From contig CAJINV010000003.1 in assembly GCA_905178155.1 (NCBI GenBank), forward strand, positions 8,108,245 through 8,157,668: a stretch of DNA of 49,424 nucleotides. Direction: 5' to 3'. The position numbers and the translations under genes are program-made. This document shows positions 1-49,424 of this stretch, piece after piece. The notes under the pieces are model-generated. The model was not told the origin of the DNA. It was given only the letters and a program-made list of their open reading frames with translations, and made no database searches. Numbering within the stretch: the first letter of the stretch is position 1; the number at the start of each line of letters is the position of its first letter. This DNA comes from Amoebophrya sp. A120. Its lineage: Eukaryota; Protista; Dinoflagellata.

Positions 1-82
1 TAATTAGTCATTGTAATTAGTCATTGTAATTAGTCATTGTAATTAGTCATTGTAATTAGTCATTGTAATTAGTCATTGTAAT
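1..82. repeat. 13-bp tandem repeat (TAATTAGTCATTG)x6+, truncated by window edge
   Basis: Perfect 13-nt period read directly; probably intronic in the first gene. Confidence 0.95.
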
Positions 83-191
83 AGCGGATACTTGTCTTTT
101 ATATGTCTTCGCATTTTGTATGAAAAATACCTGCGTTCGACGGGTACGAACTAGACACTGATAATCAAAACCTCGATTTATTTGTGTGCAG

Positions 192-2296
192 CGAGGCCAG
201 GCTACTTACACGCACTTTCGGTCGTCGCGGTCGCGCGTACATAGTAGTATACGAAGATGAATCTATGGTTTTTGTTCGTGCCAAGGTAAGGCAAAGAATA
301 GAATGATCCGCTACATCATACCTGAATATTCTGCAGCGTCATCTTCCTCGACTGGCAGTTTGTTTCCCGTAGACTCCTTGTCGACGCCGGTTAAGGTGGA
401 CTCGGCGCTCGGCGAGGCGATTCCGGAGGGAGTCGACGCGCTGCAACACCTGATCTCCACCGTTCCCGGTCATGTACGCCTCGACGAGGTGTTTTATCGC
501 GACGAGATTTACGAGGAGTGCTGTGTCGACGGGTCTATTACGCCCCCATGGAAGGTGAAGAAGGATGCCGCGGCCACGGGGAGTGCAACGAAAGGACCTG
601 AGCAGACGTCGAAAAACAAGCAAAACGAAACGGGCACGGCTTCACTGCTGGGGGAAACACCGGGAAAAACAGTTTTCCCGAAAGCGTCGTCCTCCTCCTC
701 CTCCTCAAAGTGGAACAAGATGACTTTTCTGAACAGCAACGCTTCGGGCATGATGGGAGGGCATCTTCAGACTGTCGACGAGAACAAAGGCCCACTGACT
801 GCCGCTGCCCGGGAGCGCGCGTCCGAAAAGATCGCGGAGTTTTTCCACCGTGAAGCCGGCTACATACGTGAGAAGATCGAGAACAAACGCGGCAGCGGGG
901 GGATCTTGTTTGTGGGCGACACGCCACAACTTTTTGAAAAGGTGGTCGCGAACATGGAGAACGCCCTCAACCACAAAGAATTTTATGCCAACAAAGACAA
1001 GCCGCAAGTCCAGGCGACCCCCAGAAAGGGACGCAAGAGCAACAAGCGACGGTCGAGTGTGGTGAACTGCGGGGAGCGGGGCGAGATTCTGCTCCAAGCG
1101 GCGAAGGAGCATGCGGAGCAGGAAGAGCAGGAAGACCCGCGGCTTGGGATTGATGTTCCGTCCCTGCTGGCGTCCACCGAAATTTTCCGTATGCCCACAG
1201 CGACGTATCGTTTGCACCGCGTTTCGCCATTCCACGTCACGCTGACTACCACGAAGCGGGTGAAAAAGAGTGCAGAAGAAGAGTTTGCTACGGCGAACAA
1301 TGGGCATGACTTTGAGAACGGCGGTAACTACCCCGCGGGGGGAGAATACCGACCTGGCACCGCCCTCAGTATGTTGCTCAATCCGAGCGCTTCGCTGAAA
1401 GGGAAGCGCGCTCCGATGACCGCTCAAGAACTCAAGCTGAACTGCACACCCAAAGTGCGTCGGACGCTTTCCTTTAAGCCAGGTATAAAAAGATTCAGAA
1501 ATGGACTGTTAGGAAGTTTCTCATTTGCGAAAATGTAATGAACGCCTATCCCCATGCGCGTCTACTGTGGACTTCGATTTCTACATAAAGTACTTTTGCA
1601 AAGAGGGCTTCATTTTTTCATCCTTTCTTTGCGCTTGCCTTTAAGACCAAGAACCTCATCTACACGTTGCGCATCGACTCGCACTTGATTATGCACATTT
1701 ATTGAGGTGGCGGCGTCGAGCACGAGCAGCCCCCGCCGCGCACGCAAGAGGAAAAGCGGCGGGACATGCTGGCAGCCATTCCGGAGCCCGAGACACAGTC
1801 AAGTTTTAGTCTGTTCTACCTGCCCACGGGAAGCGAGGGCTTTGTGTCGGTGACGGAACTGTTTAATGGACTCTCTCGCGTACGCGGGAAGGGCGGGCGC
1901 AACGTGGACGATGCGGGGGCGTCCTCGGCTGCGACCTCTACCGCGAACACGCCAATGGAGCAGGGATCCACCGGCCTGGCGAGCTTTTTCCGTGCGGGCG
2001 GCAGGGAGCGAGACTTTGTGTACCTGGAAGACGACAAAATTTACCACGAAGTCATCGTAACCGCGCTGCGCAAACTCGTTCGCACGCCCTTCTCGGGGTA
2101 CGTCAGTGTCGTGCTGGAAGACCCGTCGGTCGCGGTGCTGCACCAGGCGCTCCGATGGCGAACCTTCGACTCGCGCGGCGGACTGGCTTTGACAAAACAT
2201 CAGCGCCGCAACGACGAAGCCAAAATGAATGCTGCACAGCAGCAGCAACTGACAGTAGCGGACGCGGAACACGGCGGTGCCGCGTCTCGTACATGA
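192..2296 (+). CDS. Hypothetical protein, spliced, probably 5'-partial
   Basis: ORFs 303-1538 and 1766-2296 join in frame through GT-AG intron 1483-1706 (FKPG|GGVEHEQ). Candidate upstream exon 192-285 (AG...AAG|gtaagg) could splice to 396. No family recognised. Confidence 0.6.
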
Positions 2297-2660
2297 AGGA
2301 CCCGGGTTTTTTCCTCCCTTCACACTACAAAATGAACCTAAAAAGTTTTTGTCTTCGTTGAAGAGCAAGTGACTAGAACAAAAATGAAACTCGTGGATTC
2401 CGTGAGCGGTTTGTTTTGAAAATGTGTCAATTCAAAATAAATGTATGCCCGGGCAGCAGCAGGTTAGCGAGCCTGTGAGTCTAGGCTGAGGATGGTCGGG
2501 CGGTATTTTATGCCCGTGTCCGCCCTCAGCCCTTTAGTGTACGGTAGCCAGGACTTGAGAAGATTAGTCAGGACAACCCACCGAATTTCGGGGTGGTATT
2601 TGTTCGCCTTCTCTTGTTCCCAGGGAGTAACGCCCCTGCCGTTGGTAGTAAGTCTCGTTT

Positions 2661-3055
2661 GTCCCGCTTTGCGGATGATCGTTAGTCCCGCTTTGCGGAT
2701 GATCGTTAGTCCCGCTTTGCGGATGATTGGCCCGCTTTGCGGATGATTGGCCCGCTTTGCGGATGATCGTTAGTCCCGCTTTGCGGATGATTGTTTGGCC
2801 CGCTTTGCGGATGATTTGGCTTCCGCTTGTCGGAAATTTTGGCTTCCGCTTGTCGGAAATTTTGGCTTTCCGCTTGTCGGAAAATTTGGCTTCCGCTTGT
2901 CGGAAATTTTGGCTTCCGCTTTTTCGGAGCCTCGAACTTTGGCTTCCGCTTGTCGGGAAATTTGGCTTCCGCCTTTCGCAAGTTCTGGCTTTCGCTTGTC
3001 CGAAGGTCTAGCTTGGTCCGCTGTGCGGGAATTTTGGACTCCGAAGGTCGGAAAC
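2661..3055. repeat. Hairpin minisatellites in unit 1: ~7x CCCGCTTTGCGGATGAT (20-24 nt), then TTGGCTTCCGCTTGTCGGAAAT-type (22-23 nt)
   Basis: Direct reading; cores CCGC-TTT-GCGG and TTCCG-CTTGT-CGGAA are inverted repeats. Confidence 0.9.
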
Positions 3056-3846
3056 GTCTCGTTGCCAGCTATCTATGCGGGATAGGTGTTGTCTGGCCGT
3101 TCTGTCCTCGGGACGAGGAACGGCGGTCGGTCTCGCTTTGCGATGGGAGGAGGGGTCGTTTGGCACTGGCGGTTCGAACCCGTTACCCTTGCGAACTTTC
3201 TCCCTGACTAGAGCGCTGGACTTCGTTGGATCTGCTTTGAGATAAATATCCGGACTTCCCCTCCCATCGCTATGCGAGACCGAGACTCGTCCGATTGGTT
3301 TGTAATGGGGCTATGCTAAGCCTGGGCGATCGCGGTTTTTCGTTCTATTTGGCGGACCCTTCTGATAGGCCCGCGTCTTAGTCTATCGGCTCACTTTTCA
3401 GCCCGTCGTCGTTCGTTGCTACGCCTTCATCGATGGGGCGCACCGGTTTCCCAAATTCATCTACTGGCCGCAAGCGCCACAGCGGGTTCTTTGGGATGCT
3501 TCGGCGTATCCGGCCTCCGCCGGTGGGTCAGGTGCTCCATCTCCCTGGGCGCCTCGACGACGTGGTGGGGGACTGCTCCCACCGAGCGGCCATCCATTGG
3601 GTGGCCCGTCTGCGGTAACTGCATAAAATGTATGCCCGGGCAGCAGCAGGCTAGCGAGCCTGTGAGTCTAGGCTGAGGATGGTCGGGCGGTATTTTATGC
3701 CCGTGTCCGCCCTCAGCCCTTTAGTGTACGGTAGCCAGGACTTGAGAAGATTAGTCAGGACAACCCACCGAATTTCGGGGTGGTATTTGTTCGCCTTCTC
3801 TTGTTCCCAGGGAGTAACGCCCCTGCCGTTGGTAGTAAGTCTCGTT

Positions 3847-4433
3847 TGGCCCGCTTTGCGGATGATCGTTAGTCCCGCTTTGCGGATGATCGTTAGTCCC
3901 GCTTTGCGGATGATCGTTAGTCCCGCTTTGCGGATGTTTGGCCCGCTTTGCGGATGATTGGCCCGCTTTGCGGATGATTGGCCCGCTTTGCGGATGATTG
4001 GCCCGCTTTGCGGATGATTGGCCCGCTTTGCGGATGATTGGCCCGCTTTGCGGATGATTGGCCCGCTTTGCGGATGATTGTTTGGCCCGCTTTGCGGATG
4101 ATTGGCCCGCTCTGCGGATGTTTTTTTTTGGCCCGCTTTGCGGATGATTTGGCTTCCGCTTGTCGGAAGTTTTGGCTTCCGCTTGTCGGAATTTTTGGCT
4201 TTCCGCTTGTCGGAAATTTTGGCTTCCGCTTGTCGGAAATTTTGGCTTTCCGCTTGTCGGAAAATTTGACGCCCGCTTGTCGGAAATTTTGGCTCCCGCT
4301 TATTCGGAAACTCGACCTTTGGCTTCCGCTTGTCGGGAAATTTGGCTTTCGCCTTTCGCAAGTTCTGGCTTTCGCTTGTCCGAAGGTCTAGCCTGGTGCG
4401 TTGTGCGGGAATTTTGGATTCCGTAGGTCGGAA
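3847..4433. repeat. Hairpin minisatellites in unit 2 (~14 copies of the first type, then the second type)
   Basis: Direct reading; copy-number expansion explains most of the longer period of unit 2. Confidence 0.9.
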
Positions 4434-5882
4434 GCGTCTCGTTGCCAGCTATTTATGCGGGATAGGTGGTGCTTGGTCGTTCTGTCCTCGGGACAAGGAA
4501 CGGCGGTCGGTCTCGCTTTGCGATGGGAGGAGGGGTCGTTTGGCACTGGCGGTTCGAACCCGTTACCCTTGCGAACTTTCTCCCTGACTAGAGCGCTGGA
4601 CTTCGTTGGACCTGTTTTGAGATAAATATCCGGACTTCATCTCCTCCCATCGCTATGCGAGACCGAGACTCCGAGTGGTTTGGAATGGGGCTATGTTAGG
4701 CCGCGATCGCGGTCTTTCGTGCTATGTGGCGGACCCTTCTGATAGGCCCGCGTCTTAGTCCATCGGCCCTCTTTACAGCCCGAGGGGCGCACCGGTTTCC
4801 CAAATTCATCTACTGGCCGCAAGCGCCACAGCGGGTTCTTTGGGATGCTTCGGCGTATCCGGCCTCCGCCGGTGGGTCAGGTGCTCCATCTCCCTGGGCG
4901 CCTCGACGACGTGGCGGGGGACTGCTCCCACCGAGCGGCCATCCAATGGGTGGCCCATCTGCGGTAACTGCATAAAATGTATGCCCGGGCAGCAGCAGGT
5001 TAGCGAGCCTGTGAGTCTAGGCTGAGGATGGTCGGGCGGTATTTTATGCCCGTGTCCGCCCTCAGCCCTTTAGTGTACGGTAGCCAGGACTTGAGAAGAT
5101 TAGTCAGGACAACCCACCGACTTTCGGGGTGGTATTTGTTTCGCCCGCCCTCCCTCCCAGTTGTTTCAAGGTGGTATGAGTTACTACGGATGGGCCGCTA
5201 AGACCTCGCGCCGCCCTTTTCTTACGGGGTGTGACAGAGGTCAATGTCTTCCATCGCGGGTCAGGTGCTCCATCTCCCTGGGCGCCTCGACGACGTGGCG
5301 GGGGACTGCTCCCACCGAGCGGCCATCCAATGGGTGTCCTCGACCCAGCAGCTAAAGCAGCATTACAGTGCGCGTTCGTTGATTTTTTACAAACGTTAAA
5401 CTAACAGTTTGTTACTCGCTCGGCTGAAGAAGCGAGCACGCAGGTGATTTCTACACACGATCTCTCGATGAAGTAAAGAGTATCGCTCGCACGACAGCAG
5501 CCTGGATGGATGTGAGAGTGCAGCTGCGATTTTGTTTCTGGCTTCAGCAGAAATGAAACAATGATCCTCTTGTTGATCGCGTACATGTAGCATTTGCTCT
5601 TTCAGTTCTTGGACAATATGTTTTTTCGGTTGCTTCATGGAGCGGCAGACCAACGACAAAGGTCATGGGATCTTGATTCCGAACCGCACCCAGAGATCCA
5701 TTTGCACTTCAAGGAACATTTTTCTGGCTGCTTTCTGGAGGCAGCGCGAAACGTTTGAATTTGGTCGATAAGCACGCGTAGAGACGGTTCCTCTCATCTT
5801 TAGTTGCTCGAGGTCTACCTAGTTTGCAATGGTTGTAGATCAACCTCGAGTGGTGCAACTTTGGGCATTTTTCTAAGAAAAG

Positions 5883-7573
5883 ATGCAACACCAGCTGCGC
5901 GAGCAACAGATCGCTTCTTTGCGACAGCGTGTTCCGCGCGTGGTGCAGATTTCCCCTGATGCTAGCCAATGGGTGATCAAACTCGTGGACTCGCGGCTGC
6001 AGCCGCTGACGCAAGTTTTCATTGCAATACCGCCACCGTTTCCATCTGCCGCACCGGATGTTAGAGTATCTTATTCAAGTAGGAAAACTGATATGTGTAC
6101 ATCGATAGGCTGAGGCTGTCCTGTATGCTTGTCCTTTTTTGCAATTATTCATATAATTATTCATATCAAGATTGTTCTCCCTCGGTAACGGTATCAATGT
6201 GAATGACAACAGAGAAGGTTATTTTCATTCTCTCAGGTTTCGCCGTGGGTAGACCATCCTTGGATCGATCGCGAGGGCGCCATATTGGGCCACCCCCACC
6301 TAGGGCGGAACTGGCACCCGAATCTGGACCTGGGGCAAGTCGTGAGTGACATTCTTCAAGAATTTACGATTCGGCCCCCGCGCCCGCTGCCGGTGGACCA
6401 GCAACAAGACCACAGCATAAGCAGTCGATCTTACCCCACAAACCTCACCACGAGGTCCCCGAGAGCTTCAGGGGGCGGGTTTGCGGGCGTGGCATCATCG
6501 TCGCTGCCGGCTTCCAGTGGTACACCTACTGCTCGAGGAGGTGCGCCGCAGGGCTCAGAGCAGGAGAGGATCCTGCAGTACACGCGGCAGTTTCAGAGCG
6601 TAGAACAAAACAGTGGCGTCGCGCAAAGCAGCAGCGTTGCCGCCCCAGGTGGACCTGCTCGGAGCTCACAACAGCTAGGAGTCCCAGCTCCTCTCCCCGC
6701 CCCACAGGTGGTGTCCTTCTCTTCATCCGCGTCGCCTTCTTCGGGGCGCTCGGGCGGAGCGGCTCCGCCCGGGTCGACGAAAATGGACGGGACACCAGCG
6801 AATTCTCGACCGCCCGGAGCAGGAGGCGACCCGCCGATAACGATACCACAGCGCTTTGCGGAGGTCGAAGAGGCGCTGTCCGTCGAGCAGCTCGCCTACC
6901 TCGCGGAGGAGGCGGACAGAGAGAATTTCAACGAATTTCTGTACGAACTCGACTGCGTGCGAGACAAAAAAACCATGCTGGTCGAGCTCATGGAAAGCAA
7001 CGCTATTGCCGCTCGCAAAAACCTCGAGATCAGACCCCGGATGGAAGCCCTCACCCAAAAAGTTGCTGAGAGGTAGAAGTACGAACCAAACATAGTTCTT
7101 TGCTGCCCGGAGCTGGTTATGGTTTGTAGGCCTTGTTTTTTTTTTCATGCTTTCGCGAGCTGCAGGCGCCGCCACCTCCGCTAGTTTTAGTACCGAGACG
7201 ATATGAACTGTTGCGCAAAGATGAAAATAAAGTTCAGCAAACACTAAGATGATGCGCAGCTTTTTTTACGTAACGTCGATCAGAAGTGATAGATTGCTTC
7301 TTTACCTGTACCAGGTATGTGGTGCTACAAGCCGCTCGGGAGGAGGTCCTGACTTTGGAAAAGCAGCGGCAAGAGCTAACGAAGCGTTTCCACCCGCGGG
7401 TGATGCACGCCCGAATGCTGGACCTCGTTCACGCCGCGTCGGAGGACGCAGAGCGCCTGAGTGGGGAAACGAGCAAAGCTGGGAGGACGCGGTACTTCGA
7501 GGCCAGAAAGCGACAGCACCGGCTGGGTGCTAAAGCTGATCGCCTGCGAGAATTGGCTGAGCAGGGTTCATAG
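5883..7573 (+). CDS. VPS37: ESCRT-I subunit VPS37-like (N-terminal UEV-like domain, C-terminal Mod(r)-like helices)
   Basis: Exons 5883-6065, 6237-7072, 7315-7573 with GT-AG introns in frame. IPPPFPSAAP-VSPWVDHPW-WHPNLDLGQVV resembles the VPS37A UEV region; SNAIAARKNL and YFEARKRQH resemble Mod(r). Confidence 0.75.
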
Positions 7574-8269
7574 CGGGCACGGCAATCAGGCGTCTGGGCG
7601 TTGCGGAAAGCTGCGTGTCTGAAACTCGTAGAGCTCTACTTACCCGGGGCGCAGGTTTGGTTCCCGGAAGCGGCTAGTATTATCGCCATATTTTGTGCAA
7701 GAGCAAGTAATCTTTATGGCGCTGCGGCTGCAAGAATGTTTTGCTTTTGTGCCGCATCTGTGCCTGCTGTCGGGATTTTGAAATATCTTTTGACCGCTAA
7801 TAAATGCAACTACTACAGCGCTTGCGCTTGCGTTTTCGAATGAAAATGAATGTCCGGCCTTAAGTGATTCAATTCATTGAGTTTCTCAATGACTCAGGGT
7901 AGTTTGAAATTCGGATCGGAATAGCAGTTCATGGTGAGCGCGAACGCGATGGCGTCACGGAAGTCTGCTTGACTCTCACCCACGAATTTTGAACACGAAG
8001 TCGACGCCGAAACCTTAGCACACCCCCTTCAAGTGCAGGATAAATATTGATGAAGAGACCTCGATCTTCGTTTTTCGTTTCTTTGTTCCTCGACAAGGCG
8101 ACCGCTCCTGGACACACGGAGCTTCGTGGTCCTGTTTGAGATGCTAGAGAATGCGTGCGCACTAGTCTTTCCACAAAAAACACGCTGACCTAGTAGACCG
8201 CCTAACTTTGTAGATGCATTGCACGTTGCATCGCCGCGCCGAATAAATCTACTCTCGTCACGAAAACTC

Positions 8270-10048
8270 ATGGTCGCCTTTTGTCTGCGGTGTTGGCCCT
8301 TCCTTTTGCTACGACTCAACCAGGTGGTGCATGGTCGTGCCACGGATCCCTGCGGGGACTTGGAAGTGGACCCGACATCAGCAGGAGATAACGAAGTCAA
8401 TGGCATCCTGGAGAACACGAGCGGAACCGTTGTCGTCACTGGTGGGTCCGGGTTCATTGGGTCGAATCTGGTCGAGCTGCTGCTGAAAAGGACAAACTAT
8501 AAGATACGCGTACTGGATAACTTGGAAACGGGGAACATCCTGTACTTGGACTTGATCAGTCAGCCTGAACGGCTCCAGTTCCACTTCGGGGACATACTAG
8601 ACTTGCCGCTGCTGGAAAAGGTCTTCGGCGTAGCTGAAGACGACGCGGCGCGGCCAGGCGATGACGACGCCGCACGGCCGCGACCTCCGCCCGACATAGT
8701 CGGTGTTTTTCACTTGGCTGCGGCTTCGAAAGTTCTCCCGTCCTTGATCGACCCAAAGATGGCCACCTTCAACGTGAAAAATAACGCCCTCGGGACCGCG
8801 AACCTGCTGGAAGTGGTGAGAAAAGTAATTCTCAGACAGGAAGAGTGGAGAAAAAAGCACACCACAGATGAGAACCACCGGAGCAATCAAATGGATGATA
8901 ATCTTTACAGATTCAAGAAAATCGTGTACGCGGGGTCGTCCACTTACTACGGGCGGCAGTCAGCGGACGACATTGGTGCGTTTGAAGAAAATATGCTGTT
9001 CTCCGTGTCCAGCCCCTACGCGGCGTCCAAGTACATGGGTGAGTTGCAGATGAACACGTTTGACGAGATCCACCAAGTGCCCACCGTGAACCTGCGCTTT
9101 TTCATGGTGTACGGCCCGCGGAACCCGCGGAAGGGCGGCTACGCGGTGGTGACCGGGATTTTCGCGGAACTCAAGAAGGCAGGCACGCTATGGTGAGGAA
9201 AAACGTCCTCCCCTCCTCATATTTTCAAGAGGGAGGTTTTACTGTTGACACAAAAACAAATCAGCTCTACTGTCATCTTGCAAGAAAGCAACTCCAGAAA
9301 TCTCCGCCGCATTCTGGAGGCGATTTCTCATGCTGTGGAGCCTGTGTCAGCGTCGCAGGTGTCTGCCATTATTACACACCTCGACCCAAGCGCCCATAGA
9401 ACCTAGGCTGCGGATCTGGCTGCAATCGCTTACTGCAAGACAGAGCTGATTTGTGCACGCAAAGGCAGCAACAGATGAAATCTCGCGTTTGAATAAGGGC
9501 AGAGGGATTATTTCTAATTTTGATAAATGCCACTGACCATCGAGGGCGACGGAATGCAGTACCGCGACTTTGTGCACGTGGAGGACGTGGGCCGGGCCTG
9601 CCTCCTGGCGTTGGAGAACCCCAGCGTGCGCGGGACCTCCATAAACATCGGCAGTGGACGCACGCATACCATTCTGGACGCCGCCGAAATCGTGGCGCCC
9701 GGCGAAACCCGGAGGTTTTTGCCGGCCAGGCGCAACGACCTCAAGGGCACACTGGCAAACACGTGCAAGGCGAAAAAAGAACTGAAGTTCGCGTCGGCGA
9801 AGCAATTTGAGGCAGAAATGGACTTCCTGGTGCAGAAAATTCTCCGAAACGACAACGGTGACTTCGTCTACGAGAACATGGACCGAACCTTTCAGCGCTG
9901 GTTCGCCACCAAATCGCCAGCAGATGGTGCTCCGCCATGGTCCTCCTCGAGTTTAGAAGAAAAAAACGAACGCGTTCGCGAGCGGATTGTGAAACAGGGC
10001 CTCTTGAAAGCTGCTTTGGAGACGACTGCTGATGCCGCAGAACTGTGA
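8270..10048 (+). CDS. NAD-dependent nucleotide-sugar epimerase/dehydratase (extended SDR) with N-terminal hydrophobic leader
   Basis: TGGSGFIG, VFHLAA, YAASK, LRFFMVYGP, RDFVHVED motifs. Two exons joined by removing 342 nt around 9184-9530 (KKAG[T/M]PLTIEGDG). Confidence 0.9.
9189..9525. mobile_element. Degenerate introner element acting as non-canonical intron
   Basis: Starts TAT, ends ATA; flanks CACGC/AATGC; weak TIR resembling 42841 and 33621; element+5 nt = 342 restores frame; no usable AG before the exon (in-frame TAA at 9524). Confidence 0.6.
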
Positions 10049-11871
10049 AAGCGAAAATTTGAATTTCCAAATTGATTTTTGCCACTGATTCATCTGAACA
10101 TGATACTCCTAGATGATATGCAACCAATTATCTTCTTTGCGCACGAGCATAACAATAACTGAGACATGAAAGAAGCCAATGATGTGGGTAATTTTCTTTG
10201 GCGCATTTGTTCGGTTTTACACCTGCGAGTGCTCCTTCGGTTCGACGAGGCCTTTGCAGTTTGTGCCAGCAGTTTACTTCCGCTACATCACGAAAACGTG
10301 CTTTCGCCTGAGCTCGCTTCCTGGGATTTACTTATTTTTGCATTTTGTCTCTGCTTGGCCCTGGCGCGGCGTCCGTCGGTAAATTTAACTGTTGATTACG
10401 CAACGGCACGACATGTTGCCTTTTGTGGCCAGCAAAGCTCCTTCATACTCATACAAATCGCATTGCAACGAAAATACTCGGTGAACAAACATTCCATATC
10501 GGCAACTCAATTCTAAGCATTGCCAAAACTGAAATCGAAGTACTTGAATCCAAGGTAGTAGCTGGTAATATGGAACCTTTTTCGGACTCTGTAATCGGTA
10601 TGCACGAGCGCCTTCTGTTTCAGCCCGAATTTGTCAGTAAATTTCTGTTGATTGCACCACGTGCATCGGCGCATGTTTTCACTTTTCTCTCATCAGTAGA
10701 GCATTTCCATTTGGAGATGTTGCTTTACCTGATGTAAATGCTAGGTTCGACTTATCTCCTGTCTAATCATAATGCATTCCATAAATATTTTAAACGAATG
10801 TTTTTTTTGTGTTTTTACAGGACCTCAAGATCTGCCAGATGTATGACGAGATCTGAAACATTGATTTCCTATGAAATCAAATGGGTGTCGAATGAAAATT
10901 TCCTTTTGGCTCTGCAATTGTAAAGTATGTGCTTAGTGTCGCTCCTTATGAGTCCCGCACTGTATGAAAATTCCAAATCCTTTTCATCGATCTTAGGTAT
11001 GACTGTGAGACAAATGACAAACAGAAACCGCAGACTCACCTGGGAACGACTGAAGGCGAGAAAAATGTCGCCTACGATGATCCATCTGTTTTGCTAAAGA
11101 GCCTTTGCAGAATTTCAAATAGGTATATTTCATTTGACTTTTGTTACAGCGATCTACAAAGTTTTTTTGTACTCGTGGCCTGTCTGAGCAGCGATTTATT
11201 TATCATCTGCTCAGATTCAGTGTCCACGCTTTTTACGTGTACGCTTTGTAATCAATTTCGAAGCATAGGGAAGATATCCGACTTTTTTTGCGGCAGAAAC
11301 TTTGTGGTTTCGTTACTTTCTGTTTTTTTTTAGAAATAGCAAGCCAAAACCTAAGCTATTATTAGGTGCATTGTATTTTTTTTTTTTCGTATTTTCATTT
11401 TCTAGATCTAGATGTATGATTTTTTGTCGTAGAGGTACTTCTTCTACTTGGTTCACTTGTGGAGCATATGCTCACTTATCCGCTTCTGTGTAAATTTTCG
11501 CCTGGTTTCTCTCTTCGAACATTGTCGATAGAAAGGAGCGATAGGGACGAGATGTCGGCCAAGATTTGTAAGATGTACTAATTTTTTGATGGTCGAGATT
11601 GTCCCAGTTCTTTTCGCCGGCAAAAATCAATCTTTGCGGACGTTTTTTGGCCGCTTGCGCTACCTCCAGACCAGCAATTGGAAAGCGAAAGACAACAACC
11701 CAGCAGACCACTATCGGCGCCGCCATGGCGGACCCCGACCGCCAGCAACTCGCGTTCTGTGCATAACGTAATCGGTTTGGCTTCCAAACGGATTATCCGT
11801 TTCGGGACCGTCTAGGGTAGTAGACCACTGTTGCCGGGACAGCGGGGGAGGCTCGCACGAACGCAACCACT

Positions 11872-14800
11872 ATGAGTTACGACCGAGGCTTCTACCTGCT
11901 GGGCGAGAAATGGTGGTGGCGCAACCCATGGACGGTGGGCCTGCAGTCCTTCCTCGGGGAGCAGCCGTGGCCAGCCACCCAGCTAAGCCTCTCCGACTTG
12001 CTGTGGTACGAGCTCTATTGGCTGGGCGTCACCTTCGCGCTTTTTGCGGTGCTCCTGCTCCTCATTCACTGGGCACTGTATGGCCACGGTATCACAGCCC
12101 GACCACTAGACGAGCAAAGTGCCGAACACAGCGGGCGCGAGACGTTTCTTTCGGACAACGAGCAGCAGATCCTACCAGCGTACCCAGTGGTGGAGCAGCA
12201 GAGTCCGCGCCCCAGTGGTGGAGAGGTAAAAAAGAACCGAAAAACCTCCGATGAAAGCGAAGACGGCGACGTACAAACGCCGACCAGTTCGGAAGACGGC
12301 GAGGACGGTAAGAACACTACAAAGACCACTTCTAGAAATAATGCACGAGGTGGCCCCGCCCGGACCAGCTCCTGTTTGCGGACGCTAGGGCAGTGTGTGT
12401 TTTTGCGCCCGAGTATCAAATGTAAAAATGTCTGGGTCTGGAAGCGTGTAAACTTGTGATGCAGATTTTCCATGACCAATGAGGTCTGGAATGCGGGACT
12501 TAGCATGACAGACTCTGCGAGGTCTCCGCCATGCCTATCCTGCATGAGAAACTCTCTCCTAACTTGGTCGAAAGTGGACAGCTTTTGGCACTCATGCAAT
12601 ACAGATTTTTGTATGCTTTAGATTTACCATGACAAGTTACCACCTTCCAGACCCAGACATATTTGCAATCCATACCGAGTGTGCACGAGCGAAACTGGGC
12701 CACCGGCACGCTCCTCGTCGTCACGGTCGGGTTGCTGTTCGCGAATCTGTGTGTGTATTTCATGCTGTCGGAACAGAGCGCCCTCTCCCGGGAGACGTTC
12801 TTAGACATGATGCACAAACTGGAAGATCTGGGCCGCGCCACCTGGCCGCGGGTGAGCAAAGACGACTCCCCGGCGACCTGGTTTGACCTCGCCGAACAGA
12901 AACTGACGGACATGGGCGATGTCGATGTGGCCAAAGTGAATGTGGCCAGTCGCTACGTGGCGGCTCAACTGCGGTCCCTGCCGCCACAGAAGGTGGACGT
13001 GAGTGCCATTCCCATTTTCCAGCCCAACGACGGCGAGACGGAGCCGCTCACGCTGGTGCGGGACTTTGCGTGGGTGTCTTCGCAAACGGTGCGCGGGGTG
13101 TTCGTTCGGCAAAACGACGGCACCGAGGGTTTGGTTTCGCACTCCTCAATTCTGCAGCAAATGCTCAAGGAGTGGATTCAGCGCCGGATGGACGGTGCCC
13201 GCGTACTCGAGATGTATCTGAGCAGCAACTGGTGCGACTCCGACTGGGCACCGCGCCGGCAGGGGCCTTGCGGAGGCGGGTTACCGCCGCCGCCGCCCGC
13301 ACAAGAAACGGCGGCTCCGAAGACGGCACCACGAGCACCGGAAGCCCAGCCGAAAATTCCGACCATCGACGAGATTCGAGCGAAGCGTACCGGCGTGGTG
13401 GGGGTAGAGCTCCCCGACGAGCGGGGCCCCCGCGAGAATCTGCACTACCACCAGAGTACCCCACAGGAAAAAGCAGGCCGGGCATGCTTGTTTATGCAAA
13501 AGTATCTACATGATCACAGAGAAATCCGCAATAGGCGACACTATTTGAGCATGCTGTTTGCGATATGCGATGCAGATTTTTCGACGTATTTGTTTTTGTA
13601 TGCTACTAAAGAATCCGTCCTGCCTGCTTTTTTCTGTCGTATACAGACCACGTCGAAGACGATTTCAGGTGCGTCAAACCAGTGGCTGGACGAGTCGGCC
13701 TGGGTCACGGCGGCCGGGAAAGGACAGACCGACGTGGTGACCGCCGACGACCCGCAGCTTCCGGCCCGGCTGCGACAACAGTGGCTCGGGTACTTCGTCG
13801 CGGTGCAGAACGGGAACTTTATGTCCAACAACCCGTTGCAAAACGCCCCCGCGACGGCAATACGGGTGGACTTGTTTTCGTACCGCGGCATGAGCCCCGA
13901 GAACCTGTACGAGCTCTGCCTGGATGCCTTCGAGGATGCGGTGCGAGCCGCGCTCATCAGCATCCGTGCTGTGCCCGGGTCCCAACCCTGGAGCTTGACG
14001 GACTCGGACTTCCTGGACAAGGTGCACGACAGCAACGCCTGGACATTTGTGTGGCTCAAAGAGAGAGGCGAATACGTCAAGTGCGTCATAAAAGCGGACA
14101 AAGACGACCCGTTCCAGGTCCCGGCGCTTCCCCCCAAGAACGGGGAGATGGCTTCGTTCCTGCAAAGGCATTCCAATGCCAATTCTGGTACAACTCCACC
14201 GGCGGACGATTTTGAGTTTCACACTACTCCAGATGCACCAGAGGCTGAGACTGCTACTGAACTGAACCCCGATGGTGCCGGCGCCCAGTCGAGAAGAAGA
14301 AGAAAGAACGAGGCGGGCTTTTTGTCTCCCGATATACCTGAAATGGTGGACGACGACGTGGCGAACGCGGGAGTGACGGAGGAGGGCGCGGTCGACGTAA
14401 ACGTCGCTGGATCAACACCTAGTGCCTCAGCAGCTGAGCAGCAGATGAGAAATAATAGGATCACCTCCTCCACCTCCAGTGTCCTCGCTGCCGGATTCCG
14501 GTCTCGCGCAACCGCAGCGCAGGCAAAGGTCGGTAGGGAGTCCCTCCTGCAGCTGCCGGACGATGAAGAGGACCCGGAATTTGACGGGTCGCTGAACTCC
14601 TCCGAACCGCCGCCGGGCTGCGTCGCGTGGTGGCTGAACGTGGACCCGAAGCCGGTGGCGCTGCAGCTGCTCGCGCAGTCCCGGTTTTGCCAGGAGGACC
14701 CGGACAACGTGGTGATTCCTGTCGACCACCGCGTGGTGGTTTCGCGGTTCGAGCTCGACCTGTACATGCTGCGGCAGAAGTACCGCCGCTTTTTTCTGGG

Positions 14801-17800
14801 TGCCACCGAGGACAACTCTGCCCGCGTGAGCCGCCCCACGTGGGACTCTCTTTTCTCCCTGCGGCTGGTCTGGAAGTGGCTGCACCTGGTCACCTTCGCC
14901 GTACTGGCACTCCGCTTCCTCGTGCGCCTGCTCACCGCCTACCACGTAGACCCGGAGGTGTACCCCAAGGGCGCCTGCAGCTACTTTCTGAAGCACTGGA
15001 CCGCGTGGCTGGAGCTGCTGTTGGTCCTCCCGGGGGTGTTTTTCACGTACTTGGCGCTGCACCGGACCGCCGAGGACTTCTACGGGAGCCACCTCATCTA
15101 CGGCACCAAGGAGATCATGCCGGGGTACTTTCTCTTTCTCGCGTTCGACGTGGCCGACTGCTATCTCGTGCTGCGTCGCCACAGCGCGAAGCTCCTGCTG
15201 CGCGTGTACGTCATCATTGCCCGGCCCTACGCGTACGCGCTGCTGCTGATGCTTGGCGCGTGGGTCACCATCGGGGGCGGGTATTGGCTGACCCCGGTGA
15301 ACCGGGAGATGCTCCCGGGCATCGGCAACGACCAGGAAAACGGGTCGGGGCTCCAGCCCTCCAAGGAGGCGGCCAACCTCCGGGAGACCGCGTTCTCGTC
15401 CATCGGGGACGCCATGTACCACGTCTTCGTCAACTTCAACGGGGAATTCCCGCTCGGCACCGACCACCTGACCTTCTGGAGTCGGTTCTGGGCCCTGATG
15501 AGCGTGTTCGTCGGCGTTTTAATTCTCACGATTCCCGTCGGCATCTTCAGCAAGGCGCTGCAAGAAACGCTCGAGGAGACGCAAGCAGATCAACTGCGAC
15601 AAAGCCTGGAGGACGAAGAGCAATCCGCCCGGGCAGCTGCTAACCGGGAAAGCAAAAGTACAACCAGAAGCAGCAAGGTGGAGCCAACGGATCGTGCAAG
15701 CTCGAGCGCGCGGGGCAGTATTAAGTCATCTTCTTCACGACCACGCGAAAGGGAGAGTTTCCTCAAGTACGATTTGGAAAATGATGAAGCTGAACTGTTG
15801 TCCGATGTCGATTTGGAGTCCCAAGCTGGCGTGGATCCCAGCAATAAACCGGCGACCGGTAGCAAGCGTGGGATGTTTAAGCGCATGGAAACCGAGACGA
15901 TTCTGGACCAGCAGGAGCGGCTTGACGAACTGGACAAGCAGCGGGAGCACGTTGGCCTCTCGGATCCGCTGGAAGACGATTTTATCGACGGAATCGAGTT
16001 TCGCCCTGGTTTCTGGAAGCTGCTGGTACAATTGCCGATTCTGCATGGTTTTTTATTGAGTTTTTATTTCCGTGGAGATTCTTGATACATAGCATGTCTT
16101 TTGAAAATCTTTTGCAGTGTTGATGAGCCTTCGACGCGTACTGCTGTTGCGTTCGTGGTTTCCGCTAAAGTCGAACTTTACGTACTTGATTATTACCTAC
16201 GGGTCCAGCTCGAGCTGTTCGTCCCGTTTTTTTACTTCTCATGCCCGGCGCCGCGAGCGCTCCTACGGACACAGTGGAAGCATATTGATAATTGGCTTCC
16301 GAAGGAACGTCGGGAATGTAAGTCAGTATCAATCTCTGTGACAACATTCATTACTTGTCTCACAACGAACTAAACAGGGGAGCCTACTGATTCGGCGCAG
16401 TTGTTTGTACGCAAGCGCCTCGGTGGGAATGTGCTCCATCCTGGTCTACATTGTGTTTGACTACTACCAGGGTTACGCCCTCTTCGTGTACGACCAGGAC
16501 ACCTCGGTGGCGTTCCAGCCGTGCAGCTACTGGGACTGGAATTACTTGTGCGGGCGCATCGACCGGAGCCAGCGGTACTCCACGTTCAGCGTGACGGCGA
16601 CCTCCAGTGCGACGACGCCGCTAGATTTGACCGGCGCGCCCGGGCGAGAGGAAGCAGACGAGAGCCCCAACTACCTGCACGGCGACTACTACGTTGCGTT
16701 TAACACCCTGCTGGTTCTAGAAACGGTGTGCATGCTCTTTTTTCTCCTCGAGTACCTCGTCCGCCTGGTGGACAACAACTGGCACGAGCGGTGGATCAGT
16801 CACAAGGTGCAGCGCCGGATCGGAGCAAAAAAAATCCGGTACGAGATTGACACCAGTCGTCCCTACCCCTTCACCGTTTGGTATGAGAGTGTCAGGATCG
16901 AAATCGACAAAATCGACCAATTTGTAATGCATAAAACGTAGGGCACGTAAGGCCTGTGTTAGGGAGCAGGCAAATGAGGCCGATTGCAAGCCTGTTTAGG
17001 GGTATGGAATGTGCTGCCAGAGTAGCATGAGAGGAGCCGTCTTCTTTGCCCAAACAGCATGACAGACTGGATTTTGGTGCTCCCGAAATTTGTCATGGGC
17101 CACTTGGAAACTGCGGCCCCACCTGGTATCGATTTTATGCATCACAAAGTATTTCGATTTTGTCGATTTCGATCCTGACAGTTCCATATCTGGGGAATCG
17201 TGGACCTTATTGCCTGGCTGCCCTCCTGCGTCATGCTCATCATCTTCGCCTACCAGTCCACTCTCGACAACAAGTGCGACACCGACGGCCACAAGTACGG
17301 CTGCATAGATCTCACGCAAGACTGGTACGAATTATGCAGTGATTACTTTATTTTGATTGAATACAACGACTACGTAGTTTTCCACCTGTGTAACATGAAC
17401 AAGAACTCAGTTGACGTTAATATTACTGTTGGGCACTGTGTTCAAGATACAGATAGATGATCGCGCATTCCCAGATGCACTATTGATTGATATGCCCCCC
17501 ATGCTCGGTCGCAGGTTTATCCGAAATCTTGCATGCAAATCCCTCGTTTCCACACTAGGATGAGATCGCCCCCATTGATTCACACTAGGAGATGATCGCC
17601 CCCATTGATTCCAAGCGACGGATCAGCCCCTGACAAATTACCCCAGTGCTCTTCGGAGCCCGGTCCTTCGGGACATATCGGCTACAGCGTGGTAGTTGAT
17701 AGGTGAAATGTCGGGCCCTCACACGGATTCGCGCTCTTAACATGAGAGATTTCGCAAGTTTTCGCTCGTGTTATAGCATAAGGCCGTGCAGTGTATATTG

Positions 17801-20800
17801 ATTGATTGATTGATCACTGGGAGGTTGTTATTTACTGTTCCGGGGGAATTTCTTTATCTTTTTTCCATATACAATACAGGATCTGGAACGTGTATTGGTT
17901 CGTGTGTTTCCGGGCCCTGAAAATGGAGCGGTTGCTGCATGGGTTTTCCAGTATCCGCAAAATCCTGGGGCAAGCGCTGGGACTGTACGAGTTTTTTCTG
18001 GTGGTGATCTTCAGCCTGATGCTCACTCTGAGCGTCGTTCTCCACATCACGGAAGTGAATAACCCGGACAACGAAATGCGGCGACAAGTCTGGTCGTTTC
18101 CTCGATCGCTGTGGGCGGTGGTCCTGACGGTAAACGGCGAGTCGCCGTGGTCCGACTACACGTACAAGGGTCGCGTGGTTCATGTGTACATGATGCTCCT
18201 GGCCGTCCCGTTTTTTGCCGTTCCCTGCGGGTTGTTCGCCAACGCATACCACAAATACCTGGGCCAGATCCAGAACCCGCCGCCGCCCAAGCCGGAGGGT
18301 GGAGACCACGCGGGCAACTCGGAGGACGGCGACAGCGACAGCGACGACTTCCTTGACCACGTGGGCGCCGGCGCGCCCAGCAAGAACAACGACTCGTCGC
18401 CAGACGGGGGCAACAAGCATATCGACGACCCTCTGGACTATGAGGATTTCCTCGCCGACGACGAAACGAAGAAGTCCGGCAAGCAGCTGAGCCGCGCACC
18501 GCAGACCGGGCTGTCGTCTGTGCGGCGCGCGTTCTCGAGTCTGTCGAAGCGCACGCAGACGCAAACCAGTTTCTCCGCGTCATCGGAGCTGGACTCGGAT
18601 CACCGGCGCGGGGGGGAGAACAAGCGCGACCGTGCCGCGTTCATGCGCGGTAAGACATTCGAATCGGTGAAAGAGGAGCCGATCTCGCGAACCGCAACCT
18701 CGGCCAGCAGCAATGTTGACGCGGAGCGGCACGAAAAGAAGGAGCTCTACAGCCGGCGCTCCGCCGGGCACGCCACGCCGCCGGCCTCTACCTTGGAGCC
18801 GGACGGGTGGGTGCACGCGCAAGATGAAAATGGCGAGGAGGGGAGTCCTCTGCTACTGGACGAACAACTCGAGCCTGGTGGTCCAGTGGCCACGACTCTG
18901 CGCAACCGGAAGAGCGTAACAGAACAACCCGTGAAGGGAATCATAAGAGCGGACGGAACAAAGTCGAAAATGTTTGTGCGAAAGAAAACTGCGCAGCTGG
19001 CCATGAGTGTTGCCTCCGAGGATCTGTACGTGCCGGCGCCCCTGTCCCGGTCCTCGCAGGGCAGCGCGTTTGCTGCGGAGGTGACCGTGGAAGACCTGTG
19101 TCAGGACTGGAAGGGCTGCTTTCCAAGTGATAGCGCCACGGTGGTGGAACAAAGACACAACGACGACGAAATCAAGACCGGCGCAACTTCTACGACAACC
19201 GGAGCGCCGCCCTCCTCCTCCTCCCCCCTGGCGATGGGGCTGCGACGCCGCATGCTCGAAGAGGAGCAGCGGCGCGAGCGCATTTACCCGGCCGCAAGCG
19301 AAGAGTGGGCGGGGGTGCATCGTGTCATTTGGTCACCAGATCACGTGTTGTTGGCCAGTCCGGCGGAGCGGTTTTGGGCGAAGCTGCGCAAAACCCTCAC
19401 GATGCTGCTGTTACCTCTGTTGTTCTTCAACACCGTGTACTACTCCACGCACCACTTTTGCGCGCTGCACAATTTCCAGCAGCTCGAGGACTGGCGAGCG
19501 TACCTCGAAGACCGGCTGCGGCGGCTGGGCATGCGGTCCGCCGCGGGCGAACGTATCGACAAAACCGAGCACGGTACCACCCTCATGGTCCTGAGCTACC
19601 ACAACAACTTGCGAATGAAGATCACGCTCACCCCCCAACCGGACGCGCAGGAGTGGACTGTGACTCAAGAGACTGAGCAGGCGCTGTACTACCCCGACGC
19701 GGCCTTCGCGCAGCCGGAACTCGATCCGGATACGGGCGGCGTGGTCCCCCCACCGCCCCGGCTGTTTCGCGCCTTCCCTGCGTCCTACGAGACGCAGTAC
19801 CGGCCGCCCGATCACAGCTTCCTGCAGCGCTATCTCGTGCGGTACTTCGTCAGCAAGCGGCAGCTGCTGGTGGCCTGCAGCGCGGACGACAGTGGGGACG
19901 ACAACGACTCCGACGACCCCGAGACGGGGCCGGCGGACACCGACCACACCCACCTGACGGTGCCGGTTTGGGTTTCCTTCCTGTCCGCGGACCAGGTGGA
20001 GCGGAAGCGGGCCGCGGACTTCCCGCAGAGTCCGCAAGATTTTCTGGACTGGATCGAGCAGGAGGCCGAGAAGCTTTGCAAGCAGATCTCCCAGGAGTAC
20101 AACGCGGACGACGTGACGCGGTCGGACGCCACCAACGCGGACAGCCTGGCGGCCGAGAGCTTCGACGCAGTGCGAAACGACGCCGCCCGCGAGTGGCCCG
20201 ACCGCCAGAAGTTCTACGGCGGGCGGCTGGTGAGCCGGGAGCAGGCGCTGCACGAGATGGACGCCTACATTGCGGGGTACGAGGCCTTTCTCGGCATTGG
20301 TGGCTCGTCCGACACCGCCGCGCCGGGCTACCAGCTGCCGGCGCCGGGTGTGCTGGAGCGGCTCCGAGTGGGGCTTTTCGGGCAGGACTACGAGCACTTG
20401 CCGAACTGGTTGTACGCGGTCGACTTGCTGATATTCGGGGTTTTTCTCATCGACTACATGTTGATCCTTCTGTCGTCCGCGAAGAAAACCTGGTATCTCA
20501 GCGGGGTCGCCGGGATCTGCCACCTCTCCGGGCTGGTCGGCCTCGCCATGACTCTGGTCATCCGCTTCGTTGCGGAACACGACGAGTTTTTCAACGTGTA
20601 CGCAGACTTGATCTACTCGGCACCCGGCACCGCCGCACGGTACGCGATGCTGACCGCGCTGTCGCTCCGCATGTGCATGGTCGGCTACCTCGACAATTTG
20701 TATCCCAGCATCCGTATGGTCTACGACAGTGTCGTCAGGTACGCCAGATGATCGAGTTCATAAAGTTTCGTCAATTTTTTGAATTTGTGATGTAAGGTTA

Positions 20801-23326
20801 TTGGCTCCAATGTCAAATTCCAATTTTTTTTACTTACTTGAAAGGGAATAAATTCAGTAGATGCAGCAGAGAAAAGAGAGGCAAGTACGCGAATAATCAT
20901 CGAGTTGTCTTCAATATGGTTGTTTCTATGTTGTTGTCACACGGAACAAGAAACTAGGAAGAGATCATGCGCTTTTTGGAACATTCTGAAATTGTAAGAG
21001 CCCCGCCGTAAGTGAGGAACTGCTTTCGTAAAGAGCTGCAAAACATCGGCGAGAAATAAAAAACAGGTATAAGCGCGAAATGATGCAGGCAAGCTACATC
21101 GTGCTGATTGTGTGGCTGTTTGCGAGTGCCTTGTTTCACCTGTCGGAGCGGGACAACTTTGGGACGCAGAAGGACCCGGGAAAAATGTCAACGTGGCGCA
21201 CCATCGAGGGCCTAGACAGCGAGGGGCACTGGCGCACGCTGCTGCGCCCCGTGAACTACTCCCGGTTTTACACCATTTTAAACTCCTTTCAATACATCAT
21301 GATCCATCTAACCGGCGACTACCCCATCACAGAATACACAAACGTTGGCCGTATCCTGCATTTCATTCTCATGGCTGCGGCGGCGGGTTTTTTGGCGGTT
21401 CCGACGGGTCTCTTCGTTGCGGTCTACGCACAGCAACTCAAACTCACGCGGGCCGCAACCATGCATCTGGCGCGGCGATTTGCGGCCGTTCGTGTGCAGA
21501 GGCATTTCCGGGGCGTTTTGGCGCGAATAAGGTTTCGCAAACTTATCCAAGCTGCGCGGGAAAACAAGGACCTGGTGCAGTCCGCACAGCCGACATGTTT
21601 TGAGAAGTACGCTACAAGATTTTCAGTTCTTCCTCTGGTTTGATTTCAATTTGGTAGTCCAGCACCTTTGGGCGGTTTGTTGTACCAACTTTCGTGCTGT
21701 CACTGCTTGAAAATATACTTGATGCATACAATGGCACTCCTCATGAAGTTGAAGTCCGACTTCTGCTCCGATCATTAGTATGAAAAACGAAACCAGGTTT
21801 TCCGATTGGTGTCTGTCACTGGTGTCGACTCGGCCTTGGCAGGTAACACGTTTCGGATATTATTTCCAATGGTTCATGATTGTGATCCATGGAACCGCGG
21901 CCCTGCTTGGAATTGTCCTGTCGACGCGGATCCTTCAGTGGGTCGACCCCGATGATCACGGCTCGTTCCGGCAGACGGCTCAGGGGTATGCAAGAGAAAA
22001 ACTGTGTAAGTGTAAGTCTGTGATGCAAAGCATGCAACATTGTTACACTTGTCATGCTAGGCAACCATGAAGTCCTATTTCATTTCTGTTTTCACTTACT
22101 TACTAGCAGCTGCGCATGACAGGCTTTGTCTGTCATGCAGAACAGATTTGTCATGCCGTCACCCTAAGACACTGACACCTACACTAACACAGTTTTTTTG
22201 TTGGATAAGAGTTTGTGGGGGTTGAGTCTCGTGTGCCAATGCTTTTTCCTCGTTGAGTACCTCCTCCGACTCGTCGCGGCGCGCTCCATGCCCCAGCTGA
22301 ATTTCTCGCCCTGGCGAATGTTCAAAAAAGTGGCCAGCCTGCTGGATCTCGGCCTGATCGTCACGTGGGTTGCTTGCAACCTCGCGGTGTACGCAGCTGT
22401 CCGCAACTACGACAGCAACACCACCCTCGCGGGGCCGCCGTTCATGAAGCCCACGAAAAACGTGGTGGGACCGAGTCGCGGTGAGCCCTCCGTGCCCGTC
22501 GAGGACTGGATGGAGGCTGTCATATGGGTACTATACAATGCGTAGTTTATTAGTACTTCTACTAGGCAGTGACCTGCTGTTCATCAACATCTTCGCTGAA
22601 AATGGTTGTCCTTTAGAACTTTTCTCAGGCAGGATGTAATTATACTTTTGCGACCGCATGGATCGATTGTCCTTTGTGGGATTTGAATATACAACAATTC
22701 TGTCTTTGAGTTGTTTCAAAAATACACAACAGGATCGAGTTCCTAACTTTCTACTTGCGCTTCACATTTGGCGACTTTTGCACGCGTTATTTTTCGCGGA
22801 CTGGTCACTGCACGTGAGCGGGCATCTCGCAACCCAGCAATTGATGGCGAACGCGGGCATTTTGGCTTTGTTTGTGTTTCTGATTGGGGGTACGCTGTGG
22901 TGGTTGTGCGAGCGGCAGTTCCAGAATGAGTTTGACAGCCTGTGGAGCGGGATCTATGGCGGGAGCATCTTCCTGTTGTCCGAGTGGTTCGTGTGTGACT
23001 TCCAGGTACCGGGCAAGATTTTGTGCATTTTTTACTGCGTCGCAGGCGTGGGCATGTTCGGGATTGCCACCGGCGCCATTTACGACGGCCTGGGCGAGGG
23101 ACTAAACCACTTCGTCAAGTACCGTCAACACGTCACGTGGAGTATGCTCAAGGAGGACTTCCACGACCGAGAGATGGAAGCCCGGCAGCAGGCGCGAGAG
23201 ATCCTGGACGACTACTACCAAATCGCCCCGCCGGGCGAGCGGGTGCGGGTGACGCACTTGCTCCTGCCGGGCGGCCGCCGCTCTGTCCCATCCGGGCGGT
23301 ATAATAATTCCAGGAGTAGTGAATGA
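11872..23326 (+). CDS. Large four-repeat ion transport (voltage-gated-like superfamily) protein with IQ motif, ~3006 aa, 9 inferred exons
   Basis: Exons ~11872-12413, 12680-16025, 16378-16881, 17194-17324, 17880-20738, 21067-21606, 21797-21985, 22212-22527, 22733-23326, all frame-consistent. Pore loops NFNGEFP, TVNGESPW, HLTGDYP, FLLSEW, each followed by an S6-like helix; S2 FFLxEYLxRL; S3 IVDLIAWLP; IQ-like VQRHFRGVLAR. Confidence 0.8.
12414..12674 (+). mobile_element. Introner element family A (261 bp), non-canonical intron
   Basis: TIR TATCAAATGTAAAAATGTCTGGGTCTGGAAG ... CTTCCAGACCCAGACATATTTGCAATCCATA; TSD CCGAG; removing 266 nt gives FLRPSVHERNW. Confidence 0.93.
16882..17188. mobile_element. 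Introner element family B (307 bp, ~55-nt TIR), non-canonical intron
   Basis: TGTCAGGATCGAAATCGACAAAATCGA inverted at both ends; flanks TTTGG/TCTGG; removing 312 nt gives YPFTVWGIVDLIAWLP. Confidence 0.92.
21987..22207. mobile_element. Introner element family C (221 bp); intron 21986-22211 reads GT-AG
   Basis: TIR TATGCAAGAGAAAAACTGTGTAAGTGTA / TACACTAACACAGTTTTTTTGTTGGATA; flanks AGGGG/AGAGT; removing 226 nt restores frame. Confidence 0.88.
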
Positions 23327-26300
23327 CAATGATCCACGACGAGTGCTCAGTTTTCTCTCCCAGTACGACTGCGAAGGAGAGCGCAACGAAGCACGGTTGA
23401 GTTGCGTCATGAATTTAGTTAAGTACATCCCAAATACATCGAGCCCCATAGTAGATTCTCGGCTTACTGACACCTGACACATAAGGAAGCTTCTTGGAGA
23501 ATCTATTCTTACATGACCGCGAGGACCCAAATTGGCAGGTCCAAAAAATTAGAAACAGCTAGGCACGACAGCCGTTTTGCTTCCTTACGTATGAATATAT
23601 CAATTCGCATCCACCATAATTCGCATACAGACACGACAAGGATATTTCGAGAAGCATGTTGCTACGATTTGTCATTCAGTACCAATACTTTTTCTAGCGA
23701 TGAGTGGGACTGTAGATGGCTCACGGCAGCTCTACCCCAATAGGACGAAAGAAATCATAAAGTCCCCAATTAAGTAAAATGATACCAAGTACTTAATTTA
23801 GGCAACGCCAACGGGCAACAAAAATATATGCGACAGTTTGAGAGCCTCAAATGATTTGCCACAGGCGGTCGTAGGCTCAACATAAATCAACCCGTCGATC
23901 AACCAATGTGGTTCAATTAGCGTAAAAGTGACACTAACACTAGAGAATATAGCAAACGTCTGCGGCAAAGGACGTGTCTGTGCTATACAACGAGCATTCG
24001 ACATGTAGACGAGCTGCGAAACGCACATCTCCAATGCGATTCTATTGTTTTTGGAACCCCAGGAAAAGAATACAGGTTGAAATACACTGTTCAGCGACCG
24101 TTCATGTTGCGGTGCTAGATTGATACACCAGCGAGTGGCGACATTACTTAAGAAGGTCAGCACAGAAGATATTTTCTGGAGGAAAGTACAACAGGGGGAA
24201 CTAGATGGTCCCACCGCAGGAGGACAGGAACGACGGAAGTCGGTGCGTGTTCCTGAAAAAATTACCAGCGAACTGCTTCTATTGCGAGGCAGAGTTCCAG
24301 ATCCTGAAAAGAAACTTTACGTCCCGCGGCATCAACGTGTTTTTGGTGTACCTTTGTGTGCAGCTTCTTACACGCATAATTTTCCACCAATTTCACCGGA
24401 CCGTGTAATGGAGCCAGGTAAAACTAAAATACTTTATGGTCATGGATCGGAAACAAAATCTCCTTCAAGAACAGCCCGTAGACCGAGCTGCAGCTGATGT
24501 CTTTTTGTGCTTTTGCTTTGAAAATTGCATGACTTATGAAGCAAAAATGCAGACCGTTCAAATAGTGATGTAAGTAGTCGCCGAAGTCGGCATTATTTTG
24601 GTCATTTACAAATGCTAATGCAAGGCCAAAAACGACGCAAATCCAAATGCAAATCCAAAGCAAGTGAAGATGTTGCGAAAATTGAAATGTTTTCAATAGC
24701 ACATGGAAACCAATATGGTCACTCTATACGCTCCCGTGATCACTAATTTCAATTTATTTTTCGCCCGCGCAAACGAACGACAGCGATTTTACGATGTTAT
24801 TTTTATCTTGCGAACCTGAAAAGAAGTGAAGAGCGGCTTTTTTTCTTGCACGACAAAAATGGGCATTAGCAAGCCCACCCCGTTCGGGGGAAGTTGTTCT
24901 CGCCTGAACGACAAACTTAAAAGACCGCTGGCATTTTTGGATTTTTTTCATTCCTGTAAATCCCAAAGCAATGAACGACTCGGGTTGTGCTTGTGTTTGC
25001 GCGCAGAAGCAGCACAAGCTTTTTCTTGAAACAAATAGTAAATTACAGTCGAAGTAGTAGTTTATCAAAAGTTGCTCCGGCGTAGTCTTGACAAGCCCTA
25101 ACACGTAGCTCTCGATTCAGCGCTTCTTGTTTTCATACACTGATAACAATTTTCTTTTGCGTTTGGCGTTTCACTTTCACGTACATGTCTCGTGCCGAAG
25201 ATCTATTTTACTGTACTGAGTGTTAACCAGCGGGTGGAGCCGAGTTTTTGTGCCAGGATTTTGCCAGGTGCACGGGACGCCAGTTCCAGAGATTCATTGC
25301 GTTACGCGTGAAACGCCGTGACCCCAGCAACGTAACACAAACGCCATTAGAGCTTGCACAAGGAGCTGACACCACTTTCTAACAAGCAGTTCTCGATCAT
25401 CTTCGACTTCGGCAGAGGTCTCATCAAGAACGTGGCACATCTAGCCAATTCATTAGTAGTGACATCACGAGGAGGAGCAGGACCAGGAGCAATTTGCGTT
25501 TGACCTTGGACGTGACCAGCTACCTTTTGACACGAAAAAACCCTGTATTGTGTCAGGCCCATGTATTCTTCTTGGAGCGATGACGAGAAAAAAAAACGAT
25601 CTGCAAAAGCACAAGCACATTTCGGAAAGAAAAGCCAACAAATGGTATTCGCTTGCAATATTTTCCTCTGTTTTTTTGTTTTTGACAGTCGTGGTTGACT
25701 TTTTTTTTCCTACACAGACATAGGCGAGCCGCGCAGCTGAAGGTGGTGCGTCTACTCTTTGCTTGCGGCTTCAATAGTTCGAGCGGCAAGAAAATTCATT
25801 CGATTTTCATTTCCGATGTGCGCTGCTTCCTCAACTTGATTTTATGTCATTCTCACCACAGGCGAGAAATTTGGGGCGCAAGCTTCAAGCCAATGCCGAC
25901 CAGATTGTGTACGGACCGAAAATCTGTTCGCGGACTCGTGCCCTTGCTTTGCAGTGCCTGCTGACGATCTTGTGTGTGTAGCGGGAGTATTCGACTCCTA
26001 CTAGCGGGAGTATGATTCGAGTCCCACACGCACAAAGCGTTATTAGCGTCGTCGGCAGCACTGCAAAACCAGAGGAGGAGTTAATTTTTTCATTTTATAA
26101 ATGAGAGCAAGGCGATCGCGATCGCGCCAAAGTTCTCGGTAAGCAACACTGATCGATTATATAATTTTCATACATATGAATATCAATTTGTGCTCTTCTC
26201 ATGATATTGACTTCAGAACGGAATACACCGAAAAGCGTTCTTGTAGTTGTAACGAGAAAACCTTTTGCATATCCTGGTGTGGCCTCCCGGATTCCATTTT

Positions 26301-27289
26301 TTTCCCCAGAAGATGAAAGCATTGGACTTCGTCATATTATCTGAGGGCCCTTTGCACCGTACGGCCTTGTGATTTCCGCACGATTTGTTGGCCGTCCTAG
26401 GGGAAAACGTGCACACGAGGAAAGGCCATGCACTCACCCAGAAAGAATTCAAGTAAGAACTGTTCCGAAGGCATGGCTCGCAGGATCATCGTCCGCCGCA
26501 CCACAGTCATAGCTTCGATTATGTAGCGCCAACGAAAACGATTAAGTACGTTCGTTGAGTTTTCATCAAGTCTTGCAGCGCACTGAATAAAAACCTGCGC
26601 TCAGTATTTGTAAATAAAGAATACCGCACGCGCACCGCTCCCACAGGTGAAGTAAGTATCTCAGGAGAAGAATCGATCGCTTGATGACTTTTATATGCTC
26701 GTGGATCGACCGAACGAATGTCTCGATTATGTGGCAGAAGTTGAAAAGTTCGTTGTAACAGAGAATGCAGGACACGAGTAAAAACGCTAGCTCTAGCCCT
26801 CTCGTTCTGGTGTCTCAGGAATACAACCGCCGACTAGATGTAGGAGGAGAAGATCACACTGTGTCTGCAGAGGCAGTAGTGACACATCCATGGCTTATGT
26901 ATCTTCAGTGGAGGAACACGAACAGGAAGAGCATCGCGACCAGGCTTAGAGGGCAAGAACCAGAATGAATATTCAGAAGAAACCTTTTTACGAGAAATAG
27001 AAGATTCCAGCAGGAATGATGACTCGCTGCAATCACGTATCAAGATGAAAGCAATAGGACTGGGGCAATACTTGTTCTGGAGCTGACGGTCTGCAACAAA
27101 GCTAAAACAAACACAAAGCAATTTGGATTTGCACAAAGAAATGGACGTCAAATAAACTTTTTGATGCGTAGTACCCGATGTACAACCATGATAGTACGCG
27201 AAGTAGTCCGTACTAGCTTCTCCCTACCGCTGTTACCATTTGCCGGCTTTCACCTTGATATGGGTGATTTATCACACGTTATTTAAAAG

Positions 27290-30200
27290 GCGCACCACCG
27301 CCAGGAGAGGATGAGCGGCGCTCCAGGAGCGGTCGGCGCGGTGGAAGAGAGCGAGACCGCGACCGAAACCGCGAAAGAGATCGCGAAAGAACCGCTGGTG
27401 GGCGAGACCTCGAGCGCGGGCGACACCAGTCGACGAACAATGACCGGGCTGGTACCGAATAGTTTTACATTTTTTTTCTTGCGCAAATGAATAAATAAAA
27501 AAAAAAAAAACCTCCCGGTCTCGTCTGTTTCGGTATCGGTGGGCAAAAAGGAATGCACACTACTTCCTTGTCTTTTAGTTTTTTTCCTTGAAATTGCAAG
27601 ACGGTCTCTTTCGAAATCAGGTAACGAGGAATACGACCGCGAGCGGCGCAACGAAAAGTCTCGCCGCGATCGTGAAGCGAATCGTCGGCGTTCGCGCGAC
27701 CGGGAGCGCGACCGTGGCGGAAGAGGTGACCGCGACGAACTCACGGGAGCGCAAGACCACAGTCGAACCGGCAGTGTTGCACCTACGGGCGGGAGTGCCT
27801 CTGGAGCGAAGACGGACCGTGGCCAGAACAAGTACCAGAATCAGCGGGGCAGCACGCGGGATTTCGATCGACAGGAGCGCGGCACGGGAAAAACGACTCT
27901 ATCGGAGTACAGTAGAAAAGATAACACCTCTAAAAACTCTGCGTCCTCTAATGACTACTACCAAGCTGCACCCACCAGTAGTGGAAGTAGTGGGCACCAG
28001 CAGCACCCGGCCGCTGGTGCGAGCGATTCTTCTCTGGGAGGTGCGGACAAGAGCAAGCGCGGAAAAAGCGAAAAGCAGCCCGTGGTACCTGCTTCGAAAA
28101 AAGAAAACGAAGCCGAACGAGGACGGCTGGCCAAGCTGCGGGACGACGCGAAAAATAAACAGGGTGACAAAGCGAAAGCCGGCAGCGGGGAGGCTCCGAC
28201 GTCATCGGCTATGTTGACGGCTTCTAAGAAGAACAAAGGTGAGGACAAAAAATACGCGCACAAGGACACAGGCTCCACTAGGGCAGAGAAAGAGCAAAAT
28301 AAACCGAAGGATGCCGATAAATTGTCGTCAAAAGCAGGAACGTCGAAAGATAAGGCTGAGAAGCTCACTGCTCGGGAACAGGAGCCGGAAAACAAGGTGT
28401 CTAGCAAGGACAAGGATAGGAAGAGAGCCAACACCGGTACCAAAGCCGCGACGCCGTCCTCGAAAAAAGAGAAAGAGAAGGAGCAGGCGAAGGTTGTCGT
28501 GAAGGATGGAAAAAAAGATGATCCCATGGATGTTGATCACGATGACGAACTTGAGTTTCAAGACACCTCCCGGCGCGATAAGAGGAATAAGCGAGACAGG
28601 GAGAAGAAGGAGAAGCGGCGGGGGTCCGACAAGTCCGCCAAGAAAAAGGACATATCAACTGTAAAAATGTCTGGGTCTGGAAGGTTGCAACTTCTCATGC
28701 TAAATCCGTATCATGCAAAGATCTGTGTTGCATGATTGCCAAAAGCTGTCCACTTTCGACCAAGTTGGGAGGGAGTTTCTCATGCAGGATAGGCATGAAA
28801 GAGACCTGGCAGACTCTGTCATGCTAGGTCCCGCATTCCAGACCTCAAGGGCCATGGAAAACCTGCGTGACAAGTTCACACTCTTCCAGACCCAGACACT
28901 TTTGCATTTCATAGGACACGAACGACGACAAAAACCGCGCCGTCTCCCCGGATCGCGAGGAGCGCAAAGCGCGCAAAGATGCTGCGAAGAAGAATGATGA
29001 CGACGGGACGGCGAATAATACTAAATCTGCTCGGAGTGTCGAGGACAAAACTACTGCGCGTCTCGAGAGGGAGAAGGAAAGGAAGAACCAAGATAGAGCT
29101 GCAAAGAGGGACCAAGAGAAAGAAACGGCGTCGGCGAAAAATAAACGAGCAGCTTCGCCTCCCCAAGGGCGGAGCGGCTCATCCGCAAAGACCCGTCTCG
29201 CACCGCCTGCCGTCCCGGCGATGCCTTCATCATCCAGCAGCGCTGCGGGAAGCTCCACCGGCGTCGTTCTCACCAAGCGGAGCGATGTGGTGCTCGAGAA
29301 GAGACGGAGCGCTGGCCGGGATCGACGGCGAGAGCGTCGAAGATCCAGCCCTGACCAGCGAAAAAAATCCGGACGCGAGCCTCCGCGGGCGGACGGAAGT
29401 TCGGCCGCCGGAGTGGCACCGCCGAAACTACTGACAGCTTCTGGTGCGCCCACAGGTGTCCCGGGGTCGGGTACTACGGACAACGCATCTTCTGGAGCCG
29501 GGACTGCGCAGGTGAAAAAGGCTGTCCTTTCTCCGCGCGACCCGGACGGAGTGCTCGCGAATGGCAGTAACATCAACAAGAGTGGTGCACCACTGGAACA
29601 GGCAAATAAACCCAAGGTGATTTTGACTCCGAATCCTGCCGCGGTTTCGTCCCGGGAGAACACGTCAATCAATAAAACAAGGCGTGATCACCAGGAACAA
29701 GAAGAAGAGGAGGACGAACTTGTCGACGTGTCGCTGTCTAAGATAAAACCGCGGAAAAAAAAGCGCGACCGAGAAGATCGGGACCGCGAACGGGAGCGCG
29801 CGACCGGGGGAGTGCGAGCAGAAGGGAAGGAGCGGGACCACAATAATGTCCGGGACCGAGGAGTCCGAGGGGACCAACACCGGCGGGAAAGTAACCGAAC
29901 GGGCCCAGGTGACCGGCCGCGCCGAGTTGTGACAGCTCCCGACATTCAAGTGTCCTCCGGAAGTCGAGCGGCATCCGCAGCCGAGGACATGGTAGACCAC
30001 GAGGCGAAAAAGAAGAGAACCGAGAAAAAGCATACCGCACAAGACAAAGGACCACGTGTTGGCACAACATCAGCAACGGGTGCAAATAAAGTCGCGCCAG
30101 TGTTGAGTAATGGCTCGATCGCAGCAAATGACGCGCCCATTCAGGCCTTGAGTAAGAAAATGGAGAATAAGCAAAGTGCTAAAAATCATGCGCCGGCTGG

Positions 30201-33200
30201 TGCTTCTTCTTCTTCCCCAGAAGACGTTGGGTTATTGTCCAGTTCCATAACGCCAGCTGCCGAAAAGATGAAGGGCGAGCATCATGTCCCGGTGAAGCTA
30301 GAGCCCGCTCGCCAGACTGCAGCTGCTGGGACGACGACAAAGGGAAATGTTGATACAAATTCCAATGGAGCTGCTGCTCCGGGGCCAGCGTCCAACAAGG
30401 CCCTCGGGCCGATTGCCGGCGCAGCTTCCGGCGCTAAGCCAGCTCCATCGGGTGCGCGTTTGCTTCCGCCGGCCTCGCGCAACCGGGCCAACGACCGGGA
30501 GCACCGGGCCGGTACAACTACACGCCGAGGCGACCGCTCCCCGCGACCCCGTTCCCGTGGCCGGCGGTACAACAACCGAAGCAAGGACCGGCGGTACAAC
30601 CACGACAACGATCACAACTACAATCCCCCGCGCCGCACCCGTAGCAAGGACGGCGACGAGCGCCCGGCGGGCCGGCACGGTGGCCGGCCGCGGGACGACG
30701 ATCGGCCGAGCAGCCGGGGTCGCCACGTGCACGAGCAGTCAAAGGGCCGCCGGCGGTCCAGAGACCGGCGAGACCGAGACCGTTCCCGGGATCGACGTGC
30801 CAACCGTGACTCGCGAGGGGAGGATCACCGCCGTGTTGCTGACCGGGAGCGCTCCATGCGACACCGGCGGAGTCGTTCCCGGAGAGGCCACAGGGAACCC
30901 GAGCGTGAGCGGCGTCGCGATGCCCCGACCACCCGCATCGCTCCGGCAGCTGTCAATCAATTTCTTGTCTCGAAGAAGCCACTGAATTTAGAAGATCACA
31001 GGTACTACTGCGATACATCAGTACTGTAAAATGTTTCTGTCGTCTCATCTCCCTTCAAGCATATTGCATAAGCGTCCAAGTCAGCACTGTAGTTGTCTCT
31101 TTGCTTTTCCTTTTGTTATACTTTTACTTTTGCAGAAATGTTTGAAATGGAATTTTGTTATCGTAAGAATCCCGCACTCTCAAAAATTGCAGGGAACTGC
31201 TGCTGTACATGTTCGGATTTATCGGCGACATCCCCACGCCTTTCAACCTTGACGAGAAAGGGATGGAAAATTATTCCCGCACGGAGGGAGTCAAGCTCTG
31301 TTCCGCGGAGGAGTACAAGCTGGCCGTGGATCAGGGGGCGAAGCTGGCCAATCGGGAGAAGAACCCTCGCGTGGTGAATATTGTCGAAAAAATGCGACTG
31401 TTAGGTCCCGACCCCCAGAACGATCCCGTGTATGTGCCGCGCATTGGCAAAGGAAAGTTTTTTCGCAAAGATCCGTGTGTTTCGACCGCACTTGTTTCTA
31501 CATCGACAATCAACAAAGCTGGAAATACCCCGACCCCGAAGCCCTCCGTGCCCAAACCGGGTCAACAGCTGCCAAGCTCCACCGGGGCGGGGAGCGCAGC
31601 AACAACGAAAGCAGCGACTTCTGTGTATTCAAAATTGAACCCCGTAGTTCCGGCCCCCGCAACAAACACGACAACCAAAGGAGCCGCACCTTCAGGCGCA
31701 AAAGCCGAAGCAGGTGGGGCGCCACCCACGGCGAAAGGCGACACCACCAGCGCTGCGGTGACGACAGCAGGCAAGCAAGGCGCAACGGGCACGACCGCCA
31801 CGGGGAAGGGCACAGTGGTCGTGAAGGGCAAGGGAAAGGGAAAGAAGGGGAAAAAGGGCATTGATGCCGCGACGCGGGAAAAGCTCTTGGCGACTTCGAA
31901 GGTGCTGAACCGCGACGGCAAGCTGAAAGCCCAAAGCAGTTTTGACCAGGAGAAGTCGGAAGGCCAAGGAGCTGCTGATTCGAAAAACAAAGACAAGAAA
32001 AAAGACCCTGTTGATGTGTCAAAGGACGGCACGATGGCAGAGAAGGATGCTCCTGCAGCAGATGGCAAAGTAGACAAAAAAGCCTTGGATGTTGATACGA
32101 AGGAAGGTAAAAACAAAAAGAAGAAGACCTACGCAATGGACGAAGACAGTTCGGAAAGCTCTCCCGACAACAAAAAGCCCAAACTGGCAGCGGTCACGTC
32201 GGAAGACAAGGTTGGCAACAAGAGCAGCGGCACCGCCTCGGGCGGCGTTAACAGTGTGGGCGTGAAAAGTGGCGTGCAGAGCGGGGCGAACAAGTCGGAT
32301 CCGGTGCCGAAGCTCGGCGGCCCGCTGTCCGGCATTATCAGCGAAAGAGGACTCCATCCGCCGAGCAAAGCAGATTTGGAGGCCCTCGGCAACGAACTTC
32401 GTGGGCCGGCGTTTGGTGTTGCAACGGGGACGGCCGGCAGCAGCGGGAGTGGCATTGCCAGTCAGAACGCCCCCTCGTTTGGAGAGCGCGAACGCCCGGT
32501 GAAGGAGAAGAAGGCGCCTACCGTGGCAGGCTGCGAAACTCCTCCACCAAGCGCTCCCGCGCCAAGTCGCAAACAAAGAGGCGGCCCGGTTATTGCGGGC
32601 TGCGAAACGCCACCGGCTGATGTCTTCGAAACCCGAGGGCGGGGCCGATCTCCCAAGAAGAATATCTCAACTGGGCAGTGGGTTACCATCGAAAAGGGTG
32701 CTGATACGCTACCGAAGAAGCCCGACATCGTATTTGGATTTACTAGGTTATTGATGGTTTTGTATTTGTTGCAGCAAAAATCAGTGCGAGCCTGATGCCA
32801 TCATATCGCGAATGTGATGAGACTTTGCAGAATCATGATGATAAAGACGATACAACTGCTTACCAAGGCTGATATCCTCGGTGAGGAGAAACCTCCATCT
32901 CATCGCCAGAACTGATAGAAAATATAGACGCATTCGCTTCCACTTAAGACCTTCCATATTTTTTATGTTCATGTTGATTATTGTATGCACCATTCTCGAC
33001 GTGTGGCATTCTCGTGGGGATGTGGTTGTGGACCCCAACGGCTTCCATGTCGCTTGCGAGATCAATTAATTGATTAAAACAAATCAGTTTTCGTTGCGAC
33101 ACGCGTGCGTGTGGACGGACCAGGTTCCGGCTGAATTCGAGACTGCATCGCTCTATGAGGGTTTTTTAGCATCCGATCTGCGGAACCGCTGGTATCAGGG

Positions 33201-34123
33201 AACCAAGTTTGCGCCCGCGGGCAACGCCGGCGATGAAAATTCCGATGACAGCAGGTCGCGTTCGCGGTCCTCGTCTCGGTCTCGCTCCTCCCGGTCGTCA
33301 TCCTCCTCCCGCAGCCGGCGTCGAGCGCGCAGCGGATCGAGCTCCAGGTACTTGTTACCTTCTGACGTTTACTAGTGTGCAAAACTCGTTTGGATAGCAA
33401 CTTTTTCGCGGTGTAGTTTTCTCGTAGCCAAGTAGAAGCTATTTGTTTTTACGAGACTACTTCATCCGAGCATTGTTACTCAAGTTCCCTCTTGCCCCCC
33501 GTGAATAAGAAATCTCCATCTTTTTTCGTCGACCAGGTCCAAATCTTCCCGCTCGTCACGTTCGCGGTCTAGCAGAAGTTCACGATCACGCAGCTCGCGT
33601 TCCCGTTCCGACAGTTCCCCTATCCTCAGTAAAAACGTCTCTTCCCCCATATTTGCTCATAGAAATCTGCATGCCTAAAATGTTGCCCATGCGCAGCCCC
33701 GTGCGGACGCAGAGCATTTTGGAATGCAGTCTGGGCATCAGGAGAAGATGATAACGATCGATTTGTGAGACAGACAGACTTGACTGCAATATTAGCTAAC
33801 CACAAGGACTTCGCAACTGATCCAAAGTTTTGAATGCGCAACAGCTAAGATGTGGATGACTCTTTGGCGTGTGTAGCAAAACTGCCAGCTAGCCTGTATA
33901 TGGGGTGCAGACGTTTTCACTGAGGATATTCCGGTCGGGCTCGCGATCCCCTAGTCGCGCAGCGGCCTCGTCTGCGCAGGAAGTAGACGGTCCTTCCGCG
34001 CAGGGTGGGTCTGCACCTGCCACCAACGCTGATGGCGTGCGAGCAAACGAAACCGAAGGAGCCGCTCTGCCGGCGGAGGCAGCGCTCCGCGGCGCTCTGC
34101 AAACCTACGACGACGAGCTTTGA
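27290..34123 (+). CDS. Large Arg/Ser/Lys-rich low-complexity protein, multi-exon, 5' end unresolved
   Basis: Exons ~27290-27451, 27621-28652, 28919-31001, 31193-~32746, ~33100-33347, ~33537-33620, ~33934-34123; RS/RD/RE dipeptide tracts; junctions around 32750-33120 unresolved. Confidence 0.65.
28653..28913 (-). mobile_element. Introner element family A (261 bp), inverted relative to the 12414 copy
   Basis: Same TIR; interior is the reverse complement of 12414-12674; TSD GGACA; removing 266 nt gives KKKDTNDDKNR, joining ORFs 27539 and 29221. Confidence 0.93.
33621..33928. mobile_element. Introner element family D (308 bp), non-canonical intron
   Basis: TIR TATCCTCAGTAAAAACGTCT..CCCCATA / TATGGGG..AGACGTTTTCACTGAGGATA; flanks TCCCC/TTCCG; removing 313 nt continues the RS tract in frame. 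Confidence 0.88.
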
Positions 34124-36030
34124 GGAGCCATGAGTCGTTCCTCGTTGTTCCTACACGAAAAAAACGCCCTTGTTGTTACCCTCGTCTTCCGCAACTTCTT
34201 GTTGCTTTTCCCGAGTACCTTCGACGGAGCTGCTACTTGTGTATAGATACGAGGAGCTAGTCAACGTAAAACGCGGGATCTTCTTGGTTTATATACGGAA
34301 GTTTGTGCTGAAGAGCGAATATTCAATACGCGTAGAAAACTACAGTCTATATACAAACAACTTCGAAAAACAGCACAACGATCAAATTGACGTAGAATGT
34401 CAAGCCTCGATATCGATATCCAACGACAACTGGAAACAAGCCTTCATTTGATACTTCTTTCTACTCGACCAAAAAATGAACGGCAGCGAAGTGGGCGTTG
34501 TCATGAAGATACCTCATGGCTCTTCCTGTACATCCAAGGTTCTTTGACTAAGTAATGACTTTGCGTATCACAATATGTCGGACCTGTCTTCTATAAGTAC
34601 TTGCACTTCATCTTGCTAAGGCTATATTCTTCCCGCTGCACGACGACGACAACCTTGTCACCTGAATTTTGGCAAGGGCGACTATCTGATGTTGCGTTTT
34701 CTCTAAAAACGTACCTACGGGGTGTACAACGAACTACAACAAAGCATGCGTGCACTACTACTACCTGCGTCCGGAACTACGCTAAAAATTCGCAGACCCT
34801 CTCAAAGTGGACAAGAATGGCGTGGTTGCTTGCGGAGTGCGAATGAACAAGGAAATGACTATAGGCAGTTGGATTGAGCTCAGCAACCACAAAATCCTGA
34901 ATTCCACCCTATTTTGGCGACAACATCCACCAACAATTATAACCACTTCCAGCACGGGGTCCTTCGTGGCAACAAGCATGGATGAATGACTAAGGCGACG
35001 CCGATGCAGCTGCTTCCATCCCGGAGGTTCTGGATTTGCTATATACCAACTAAGTTGTACTTGTACATCTCACACTGATATGTTTTGCGACTCAATGAAT
35101 TCTTGATATAATCGTCTGCTCAGATATGCTCTCTACGTATTAATTTAACGGAGCGCGAGCGCCACGCCCTTGTTGAATACGCAAGTGATAATTGCGTGAA
35201 ATTTTGATGTCGCATGTTTGTTCTACAGATTGTTCATATGCATTTGAGAGTGTGAACTTTCCGGATGTCTCTGCTGTAGTACCCGAAAAGTTACTCCCCA
35301 GTATCGTCAATGTTTTCGTCTTTGTGAATTAGTGTGGAATGAAAACATGGAGCGGTCTGGTCCACTGGAGTTTTCTTAGATGTGCGGCAACAAGAGACAG
35401 GCTTACCCTTGCGAAGATCTTTCTGCCAGTAAAAGCTATACACACATTCTGACCTTTGAAATCCAAAAACTGAAACGCGGTCTTTCTCTTTTCGAAAAAA
35501 TCACAAAAGATCGGCTAAGGATGATCGCTCTTGACGCAGCTTTGGAGCTATTACGCGCAGCCACGCGATCTTTTTCAAATTCCTGATAAAGTGCAGAAGA
35601 AGTACGAGATCTAGCCGCTGAAGCAAGGCGCACGAACTGGAAGAATTTTTATCGACTTTTGATTCGTTTTCTCCTGGCGATGGAGAGCGAGCTCCATTTT
35701 GTTTTCATCCTTTTCTTTGTTTTCTAGCAGGTGGCTCCTCGCTCCTTTGATCTTGACGACTTAGACATTTACTTTATTTACCAACCATTTTATCGATCTT
35801 GTTCTTGTGATGCCATTTCACGACATTCACTGTTTGTTAATGTTTCACGGGAATCCATCCTGACTGGCATATAGGAGCTCAATCTGGTAAACTACTTTCA
35901 TATTCATTTTTTTGGTTTCAATAAAGGGACGATTACTTCTATGCGGCCTTGTTCGCCTTCTCTCGAACGTCTATTCTGATAAATTGGCGAAGAATTTGTA
36001 TCATCGAAGAGGCGCAAAATAAAGATAATC

Positions 36031-39000
36031 ATGTCGGACGTGGATGAGCTACTGATTTCCTCGTCCAATGAGGAGCATGTGAAAGATGACGCGGTCTCCG
36101 GCGACGACAGAGTCGTCGAGGGGAGGGAGGCGGCCACGGGCGCTGACAAAATGTCGGATGTAGATGAAAAGGAGGAGCAGTACGATGAGGATGACGAGCC
36201 TGCTGCAGGGTCCGCTCGGAAGGCAAGTGGAGCGACGAGTGACGTTGAGAAGGAGTCAAAAGCAGCAGATGATGTCGTCGTTTCGGCCGCTGGTCAACAA
36301 CAAGATGGGGAGGAAGAACCTGCTCGCGCCCCGAGACATTTTCCCGGGGAAATCGCGAGCTCGTCCCACATGAGTCTGGAAAAGAAGGAGATGCTGCGCA
36401 GGCGGCTCGAGGAAGCAAAGGCCAAAAGGGCGGGGCAAGTCAAGAAAGCTTGTAGTACATGCTTCTGCACTTTTGCTGTTTGATATAATGTTCTTTGGGG
36501 TACCAGTACCGCTGTACAGAAGTCAAACTACAATCTGAATGTGGAAGCATAGATCATACGTAGCGAATATGTACTATTTTTGTGTTACGATCATGATATT
36601 GTTAATTTTCTTCAACAGCAGCCGGAGAAGCTGGCGATCCGAAGGACCGAAAGCGGAAGACCTCTGGCGCGGAAGGACAAGACGGTGAAAGAAGCCCACG
36701 CTCGGTACCACACGTTGTTTCGTTTACAGTGCCGTTTCGAGCGCAGTTATTGTGATTTTTTATCAATTTCAATATACAATTTGCACGAAATGTTTCCCGG
36801 TGGGGCAGTCTATCGTGCAAACTATGAGTCAGGATCTGAAGTACTAGAACAGTGAAGACAGCAAATTATCAGAAGAAATGGAATACAAACAACAGCCGGA
36901 GAGCACCATGCGGGTACGAGGCAGGGGCCGGCACGAAAAAAAGAATAAGGGACCGGTTGTCTTGAAATCTCGGGAACAGGTTATGCGAGAAACCGGAAAA
37001 CCCAGGCCGGAAATTATTGGCGATGAATTTCAAGGTTAGTCTTAGTCCAACTTCCCCCTTGTCTATAGTCGTTTCAAGTCGAGTTCCTTTACGAGGGGAC
37101 CTCTTTGCCATGCATTTCCAGTTAAGTTTCATCATACATAGTGAATGCTCATTGATTTATCGTCAAGTTCTACTTCTACTATGCTGCATGCTCACTGTAG
37201 CGAGAAAAATTCTGTTGTGGATAGAAAGCAAACACTTAATCATTTTTTACAACTCCTCTGCCAGGTTACAGCTTTGTCTCAGCGCCTCCCCCCGTTGCGC
37301 CGACTCAGCAGATTTATTCCGTCTTACCGCCGTCTTTGCCCCGCGACACCCTGATTGCGGTACAGGAGACTGTTTCCTTTTTTTTTGTGTTGGGAGTGTA
37401 TAAAGTTAAAAGATGAACCAACACGTTGTAAATCAATACTGGCTTGGTACTAGCAGAGACACAGGACGAAGACAAAGAGACTGGGATATTCGGGTTGAAA
37501 GGCATTGATTGATAGTGTACGCTTACTTATTTCATCAACATACCTCAGGTCACTTTAGAGGACGGGCGAAAGGTATTGACCCATGCAGGGGAGCGCATTC
37601 CGCCGTCAGAGCTCGCGACACTGCCGGTCGTGATAACGCGAAACAAGCGCAAGAAGCGGTCCAAGTCCTCGTCGAACGGAGAACCGGGGGACGCGGTCGT
37701 TGTGAAAAAAAAGAAGAACAAGAAGGCACAGCACTCGTCGGACGACAGAGACGAGGATCGAAATCATCGGATGAAAAACGACGACGAGGATCGCCGAGAA
37801 GACGAGGAGCGCCCGCGGCGGTCGGGCATTGTGCTGAAGAAGGCGAGGAACCGGAAAAACAGTGTTCAGCGAACAAATGGAGTAGACGCAGCGGACGAGG
37901 ACGAGAGAGTGAAAAATAATCAATTTGGCCGCGCGGACAACCGTGACAGAAGGGGCGATCACAGCCGGGGACGGGGTGGGGACGACAACAAGGCCAGACG
38001 GGGGGCGGGACACCCGCACGAGCCCAGCAGTCCGGCGCGTGAGGGCGGCCGGCTCCGAGACGGCTACAATGGCAGTAGGCAAGGGCATGCAGCCACGGAA
38101 AACAGGTCGCGGCACGGGTCGAAGCACAATCAGGACGTCGATGTTGGCGGTGGCAGAAAGCACGCGCGGATGCGCTCGAATTCTCGGGGGGCCGCACGAA
38201 AGCCGTCCGTGAAGCGAGACGAAGTCGTCCCCTCGAGGAACGCTAGATCAAAACAAAAGGCTCGGTCGGCCTCCGAGGACGGTGACTTTTTTCGCGGTAG
38301 CTCCGCGAAGCCTTTGGCGAACCACCGCGGGCGGCGTTCGCGGACGCCGGCAAACCGACGTGGTGGGTACTCGCCGCGCGGCGGGGGGCGAAGGAACAAC
38401 CATTCTCGGGGCCGCCGCGACTCCCGCGATCGCGGGCGGAAGGGCAATGGGTACAACAACCGCAACACGGTCGGGGGCTACAACGGCGGTGGTCGCAACA
38501 ACTTCCGCGGGGGCAACTACAACAACCGAAACAACCGGCGCGGTGGAGGCGACTCGCGAGGGCGCAACCACCGAAACAACGACTCTCGGGGTCGGGGGCG
38601 CGGCCGCACGGGTGGTCACCGCAGCCGATCGCGTTCCAACAAGTACAATAACCAAACGCGGCGATCTCCGCCTCGCGTCGAGCAGCGATTGCCGCCGGTT
38701 CCCCGCCGTGATTTTTCCACTTTCCCAAGCGCAGGAGGGGCAGTTTCCCTTCCTGCGGGGACGGACAACAAAAAGCCCGACCCCGCCCCGGCGCAGCCAA
38801 ACGTAGCAGACAGCACCGCGGCTCCGCCGGCCGCAAACAACGCGGAAACCAAATCCCCCGGCCGGACCAGCGAAAAGAACCGGAGGAACTCTAGGTCCGG
38901 CTCGCGGTCCCGGTCGCGGTCCCGGTCTAGCAGCAATAGTTCGAGGTCGTCTAGCAGCAATAGTTCCAACGCAAGCGGCAAAAAGCACTACTGTGTCGGC

Positions 39001-39543
39001 AAGCGGATGTCGCTTATCAACCTGCAGGGTCACAAGGACTTGAACGGGGTAAGTACTTACTATACTTCGAGCTTGATTGTTTTTTTTTTCGGAGCGATCC
39101 ATTCCGCGTAGTTGCGACGGATGATATCGCTAAGTCAACAATCTGAAGATTCCCTGAACATCAAACGGAATAAAGAAACCTTACACGACCAACTACATGC
39201 AACCATTCAGGTAAAAGGCACGGTGTTGATGAAGGTAGGCATCAAATTGCGGGTGGCGTTAGACAACGGGCGTGAAGTGGTGGTGCAGCGGCGTAACTGT
39301 GGATTCCATTCTCCTTTACCTGACGACGTGGAAAAGGAGTTTCCTGGCGCTCCAGCTGTTGGTGCAGCACCGGATACGACAACTGCCACGGCCGCCCAGC
39401 CACCGGCCGGCGAAAGCGGCGAAGCGAAGACGGGCGAAACCAAGGTAGAGCAGGCATCGAGCGATGACCGAAAAGATACCCGCACTTCGTCTTCCGCCTC
39501 TTCCCCCGCGAAGGACGTCTCTATCCCATCTAAGTCGAACTGA
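36031..39543 (+). CDS. Acidic/RGG/RS low-complexity protein with small C-terminal SH3/KOW-like beta domain
   Basis: Inferred exons 36031-~36447, ~36619-36704, ~36980-37034, 37549-39048, 39211-39543. Intron 39049-39210 is GT-AG and yields GKRMSLINLQGHKDLNGVKGTVL..LRVALDNGREVVVQRRN. Confidence 0.65.
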
Positions 39544-39700
39544 GGCACGGGTCTTTCACCAATATCGGGGAAAAATGGAGACTGACCTACCTAGGTGCAG
39601 CGAGCCTACCTAGATGCTAGTTGATCGCTTTCTGGACTTGGCCCATAGTTGTAATATTTATGTATTCTTTTCTAGTAGCTTGACACGACCGCGGGTGCGG

Positions 39701-39726
39701 GATGATGATGATGATGATGATGATGA
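39701..39726. repeat. (GAT)n microsatellite
   Basis: About 8 GAT units read directly. Confidence 0.9.
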
Positions 39727-40629
39727 GAAGGGGGCGTTTGGGTTTCATTCAAAACACAGGGAGCGGAAAGAACAATCTTTTCTTGAGCTCCTCTTTTGTT
39801 CTGTCGCGTATCATGTTGTACCTCGTACCTATACAGCAAACGCCGATTTTCGAATTTCACTCATCTCCCTCCGTGAATAGAACAGCGGAGGTAACTTGCC
39901 GCATCACTAACTGTCGCGTATTCTCAACACCCCCGCGCGGCGGACACAATCTCGCTTGGGTGGGAAAACGAAAAAGCAATCATCTAACGACCACTTAGCA
40001 CGTGAATCTTAAACGACTACACATCGAAAATGCGAATGCGTGAGACGCATTGATATGTATCAACAGCGTTCTCGCCAAATCTTGCAGCGACGGAACCGAC
40101 TGCATTCTTGTTTCCGCCTCGTTCTTGGTTTTCAAATAATGACCAGAGGACCGCTCTCCTCGCGAAAAAAAGAGAGACGCAAAAGATGCAATTCCTAACC
40201 TCAGGCTCAGCAAGATTACGGAAAGTCTTAGTAGAAGAAATGATGACGGAGCGTACGCAAATAATTGTAAGAGAGGAGGCCAACGCGAACGCCAACGCGC
40301 GGTTGCTTGAGAGTTGCCAAAGGTTGATGTGCTTTTCGTCCATTGTGTTTTCGAGAAACAGTTTTTTCAACTTTAGAACCTTCCTGTAGTCACGTGTAGT
40401 TACACGGCCATTTGTCAGTTGGCATGTGGTGATCTTTGCATATTGATGGTGACGCTGTAAGTACCATATTTATACATTTTTCATTTCTATGGCGTATCAC
40501 AACGCGTCTACGTTCGCGGCAAGTCGACCCGAATTGTTGGGATGATTTTTTGACGCGGTGGCGTCAGTCAGGCCCAAGACAAAGACACCAGACGTCTTTT
40601 CACAGTGCGCCTTGGGTCAAACTTGTCTG

Positions 40630-43600
40630 ATGCGGCCGCAATCTGGATCAGCTTCCTCGGATTCTTGTCCGTGTATCGACATCGAGCCGGGGCCACCTGT
40701 AGAGGGCATGAATTCAGTAGGGGCAACAAGAGAAGCCACCGAACCTTCGCCGAAACCCGGGGAAACCGGTCCTGTCGTTGTTCGGAAAGATGACTTCTTG
40801 CCTGGAAACCGCAAAGACGGCATCGGAAGAAATGCTGTGCCCACTGCCAAATGGAGGGAAGATAAAGATGAAGCTCTCGGCGATTATTCCGGGGAACGAA
40901 ATGTCCTTGATGTCGAGGACTCTTCGCCCCCTACCACGGAGCCGTTTCTCAAGGCGGTTCTCCGGAGTTACGGTTGCTTTGTCGGGAGACACCCCAATGT
41001 GGTGTTTTTTCTTGTGCTGCTTTTCTACGTGCAGATGCTGAAGTATGCAATTTCCAGCGCTGCGGGGGCTGGCGACACCCAGAACATAGGACCTGCACAT
41101 CGGCACGATGCTGGAGCTATCAAAGGCAAATATGTCTGGGTCTGGAAGATAATTGCCAGGCTTGTCATGCATATTTTGCATGGCCCATGATGCCTGTAAT
41201 GTATAACCTGGCGCCACAGATTTTGAGAGGGCTTTCTGATGCGTATTGTTCCGCATGAGAAATACTGCCCTCTCCGCGTAGCACAAACTGGACTTCTCCT
41301 TTATTATTGCTGGTTATGCAATACAGAGTTTTTTGGAAAAATCCAAAGACCGCATCACATATTTGCATTTCATAGGAGCCCGAAAGTCTCAGCAGGGTCC
41401 GGCTCTTTTTGAGCCGGGAAGAGGTCGGGTGGATTATTGGGAAGGTATGATATTATATCGCAAGAAAAAACTGTTTCACTGTAGACTTGTGATGCATAAA
41501 CTGGAACACAGAACTATTTGTCTTGCTACACCTACAAGACCGTGACTCTTTCAGGGTGTTTTCCCTTTGGAAGGGAGCATGGCAAATTTTCTGTGTCATG
41601 TGTAAGAAACTTGTGATGCAGATCTTGCAAAACCATCACAGTGAAACAGTTTTGTCGTGGGATATAATATTAATTTCCGGCCGCTGTAAAAGTGAAAGTA
41701 AAATGTTGATATTGCTTCCTGATGGAAGATGTTGTTTTACGGAACAGGTATTCCGATCCTGAGAAGGCGCTCTTTCGGAACATTTTCTCTCCACCAAATA
41801 AGATGCGTTTTGTCATGCGAAGATGGCATACTAAAAATGAAATTCCAGGGCGGCATATCACAGGAAGAAAGTGTTGCAGTTACACATTTGTTGGAGTTTT
41901 AGTTACACATTTGTTGCAGTTAGTCCGGGGGCCAGACACGATGGATTCATAAGTGGATAAACTATATCCTGTGCAAAAGTATCGCACTCGTATAAATGCA
42001 TTACAAATTTCCCCAGCATGAGAAATAAAATTTGTCATGCGGATTTACCGTAAGAAAAGAATTTGTAATGCATGATGCTGAAGTATGCAATTTCCAGCGC
42101 TGCGGGGGCTGGCGACACCCAGAACCTGAACAGCAGAAAAGGGGCTTTCGCACTATTTGAGGTTCCGAAATTTGTCATGCTAACAGTGCTTACGAACAAT
42201 GTGTGAATTAGGTATTTTGCATTACACATGAGGAGGAGGGGGAGTTGTGCACTTCCATACTGCTTTATCGCGTACACGTATCCGTACACGTATTCTTCCC
42301 TCCGCACCCTACTCCGCATATCAGATGCAAATATGTCTGGGTCTGGAAGGTTGCAAGTTGTCATGCAGATTTTCCATGACCCATGAGGTCTGGAATGCCG
42401 GACCTAGCACGACAAACTCTGCGAGGTCTCTGTCATGCCTATCCTGCATGAGAAGTTACTGCCTTCCGGACCCAGACATATTTGCAGTGCATACCGCACG
42501 ATCCAAACCGACGAGCAGTACGCGGAGAAAGCGAAATTGATGCGGAGACGACCGTATCCTGTGCAAAAGTATCGTACCCGTGGTAGTAATTGCGTTTATG
42601 CATTGCAAATCTCCATCTGAAGGTAAAACAGCATGACAAACTCCATATGTCATGCTGAGCTAATTTGTATTGCAATTGCTACTACTACGATACTTTTGCA
42701 GTTCATAGACCGCTGTGCCAAACGCTCGGCCGGGCGGAGGTGGATCTGTTGTCCATCAGTAATTGGACCGTCCCGAGAGAGGACAAACGGTACGTCGTCA
42801 TTTCCTCCCGCGTCCACCCGGGTGAGGCAAACGCGTCGTGTATCCTGTGTAAAAACGTCCACACTTCTGCATAGTTGTCATGCAAATCCGCCATGACAGA
42901 AAGATTTGTGATGCCCATCTCCATGACAGGTATTTCCAATCGTCTTTTGACATTTGTAAGGCTGTGAACAGGATGAGAAAGCGGCTTTCTCATGCGGCTT
43001 CCCTTGCTACTCAGCACTACACTGCAGGTGAAAACTTGTTATGCGCAACTCCTAAAACTTGGAGATTTGTGTTGCAGATTTACCAACTTGACTATGAAGT
43101 GGGGACGTTTTTTGTCAGGATATCGTGGTTGATGCACGGGTTTCTGAACTTCATCCTCTCCAACACCCCAGAAGCGCAGGTGCTGCGGTCGCACTTCATC
43201 TTCAAAATCGTGCCGATGCTGAACCCCGATGGGGTGATTTCCGGGAACTACCGGTGCAGTCTCGCGGGTGTGGATTTGAATAGGCAGTGGCGGTTCCCGG
43301 ACCCGGTTTTGGTATGAAAGTGCACAACTCCCTCTGCCCCTCATTTGTCATGCAAAATTCCAAATCCACCCTGCGCCTGTTAGCACGGGTGCAGATGCTG
43401 AAGTATGCAATTTCCAGCGCTGCGGGGGCAGGCGACACCCAAAGGGACACGTTCGAGGCACGTTTCACCCTGTGCGGCGGCACAACGTTGTAAAAACGTT
43501 CTGTGAAGGAAGTACTCAGAGATCTCCACAACGACCGAAAACGACCGAAAACGACGATCCTGTAGTTCTACTTGATGCAGGCAAGAACACTGTTGGTACA

Positions 43601-46600
43601 ACTAGTAAAAGCGACGATCAGGAGGGACATGATCAAGATAAGGATGCAACTAGTTCATCAACTACATCTTCCCCACTGGATAAACCCAAACGCACCTCGG
43701 TCGAACTGCGGGACGAAATCAAGGCTTTGCTGTCTACGTACAACAAACAGGCCGAGGAGCGCAGCCGAAACTTGTTGAACCCACCGATGCAACCCACTAG
43801 CACCAGTCCCGTTCCTGCTGTGCTCGCGGGAGATATTAGCAAGACAGACACCAATACTGCTTCGCGGAAGAAATCGGTCACGTTTTCCTCGGCAGTGGTG
43901 GAGCACGAGGACGATGATACTGTTGCTGCATCTTCCTCTCCCAAAGCGGATAAAAGTGGCGTAGTATCGGAGGTGTCGAAAAAACCTCTAGTTTCCTCAC
44001 CGAGCGCAACTGCAGTTCAACTACCGAAGGCTACTAATACAACTTCCTCCTCCGCAACAACTGCAACCGACTTCCTGAATGGGGGCATGAAAGTGTCCGC
44101 CGCAGTGTTGAACTCTCATGGGTCCGGGAATTTCGTTCCGGTTGTGCGGAAGAACGACCGGAATGGCCGGGAAGAGCTGTTTTTTGAACCCGTCCAGGGG
44201 AATAACATGTTCGCCGCGACGTCCTCTAGTGCGGGTCAGGGAGGGCATCACAGCTTGATTTATCAAATGCAAAATGTCTGGGTCTGCAACTTTGCTCGAC
44301 TTGTCATGCCTGTTTTCCATGACCCATATGATCTGTAATGGAGGACCTAGCATGACAGATTCCGACCGTGCGATCACTATCATGCCTATCCTGCATGAGA
44401 AACTGCCTCTCAACTTTTCAATTTCCAGCGCTGCGGGGGCTGGCGACACCCAAAATCTTAACAGAGATTTGCACAGGGACAACATGATGAATCACCTGCC
44501 CACCGAGCTTCAGTGGTCTGCGAGTGGTGGAAAACTGGAGAAGGGCATTCGGCTTTATCGCGAGCTCATCATGAACGAGACCATAACCGAGCGATCGCGG
44601 CCCGGAATCGCTGCAGGGAAAAACACCCCCGCGACTCCTCCAAAGAAAAAGGTTTGAGTCAGTTTGTTTACCGCGTTTCGAATTGAGACCGGCACGCGCT
44701 GAGGCCCAGACTTTTTGATACGACGGCACGCTGACGGCTACTATTTTTGCGTCGAGCATACCGTCGGGGAAAACAGGGGGCCCCCGCCTCCCGCCCTTTC
44801 GCCCGCTGGGTATCCTGCCCGCAGGGGGCCCCCCGCCGCCCGGCTCCCACCCGCTGGGTATCCCGCCTACAGGGGGCCCCTCGCCCTCCTCTTTCACAAC
44901 CCACGCGCAGGGGACCCCCGCCTCCTTGCCCGCACCCCCTCCCGCCCTTTCGCCCGCACCCCCACCTTTTTCTTCGCGGCGCAAGAAATCACACAGTGGT
45001 CCGACCGCCGCGCAAATCGCTCGCCGAACAACCAGAAGTCCGTCGCCGAGGGTAACGCCGTGGCTGCTTTCGTACTGACTGCGATGGTCCTCATAGGTAC
45101 CATTGCGCGTGTGCCCTCACGTATTGCTGCCGCACCGGACACCGAGAAAGCGGCATGGACACTTGCCTGGCCAATCCTGGCGGAGATTGCCGGGTCGGTG
45201 CTCCGGACCTCACTCGCAACGAAACTCAGGCAGGGTCAGGCGCGCGCCGACAGACTTTGCAGGCACGGGGAGGAAGTGGATTCATCCCCGCTTGCTCGCA
45301 ACGATATTCAAATCGCATTGGTGCTTGGCGCGTTCAATTTTTGGCGGGCCCTCGTCGGTCGGTTTCTCGTTGCCAGCTTTGATTCTACGGGCATCGCACT
45401 AACAACGCTGACGGTGCAAGCATTCGAGGAAGTACTCTTCAGGCAGACGTTCGATTGGCGGGACCAAATGTATTCTCTCCAGGGGTTTTCCTTTTGCTAA
45501 ATCATTGAGTACCAGCTCCCTTCTTGGCAAGCATACTTTACGCATTGACTTGACGTTGACTTTCGGTCTTCTTCTCAAGAGATGAAGTCCGTACAACTTA
45601 CTTTTTATCAATCGATGTTCTGTTTTAGTTGGCGGTAGATATGATCATCAAAGTCGAAAAGATTTTTGAATATGAAAAATGTGTAGGTACGCCAAGCATG
45701 TGTGCCGGTGGACTGAGGAGCGCATCGAAAAGGAGTTCAACTCGAAATCGCCTCGGCATTTTCAGGCGCAGGTCCTCCTATCAGAGATGCAGACTGAGTA
45801 CGCGGCGATCGCGCTTGCCCCTCTTTCTATTCTGATCTGGTACGACCTTCGATGGATTTGGAATCTTGGTTACCAATATTTTTTGTGGCGCGTCTCGGAC
45901 GGCTGACCGCAAGACACCTCAACCGGCCTGAGTTTAGCGCTATGGCCGGCGTTGGTGGCCTTCGCGGTTAGGCGCCAGAATTAGAGCGCATCACGCTGGG
46001 CTGTGTTTTACCCTTACGCTTGGTTTCAGTGTGTTTTGCCCCAGTGCCTCTCTGACATTCTCCGCCCGGCCCTCTTTCTGGCGGCGGCGCTTTCGTTCTG
46101 CTTGGAGCCTCACGCGCCGTTTGAGTGCGGCGAGCCCCGATGCGTTGACGGCCAGCCAAGGGTCTTGGATTTGCATCCGAGCAACCATGAGGGCAAGTGC
46201 CGGCCTCCCGGGAAATAGCCTCTGGGGGTCGTCCTTGGGGGTTCAAGAATGGGGTATCCGACATTTTGCTCCGATGCATTTTTCTCCATCGTGATTCGCT
46301 TCAGAAAAAAACGCATCGGAGCAGTTTTTGTCGAGGTTCTTGTTAGATGTATTGGACAACATTGGATCTCGTTGAATCTGCTCTGATGGAGACAGGGATG
46401 CGTTTTTCGGATCGAAGCCCTGGGCCTTGAGTGCCTTTGGACCGCTAACGAACCTGAAGAGGTCCATCAGGGCAACTCACGCGAGCCTGGGGGCATTGCT
46501 CTCAGCTTTGGTGACGAAATCGAGGAAAACAATTCCCAGATCCCTGATCCGGAAAACGCATCCGTGTCTGCATCCGAGCAAAATGCATCACCAGCAAACT

Positions 46601-47528
46601 TGCTCCGCTACGGTTTTCTTTTACGGAGGCACGGGTGTGCTTTTCGGATCAGAGATTCGAGCAAGCAAAGTAGCGAACTTGCTCTAGTGCCTTCTTTACT
46701 GCTTCGCTCTTTGTAAGACGGCTTGGTCTCTCTCCAAATGCATTAGAGCAACCTCGTGTCTGATTACAGTGCGCGCGCCAATGTCTTCAGTGCGGGTAGG
46801 TTTTTCGCACTGTGTGGACCTGATGCGGAGAGGCGGGGAATTGCATCGGAGCAAACTTCCAAAAACCTGCTGCAACAACCCCTTCCGAGGCCTTTTTCGT
46901 GCTTATCAGCCCAAGCAGGTCAAATTGTCTTCGAGCTCCTACATTTTGCGCAGATGCTGGCGCGGATGAAAATTTTACACCTTTAAGGTACGACCTACGT
47001 TGGATTTGGAATCTTGGTTACCAATACAAACAAGAAGTCGACTTCATTCACCTGCTTGCGCCACTCTTTCTCGGTCTGCTGTATGAAGTCGTTGTGGACA
47101 CGCTCTGTTTGAGTGTGGAGCAGAACATGTACTGTGTTCCGGTCGATAAACAGTGGGAAAACTGGCCAAAAGGCTGGAACTGGAAATGGAACAATGCGAC
47201 CCCGAAGTGCGAACTCCGTGGACTTGCCGGGGAGGAGGCGAGCCAGAAAAAGACGGAGTTGGACGAAGAAAATAAAGGGTCTATTGAAGATATTCCGGCG
47301 TCTGCAGAGGAAACGAGCCGGCGCTTGCTCTTTTTCTACGTCGCCATTCTGATTGGCTGCTACTTTCATTTTATGTACGCCTTTGACATGACTGCTTCCA
47401 TCTACTTTGCGTGCGGAGGATGGGCTGAGGTTCGCACGGATTTTTTCTACTACAACGTTTGCGCATCCACTCCGGATTGTATTGATCTCAGAGACGGCTA
47501 CAAAGTGCTCAACGAGTATTGCGAATAG
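40630..47528 (+). CDS. Uncharacterised multi-pass membrane protein interrupted by large direct-repeat-flanked inserts (could be a pseudogene)
   Basis: Segments 40630-41085, ~44457-44650, ~44960-45469, 45687-45839, 46988-47528 are frame-compatible and contain several hydrophobic helices; GT-AG introns 45470-45686 and 45840-46987; junction at 44650-44960 unresolved. Confidence 0.6.
41118..41374 (+). mobile_element. Introner element, family A-related (257 bp)
   Basis: Left TIR TATCAAAGGCAAATATGTCTGGGTCTGGAAG; right end ACATATTTGCATTTCATA; TSD GGAGC. Confidence 0.88.
41456..41664. mobile_element. Introner element (209 bp) nested inside an intron
   Basis: TIR TATCGCAAGAAAAAACTGTTTCACTGT / ACAGTGAAACAGTTTTGTCGTGGGATA; flanks TATTA/TAATA. 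Confidence 0.8.
41965..42073. mobile_element. Truncated introner (same TIR family as 42555), cut by repeat copy 2
   Basis: TATCCTGTGCAAAAGTATCG start; inner inverted repeat ATGCATTACAAAT/ATTTGTAATGCAT present but outer right TIR missing. Confidence 0.75.
42319..42493 (+). mobile_element. Introner family A, internally deleted copy (175 bp)
   Basis: Family A TIRs; TSD CCGCA; removal restores the CCP frame. Confidence 0.92.
42555..42707. mobile_element. Introner element family E (153 bp)
   Basis: TIR TATCCTGTGCAAAAGTATCGTA / TACGATACTTTTGCAGTTCATA; TSD GACCG; removal restores the CCP frame. Confidence 0.9.
42841..43122. mobile_element. Introner element, family D-related (282 bp)
   Basis: TIR TATCCTGTGTAAAAACGTCCACACTTC / GAAGTGGGGACGTTTTTTGTCAGGATA; TSD TCGTG splits the ASW of HPGEANASW. 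Confidence 0.9.
43313..43388. mobile_element. Truncated introner left end (family F); a right end of the same family lies at ~42235-42259
   Basis: TATGAAAGTGCACAACTCC is the near reverse complement of GGAGTTGTGCACTTCCATA. Confidence 0.75.
43444..44260 (+). pseudogene. Captured Ser/Thr-rich coding fragment of an unidentified gene
   Basis: Frame of ORF 43472 is open from the repeat junction to an introner start at 44261; no domain recognised. Confidence 0.55.
44261..44418 (+). mobile_element. Truncated family A introner, cut by repeat copy 4
   Basis: TATCAAATGCAAAATGTCTGGGTCTG plus family A interior (ATGCCTATCCTGCATGAGAAACT); no right TIR. Confidence 0.85.
44775..44965. repeat. Degenerate C-rich short repeats (CAGGGGGCCCC, CCCGCTGGGTATCC, CCCGCCCTTTCGCCCGC)
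   Basis: Direct reading; probably intronic. Confidence 0.6.
45839..47026. mobile_element. ~1.1 kb insertion flanked by a 40-nt duplication of host coding sequence; forms GT-AG intron 45840-46987
   Basis: 45839-45878 vs 46987-47026, 38/40 identical, both encoding [13 protein letters not shown]. Confidence 0.8.
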
Positions 47529-48419
47529 TCACGACAGATGGGTAGCGGTTGTATTCGAGATCCTCCGCACATTTCGTTACAGTGTTTCACATCCCGTCCC
47601 CCTCAGCTTATTCATTGAAAATAAAAAATTTCTATTTCGATTTCGAGGAAGCCTGGCTGTCTGCACTAGCTCTTGCCTATAATAACAGAAAAAGAAAAAC
47701 CTTCACCTTGTTGCTCTTTGAGTTGCAAACGCAATGTAATTGATGCCGTAAGCAAGGCAGACAACAGATAATTGCGTGGCCATTCTGATTTTGTTTGCCT
47801 CATCTTTTTATTCTAGGAGGTAAGCCTGCCATGCCGCATACTTTTTTTTTTGCTTCTACGAATTACTCCACCACCAGTGTGTTACATAAGAAATAACCGC
47901 ATTAGTTTCACCATGTCACTCTCATTGTTATGCTTTGTTTCATTTTAATGAATTAGATCAACATGGATACTAGAAGACCTTCTAGGAAGGTGATCGACTT
48001 TGGTTTCGGTTTCCGATCCGAATTTTCTGCATGATGCCATCGCGGTTCGCCGTCTGTAGGATAGAAAAAACTACTCCGAAGTGTCGGAGCCACAAGCAAT
48101 TTGGCAACAGAACAGCACGGGACGGTAAGCGCAGTTGTTGCGCAGACCATATTGACCTTCATTTGTTCATCCTTGGCTTCACAGTGAACAATTGTGTACT
48201 GTAGGGCAGTGTTGATGTCTACTTCGACTTTGAACAACGATGAAGCGCTTGTTGTTCTTATCAGAATGAAAAGCACCCCCCCCCCCTCAAACAAATGACA
48301 ACCAAAGTAAATGCAAAGCAAATGCAAAGCAAAAAACGTCAAATGTTTCTTTTGGAAACATTTGAAAAAGACAAAACAAAAAAAATGCGTGCCGTGCAAG
48401 TGTGTTTTGCGTAAAATGC

Positions 48420-49192
48420 ATTTGCCCGGGCGGCAGATACAGAGTGGGAATGCGAAAAGTTGCATTTTATGGGATGCGCCATAGCATGTGGAATGGCTCA
48501 CGGGCGTGGCCCGCGAGGACCGCCGTAGCAGGCTGATTCGGTTTTGTGACAAAAAAGAGCAGTTTTCTGATGCGGCGCCGTGCCGTCGTGATTCGCGTCC
48601 AGTGGTGCTGCCCGGGTGGCAGATACAGACCGGGGACCTCGGAAAAAGCAAAAAGCTGCGCTTTAATGGGATGCGCCATAGCATGCGGAATGGCTCACGG
48701 GCGTGGCCCGCGAGGACCGCCGTAGCAGGCGGATTCGGCTTTATGACAAAAGAGAACAGTTTTCTGATGCGGCGCCGTGCCGTCGTGATTCGCGTCCAGC
48801 GGTTCTGCCCGGGTGGCAGATACGGACCGGGGACCTCGAAAGAACTAAAAAGCTGCGTTTTTTTGGGGTTGCGCCGTAGCATGCGGAATGGCGCACGGGC
48901 GTGGCCCGCGAGGACCGCCGCAGCAGGCGGGTTCAGTTTTGTTACAAAAAAAGGCAATTTTCTGACGCGGCGCCGTGCCATCGTGATTGGCGTCTAGCGG
49001 TTCGGTCCGGGCGGTAGATACAGACCGGGGGCCTCGAAAGAAGCAAAAAGCTGCGTTTTTATGGGATGCGCCATAGCATGCGGAATGGCTCACGGGCGTG
49101 GCCCGCGAGGACCGCTGTAGCAGGCGGATCCGGTTTTATGACAAAGAAGAGCAGTTTTCTGTTGCGGCGCCGTGCCGTCGAGATTCGCGCCC
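48420..49192. repeat. ~197-bp tandem satellite, ~4 diverged copies
   Basis: CACGGGCGTGGCCCGCGAGGACCGC and GCGGCGCCGTGCC recur with ~196-199 nt spacing. Confidence 0.92.
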
Positions 49193-49203
49193 AGCGGAAT
49201 CTT

Positions 49204-49424
49204 GCACAGAACCGGGCCAGCGCCCAACAGACAAGAGAGCGGCGGCCACGTCGGCCCCAATGGCCAGCGTCTCGGCTTGCACAAAGGGCCCGCGGCAGGC
49301 CAACAGCCTCGCGGAAGTGCTAACATGCAAGATGTGGGCACTTTCCTGGCAAAAGATGCCCAAATGTTGCACAGAACCTGGCCGGCGCCAAACAGACAAG
49401 AGAGCGGCGGCCGCGTCGGCCCCA
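49204..49424. repeat. Second tandem repeat, ~165-nt period, running off the window edge
   Basis: GCACAGAACC...ACAGACAAGAGAGCGGCGGCC.CGTCGGCCCCA at ~49204 and ~49369. Confidence 0.8.

Follow-up and report, generated by a model that had tools for sequence, protein, structure and literature searches.

Precise RNA-level removal of family A inverted-repeat introners of Amoebophrya sp. A120 in either orientation

Family A copies and their host genes

The window analysed here is the whole 49,424-nucleotide stretch of Amoebophrya sp. A120 contig CAJINV010000003.1, and all coordinates below are positions within it. It contains two long genes on the + strand, each interrupted by a 261-nt copy of an inverted-repeat element that we refer to as family A, together with three altered copies further along that were recognised from sequence alone. 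The genes and the family A features are as follows:

11824..23326, + strand: host gene 1; spliced, 2,958 codons stop-to-stop (end approximate)
12409..12413, unstranded: left TSD of copy 1, CCGAG; its last base is the putative intron position +1
12413-12678, + strand: putative intron of copy 1, GT..GA, its register taken from other introns
12414..12674, + strand: family A copy 1; TAT...ATA ends and a terminal stem of about 30 bp with mismatches mainly at positions 4-7; an RNA-type contig skips 266 nt
12675..12679, unstranded: right TSD of copy 1, CCGAG; its first 4 nt are putatively intronic
25530..34124, + strand: host gene 2; spliced, 1,847 codons stop-to-stop (start approximate); low-complexity
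28648-28652 and 28914-28918: TSDs of copy 2, GGACA
28652-28917: putative intron of copy 2, AT..AC
28653..28913, - strand: family A copy 2; its body runs against the + strand gene that contains it
41118..41374, + strand: diverged family A copy of 257 nt with TSD GGAGC and a decayed right arm; the frame is open once it is removed
42319..42493, + strand: internally deleted family A copy of 175 nt inside a gene for a cytosolic carboxypeptidase; TSD CCGCA
44261..44416, + strand: truncated left part of a family A copy, about 155 nt, without a right arm

Copies 1 and 2 were recovered by a repeat finder as 261-nt arms that are 86% complementary, and a BLAST comparison aligns them at 87% identity over 254 nt (E-value 7e-87). 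They lie in opposite orientations, both start with TAT and finish with ATA, and both are flanked by perfect 5-bp TSDs. Terminal arms of 39 nt are 79% complementary and terminal arms of 31 nt are 87% complementary, and folding predicts a near-perfect stem from position 8 onwards in both copies and both orientations. A search of a viral collection gave no match.

The sequence-only reading had proposed that two such copies sit in opposite orientations inside + strand genes, and that removing the element with one TSD restores a long open reading frame; both proposals are borne out, the restored frames being those of 2,958 and 1,847 codons with RNA-supported joints. Without splicing, each host frame meets a stop within its element, gene 1 at 12457 and gene 2 at 28733. 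Frames on the - strand are much shorter, the best opposite gene 1 having 482 codons and none opposite gene 2 exceeding 300. Host gene 1 encodes about 2,900 aa, and three of its exons compared with Pfam give only a weak match to Ion_trans that falls under the cut-off; three exons of host gene 2 give no Pfam match. The further copies proposed at 41118, 42319 and 44261 are present, although none is intact: the first has its decayed arm, the second its internal deletion, and the third is a left part only. When 42319-42493 and two further elements are taken out of the carboxypeptidase segment, the resulting 142 aa are 91% identical to the homolog P0001.

Removal of both copies from RNA

A 10,640-nt contig of run X3 skips exactly 266 nt at copy 1 (12408>12675), alongside + strand GT-AG introns; X3 is the sole RNA-type contig run compared at that locus and the one source of this joint. 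At copy 2 the corresponding joint, 28646>28913, also skips 266 nt and occurs in all four of the runs X3-X6, which derive from at most two samples of one study; in X4 and X6 the contig that carries it also spans the GT-AG intron 27450>27620. At both sites the 266 nt correspond to the element plus one 5-nt TSD. These RNA-type runs are contigs from a single study whose RNA status is tentative, and contigs reveal neither strand nor efficiency nor rare joints; in keeping with RNA, the runs skip ordinary introns, and their depth falls to zero in several intron bins. Two raw RNA runs, X11 and X12, contribute just five and three reads, every one partial.

We conclude that the family A element is taken out of RNA precisely, whichever way round it lies. 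Sites at which the host frame could be kept open by conventional splicing do exist nearby, with 14 in-frame GT/GC..AG pairs around copy 1 and 10 around copy 2, one of them spanning 266 nt. Nevertheless, no cryptic GT-AG joint crosses the reversed element among the nine joints at copy 2 (threshold 5%); at copy 1, minor joints of this kind may occur. GT-AG is not read in any possible register at either copy. The precise removal at both copies thus gives the junctions that the sequence-only reading had predicted, and neither an unspliced orientation nor the use of a nearby cryptic GT-AG site was seen.

The splice register of inverted-repeat introns

We use k for the number of left-TSD bases that stay in the upstream exon. 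Since the TSDs of the family A copies are perfect, their own register is ambiguous, with seven possible positions each, and the other introns of the window were examined for mismatched TSDs. Among the 18 RNA joints listed, seven remove an inverted-repeat element, always the element plus 5 nt, and eleven remove ordinary introns. TSD mismatches constrain the register in five of the seven inverted-repeat introns:

13456..13647, + strand: inverted-repeat intron of another family, 192 nt; TSD mismatch, k 0-4; RNA skip
16881..17192, + strand: inverted-repeat intron of another family; RNA joint, k 2-5
21986..22211, + strand: inverted-repeat intron of another family; RNA joint, k 3-4; GT..AG at k=4
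25909..26103, + strand: GT..TG intron enclosing a decayed element whose ends read TAC...ATA; k=4 only; element status less certain
33620..33932, + strand: inverted-repeat intron of another family; RNA joint, k 2-4; CT..CC at k=4

The sole value common to all five is k=4. The intron at 25909-26103 may instead be an ordinary GT-TG intron, and when it is left out k is either 3 or 4. Likely, then, the 5' cut of inverted-repeat introns precedes the terminal TAY by one base, and the 3' cut follows the terminal RTA by four. Family A presumably shares the register of these other introns, which would give GT..GA at copy 1 and AT..AC at copy 2. The ordinary introns with a joint listed all begin GTA (11 of 11; eight GTAC, two GTAT and one GTAA), so that the terminal repeat would supply positions +2 and +3 of a normal donor, while the +1 base among the RNA-supported inverted-repeat introns includes C and A.

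The published splice-site pairs are in keeping with this. In Table S4 of Farhat 2021 (PMC7789003), nine of nine predominant non-canonical pairs of A120 have the form NT-NN, and the hybrids GT-NN and NT-AG are the commonest A120 classes; nine of nine A25 pairs have the form TT-NN, and the repeats of A25 begin TTA. As far as the accessible text of that paper goes, these pairs hint at a fixed register.

The 13456-13647 intron is in frame and free of stops, and is therefore concealed within a 1150-codon open reading frame, although RNA skips it. A register rule would place junctions correctly in gene models and would catch in-frame cases of this kind.

The register also bears on the alternative, raised by the sequence-only reading, that the element is excised from DNA, somatically or at a particular stage, before transcription. 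Terminal inverted repeats with TSDs are substrates for transposases, the life stage of the DNA-like and RNA-like runs is not given, and contigs lose rare variants, points that can be counted in favour of DNA excision as a rare or stage-specific event. However, the DNA-like run X1 joins the element ends to both flanks at both copies, at a depth of 42-44 compared with 43-50 in element-free bins, and the 12408>12675 joint is absent from the joints listed for X1. Moreover, the mirror register k=1, which a two-fold symmetric DNA reaction should produce equally often, is excluded in four of the five informative introns. We regard DNA excision as very improbable.

Orientation across the family in a related assembly

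A pattern scan yielded at least 183 loci, every one from a single public assembly of a related genome, with at least 269 unique inverted-repeat elements that carry TSDs. A codon model called the host strand for 148 of these, and the 121 uncalled elements were dropped. Applied to the verified genes of the window, the model was right 46 times, wrong three times and undecided 22 times, and for cross-locus pairs that share one contig its strand calls were consistent throughout (63 of 63). Orientation in this assembly is read from sequence, the copies having no RNA support of their own.

Among the matches listed, 36 called copies have a match to the family A body, 15 in the sense and 21 in the antisense orientation; the corresponding sense and antisense counts are five and eight for close copies, and four and four at the strictest threshold. 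Both orientations are represented in each of the seven clusters of at least four copies among the matches listed. The family-wide count in the related assembly is thus in agreement with the claim of the sequence-only reading that family A is used either way round. The TSDs match at five of five positions in 116 of the 130 listed elements with family A arms, under a filter that demanded at least three. In the 70 listed copies examined for the arm motif, in which TA was forced by the finder, each arm has T at position 3 in 69 of the 70 and A at positions 11-13 in 68 to 70 of them.

Conventional splice signals are at most weakly represented in these elements. A GT/GC-AG pair falls within the TSD slide in 15 of the 148 called elements among the matches listed. 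In the register proposed above, G occupies +1 in 57 of the 148 listed elements (p 0.05) and the 3' end is AG in 17 (p 0.035), a weak preference; AG is equally frequent 7 nt further out (18 of 148, compared with 17 at the 3' end). An AT-drift test on mismatched TSDs, using the DNA of the related assembly alone, was null (13 versus 12), and TSD composition gave a weak result for the register.

Copy 2 could in principle have been inserted the usual way round, with the body alone flipped later between its terminal repeats. Its outer ends do read TATC...CATA along the transcript, as do those of the other copies in the window, and TATC...CATA by body orientation is found in only one of the 21 close copies listed. 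Against such a flip, the base at position 4 does not track the transcript across the family (20 versus 17 of 70 listed copies), and among the matches listed the antisense orientation is no less frequent than the sense one. We give the flip scarcely any credence, and the family-level conclusion on both orientations stands with or without it. The related idea that TATC and CATA ends are polarised by the direction of transcription failed on the same 20 versus 17 in the 70 listed copies; the base at arm position 4 tracks the orientation of the body and not the transcript.

The ends of family A fall into a few discrete variants at positions 4-7, which are shared between unrelated bodies and also combined in mixed pairs (loci L001-L183), a pattern that suggests arm shuffling or gene conversion.

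Mechanism of removal

We favour, with some reserve, removal of family A by a relaxed U2-type spliceosome that takes U+2 and A+3 from the terminal repeat and places the 3' cut by its distance from the end of that repeat. Under this model the terminal repeat would provide the U+2 and A+3 that are found in ordinary GUA(Y) donors of the host, leaving +1 free, and the opposite arm, seen on the RNA as a U-run followed by AUA, would together with the predicted stem set the 3' cut by distance and not by AG. The 5' cut would lie one base ahead of the terminal TAT, and the 3' cut four bases past the terminal ATA. As both cues would be present on both ends, either orientation would work and the pre-insertion mRNA would be restored at any target; the copies themselves would spread as non-autonomous DNA transposons. 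The single off-centre register predicts that T+2 and A+3 are essential, that +1 and the last two bases are free, and that the 3' cut lies four bases from the repeat end.

The genome paper reports nearly all spliceosomal proteins in Amoebophrya (Farhat 2021, PMC7789003), which speaks for this model, as do the frequent hybrids with GT or AG. The same source reports that U1 snRNA was not detected, which counts against the relaxed-spliceosome model. The GT-AG ends of U2 introns are absent from family A, which has T+2/A+3 alone in common with ordinary donors. A U12-type reading, suggested by AT..AC at copy 2 and by RTATCC starts, was dropped because, according to the accessible literature, no minor spliceosome was detected in Amoebophrya.

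The sequence-only reading had attributed removal to the symmetric terminal stem rather than to directional signals. The RNA displays UAU-N7-A-run at its 5' side and U-run-N7-AUA at its 3' side whichever way the element lies, so orientation cannot by itself separate a stem from directional signals. The off-centre cut and the donor motif held in common with host introns point to directional reading, with the 5' side equal to +2/+3 of an ordinary donor, and the proposal is not supported as it was worded. The stem probably assists in placing the 3' cut.

Nearest to that earlier idea is a structure-guided machinery like that proposed for the nonconventional introns of Euglena, giving the same RNA removal and register, with a stem that joins the ends and cuts at fixed distances; the intron may then leave as a circle. 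Euglena introns resemble family A in their inverted-repeat ends, proposed MITE-like origin, off-centre cuts and lack of GT-AG, and differ in having CDG/CH'G at +4 to +6, a separate machinery with proposed circles, and rare hybrids (PMC12501133). The Euglena signature is itself off-centre, N3CDG...CH'G N5-6|R (PMC12501133), and is not found in family A, whose ends read N|TAT...ATA N4. Such a machinery would account for the almost unconstrained +1 and final two bases, for the near-perfect stem predicted from position 8 in both orientations, and for a host in which U1 has gone undetected. It fits less well with a 5' motif that equals the host's ordinary donor at +2/+3, and with the GT-NN and NT-AG hybrids, commonest in A120 and rare in Euglena. 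Likewise, the 25909 intron has the same register although terminal pairing is not predicted for it, and in the family A arms pairing at positions 4, 5 and 7 does not exceed chance (31 versus 37.7, 35 versus 37.9 and 21 versus 24.5 of 70 listed copies). A Euglena-like machinery is the main rival and seems to us unlikely, though well short of negligible.

A broader formulation, which we put forward as a possibility somewhat short of even, is that transposon ends carry a second splicing code, N|UAU...AUA-NNNN|, read by a ruler-type machine without U1 pairing, G+1 or AG. Such a machine could be the spliceosome in rewired form or a novel set of enzymes. If true, an insertion at any 5-bp target, in either orientation, would become a scarless intron, and one rule would take the place of the 'unprecedented diversity' reported for the splice sites of the two strains.

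Relationship to known introners

The comparisons made here draw on the accessible parts of the sources cited. The introner elements described from A120 (Farhat 2021, PMC7789003) have in common with family A an inverted repeat of the form TAT, seven variable bases and an A-run, 3-5 nt direct repeats, lengths of about 240-260 nt, non-canonical ends, RNA support and an organisation in repeated families, of which 1,954 are published. The sequence-only reading had given inverted-repeat introners with non-canonical ends as established for Amoebophrya, and family A indeed shows the testable A120 features: an inverted repeat of the required 8-20 nt or more joining the intron ends; 3-5 nt direct repeats across the exon/intron boundaries (CCGAG and GGACA); TAT, seven variable nt and at least three A; and a repeated family (at least 183 loci) with RNA removal and non-GT-AG ends at both joints. 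Family A thus looks like an introner of the known A120 type. The published description differs in giving splice sites as 'variable' relative to the hairpin (Fig. 3 legend) and the dinucleotide signature as not clear; no statement on orientation independence or on a fixed register in Amoebophrya was found in the openly accessible text, and the figures may show a register.

Introner-like elements of Polarella glacialis are flanked by TSDs, act as introns in either orientation and derive their splice sites from the element end plus the TSD (10.1101/2020.10.14.339549), and the introners of Aureococcus have the same traits (Huff et al. 2016 via 10.1101/2020.10.14.339549, PMC10228655). Both differ from family A in using GT/GC/GA donors, AG acceptors and specific targets, with frequent register shifts and an orientation bias, whereas in family A the +1 base and the 3' dinucleotide are almost free, one register fits throughout, and bias is undetected (15 versus 21 among copies listed).

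Introns of Fritillaria borealis likewise have terminal inverted repeats, TSDs and non-GT-AG ends, and are reportedly removed by the U2 spliceosome (PMC11282704, 10.1101/2025.08.15.670264), which provides a precedent for a relaxed-spliceosome mechanism; they differ in their mostly AG-AC and AG-AT ends, their target preference and their unrelated lineage. Among DNA transposons, IS3EU and GingerRoot elements have the same TA..TA termini, encode an integrase-like transposase and usually have a TSD of 6 bp, compared with 5 bp in family A (PMC10045372). Integrase-like open reading frames are reported inside A120 introners with terminal inverted repeats (PMC12130899). Kinship of family A with IS3EU/GingerRoot is at present a lead only.

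About 60% of Amoebophrya introns lack GT-AG, and the genome paper left their mode of removal open (PMC7789003). Inverted-repeat introners of Amoebophrya and either-orientation introners of Polarella are already known, and the addition made here is a simple, testable splice rule. If the rule is true, it would explain the wide spread of the elements, as neither target sequence nor orientation would be limiting.

Other features of the window

An inverted-repeat element without a clear TSD lies at 27038-27260, nested in the ordinary GT-AG intron 26139-27289. The window starts with six tandem copies of a 13-nt unit (1-78), possibly subtelomeric, and large tandem and dispersed repeats occupy 2400-5340 and 48390-49160, with units of about 1.2-1.4 kb containing 20-24 nt subrepeats and units of about 197 nt.

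The carboxypeptidase region has several further peculiarities. A 52-nt block occurs four times, at 41034, 42074, 43394 and 44405, at three of these sites directly 3' of an apparent truncated left arm of an element, and is absent from the 183 loci listed in the related assembly; it may stem from duplication in place, from a further element or from an error of assembly. Between two elements, the spliced carboxypeptidase segment at 42261-43311 has two residues more than its closest homolog, P0001, a difference that could be the footprint of an excision or simply an indel. In the same gene region, 42186-42260 and 43312-43386 are two pieces of a different element family, 77% alike and in opposite orientation.

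Follow-up and report, generated by a model that had tools for sequence, protein, structure and literature searches.

Repeated capture of kilobase-sized gene fragments between copies of a duplicated exon segment in an Amoebophrya A120-type genome

Introduction

In Daphnia pulex newly gained introns (neointrons) are attributed to the repair of staggered double-strand breaks, and parallel gains at one site were recorded in 43/90, according to the available part of the source (PMC4202315). In the mouse, SPO11 breaks on two chromatids lead to tandem duplications, joins between homologs and ectopic inserts (10.1101/2020.06.23.168138); the inserts show 0-2 bp microhomology and the events recur at hotspots, as stated in the accessible sections of two reports (10.1101/2020.06.23.168138, PMC13532658).

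In the window, by which we mean the whole 49,424-nt stretch of an Amoebophrya A120-type genome that was analysed, 55-60 nt of a Patched-family exon are present four times, enclosing three genomic fragments (spacers) of 975-1255 nt. No description of this arrangement in Amoebophrya was among the titles listed from the open-access literature. The statement in an earlier note on this DNA that no described system matches is nevertheless too strong: Daphnia neointrons, the cycles of templated insertions in cancer and mouse SPO11 end joining each match most features, and none of them matches all.

As in Daphnia, the inserts lie in an exon between direct repeats of exon sequence, and parallel gains at one site and, probably, repeated bouts of breakage are common traits. 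Daphnia neointrons are spliced out, and here removal of an insert is seen at a second site. In Daphnia, as far as the available text goes, the repeats are 4-12 bp and the insert sources mostly unknown, whereas here the duplications are 36-65 nt and the kilobase inserts come from identifiable genes; unlike in Daphnia, three inserts are stacked on one chromosome and the repeat copies are of allele-like sequence (PMC4202315). The cancer cycles are similar in that copies of distant loci are inserted, the host segment is re-replicated and the donors are retained (here for spacers 2 and 3), but in the portion of the source at hand they are somatic and the string normally comes back to the host a single time; here each insert is followed by a return, and the array is inherited and apparently spliced out (PMC7025897). 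The ectopic inserts of the mouse measure 15-967 bp (median 95) in the accessible part of PMC13532658, a range that does not include the array inserts of 975-1255 nt; they lay within deletions, most of them in mutants for ATM or MRE11, and the sections available contain no repeat-spacer array (10.1101/2020.06.23.168138, PMC13532658).

The introners and non-canonical introns of Amoebophrya are also bounded by direct repeats, one copy of which is left after removal (PMC7789003), and the same kind of boundary is found in dinoflagellate introns with identical repeated ends (PMC5032977). In the text available their repeats are 3-5 nt (introners, with terminal inverted repeats of 8-20 nt; PMC7789003) or 2-11 nt (PMC5032977), as opposed to the 36-65 nt duplicated here. 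The intron set of PMC7789003 is, in the part at hand, restricted to 40-1000 bp, and its supplement may list long non-canonical introns. The spacers differ from introners in lacking terminal inverted repeats and in not forming a repeat family; it is the elements within them that are introners of this kind.

Results

Layout of the array

The features of the locus are collected in Table 1. The 22-nt core of the repeat (family D2; copy starts at 41029, 42069/42074, 43389 and 44419) is exact in all four copies, against 0.00 expected from 100 shuffles, which bears out the earlier claim of four ragged-ended copies of one host exon stretch.

Table 1. Coordinates of the array, the second duplication and the exons around them (repeat position 1 = 41029)
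Feature	Coordinates	Strand	Remarks
Host exon 5' part, Patched-family membrane protein N-terminal region	40546..41085	+	open frame from 40546
Repeat copy 1	41029..41085	+	repeat positions 1-57, allele type A
Spacer 1	41086..42073	+	988 nt; exon pieces, introners 41118-41374 and 41456-41664, truncated introner 41965-42073 at end
Repeat copy 2	42074..42133	+	repeat positions 6-65, allele type A
Spacer 2	42134..43388	+	1255 nt; piece of a cytosolic carboxypeptidase gene with four exons
Repeat copy 3	43389..43443	+	repeat positions 1-55; one private synonymous change
Spacer 3	43444..44418	+	975 nt; S/T-rich coding fragment 43540-44260, truncated introner 44261-44416
Repeat copy 4 and resumed host exon	44419..44657	+	from repeat position 20, allele type B; X1 record 4, X3 record 12
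Gene B exon (membrane protein; start provisional)	45124..45469	+	X3 record 14
Gene B exon before second event	45687..45839	+	152-nt middle part of X3 record 14
First copy of 40-nt exon duplication	45839..45878	+	now intronic; provides GT donor
Second-event insert	45879..46986	+	1108 nt multi-copy DNA
Second copy of 40-nt duplication and last gene B exon	46987..47528	+	two synonymous differences between copies

Copies 1 and 2 show no difference across their 52-nt overlap. A CAG/CAA codon divides copies 1 and 2 from copies 3 and 4, which have CAA in common and differ from each other at one site. At the array and the second site together the differences between repeat copies are synonymous in 6/6 cases (P about 0.002 under neutral decay of one copy), in line with what had been claimed for the array. 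The host segment was re-replicated at each return, over 36, 52 and 65 nt in the array and 40 nt at the second site.

From the extents of the copies (copy 1 up to repeat position 57, copy 2 6-65, copy 3 1-55, copy 4 from 20) two of the six insertion orders pass, both with spacer 2 first, and the left-to-right order also passes if copy 3 starts at position 6, a matter of one 5-nt boundary. Judged by the copy ends, right-to-left polar growth would be impossible, and left-to-right growth appears largely excluded unless that boundary was misread. The priority of spacer 2 and the CAG/CAA split group the copies alike (1,2 vs 3,4).

The three spacers are all in sense orientation (chance 1 in 8). Neither terminal inverted repeats nor poly(A) were seen at the spacer ends (best 7-9 of 15 matching), consistent with the absence of element termini noted before. 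Capture by a Pack-type TIR element or a Helitron was rejected: what the spacers have in common is internal introner sequence alone, and their ends are unrelated. No hairpin or common motif was found between the array target and the second target (z -0.85 to 0.19), thus no sequence-specific nuclease is needed. The earlier note had considered that the repeat might be a dispersed element whose spacers lack donors; this was not borne out in the sequencing-run contigs examined, and donors were found for spacers 2 and 3.

Host gene

The host 5' exon, whose gene likely starts at 40630, has 56% identity over 50 aa to the A120 paralog P0122, which possesses Patched and Sterol-sensing domains and carries the repeat region once. 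Its depth in the DNA run X1 is that of single-copy sequence (42-45). The host frame does resume after copy 4, as had been stated, but for 79 codons only, followed by a stop at 44657; this resumed exon is 55% identical to P0122 over 76 aa. The remainder of the Patched protein is not in the window, and from its sequence the host gene appears truncated. Tolerance of the inserts may reflect lost host function instead of splicing. Word-based protein searches with the host and gene B exons returned nothing, a weak result since the first of the two missed P0122, which was found by HMMER; in an exact look-up of single-exon translations 0/10 were present in the collection searched.

Junctions

Six of the 11 listed runs were examined (X1, X3, X4, X6, X7 and X9). 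No record labels the RNA-type runs as RNA, and X3 was judged to be RNA solely by a spliced contig. The earlier note had proposed to look for sequences spanning the junctions. They were found on both sides of copy 3 (spacer 2 to copy 3 in 3/3 RNA-type runs examined, copy 3 to spacer 3 in X1), but among the matches listed there was none for copy 1 to spacer 1 or spacer 1 to copy 2. The copy 2 to spacer 2 junction is covered by one low-depth contig with 10 differences (X7 record 17), and the left junction of copy 4 is one that we infer. Depth is 35-44 in the spacers, 42-45 in the flanks and about 159 in the repeat, near that of four copies.

Origin of the spacers

The intact introns of the earlier note are for the most part introner elements (TA..TA, 5-nt direct repeats), which make up 58% of spacer 1, 60% of spacer 2 and 16% of spacer 3. 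Complete introners are kept (four in spacer 2, at least six across spacers 1 and 2), and each spacer ends in a truncated one. In 3/3 spacers the right end falls inside an introner that continues further in its other copies, as is seen from loose contig ends at 44416 and 43386 and from an inverted match in the window. Enrichment of introners at the right ends was rejected (P about 0.06 given shares of 0.58, 0.60 and 0.16).

The exon pieces of spacer 1 may be KH-like, as judged by a motif; the searches gave 0 Pfam families and 0 PDB matches, and the KH label of the earlier note found no confirmation. Spacer 2 matches Peptidase_M14 (Pfam, E 7e-7), in agreement with its identification as a cytosolic carboxypeptidase (CCP). 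It contains introners at 42191-42259, 42319-42493, 42555-42707 and 42841-43122 and a truncated one at 43314-43388, and its 63-aa exon is 97% identical to a full-length Amoebophrya AT5 protein (ortholog P0002). The A120 gene model P0001 sits on this fragment with the introners excised; a search up to 2000 aa found no full-length A120 carboxypeptidase (the AT5 ortholog has 1943 aa). The donor is present as a separate copy in X1, and its spliced transcript in X6. This second copy differs from spacer 2 by one synonymous change in 190 nt of exon, against 8 changes in 74 nt of introner; had the exon decayed neutrally at half the introner rate, about 10 changes would be expected in it (P 4e-4). Spacer 2 alters 0/35 columns conserved among 59 homologs. 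Rapid introner turnover could imitate this contrast between exon and introner divergence.

The S/T-rich ORF reported in spacer 3 is matched by its donor, a 7469-nt transcript contig (X4). Spacer and donor versions are both present in X1 at similar depth, and donor reads occur also in X9. Synonymous changes account for 14 of 31 listed substitutions (pN/pS 0.40), and none of the indel clusters (15, 12 and 3 nt) shifts the reading frame; neutral decay of spacer 3 against a constrained donor has P 0.1-0.3 and is compatible with spacer 3 taken alone. No donor was found for the first ~96 nt of the spacer. The introner at 44261 appears to be absent from the donor contig, judging from X1 record 8, which continues for 286 nt. 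Donors were thus found for both spacers examined (2 and 3 of the three), each at a separate, retained locus.

A second event in the downstream gene

A second duplication-plus-insert (45839-47026, family D13), missed in the earlier note, lies 1.4 kb downstream in another gene (gene B). Its insert leaves the transcript as a GT-AG intron (45840-46987) that is skipped by X3 record 14, a contig which bridges the site with 346 and 714 nt on its two sides; bin depths of 3.01 and 6.73 fit the gene B exon 45687-45838. In X1 contigs enter the insert 30 nt from either side at depth 42-44, and the inner pieces have depth 141-230. The insert opens with six T, which are ambiguous as a tail. An atlas search with gene B gave no usable match.

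For the array, one contig joins repeat positions 1-19 to the exit of copy 4, extending 19 nt beyond the 34-nt shared core (the bridging standard is 31 nt), and no GT-AG register exists in the repeat core; we infer that the whole array is excised from RNA. Two absences were not weighed as evidence: that of reads from X9 (a raw RNA run) on host or gene B exons, and that of RNA-type contigs over 43465-43502 and over the second insert.

Discussion

As the earlier note proposed, foreign gene DNA has indeed been captured repeatedly and the target duplicated anew each time, and since the spacers keep introners and end inside truncated ones, it was DNA that was captured. We hold, with slightly better than even confidence, that this took place during recurrent repair of double-strand breaks, likely by joining of alleles in the zygote, and that the inserts are likely tolerated via splicing. 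Among the routes the earlier note had offered, repeated templated break repair is the best mechanism.

In such a scheme a broken end at repeat position 55-65 would acquire about 1 kb of another locus, either through end joining or through a template switch terminating at imperfect homology of 3-4 nt. It would then join up again with a chromatid, at a point of breakage or re-entry 36-65 nt farther upstream, and the exon stretch would thereby be re-copied. At least the spacer 2 join and the second site would have linked two alleles (copies 1+2 vs 3+4 in the array); the 6/6 synonymous differences and the 2+2 split may reflect a haplotype switch at the breakpoints. Joins between two alleles would point to meiosis and a SPO11-type break cluster, and we consider the cluster probably meiotic. 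A120 expresses SPO11, DMC1, HOP2 and MND1, and a zygote was never observed in A120 culture (10.1101/2025.04.10.648098). Because the repeat differences are all synonymous and the spacer-donor differences resemble those of working alleles, the events would be young, the latter differences being mostly allelic and not decay. The array would finally be removed from the RNA as a non-canonical intron bounded by direct repeats. The scheme would accommodate three separate meioses as well as a single multi-jump repair. Ligation of free fragments from four chromatids is disfavoured by the strict alternation and uniform orientation.

Some observations do not fit easily. Metagenome scans revealed no relative and no insertion-free or differently filled allele, which leaves recurrence and the allele model as proposals. 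The narrow size range of the four inserts and the 3/3 sense orientation are not predicted by random capture, and the difference between copies 3 and 4 counts against a clean two-allele split.

It is unlikely, in our estimate, that the array and the neighbouring insert arose together in a single mitotic multi-jump replication accident (MMBIR/FoSTeS) on one haplotype, with later gene conversion giving the synonymous differences. Such an accident would account for four similar-sized inserts within 6 kb, in two adjacent genes and at unrelated targets, for the truncation of the host just downstream of the array, for the imperfect 3-4 nt homologies at the right junctions and for the retained donors; it fits the definition of cycles in the available part of PMC7025897, and the ragged copy ends would require no nested order. 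However, at both sites later conversions would have to have occurred separately, ending at the edges of the inserts, and to have divided the copies 2+2; nor does such an accident sit well with copies 1 and 2 being identical over 52 nt whereas 3 and 4 differ.

We regard as distinctly unlikely a regular process in which ~1-kb pieces of own genes are captured at break hotspots with re-duplication of 35-65 nt and splicing over long direct repeats without canonical sites.

That a non-LTR machinery acting in trans reverse-transcribed nuclear RNAs still unspliced, at a favoured site and with long target-site duplications, is quite improbable. The sense orientation of all three spacers, the donorless ~96 nt at the start of spacer 3 (as a template jump might leave), the six T of the second insert and the attribution of A120 introners to non-LTR elements (PMC12130899) would agree with it. 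But spacers 1-3 have no poly(A), spacers 1 and 2 retain all of their at least six complete introners, the spacers end inside introners, the duplications vary in length (36, 40, 52 and 65 nt) and at both ends, the targets are unrelated, and no reverse transcriptase was seen in the 33 window ORFs scanned; nor could this route alone produce allele-type differences between copies. Target-primed reverse transcription of pre-mRNA, the other option in the earlier note, is for these reasons not retained.

We hold it to be very improbable that an assembly or gap-filling error through high-copy introners produced a part of the array, be it spacer 1 and copy 2 or the spacer order. The spacer 1 junctions are absent among the matches listed, no listed contig spans the array and X1 may itself be the source of the assembly; against this stand both spanned junctions of copy 3 and of the second site, the spacer 2 to copy 3 junction in runs from another study, the depth values given above and the private variants of the copies.

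In CRISPR arrays repeats alternate with unrelated spacers, and the repeat is re-made at each addition. Three insertions in one 65-nt window, uniform insert size and the presence of spacers in RNA-type contigs could suggest a dedicated, programmed system writing host-gene fragments into a CRISPR-like memory or regulatory locus, but this is highly implausible: unlike in CRISPR arrays, the repeat is coding and its ends are ragged and not fixed, the kilobase spacers are self-derived, polar growth is doubtful (right-to-left it would be impossible, left-to-right largely excluded unless copy 3 starts at position 6), the same build was found once at an unrelated target, the 33 window ORFs scanned include no integrase-like gene, and no RNA family was found, Rfam giving one sub-threshold chance hairpin match.

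Even Daphnia, the best-studied case, leaves the origin of most new introns unexplained, according to the part of PMC4202315 available. At this locus the donor genes of new intron-like inserts can be named, the footprint of the repair is preserved, and one insert is a clean case of splicing. If the array were a one-off rearrangement in a dying gene, it would be a curiosity of a known class. If, as in the break-repair reading that we prefer, the copies are allele mosaics, their sequence would testify to inter-homolog repair in a parasite with no zygote observed so far. Should the 3.4-kb array be excised precisely in spite of having no GT-AG sites, it would offer a natural test substrate for the unexplained non-canonical splicing of Amoebophrya. 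And if such capture and long-repeat splicing should both prove true, the two together would act as a self-correcting factory of new introns and chimeric genes, and alleles would differ in the spacers they carry.

Results

Layout of the array and the host gene

The self-match search found the repeat four times in the window, and the shuffle test gave 0.00 expected chance matches for its 22-nt core. The arrangement described in the earlier note, four ragged-ended copies of a host exon stretch around three pieces of about 1 kb, is borne out by the boundaries and lengths in the table. By sequence similarity the host is a Patched-family gene, represented by its N-terminal portion: on the 5' and 3' sides of the array the exon is 56% and 55% identical, respectively, to consecutive, overlapping segments of an intact A120 paralog (P0122), which has the repeat region once. 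The remainder of P0122 had no match anywhere within the window. The host frame does resume after copy 4, as had been claimed, but it already ends at a stop codon at 44657, which an RNA-type contig (X3 record 12) crosses unspliced. Because of this stop and the lack of other P0122 matches in the window, the host may be a truncated gene.

Features of the array, of the second event and of other parts of the window (repeat position 1 = 41029)
Feature	Position	Remarks
Copy 1		ends at repeat position 57
Copy 2		repeat positions 6-65
Copy 3		repeat positions 1-55
Copy 4		starts at repeat position 20
Spacer 1		988 nt
Spacer 2		1255 nt
Spacer 3		975 nt
Exon in spacer 2	43123-43311	100% identity to Amoebophrya sp. 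A120 protein P0001
Start of spacer 3	43444-43539	first ~96 nt; an extra template jump is possible
Short introners	42191-42259; 43314-43388	same family, opposite orientations, one carboxypeptidase fragment; gene model covers the reversed one in part only
Introners of a family found in the spacers	12414-12674; 28653-28913	opposite orientations, within coding genes; summed contig depths of the family in X1 >100,000
Surroundings of the host stop	44600-44960	stop of Patched-like host 79 codons past copy 4, adjoining GC-rich multi-copy stretch (X1 depth 166-495); rest of host gene absent from window
Second event	45839-47026 (copies at 45839 and 46987)	lies in the gene next to the host; 40-nt exon duplication on either side of multi-copy DNA (1108 nt)
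Part of second event removed in RNA	45840-46987	GT..AG
Tandem units	2439-5339	~1.2-1.4 kb, internal 20-nt repeats, 82-nt stretch repeated three times
Tandem array	48391-49424	period ~197 nt, reaching the window end
Long ORFs	11772-23326	nearly without introns; ion-transport and IQ matches, both weak; a channel gene, or more than one, is probable

Support for the junctions

In the DNA run (X1) the depth was 42-45 in the flanks and 35-44 in the spacer pieces. The summed depth of the repeat was about 159, close to four copies, therefore the repeat is not a dispersed element, a possibility raised in the earlier note. Spanning of the junctions, also proposed there as a check, was seen on both sides of copy 3: the junction with spacer 3 is crossed by an X1 contig (depth 34.7, zero differences), and that with spacer 2 is crossed in three RNA-type contig runs (X3, X4 and X6), which carry a study code other than that of X1. 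The copy 2/spacer 2 junction was covered by one poor contig only. The junction at the start of copy 4 has indirect support from X6, where the place of a contig break and the depth sums fit a branch at precisely this point. The spacer 1 junctions and the order of the spacers are taken as assembled, and X1 is possibly the source of the assembly itself.

Content and donors of the spacers

The spacers are genomic DNA. Spacer 2, previously labelled as carboxypeptidase, indeed contains four cytosolic carboxypeptidase exons, colinear with the full-length AT5 ortholog (1943 aa); the introners between them are of the TA..TA type and have direct repeats of 5 nt. Introns with an inverted-repeat and direct-repeat build, as in the window, are described for A120 in PMC7789003. 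All three spacers terminate within an introner, other copies of which run further. Element ends are absent from the spacer termini, as had been stated, and so are tails. The KH label of spacer 1, which goes back to a motif, found no confirmation in domain and structure-database searches.

The search for donors, suggested earlier, was successful for spacers 2 and 3. X1 contains a second carboxypeptidase copy, which differs from spacer 2 by one synonymous change in the 190-nt exon and, in the introner at the corresponding place, by 8 changes over 74 nt. This copy extends beyond the end point of spacer 2, and an X6 contig is spliced from the 190-nt exon into further sequence. For spacer 3 the counterpart is a transcript contig of 7469 nt; the two differ by 32 substitutions, of which 31 were listed and assigned to a class, and by indels measuring 15, 12 and 3 nt. 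The spacer 3 and donor versions are both present in X1 at similar depths, and raw RNA reads (X9) contain the donor version. For the first ~96 nt of spacer 3, X1 yielded no second copy at 85% or above.

The array in RNA

X3 record 12 begins at copy 4 with 19 extra letters upstream. By depth arithmetic, X3 record 12 also lies on repeat positions 1-55 (predicted 1.713, seen 1.71), and a contig from exon 1 (depth 6.15) leads into it. Its sole way out of the repeat is the copy-4 exit. This pattern is consistent with a transcript lacking the array, whose removal we infer rather than see as a bridge, because the shared core (34 nt) exceeds the assembly word. Reverse-transcriptase jumping between long repeats is another possible source of an array-free product. 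There is no GT-AG register in the repeat core, the sole AG-ending register starting with CG. Both spacer 2 and spacer 3 also occur among the RNA-type contigs. The annotation has a 154-aa gene on spacer 2, its introners excised.

A second event in the neighbouring gene

On either side of the second insert, X1 contigs of single-copy depth reach exactly 30 nt into it; X3 record 14 forms a bridge across it. The two target sites have no sequence relationship and no hairpin, and the 48 self-matches of the window include no further pair of this build.

Probable allele signature and possible order of events

A dead copy is expected to change evenly across sites. Of the 35 columns that are conserved in 59 homologs, spacer 2 has kept every one, and its exon has 1 change versus ~10 expected (P 4e-4). 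In spacer 3, 14 of the 31 changes are synonymous (pN/pS 0.40), a pattern that by itself would also be compatible with a decaying copy and a donor under constraint (P 0.1-0.3). The differences between repeat copies, at four sites in the array and at two between the 40-nt copies of the second event, are all synonymous (P ~0.002), thus the synonymous character reported earlier holds for every array site. As spacers and copies did not change evenly, we infer that their differences are probably those separating working alleles, and the events would be young.

Copies 1 and 2 are identical, a CAA codon is common to copies 3 and 4, and copy 3 has one private change. If each insert duplicated the target then present, the possible orders are only those with spacer 2 first; a left-to-right order is also possible if copy 3 owes its first five bases to the introner. 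On inspection, spacer 2 may equally be the final step, joining two alleles each already with one insert. In either order it sits at the junction of the two allele types.

Discussion

The explanation that we favour, with moderate confidence, is that repair of breaks would have captured ectopic DNA and re-copied the target stretch; at least two of the joins would link different alleles, for which a meiotic break cluster would be the simplest setting. In mouse, SPO11 breaks on two chromatids lead to duplications, inter-homolog joins and ectopic inserts, according to 10.1101/2020.06.23.168138; these inserts are smaller than the Amoebophrya spacers (PMC13532658). A120 is reported to express meiotic genes, with no zygote observed (10.1101/2025.04.10.648098). 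Features left unexplained are the narrow range of insert sizes, the fact that all three spacers lie in sense, and the 96 nt for which no donor was found.

A single mitotic multi-jump event with conversion afterwards we consider unlikely. Retroposition in trans, against which the retained introners and missing tails speak, seems improbable. Partial misassembly, for which the joins taken as assembled leave room and against which stand the crossed junctions of copy 3 and the depths, appears very doubtful. A programmed capture system, with copies of such ragged ends, is very unlikely.

The defining tests failed for the spacers as introners, as Pack-type elements and as retroposed copies. The CRISPR-like reading of the earlier note is not supported, the fixed-repeat test for a CRISPR array having failed on the differing copy ends. 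In searches of the open-access literature, no report of this arrangement in Amoebophrya was among the listed papers. The previous statement that no described system matches goes too far: judged by PMC4202315 and PMC7025897, the array behaves like the break-repair neointrons of Daphnia and like cycles of templated insertions. The long duplications, the traceable kilobase cargo, the three-fold stacking and the allele-mixed copies are new here.

Follow-up and report, generated by a model that had tools for sequence, protein, structure and literature searches.

The window is a stretch of 49,424 nucleotides from Amoebophrya sp. A120 (assembly GCA_905178155.1, contig CAJINV010000003.1, positions 8,108,245 to 8,157,668 of the forward strand). 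In agreement with this, a 279-aa exon of a neighbouring gene (8348-9184) has 100% identity to a protein of Amoebophrya sp. A120, the next match reaching 49%. Its + strand bears a host gene that is split by two GT-AG introns. The first supported exon of this gene (44943-45469), placed by a contig and by the reading frame, contains the first in-frame ATG at 45086 and has an uncertain 5' end. It is followed by a 217-nt intron (45470-45686), an exon (45687-45839), a 1148-nt intron (45840-46987) and the last coding exon (46988-47528), which belongs to a predicted membrane protein. The spliced frame is open to a TAG at 47526-47528. The last exon has no relatives in the protein size ranges 98-314 and 315-2000 aa and no related locus in metagenome contigs, and gave neither a Pfam family nor a usable protein-atlas match. 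An open reading frame that carries an array of repeated coding segments and inserts lies upstream and ends at a TGA (44655-44657).

The 1148-nt intron is composed of an insert of 1108 nt (45879-46986) and one copy of a 40-nt coding duplication. The left copy of the duplication occupies 45839-45878; its G|GTAC supplies the donor and its remainder is intronic. The right copy occupies 46987-47026; its first G finishes the AG acceptor and the remainder is exonic. The two copies are identical at 38 of 40 positions and lie 1148 nt apart, whereas chance would give about 7e-12 such repeats in the window. They differ in CTT/CTA (Leu) and CGA/CGT (Arg), left versus right, both synonymous in the host frame. 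The sequence comparison thus bears out the duplication with two synonymous mismatches around a 1108-nt insert that the initial annotation had described. Apart from the array upstream and one repeat pair that was already known, a census of spaced short repeats in the window, satellite regions excepted, returned this pair alone. The 40-mer is absent from the repeat family of the insert, and at 85% likeness the flanking exons are matched by no second contig.

The insert and one 40-nt exon copy are removed exactly as a standard intron. Among the 55 registers of length 1148 that were tried, only 45840-46987 starts with GT and ends with AG (GTACGA..TTTAAG). A joint from 45838 to 46987 is present in X3 at a depth of 15.8; it skips 1148 letters, can slide over 10 letters and has GT..AG at cut +1. 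A single X4 contig consists of 44943-45469, 45687-45838 and 46987-47700, with no other letters. X3 and X4 are RNA-like runs, the RNA label being a guess, and represent two samples of one study. The precise splicing and the RNA junction 45839/46988 foreseen in the initial annotation are therefore present in the contigs of both runs, which also skip another GT-AG intron, at 45470-45686. The same joint was looked for in the X1 and X7 contigs and is absent there. The comparison covered six of 11 listed runs (X1, X3, X4, X7, X9 and X10); the raw RNA runs X9 and X10 placed nothing on this gene and do not bear on its splicing. The spliced X3 and X4 contigs bear the letters of the right copy, which places the main junction within the repeat's initial 10 nt, at the GT-AG position; contigs lose rare forms, so this describes the main splice form. 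X1 is a DNA-like run, possibly the source of the assembly itself. One X1 contig (44787-45908, depth 43.7) bridges the left junction, and another (46957-47700, depth 41.7) bridges the right one.

The donor is formed by the duplicated G-GT, and the acceptor by the last A of the element with the G of the right copy. About 2% of exon positions read GGT, and the right flank of another family copy, seen in X3, begins with C. The GT-AG ends at this site are therefore a selected accident rather than a property of the family.

The insert is a left-truncated member of a low-copy, non-coding repeat family; its being repeated agrees with the initial annotation. X1 contig depth is 126-230 inside the insert and 42-44 in its flanks, which corresponds to a family of about four to five copies. 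At exactly 46986, three contigs of X1 and one of X3 pass out of the insert into other sequence. The three X1 exits agree with each other at 0.57, and three unrelated flanks would give 0.5625. Position 46986 is consequently the family end, common to about four copies, and it is intact here. On the left side there is a single entering X1 contig; it joins at 45874 and reaches 116 letters further. Solved from the bin 45844-45894, the depth of this contig is 113.6, a value that predicts 192.39 for the next bin, where 192.4 is observed; a single-copy contig would predict 173. The extension of at least 116 nt is therefore common to two or three copies, and the copy in the host gene is cut short on the left. 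Here the contig ends are taken as branch points of 31-letter words, which is our inference. Of the ends shared across the family that were anticipated for the insert, the right one is thus confirmed and the left one is missing, so that the element is incomplete in this copy. The loose end of the entering contig is set before 45874 and not before 45879, which defines a junction zone on the + strand (45874-45878); up to five host letters there align also to the longer family copies, likely as microhomology. Compared with the family majority, the insert shows 7 differing places in 1108 and a 17-nt gap. There are also diverged relatives, which connect at 46024 and 46082 and continue leftward for at least 255 letters.

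The element is rich in hairpins. The interior (46200-46700, + strand) folds strongly (z -6.12, 0 of 100 shuffles) and includes hairpins at 46267-46323 and 46379-46580 (inverted repeats I4 and I11). A 14-nt stretch at 46870-46883, read on the - strand, matches the left extension that this copy lacks; one in 20000 shuffles gave a match of at least 14 nt. The match is exact. Its distance to the right end is 104-117 nt, and its distance to the start of the left-extension contig is 94-107 nt, within the last 30 letters of the extension, the only ones readable. This would point to imperfectly inverted ends and to an element of about 1.25 kb when complete, its left terminus lying beyond the readable letters. 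No opposite-strand joint between the two family ends is listed among the contig joints, and the insert copy itself has no inverted repeats at both ends.

The sequence at the right end reads CACCTTTAA, with neither a 3' poly(A) nor a simple-repeat tail at 46986, and the run of T at 45879 is internal in the longer family copies. None of the 12 insert frames reaches the cut-off for a Pfam domain, reverse transcriptase (RT) and endonuclease included, and no tRNA or tRNA-like head was detected in the insert. An Rfam scan returned six weak hairpin-type matches, all far under the gathering score. Exact end motifs of 22-23 nt have no matches in viral and metagenome contigs. Helitron and LTR end motifs are not present in the insert, and a bacterial promoter and terminator scan, not meaningful in this host, stayed at chance level. 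Elements of the piggyBac and Kolobok type target TTAA; the host site has no TTAA, and this assignment was rejected. A family with two fixed ends, in which the T-run would be a minus-strand poly(A) tail, was rejected on the depth arithmetic. The window self-search found no similarity between the insert and a local TA..TA family with terminal inverted repeats (TIRs). All four complete copies of that family have perfect 5-bp target-site duplications (TSDs), and the contrast drawn earlier between these and the 40-nt duplication holds.

The upstream array carries similar duplications. Three insertions in succession fit its four repeat copies; the duplications measure about 52, 60-65 and 35 nt, and the differences between the copies are synonymous in four of four cases. 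The array inserts consist of cut-up genomic DNA that contains introns and broken elements, and include an exon of an M14 peptidase (carboxypeptidase). A DNA-level process therefore makes duplications of 35-65 nt within 5 kb. The third insert is a piece of a highly expressed gene and differs from its source by 32 letters. Indels keep the frame in all five listed clusters, and the 28 substitutions that were classified comprise 11 synonymous and 17 non-synonymous changes with no stop. Such differences are as would be expected for the DNA of a working, diverged allele or paralogue. A Patched-like look of the array reading frame found no Pfam support and was dropped.

The initial annotation had placed the array in the same gene as the insert. 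The array frame stops at 44655-44657, the stretch 44419-44716 is contained unspliced in contigs of X3 and X4, and 44943 is the first position of the spliced X4 contig. X3 depth is 15.8 on the host gene versus 3.8-5.1 on the array frame, and the nearest GT and AG are, by eye, out of phase by one. A non-canonical joining intron aside, the array probably belongs to a different gene. The insertion hotspot that had been attributed to the host gene would therefore be a property of the region.

The two differences between the 40-nt copies are improbable at their pattern and number, because the divergence of the element is only 0.6%: two differences, both synonymous, in 40 nt have p of about 0.003 at that value, which may understate the age if family copies were homogenised. 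At 5% divergence the same test gives p = 0.055. When the 40-nt pair and the array are pooled, six of six differences are synonymous (0.0017 with one coding copy); this synonymous-only statistic is post hoc and includes just two differences at the 40-nt pair. The simplest joint account would be that each copy of a duplication had evolved in a coding role, and in an allele of its own, by the time the two were joined.

We consider it about an even chance that the intron consists of a left-truncated, inverted-end (MITE- or introner-like) DNA element together with a 40-nt exon copy, and that the duplication was produced by break repair, probably with a diverged allele as template, and not by an element enzyme. 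The inverted-end nature of the element is itself probable. This reading is favoured because it joins the synonymous-only differences at low element divergence, the pattern of the array and the left truncation. At the G-GT site the element would have become attached by its right end. On the left, the broken end of the chromosome would have gained 40 nt from an uninterrupted allele, by extension or replacement, and would have been sealed to the element some 120 nt within it, where a few bases are shared. The G|GT of the left copy and the AG made by the last A of the element and the G of the right copy would let the gene survive. Two orders of events are conceivable. The element may have been captured at the break in a single step, or a normal insertion with a short duplication may have come first and been remodelled later, with the same splice sites. 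In the latter order the splice sites would be pre-existing and the intron would have arisen by the ordinary introner route. Several findings count against break repair. The contigs that cover the gene include no empty allele and no second strain. The evidence for inverted ends is one 14-nt match in 30 letters of a hairpin-rich element. The non-synonymous class holds 17 of the 28 listed substitutions of the third array insert. Moreover, a precise end, a truncated end and a long duplication also fit a 5'-truncated retro-insertion.

That retro-insertion is of the non-LTR kind that the initial annotation brought up, and we regard it as a real rival, though the less likely one. A non-autonomous element on the + strand would have been inserted by target priming, with its fixed 3' end at 46986, a truncated 5' end with microhomology, a 40-nt duplication from widely staggered nicks and the two differences acquired later. 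Read on the + strand, the insert does have a fixed right and a truncated left end, and the longer leftward reach of its diverged relatives agrees with this. Truncation at the 5' end is typical of non-LTR elements in the accessible text of PMC2861651, exceptionally long TSDs are named for R9 elements in the title of a paper, and introners of the non-LTR class are tabulated for A120 in the available part of PMC12130899. However, the end at 46986 has no tail, the T-run at 45879 is internal in longer copies, and the RT, endonuclease and tRNA-like head are missing from the insert. The duplication copies would start identical; the synonymous pattern is left unexplained; the A120 families have TSDs of 2-11 nt (36 of 58 rows with a length); and the array inserts, with introns and the same geometry, cannot come from mRNA. 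A family of DNA elements that always makes long duplications, the dedicated second route of intron gain proposed at the outset, is improbable: the other copies of the family are readable over 30 letters of unpaired flank, and a long duplication is demonstrated at this copy alone. The right junction is a precise family end, as such a family would have, and a simple later deletion by microhomology, which may also have shortened the duplication, would account for the truncation. None of the 58 tabulated A120 introner families is of this kind, and neither the synonymous-only differences nor the non-element inserts of the array are explained.

Coding constraint on both copies, imposed by a splice junction that slides within the repeat through non-canonical Amoebophrya splicing, would suit the synonymous-only differences of the 40-nt pair and the array, and more than 60% of introns are non-canonical in the genus according to the accessible text of PMC7789003. 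It is very improbable, since the spliced contigs bear the letters of the right copy and constraint lowers the expected number of differences instead of raising it. An assembly join, or the tandem paralogue fragments named beforehand as the refuting case, is hardly credible even though the copies differ like coding paralogues. Each junction lies in a single contig at single-copy depth, one spliced contig gives one open frame and the exons have no second contig, all of which argues for one interrupted exon and largely refutes this alternative.

Comparison with known systems sets the intron beside several routes. Amoebophrya introners are likewise repeated non-coding elements that are spliced out and take their donor from the duplicated target. 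Farhat et al. 2021 (PMC7789003) describe, in the text available, inverted repeats of 8-20 nt and direct repeats of 3-5 nt, and Dataset S2 of Gozashti et al. 2025 (PMC12130899) has 58 A120 rows, with TSDs of 2-11 nt in the 36 that give a length; here the duplication is 40 nt with two differences, and the left end is missing. Families fam103 and fam135 of that dataset, compared by description only, measure about 1.1-1.2 kb and have 16-nt inverted ends. In the accessible text on Daphnia pulex neointrons from break repair (PMC4202315), the exon end has a direct repeat at the new intron's opposite end and insertion recurs at the same place; those repeats are 4-12 bp long, the breaks are staggered and the filler is mostly of unknown source, whereas the present intron has a 40-nt repeat, a repeat-family filler and allele-like copies. 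Dinoflagellate introner-like elements (Roy et al., bioRxiv 10.1101/2020.10.14.339549, available part) have their 5' splice site where the duplication starts and their 3' splice site at the element end, and one class ends in TAAG or TAGG; unlike here, their TSDs are 3-8 nt and fixed for each class. Gap filling and template switching in Pack-TIRs (PMC8277862, in the part available) also copy nearby sequence with short microhomology by transposition-independent repair; the captured DNA stays inside intact ends and makes no intron, while here one end is lost and exon is copied. Non-LTR elements with long TSDs, as far as the R9 title and the available text of PMC2861651 go, share one fixed end, one truncated end and a long duplication, but have what the insert lacks, namely a tail, an RT and an endonuclease, and no partner was found. 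Intron gain derived from repair and from transposons is described in the accessible parts of a Drosophila study (PMC3296678) and of a review (PMC11282704). No duplication of tens of bases at an Amoebophrya intron appears in the literature searched, outside which lie the supplementary files of Farhat et al. and those of the bioRxiv papers, which may bear on the point.

A broader process is advanced tentatively. Recurrent repair or out-of-register recombination in Amoebophrya may join two diverged alleles over about 1 kb of captured DNA, such as cut elements and chopped genes, and leave duplications of 35-65 nt whose copies come from different alleles; where a G-GT site is available, a precise intron would result. 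Sex between strains has been proposed for this organism in the available text of bioRxiv 10.1101/2025.04.10.648098, which describes sexual spores, likely heterothallic, with the zygote not observed.

The intron is best regarded as a variant of repair- or transposon-derived gain, and not as a demonstrated new element class. It is a new intron with RNA support in which the source, the junctions and the duplicated exon are all readable, and its duplication is several-fold longer than the tabulated TSDs of A120 introners or the repair repeats of Daphnia. Should it be an ordinary introner that was remodelled in a single instance, it is a curiosity. If different alleles supplied the two copies, intron gain would be tied to recombination between strains in a marine parasite whose sexual cycle has not been directly observed. 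If the allele-mosaic process is true, introns of this type would preserve, in the DNA, a trace of sex or hybridisation between strains.

Three inserts, each about 1 kb long, form an array at 41029-44464, with nested coding duplications of 35-65 nt. The inserts of this array consist of chopped host DNA. Within insert 2, 42693-43309 is part of a gene for an M14 zinc carboxypeptidase and includes that gene's own introns, the family being assigned from a Pfam match for 43078-43308. Insert 3 (43487-44293) retains an open frame of 269 aa and is about 95% like a gene located elsewhere, highly expressed in runs presumed to be RNA, with indels that keep the frame. Between the array repeat copies, all four differences (4/4) are synonymous. 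The end of insert 3 is formed by a truncated copy (44258-44416) of a TA..TA inverted-repeat element that is common in the window and whose four complete copies (12404-12685, 28646-28921, 41112-41380 and 42314-42499) are each flanked by a perfect 5-bp target duplication.

Tandem repeats are found at both window ends. A perfect 13-nt tandem repeat (1-82), different from the published telomere repeat of Amoebophrya sp. A120, opens the window; at the other end (48391-49424), a 197-nt satellite gives way to a 165-nt repeat. At 2439-5339, satellites of 20-24 nt are contained in a larger tandem unit, which measures about 1.2-1.4 kb.

Downstream of the array, 44943-47528 is a three-exon gene for a predicted membrane protein, expressed in the same presumed RNA runs. 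No counterpart was found in the protein collection searched at 98-2000 aa, and a search for its protein family returned none. Between the array open frame and this gene lies a second repeated element, which is GC-rich (~44683-44975). Its depth in the DNA-like run X1 is 172, coming from other contigs, and the element could be a non-canonical intron.
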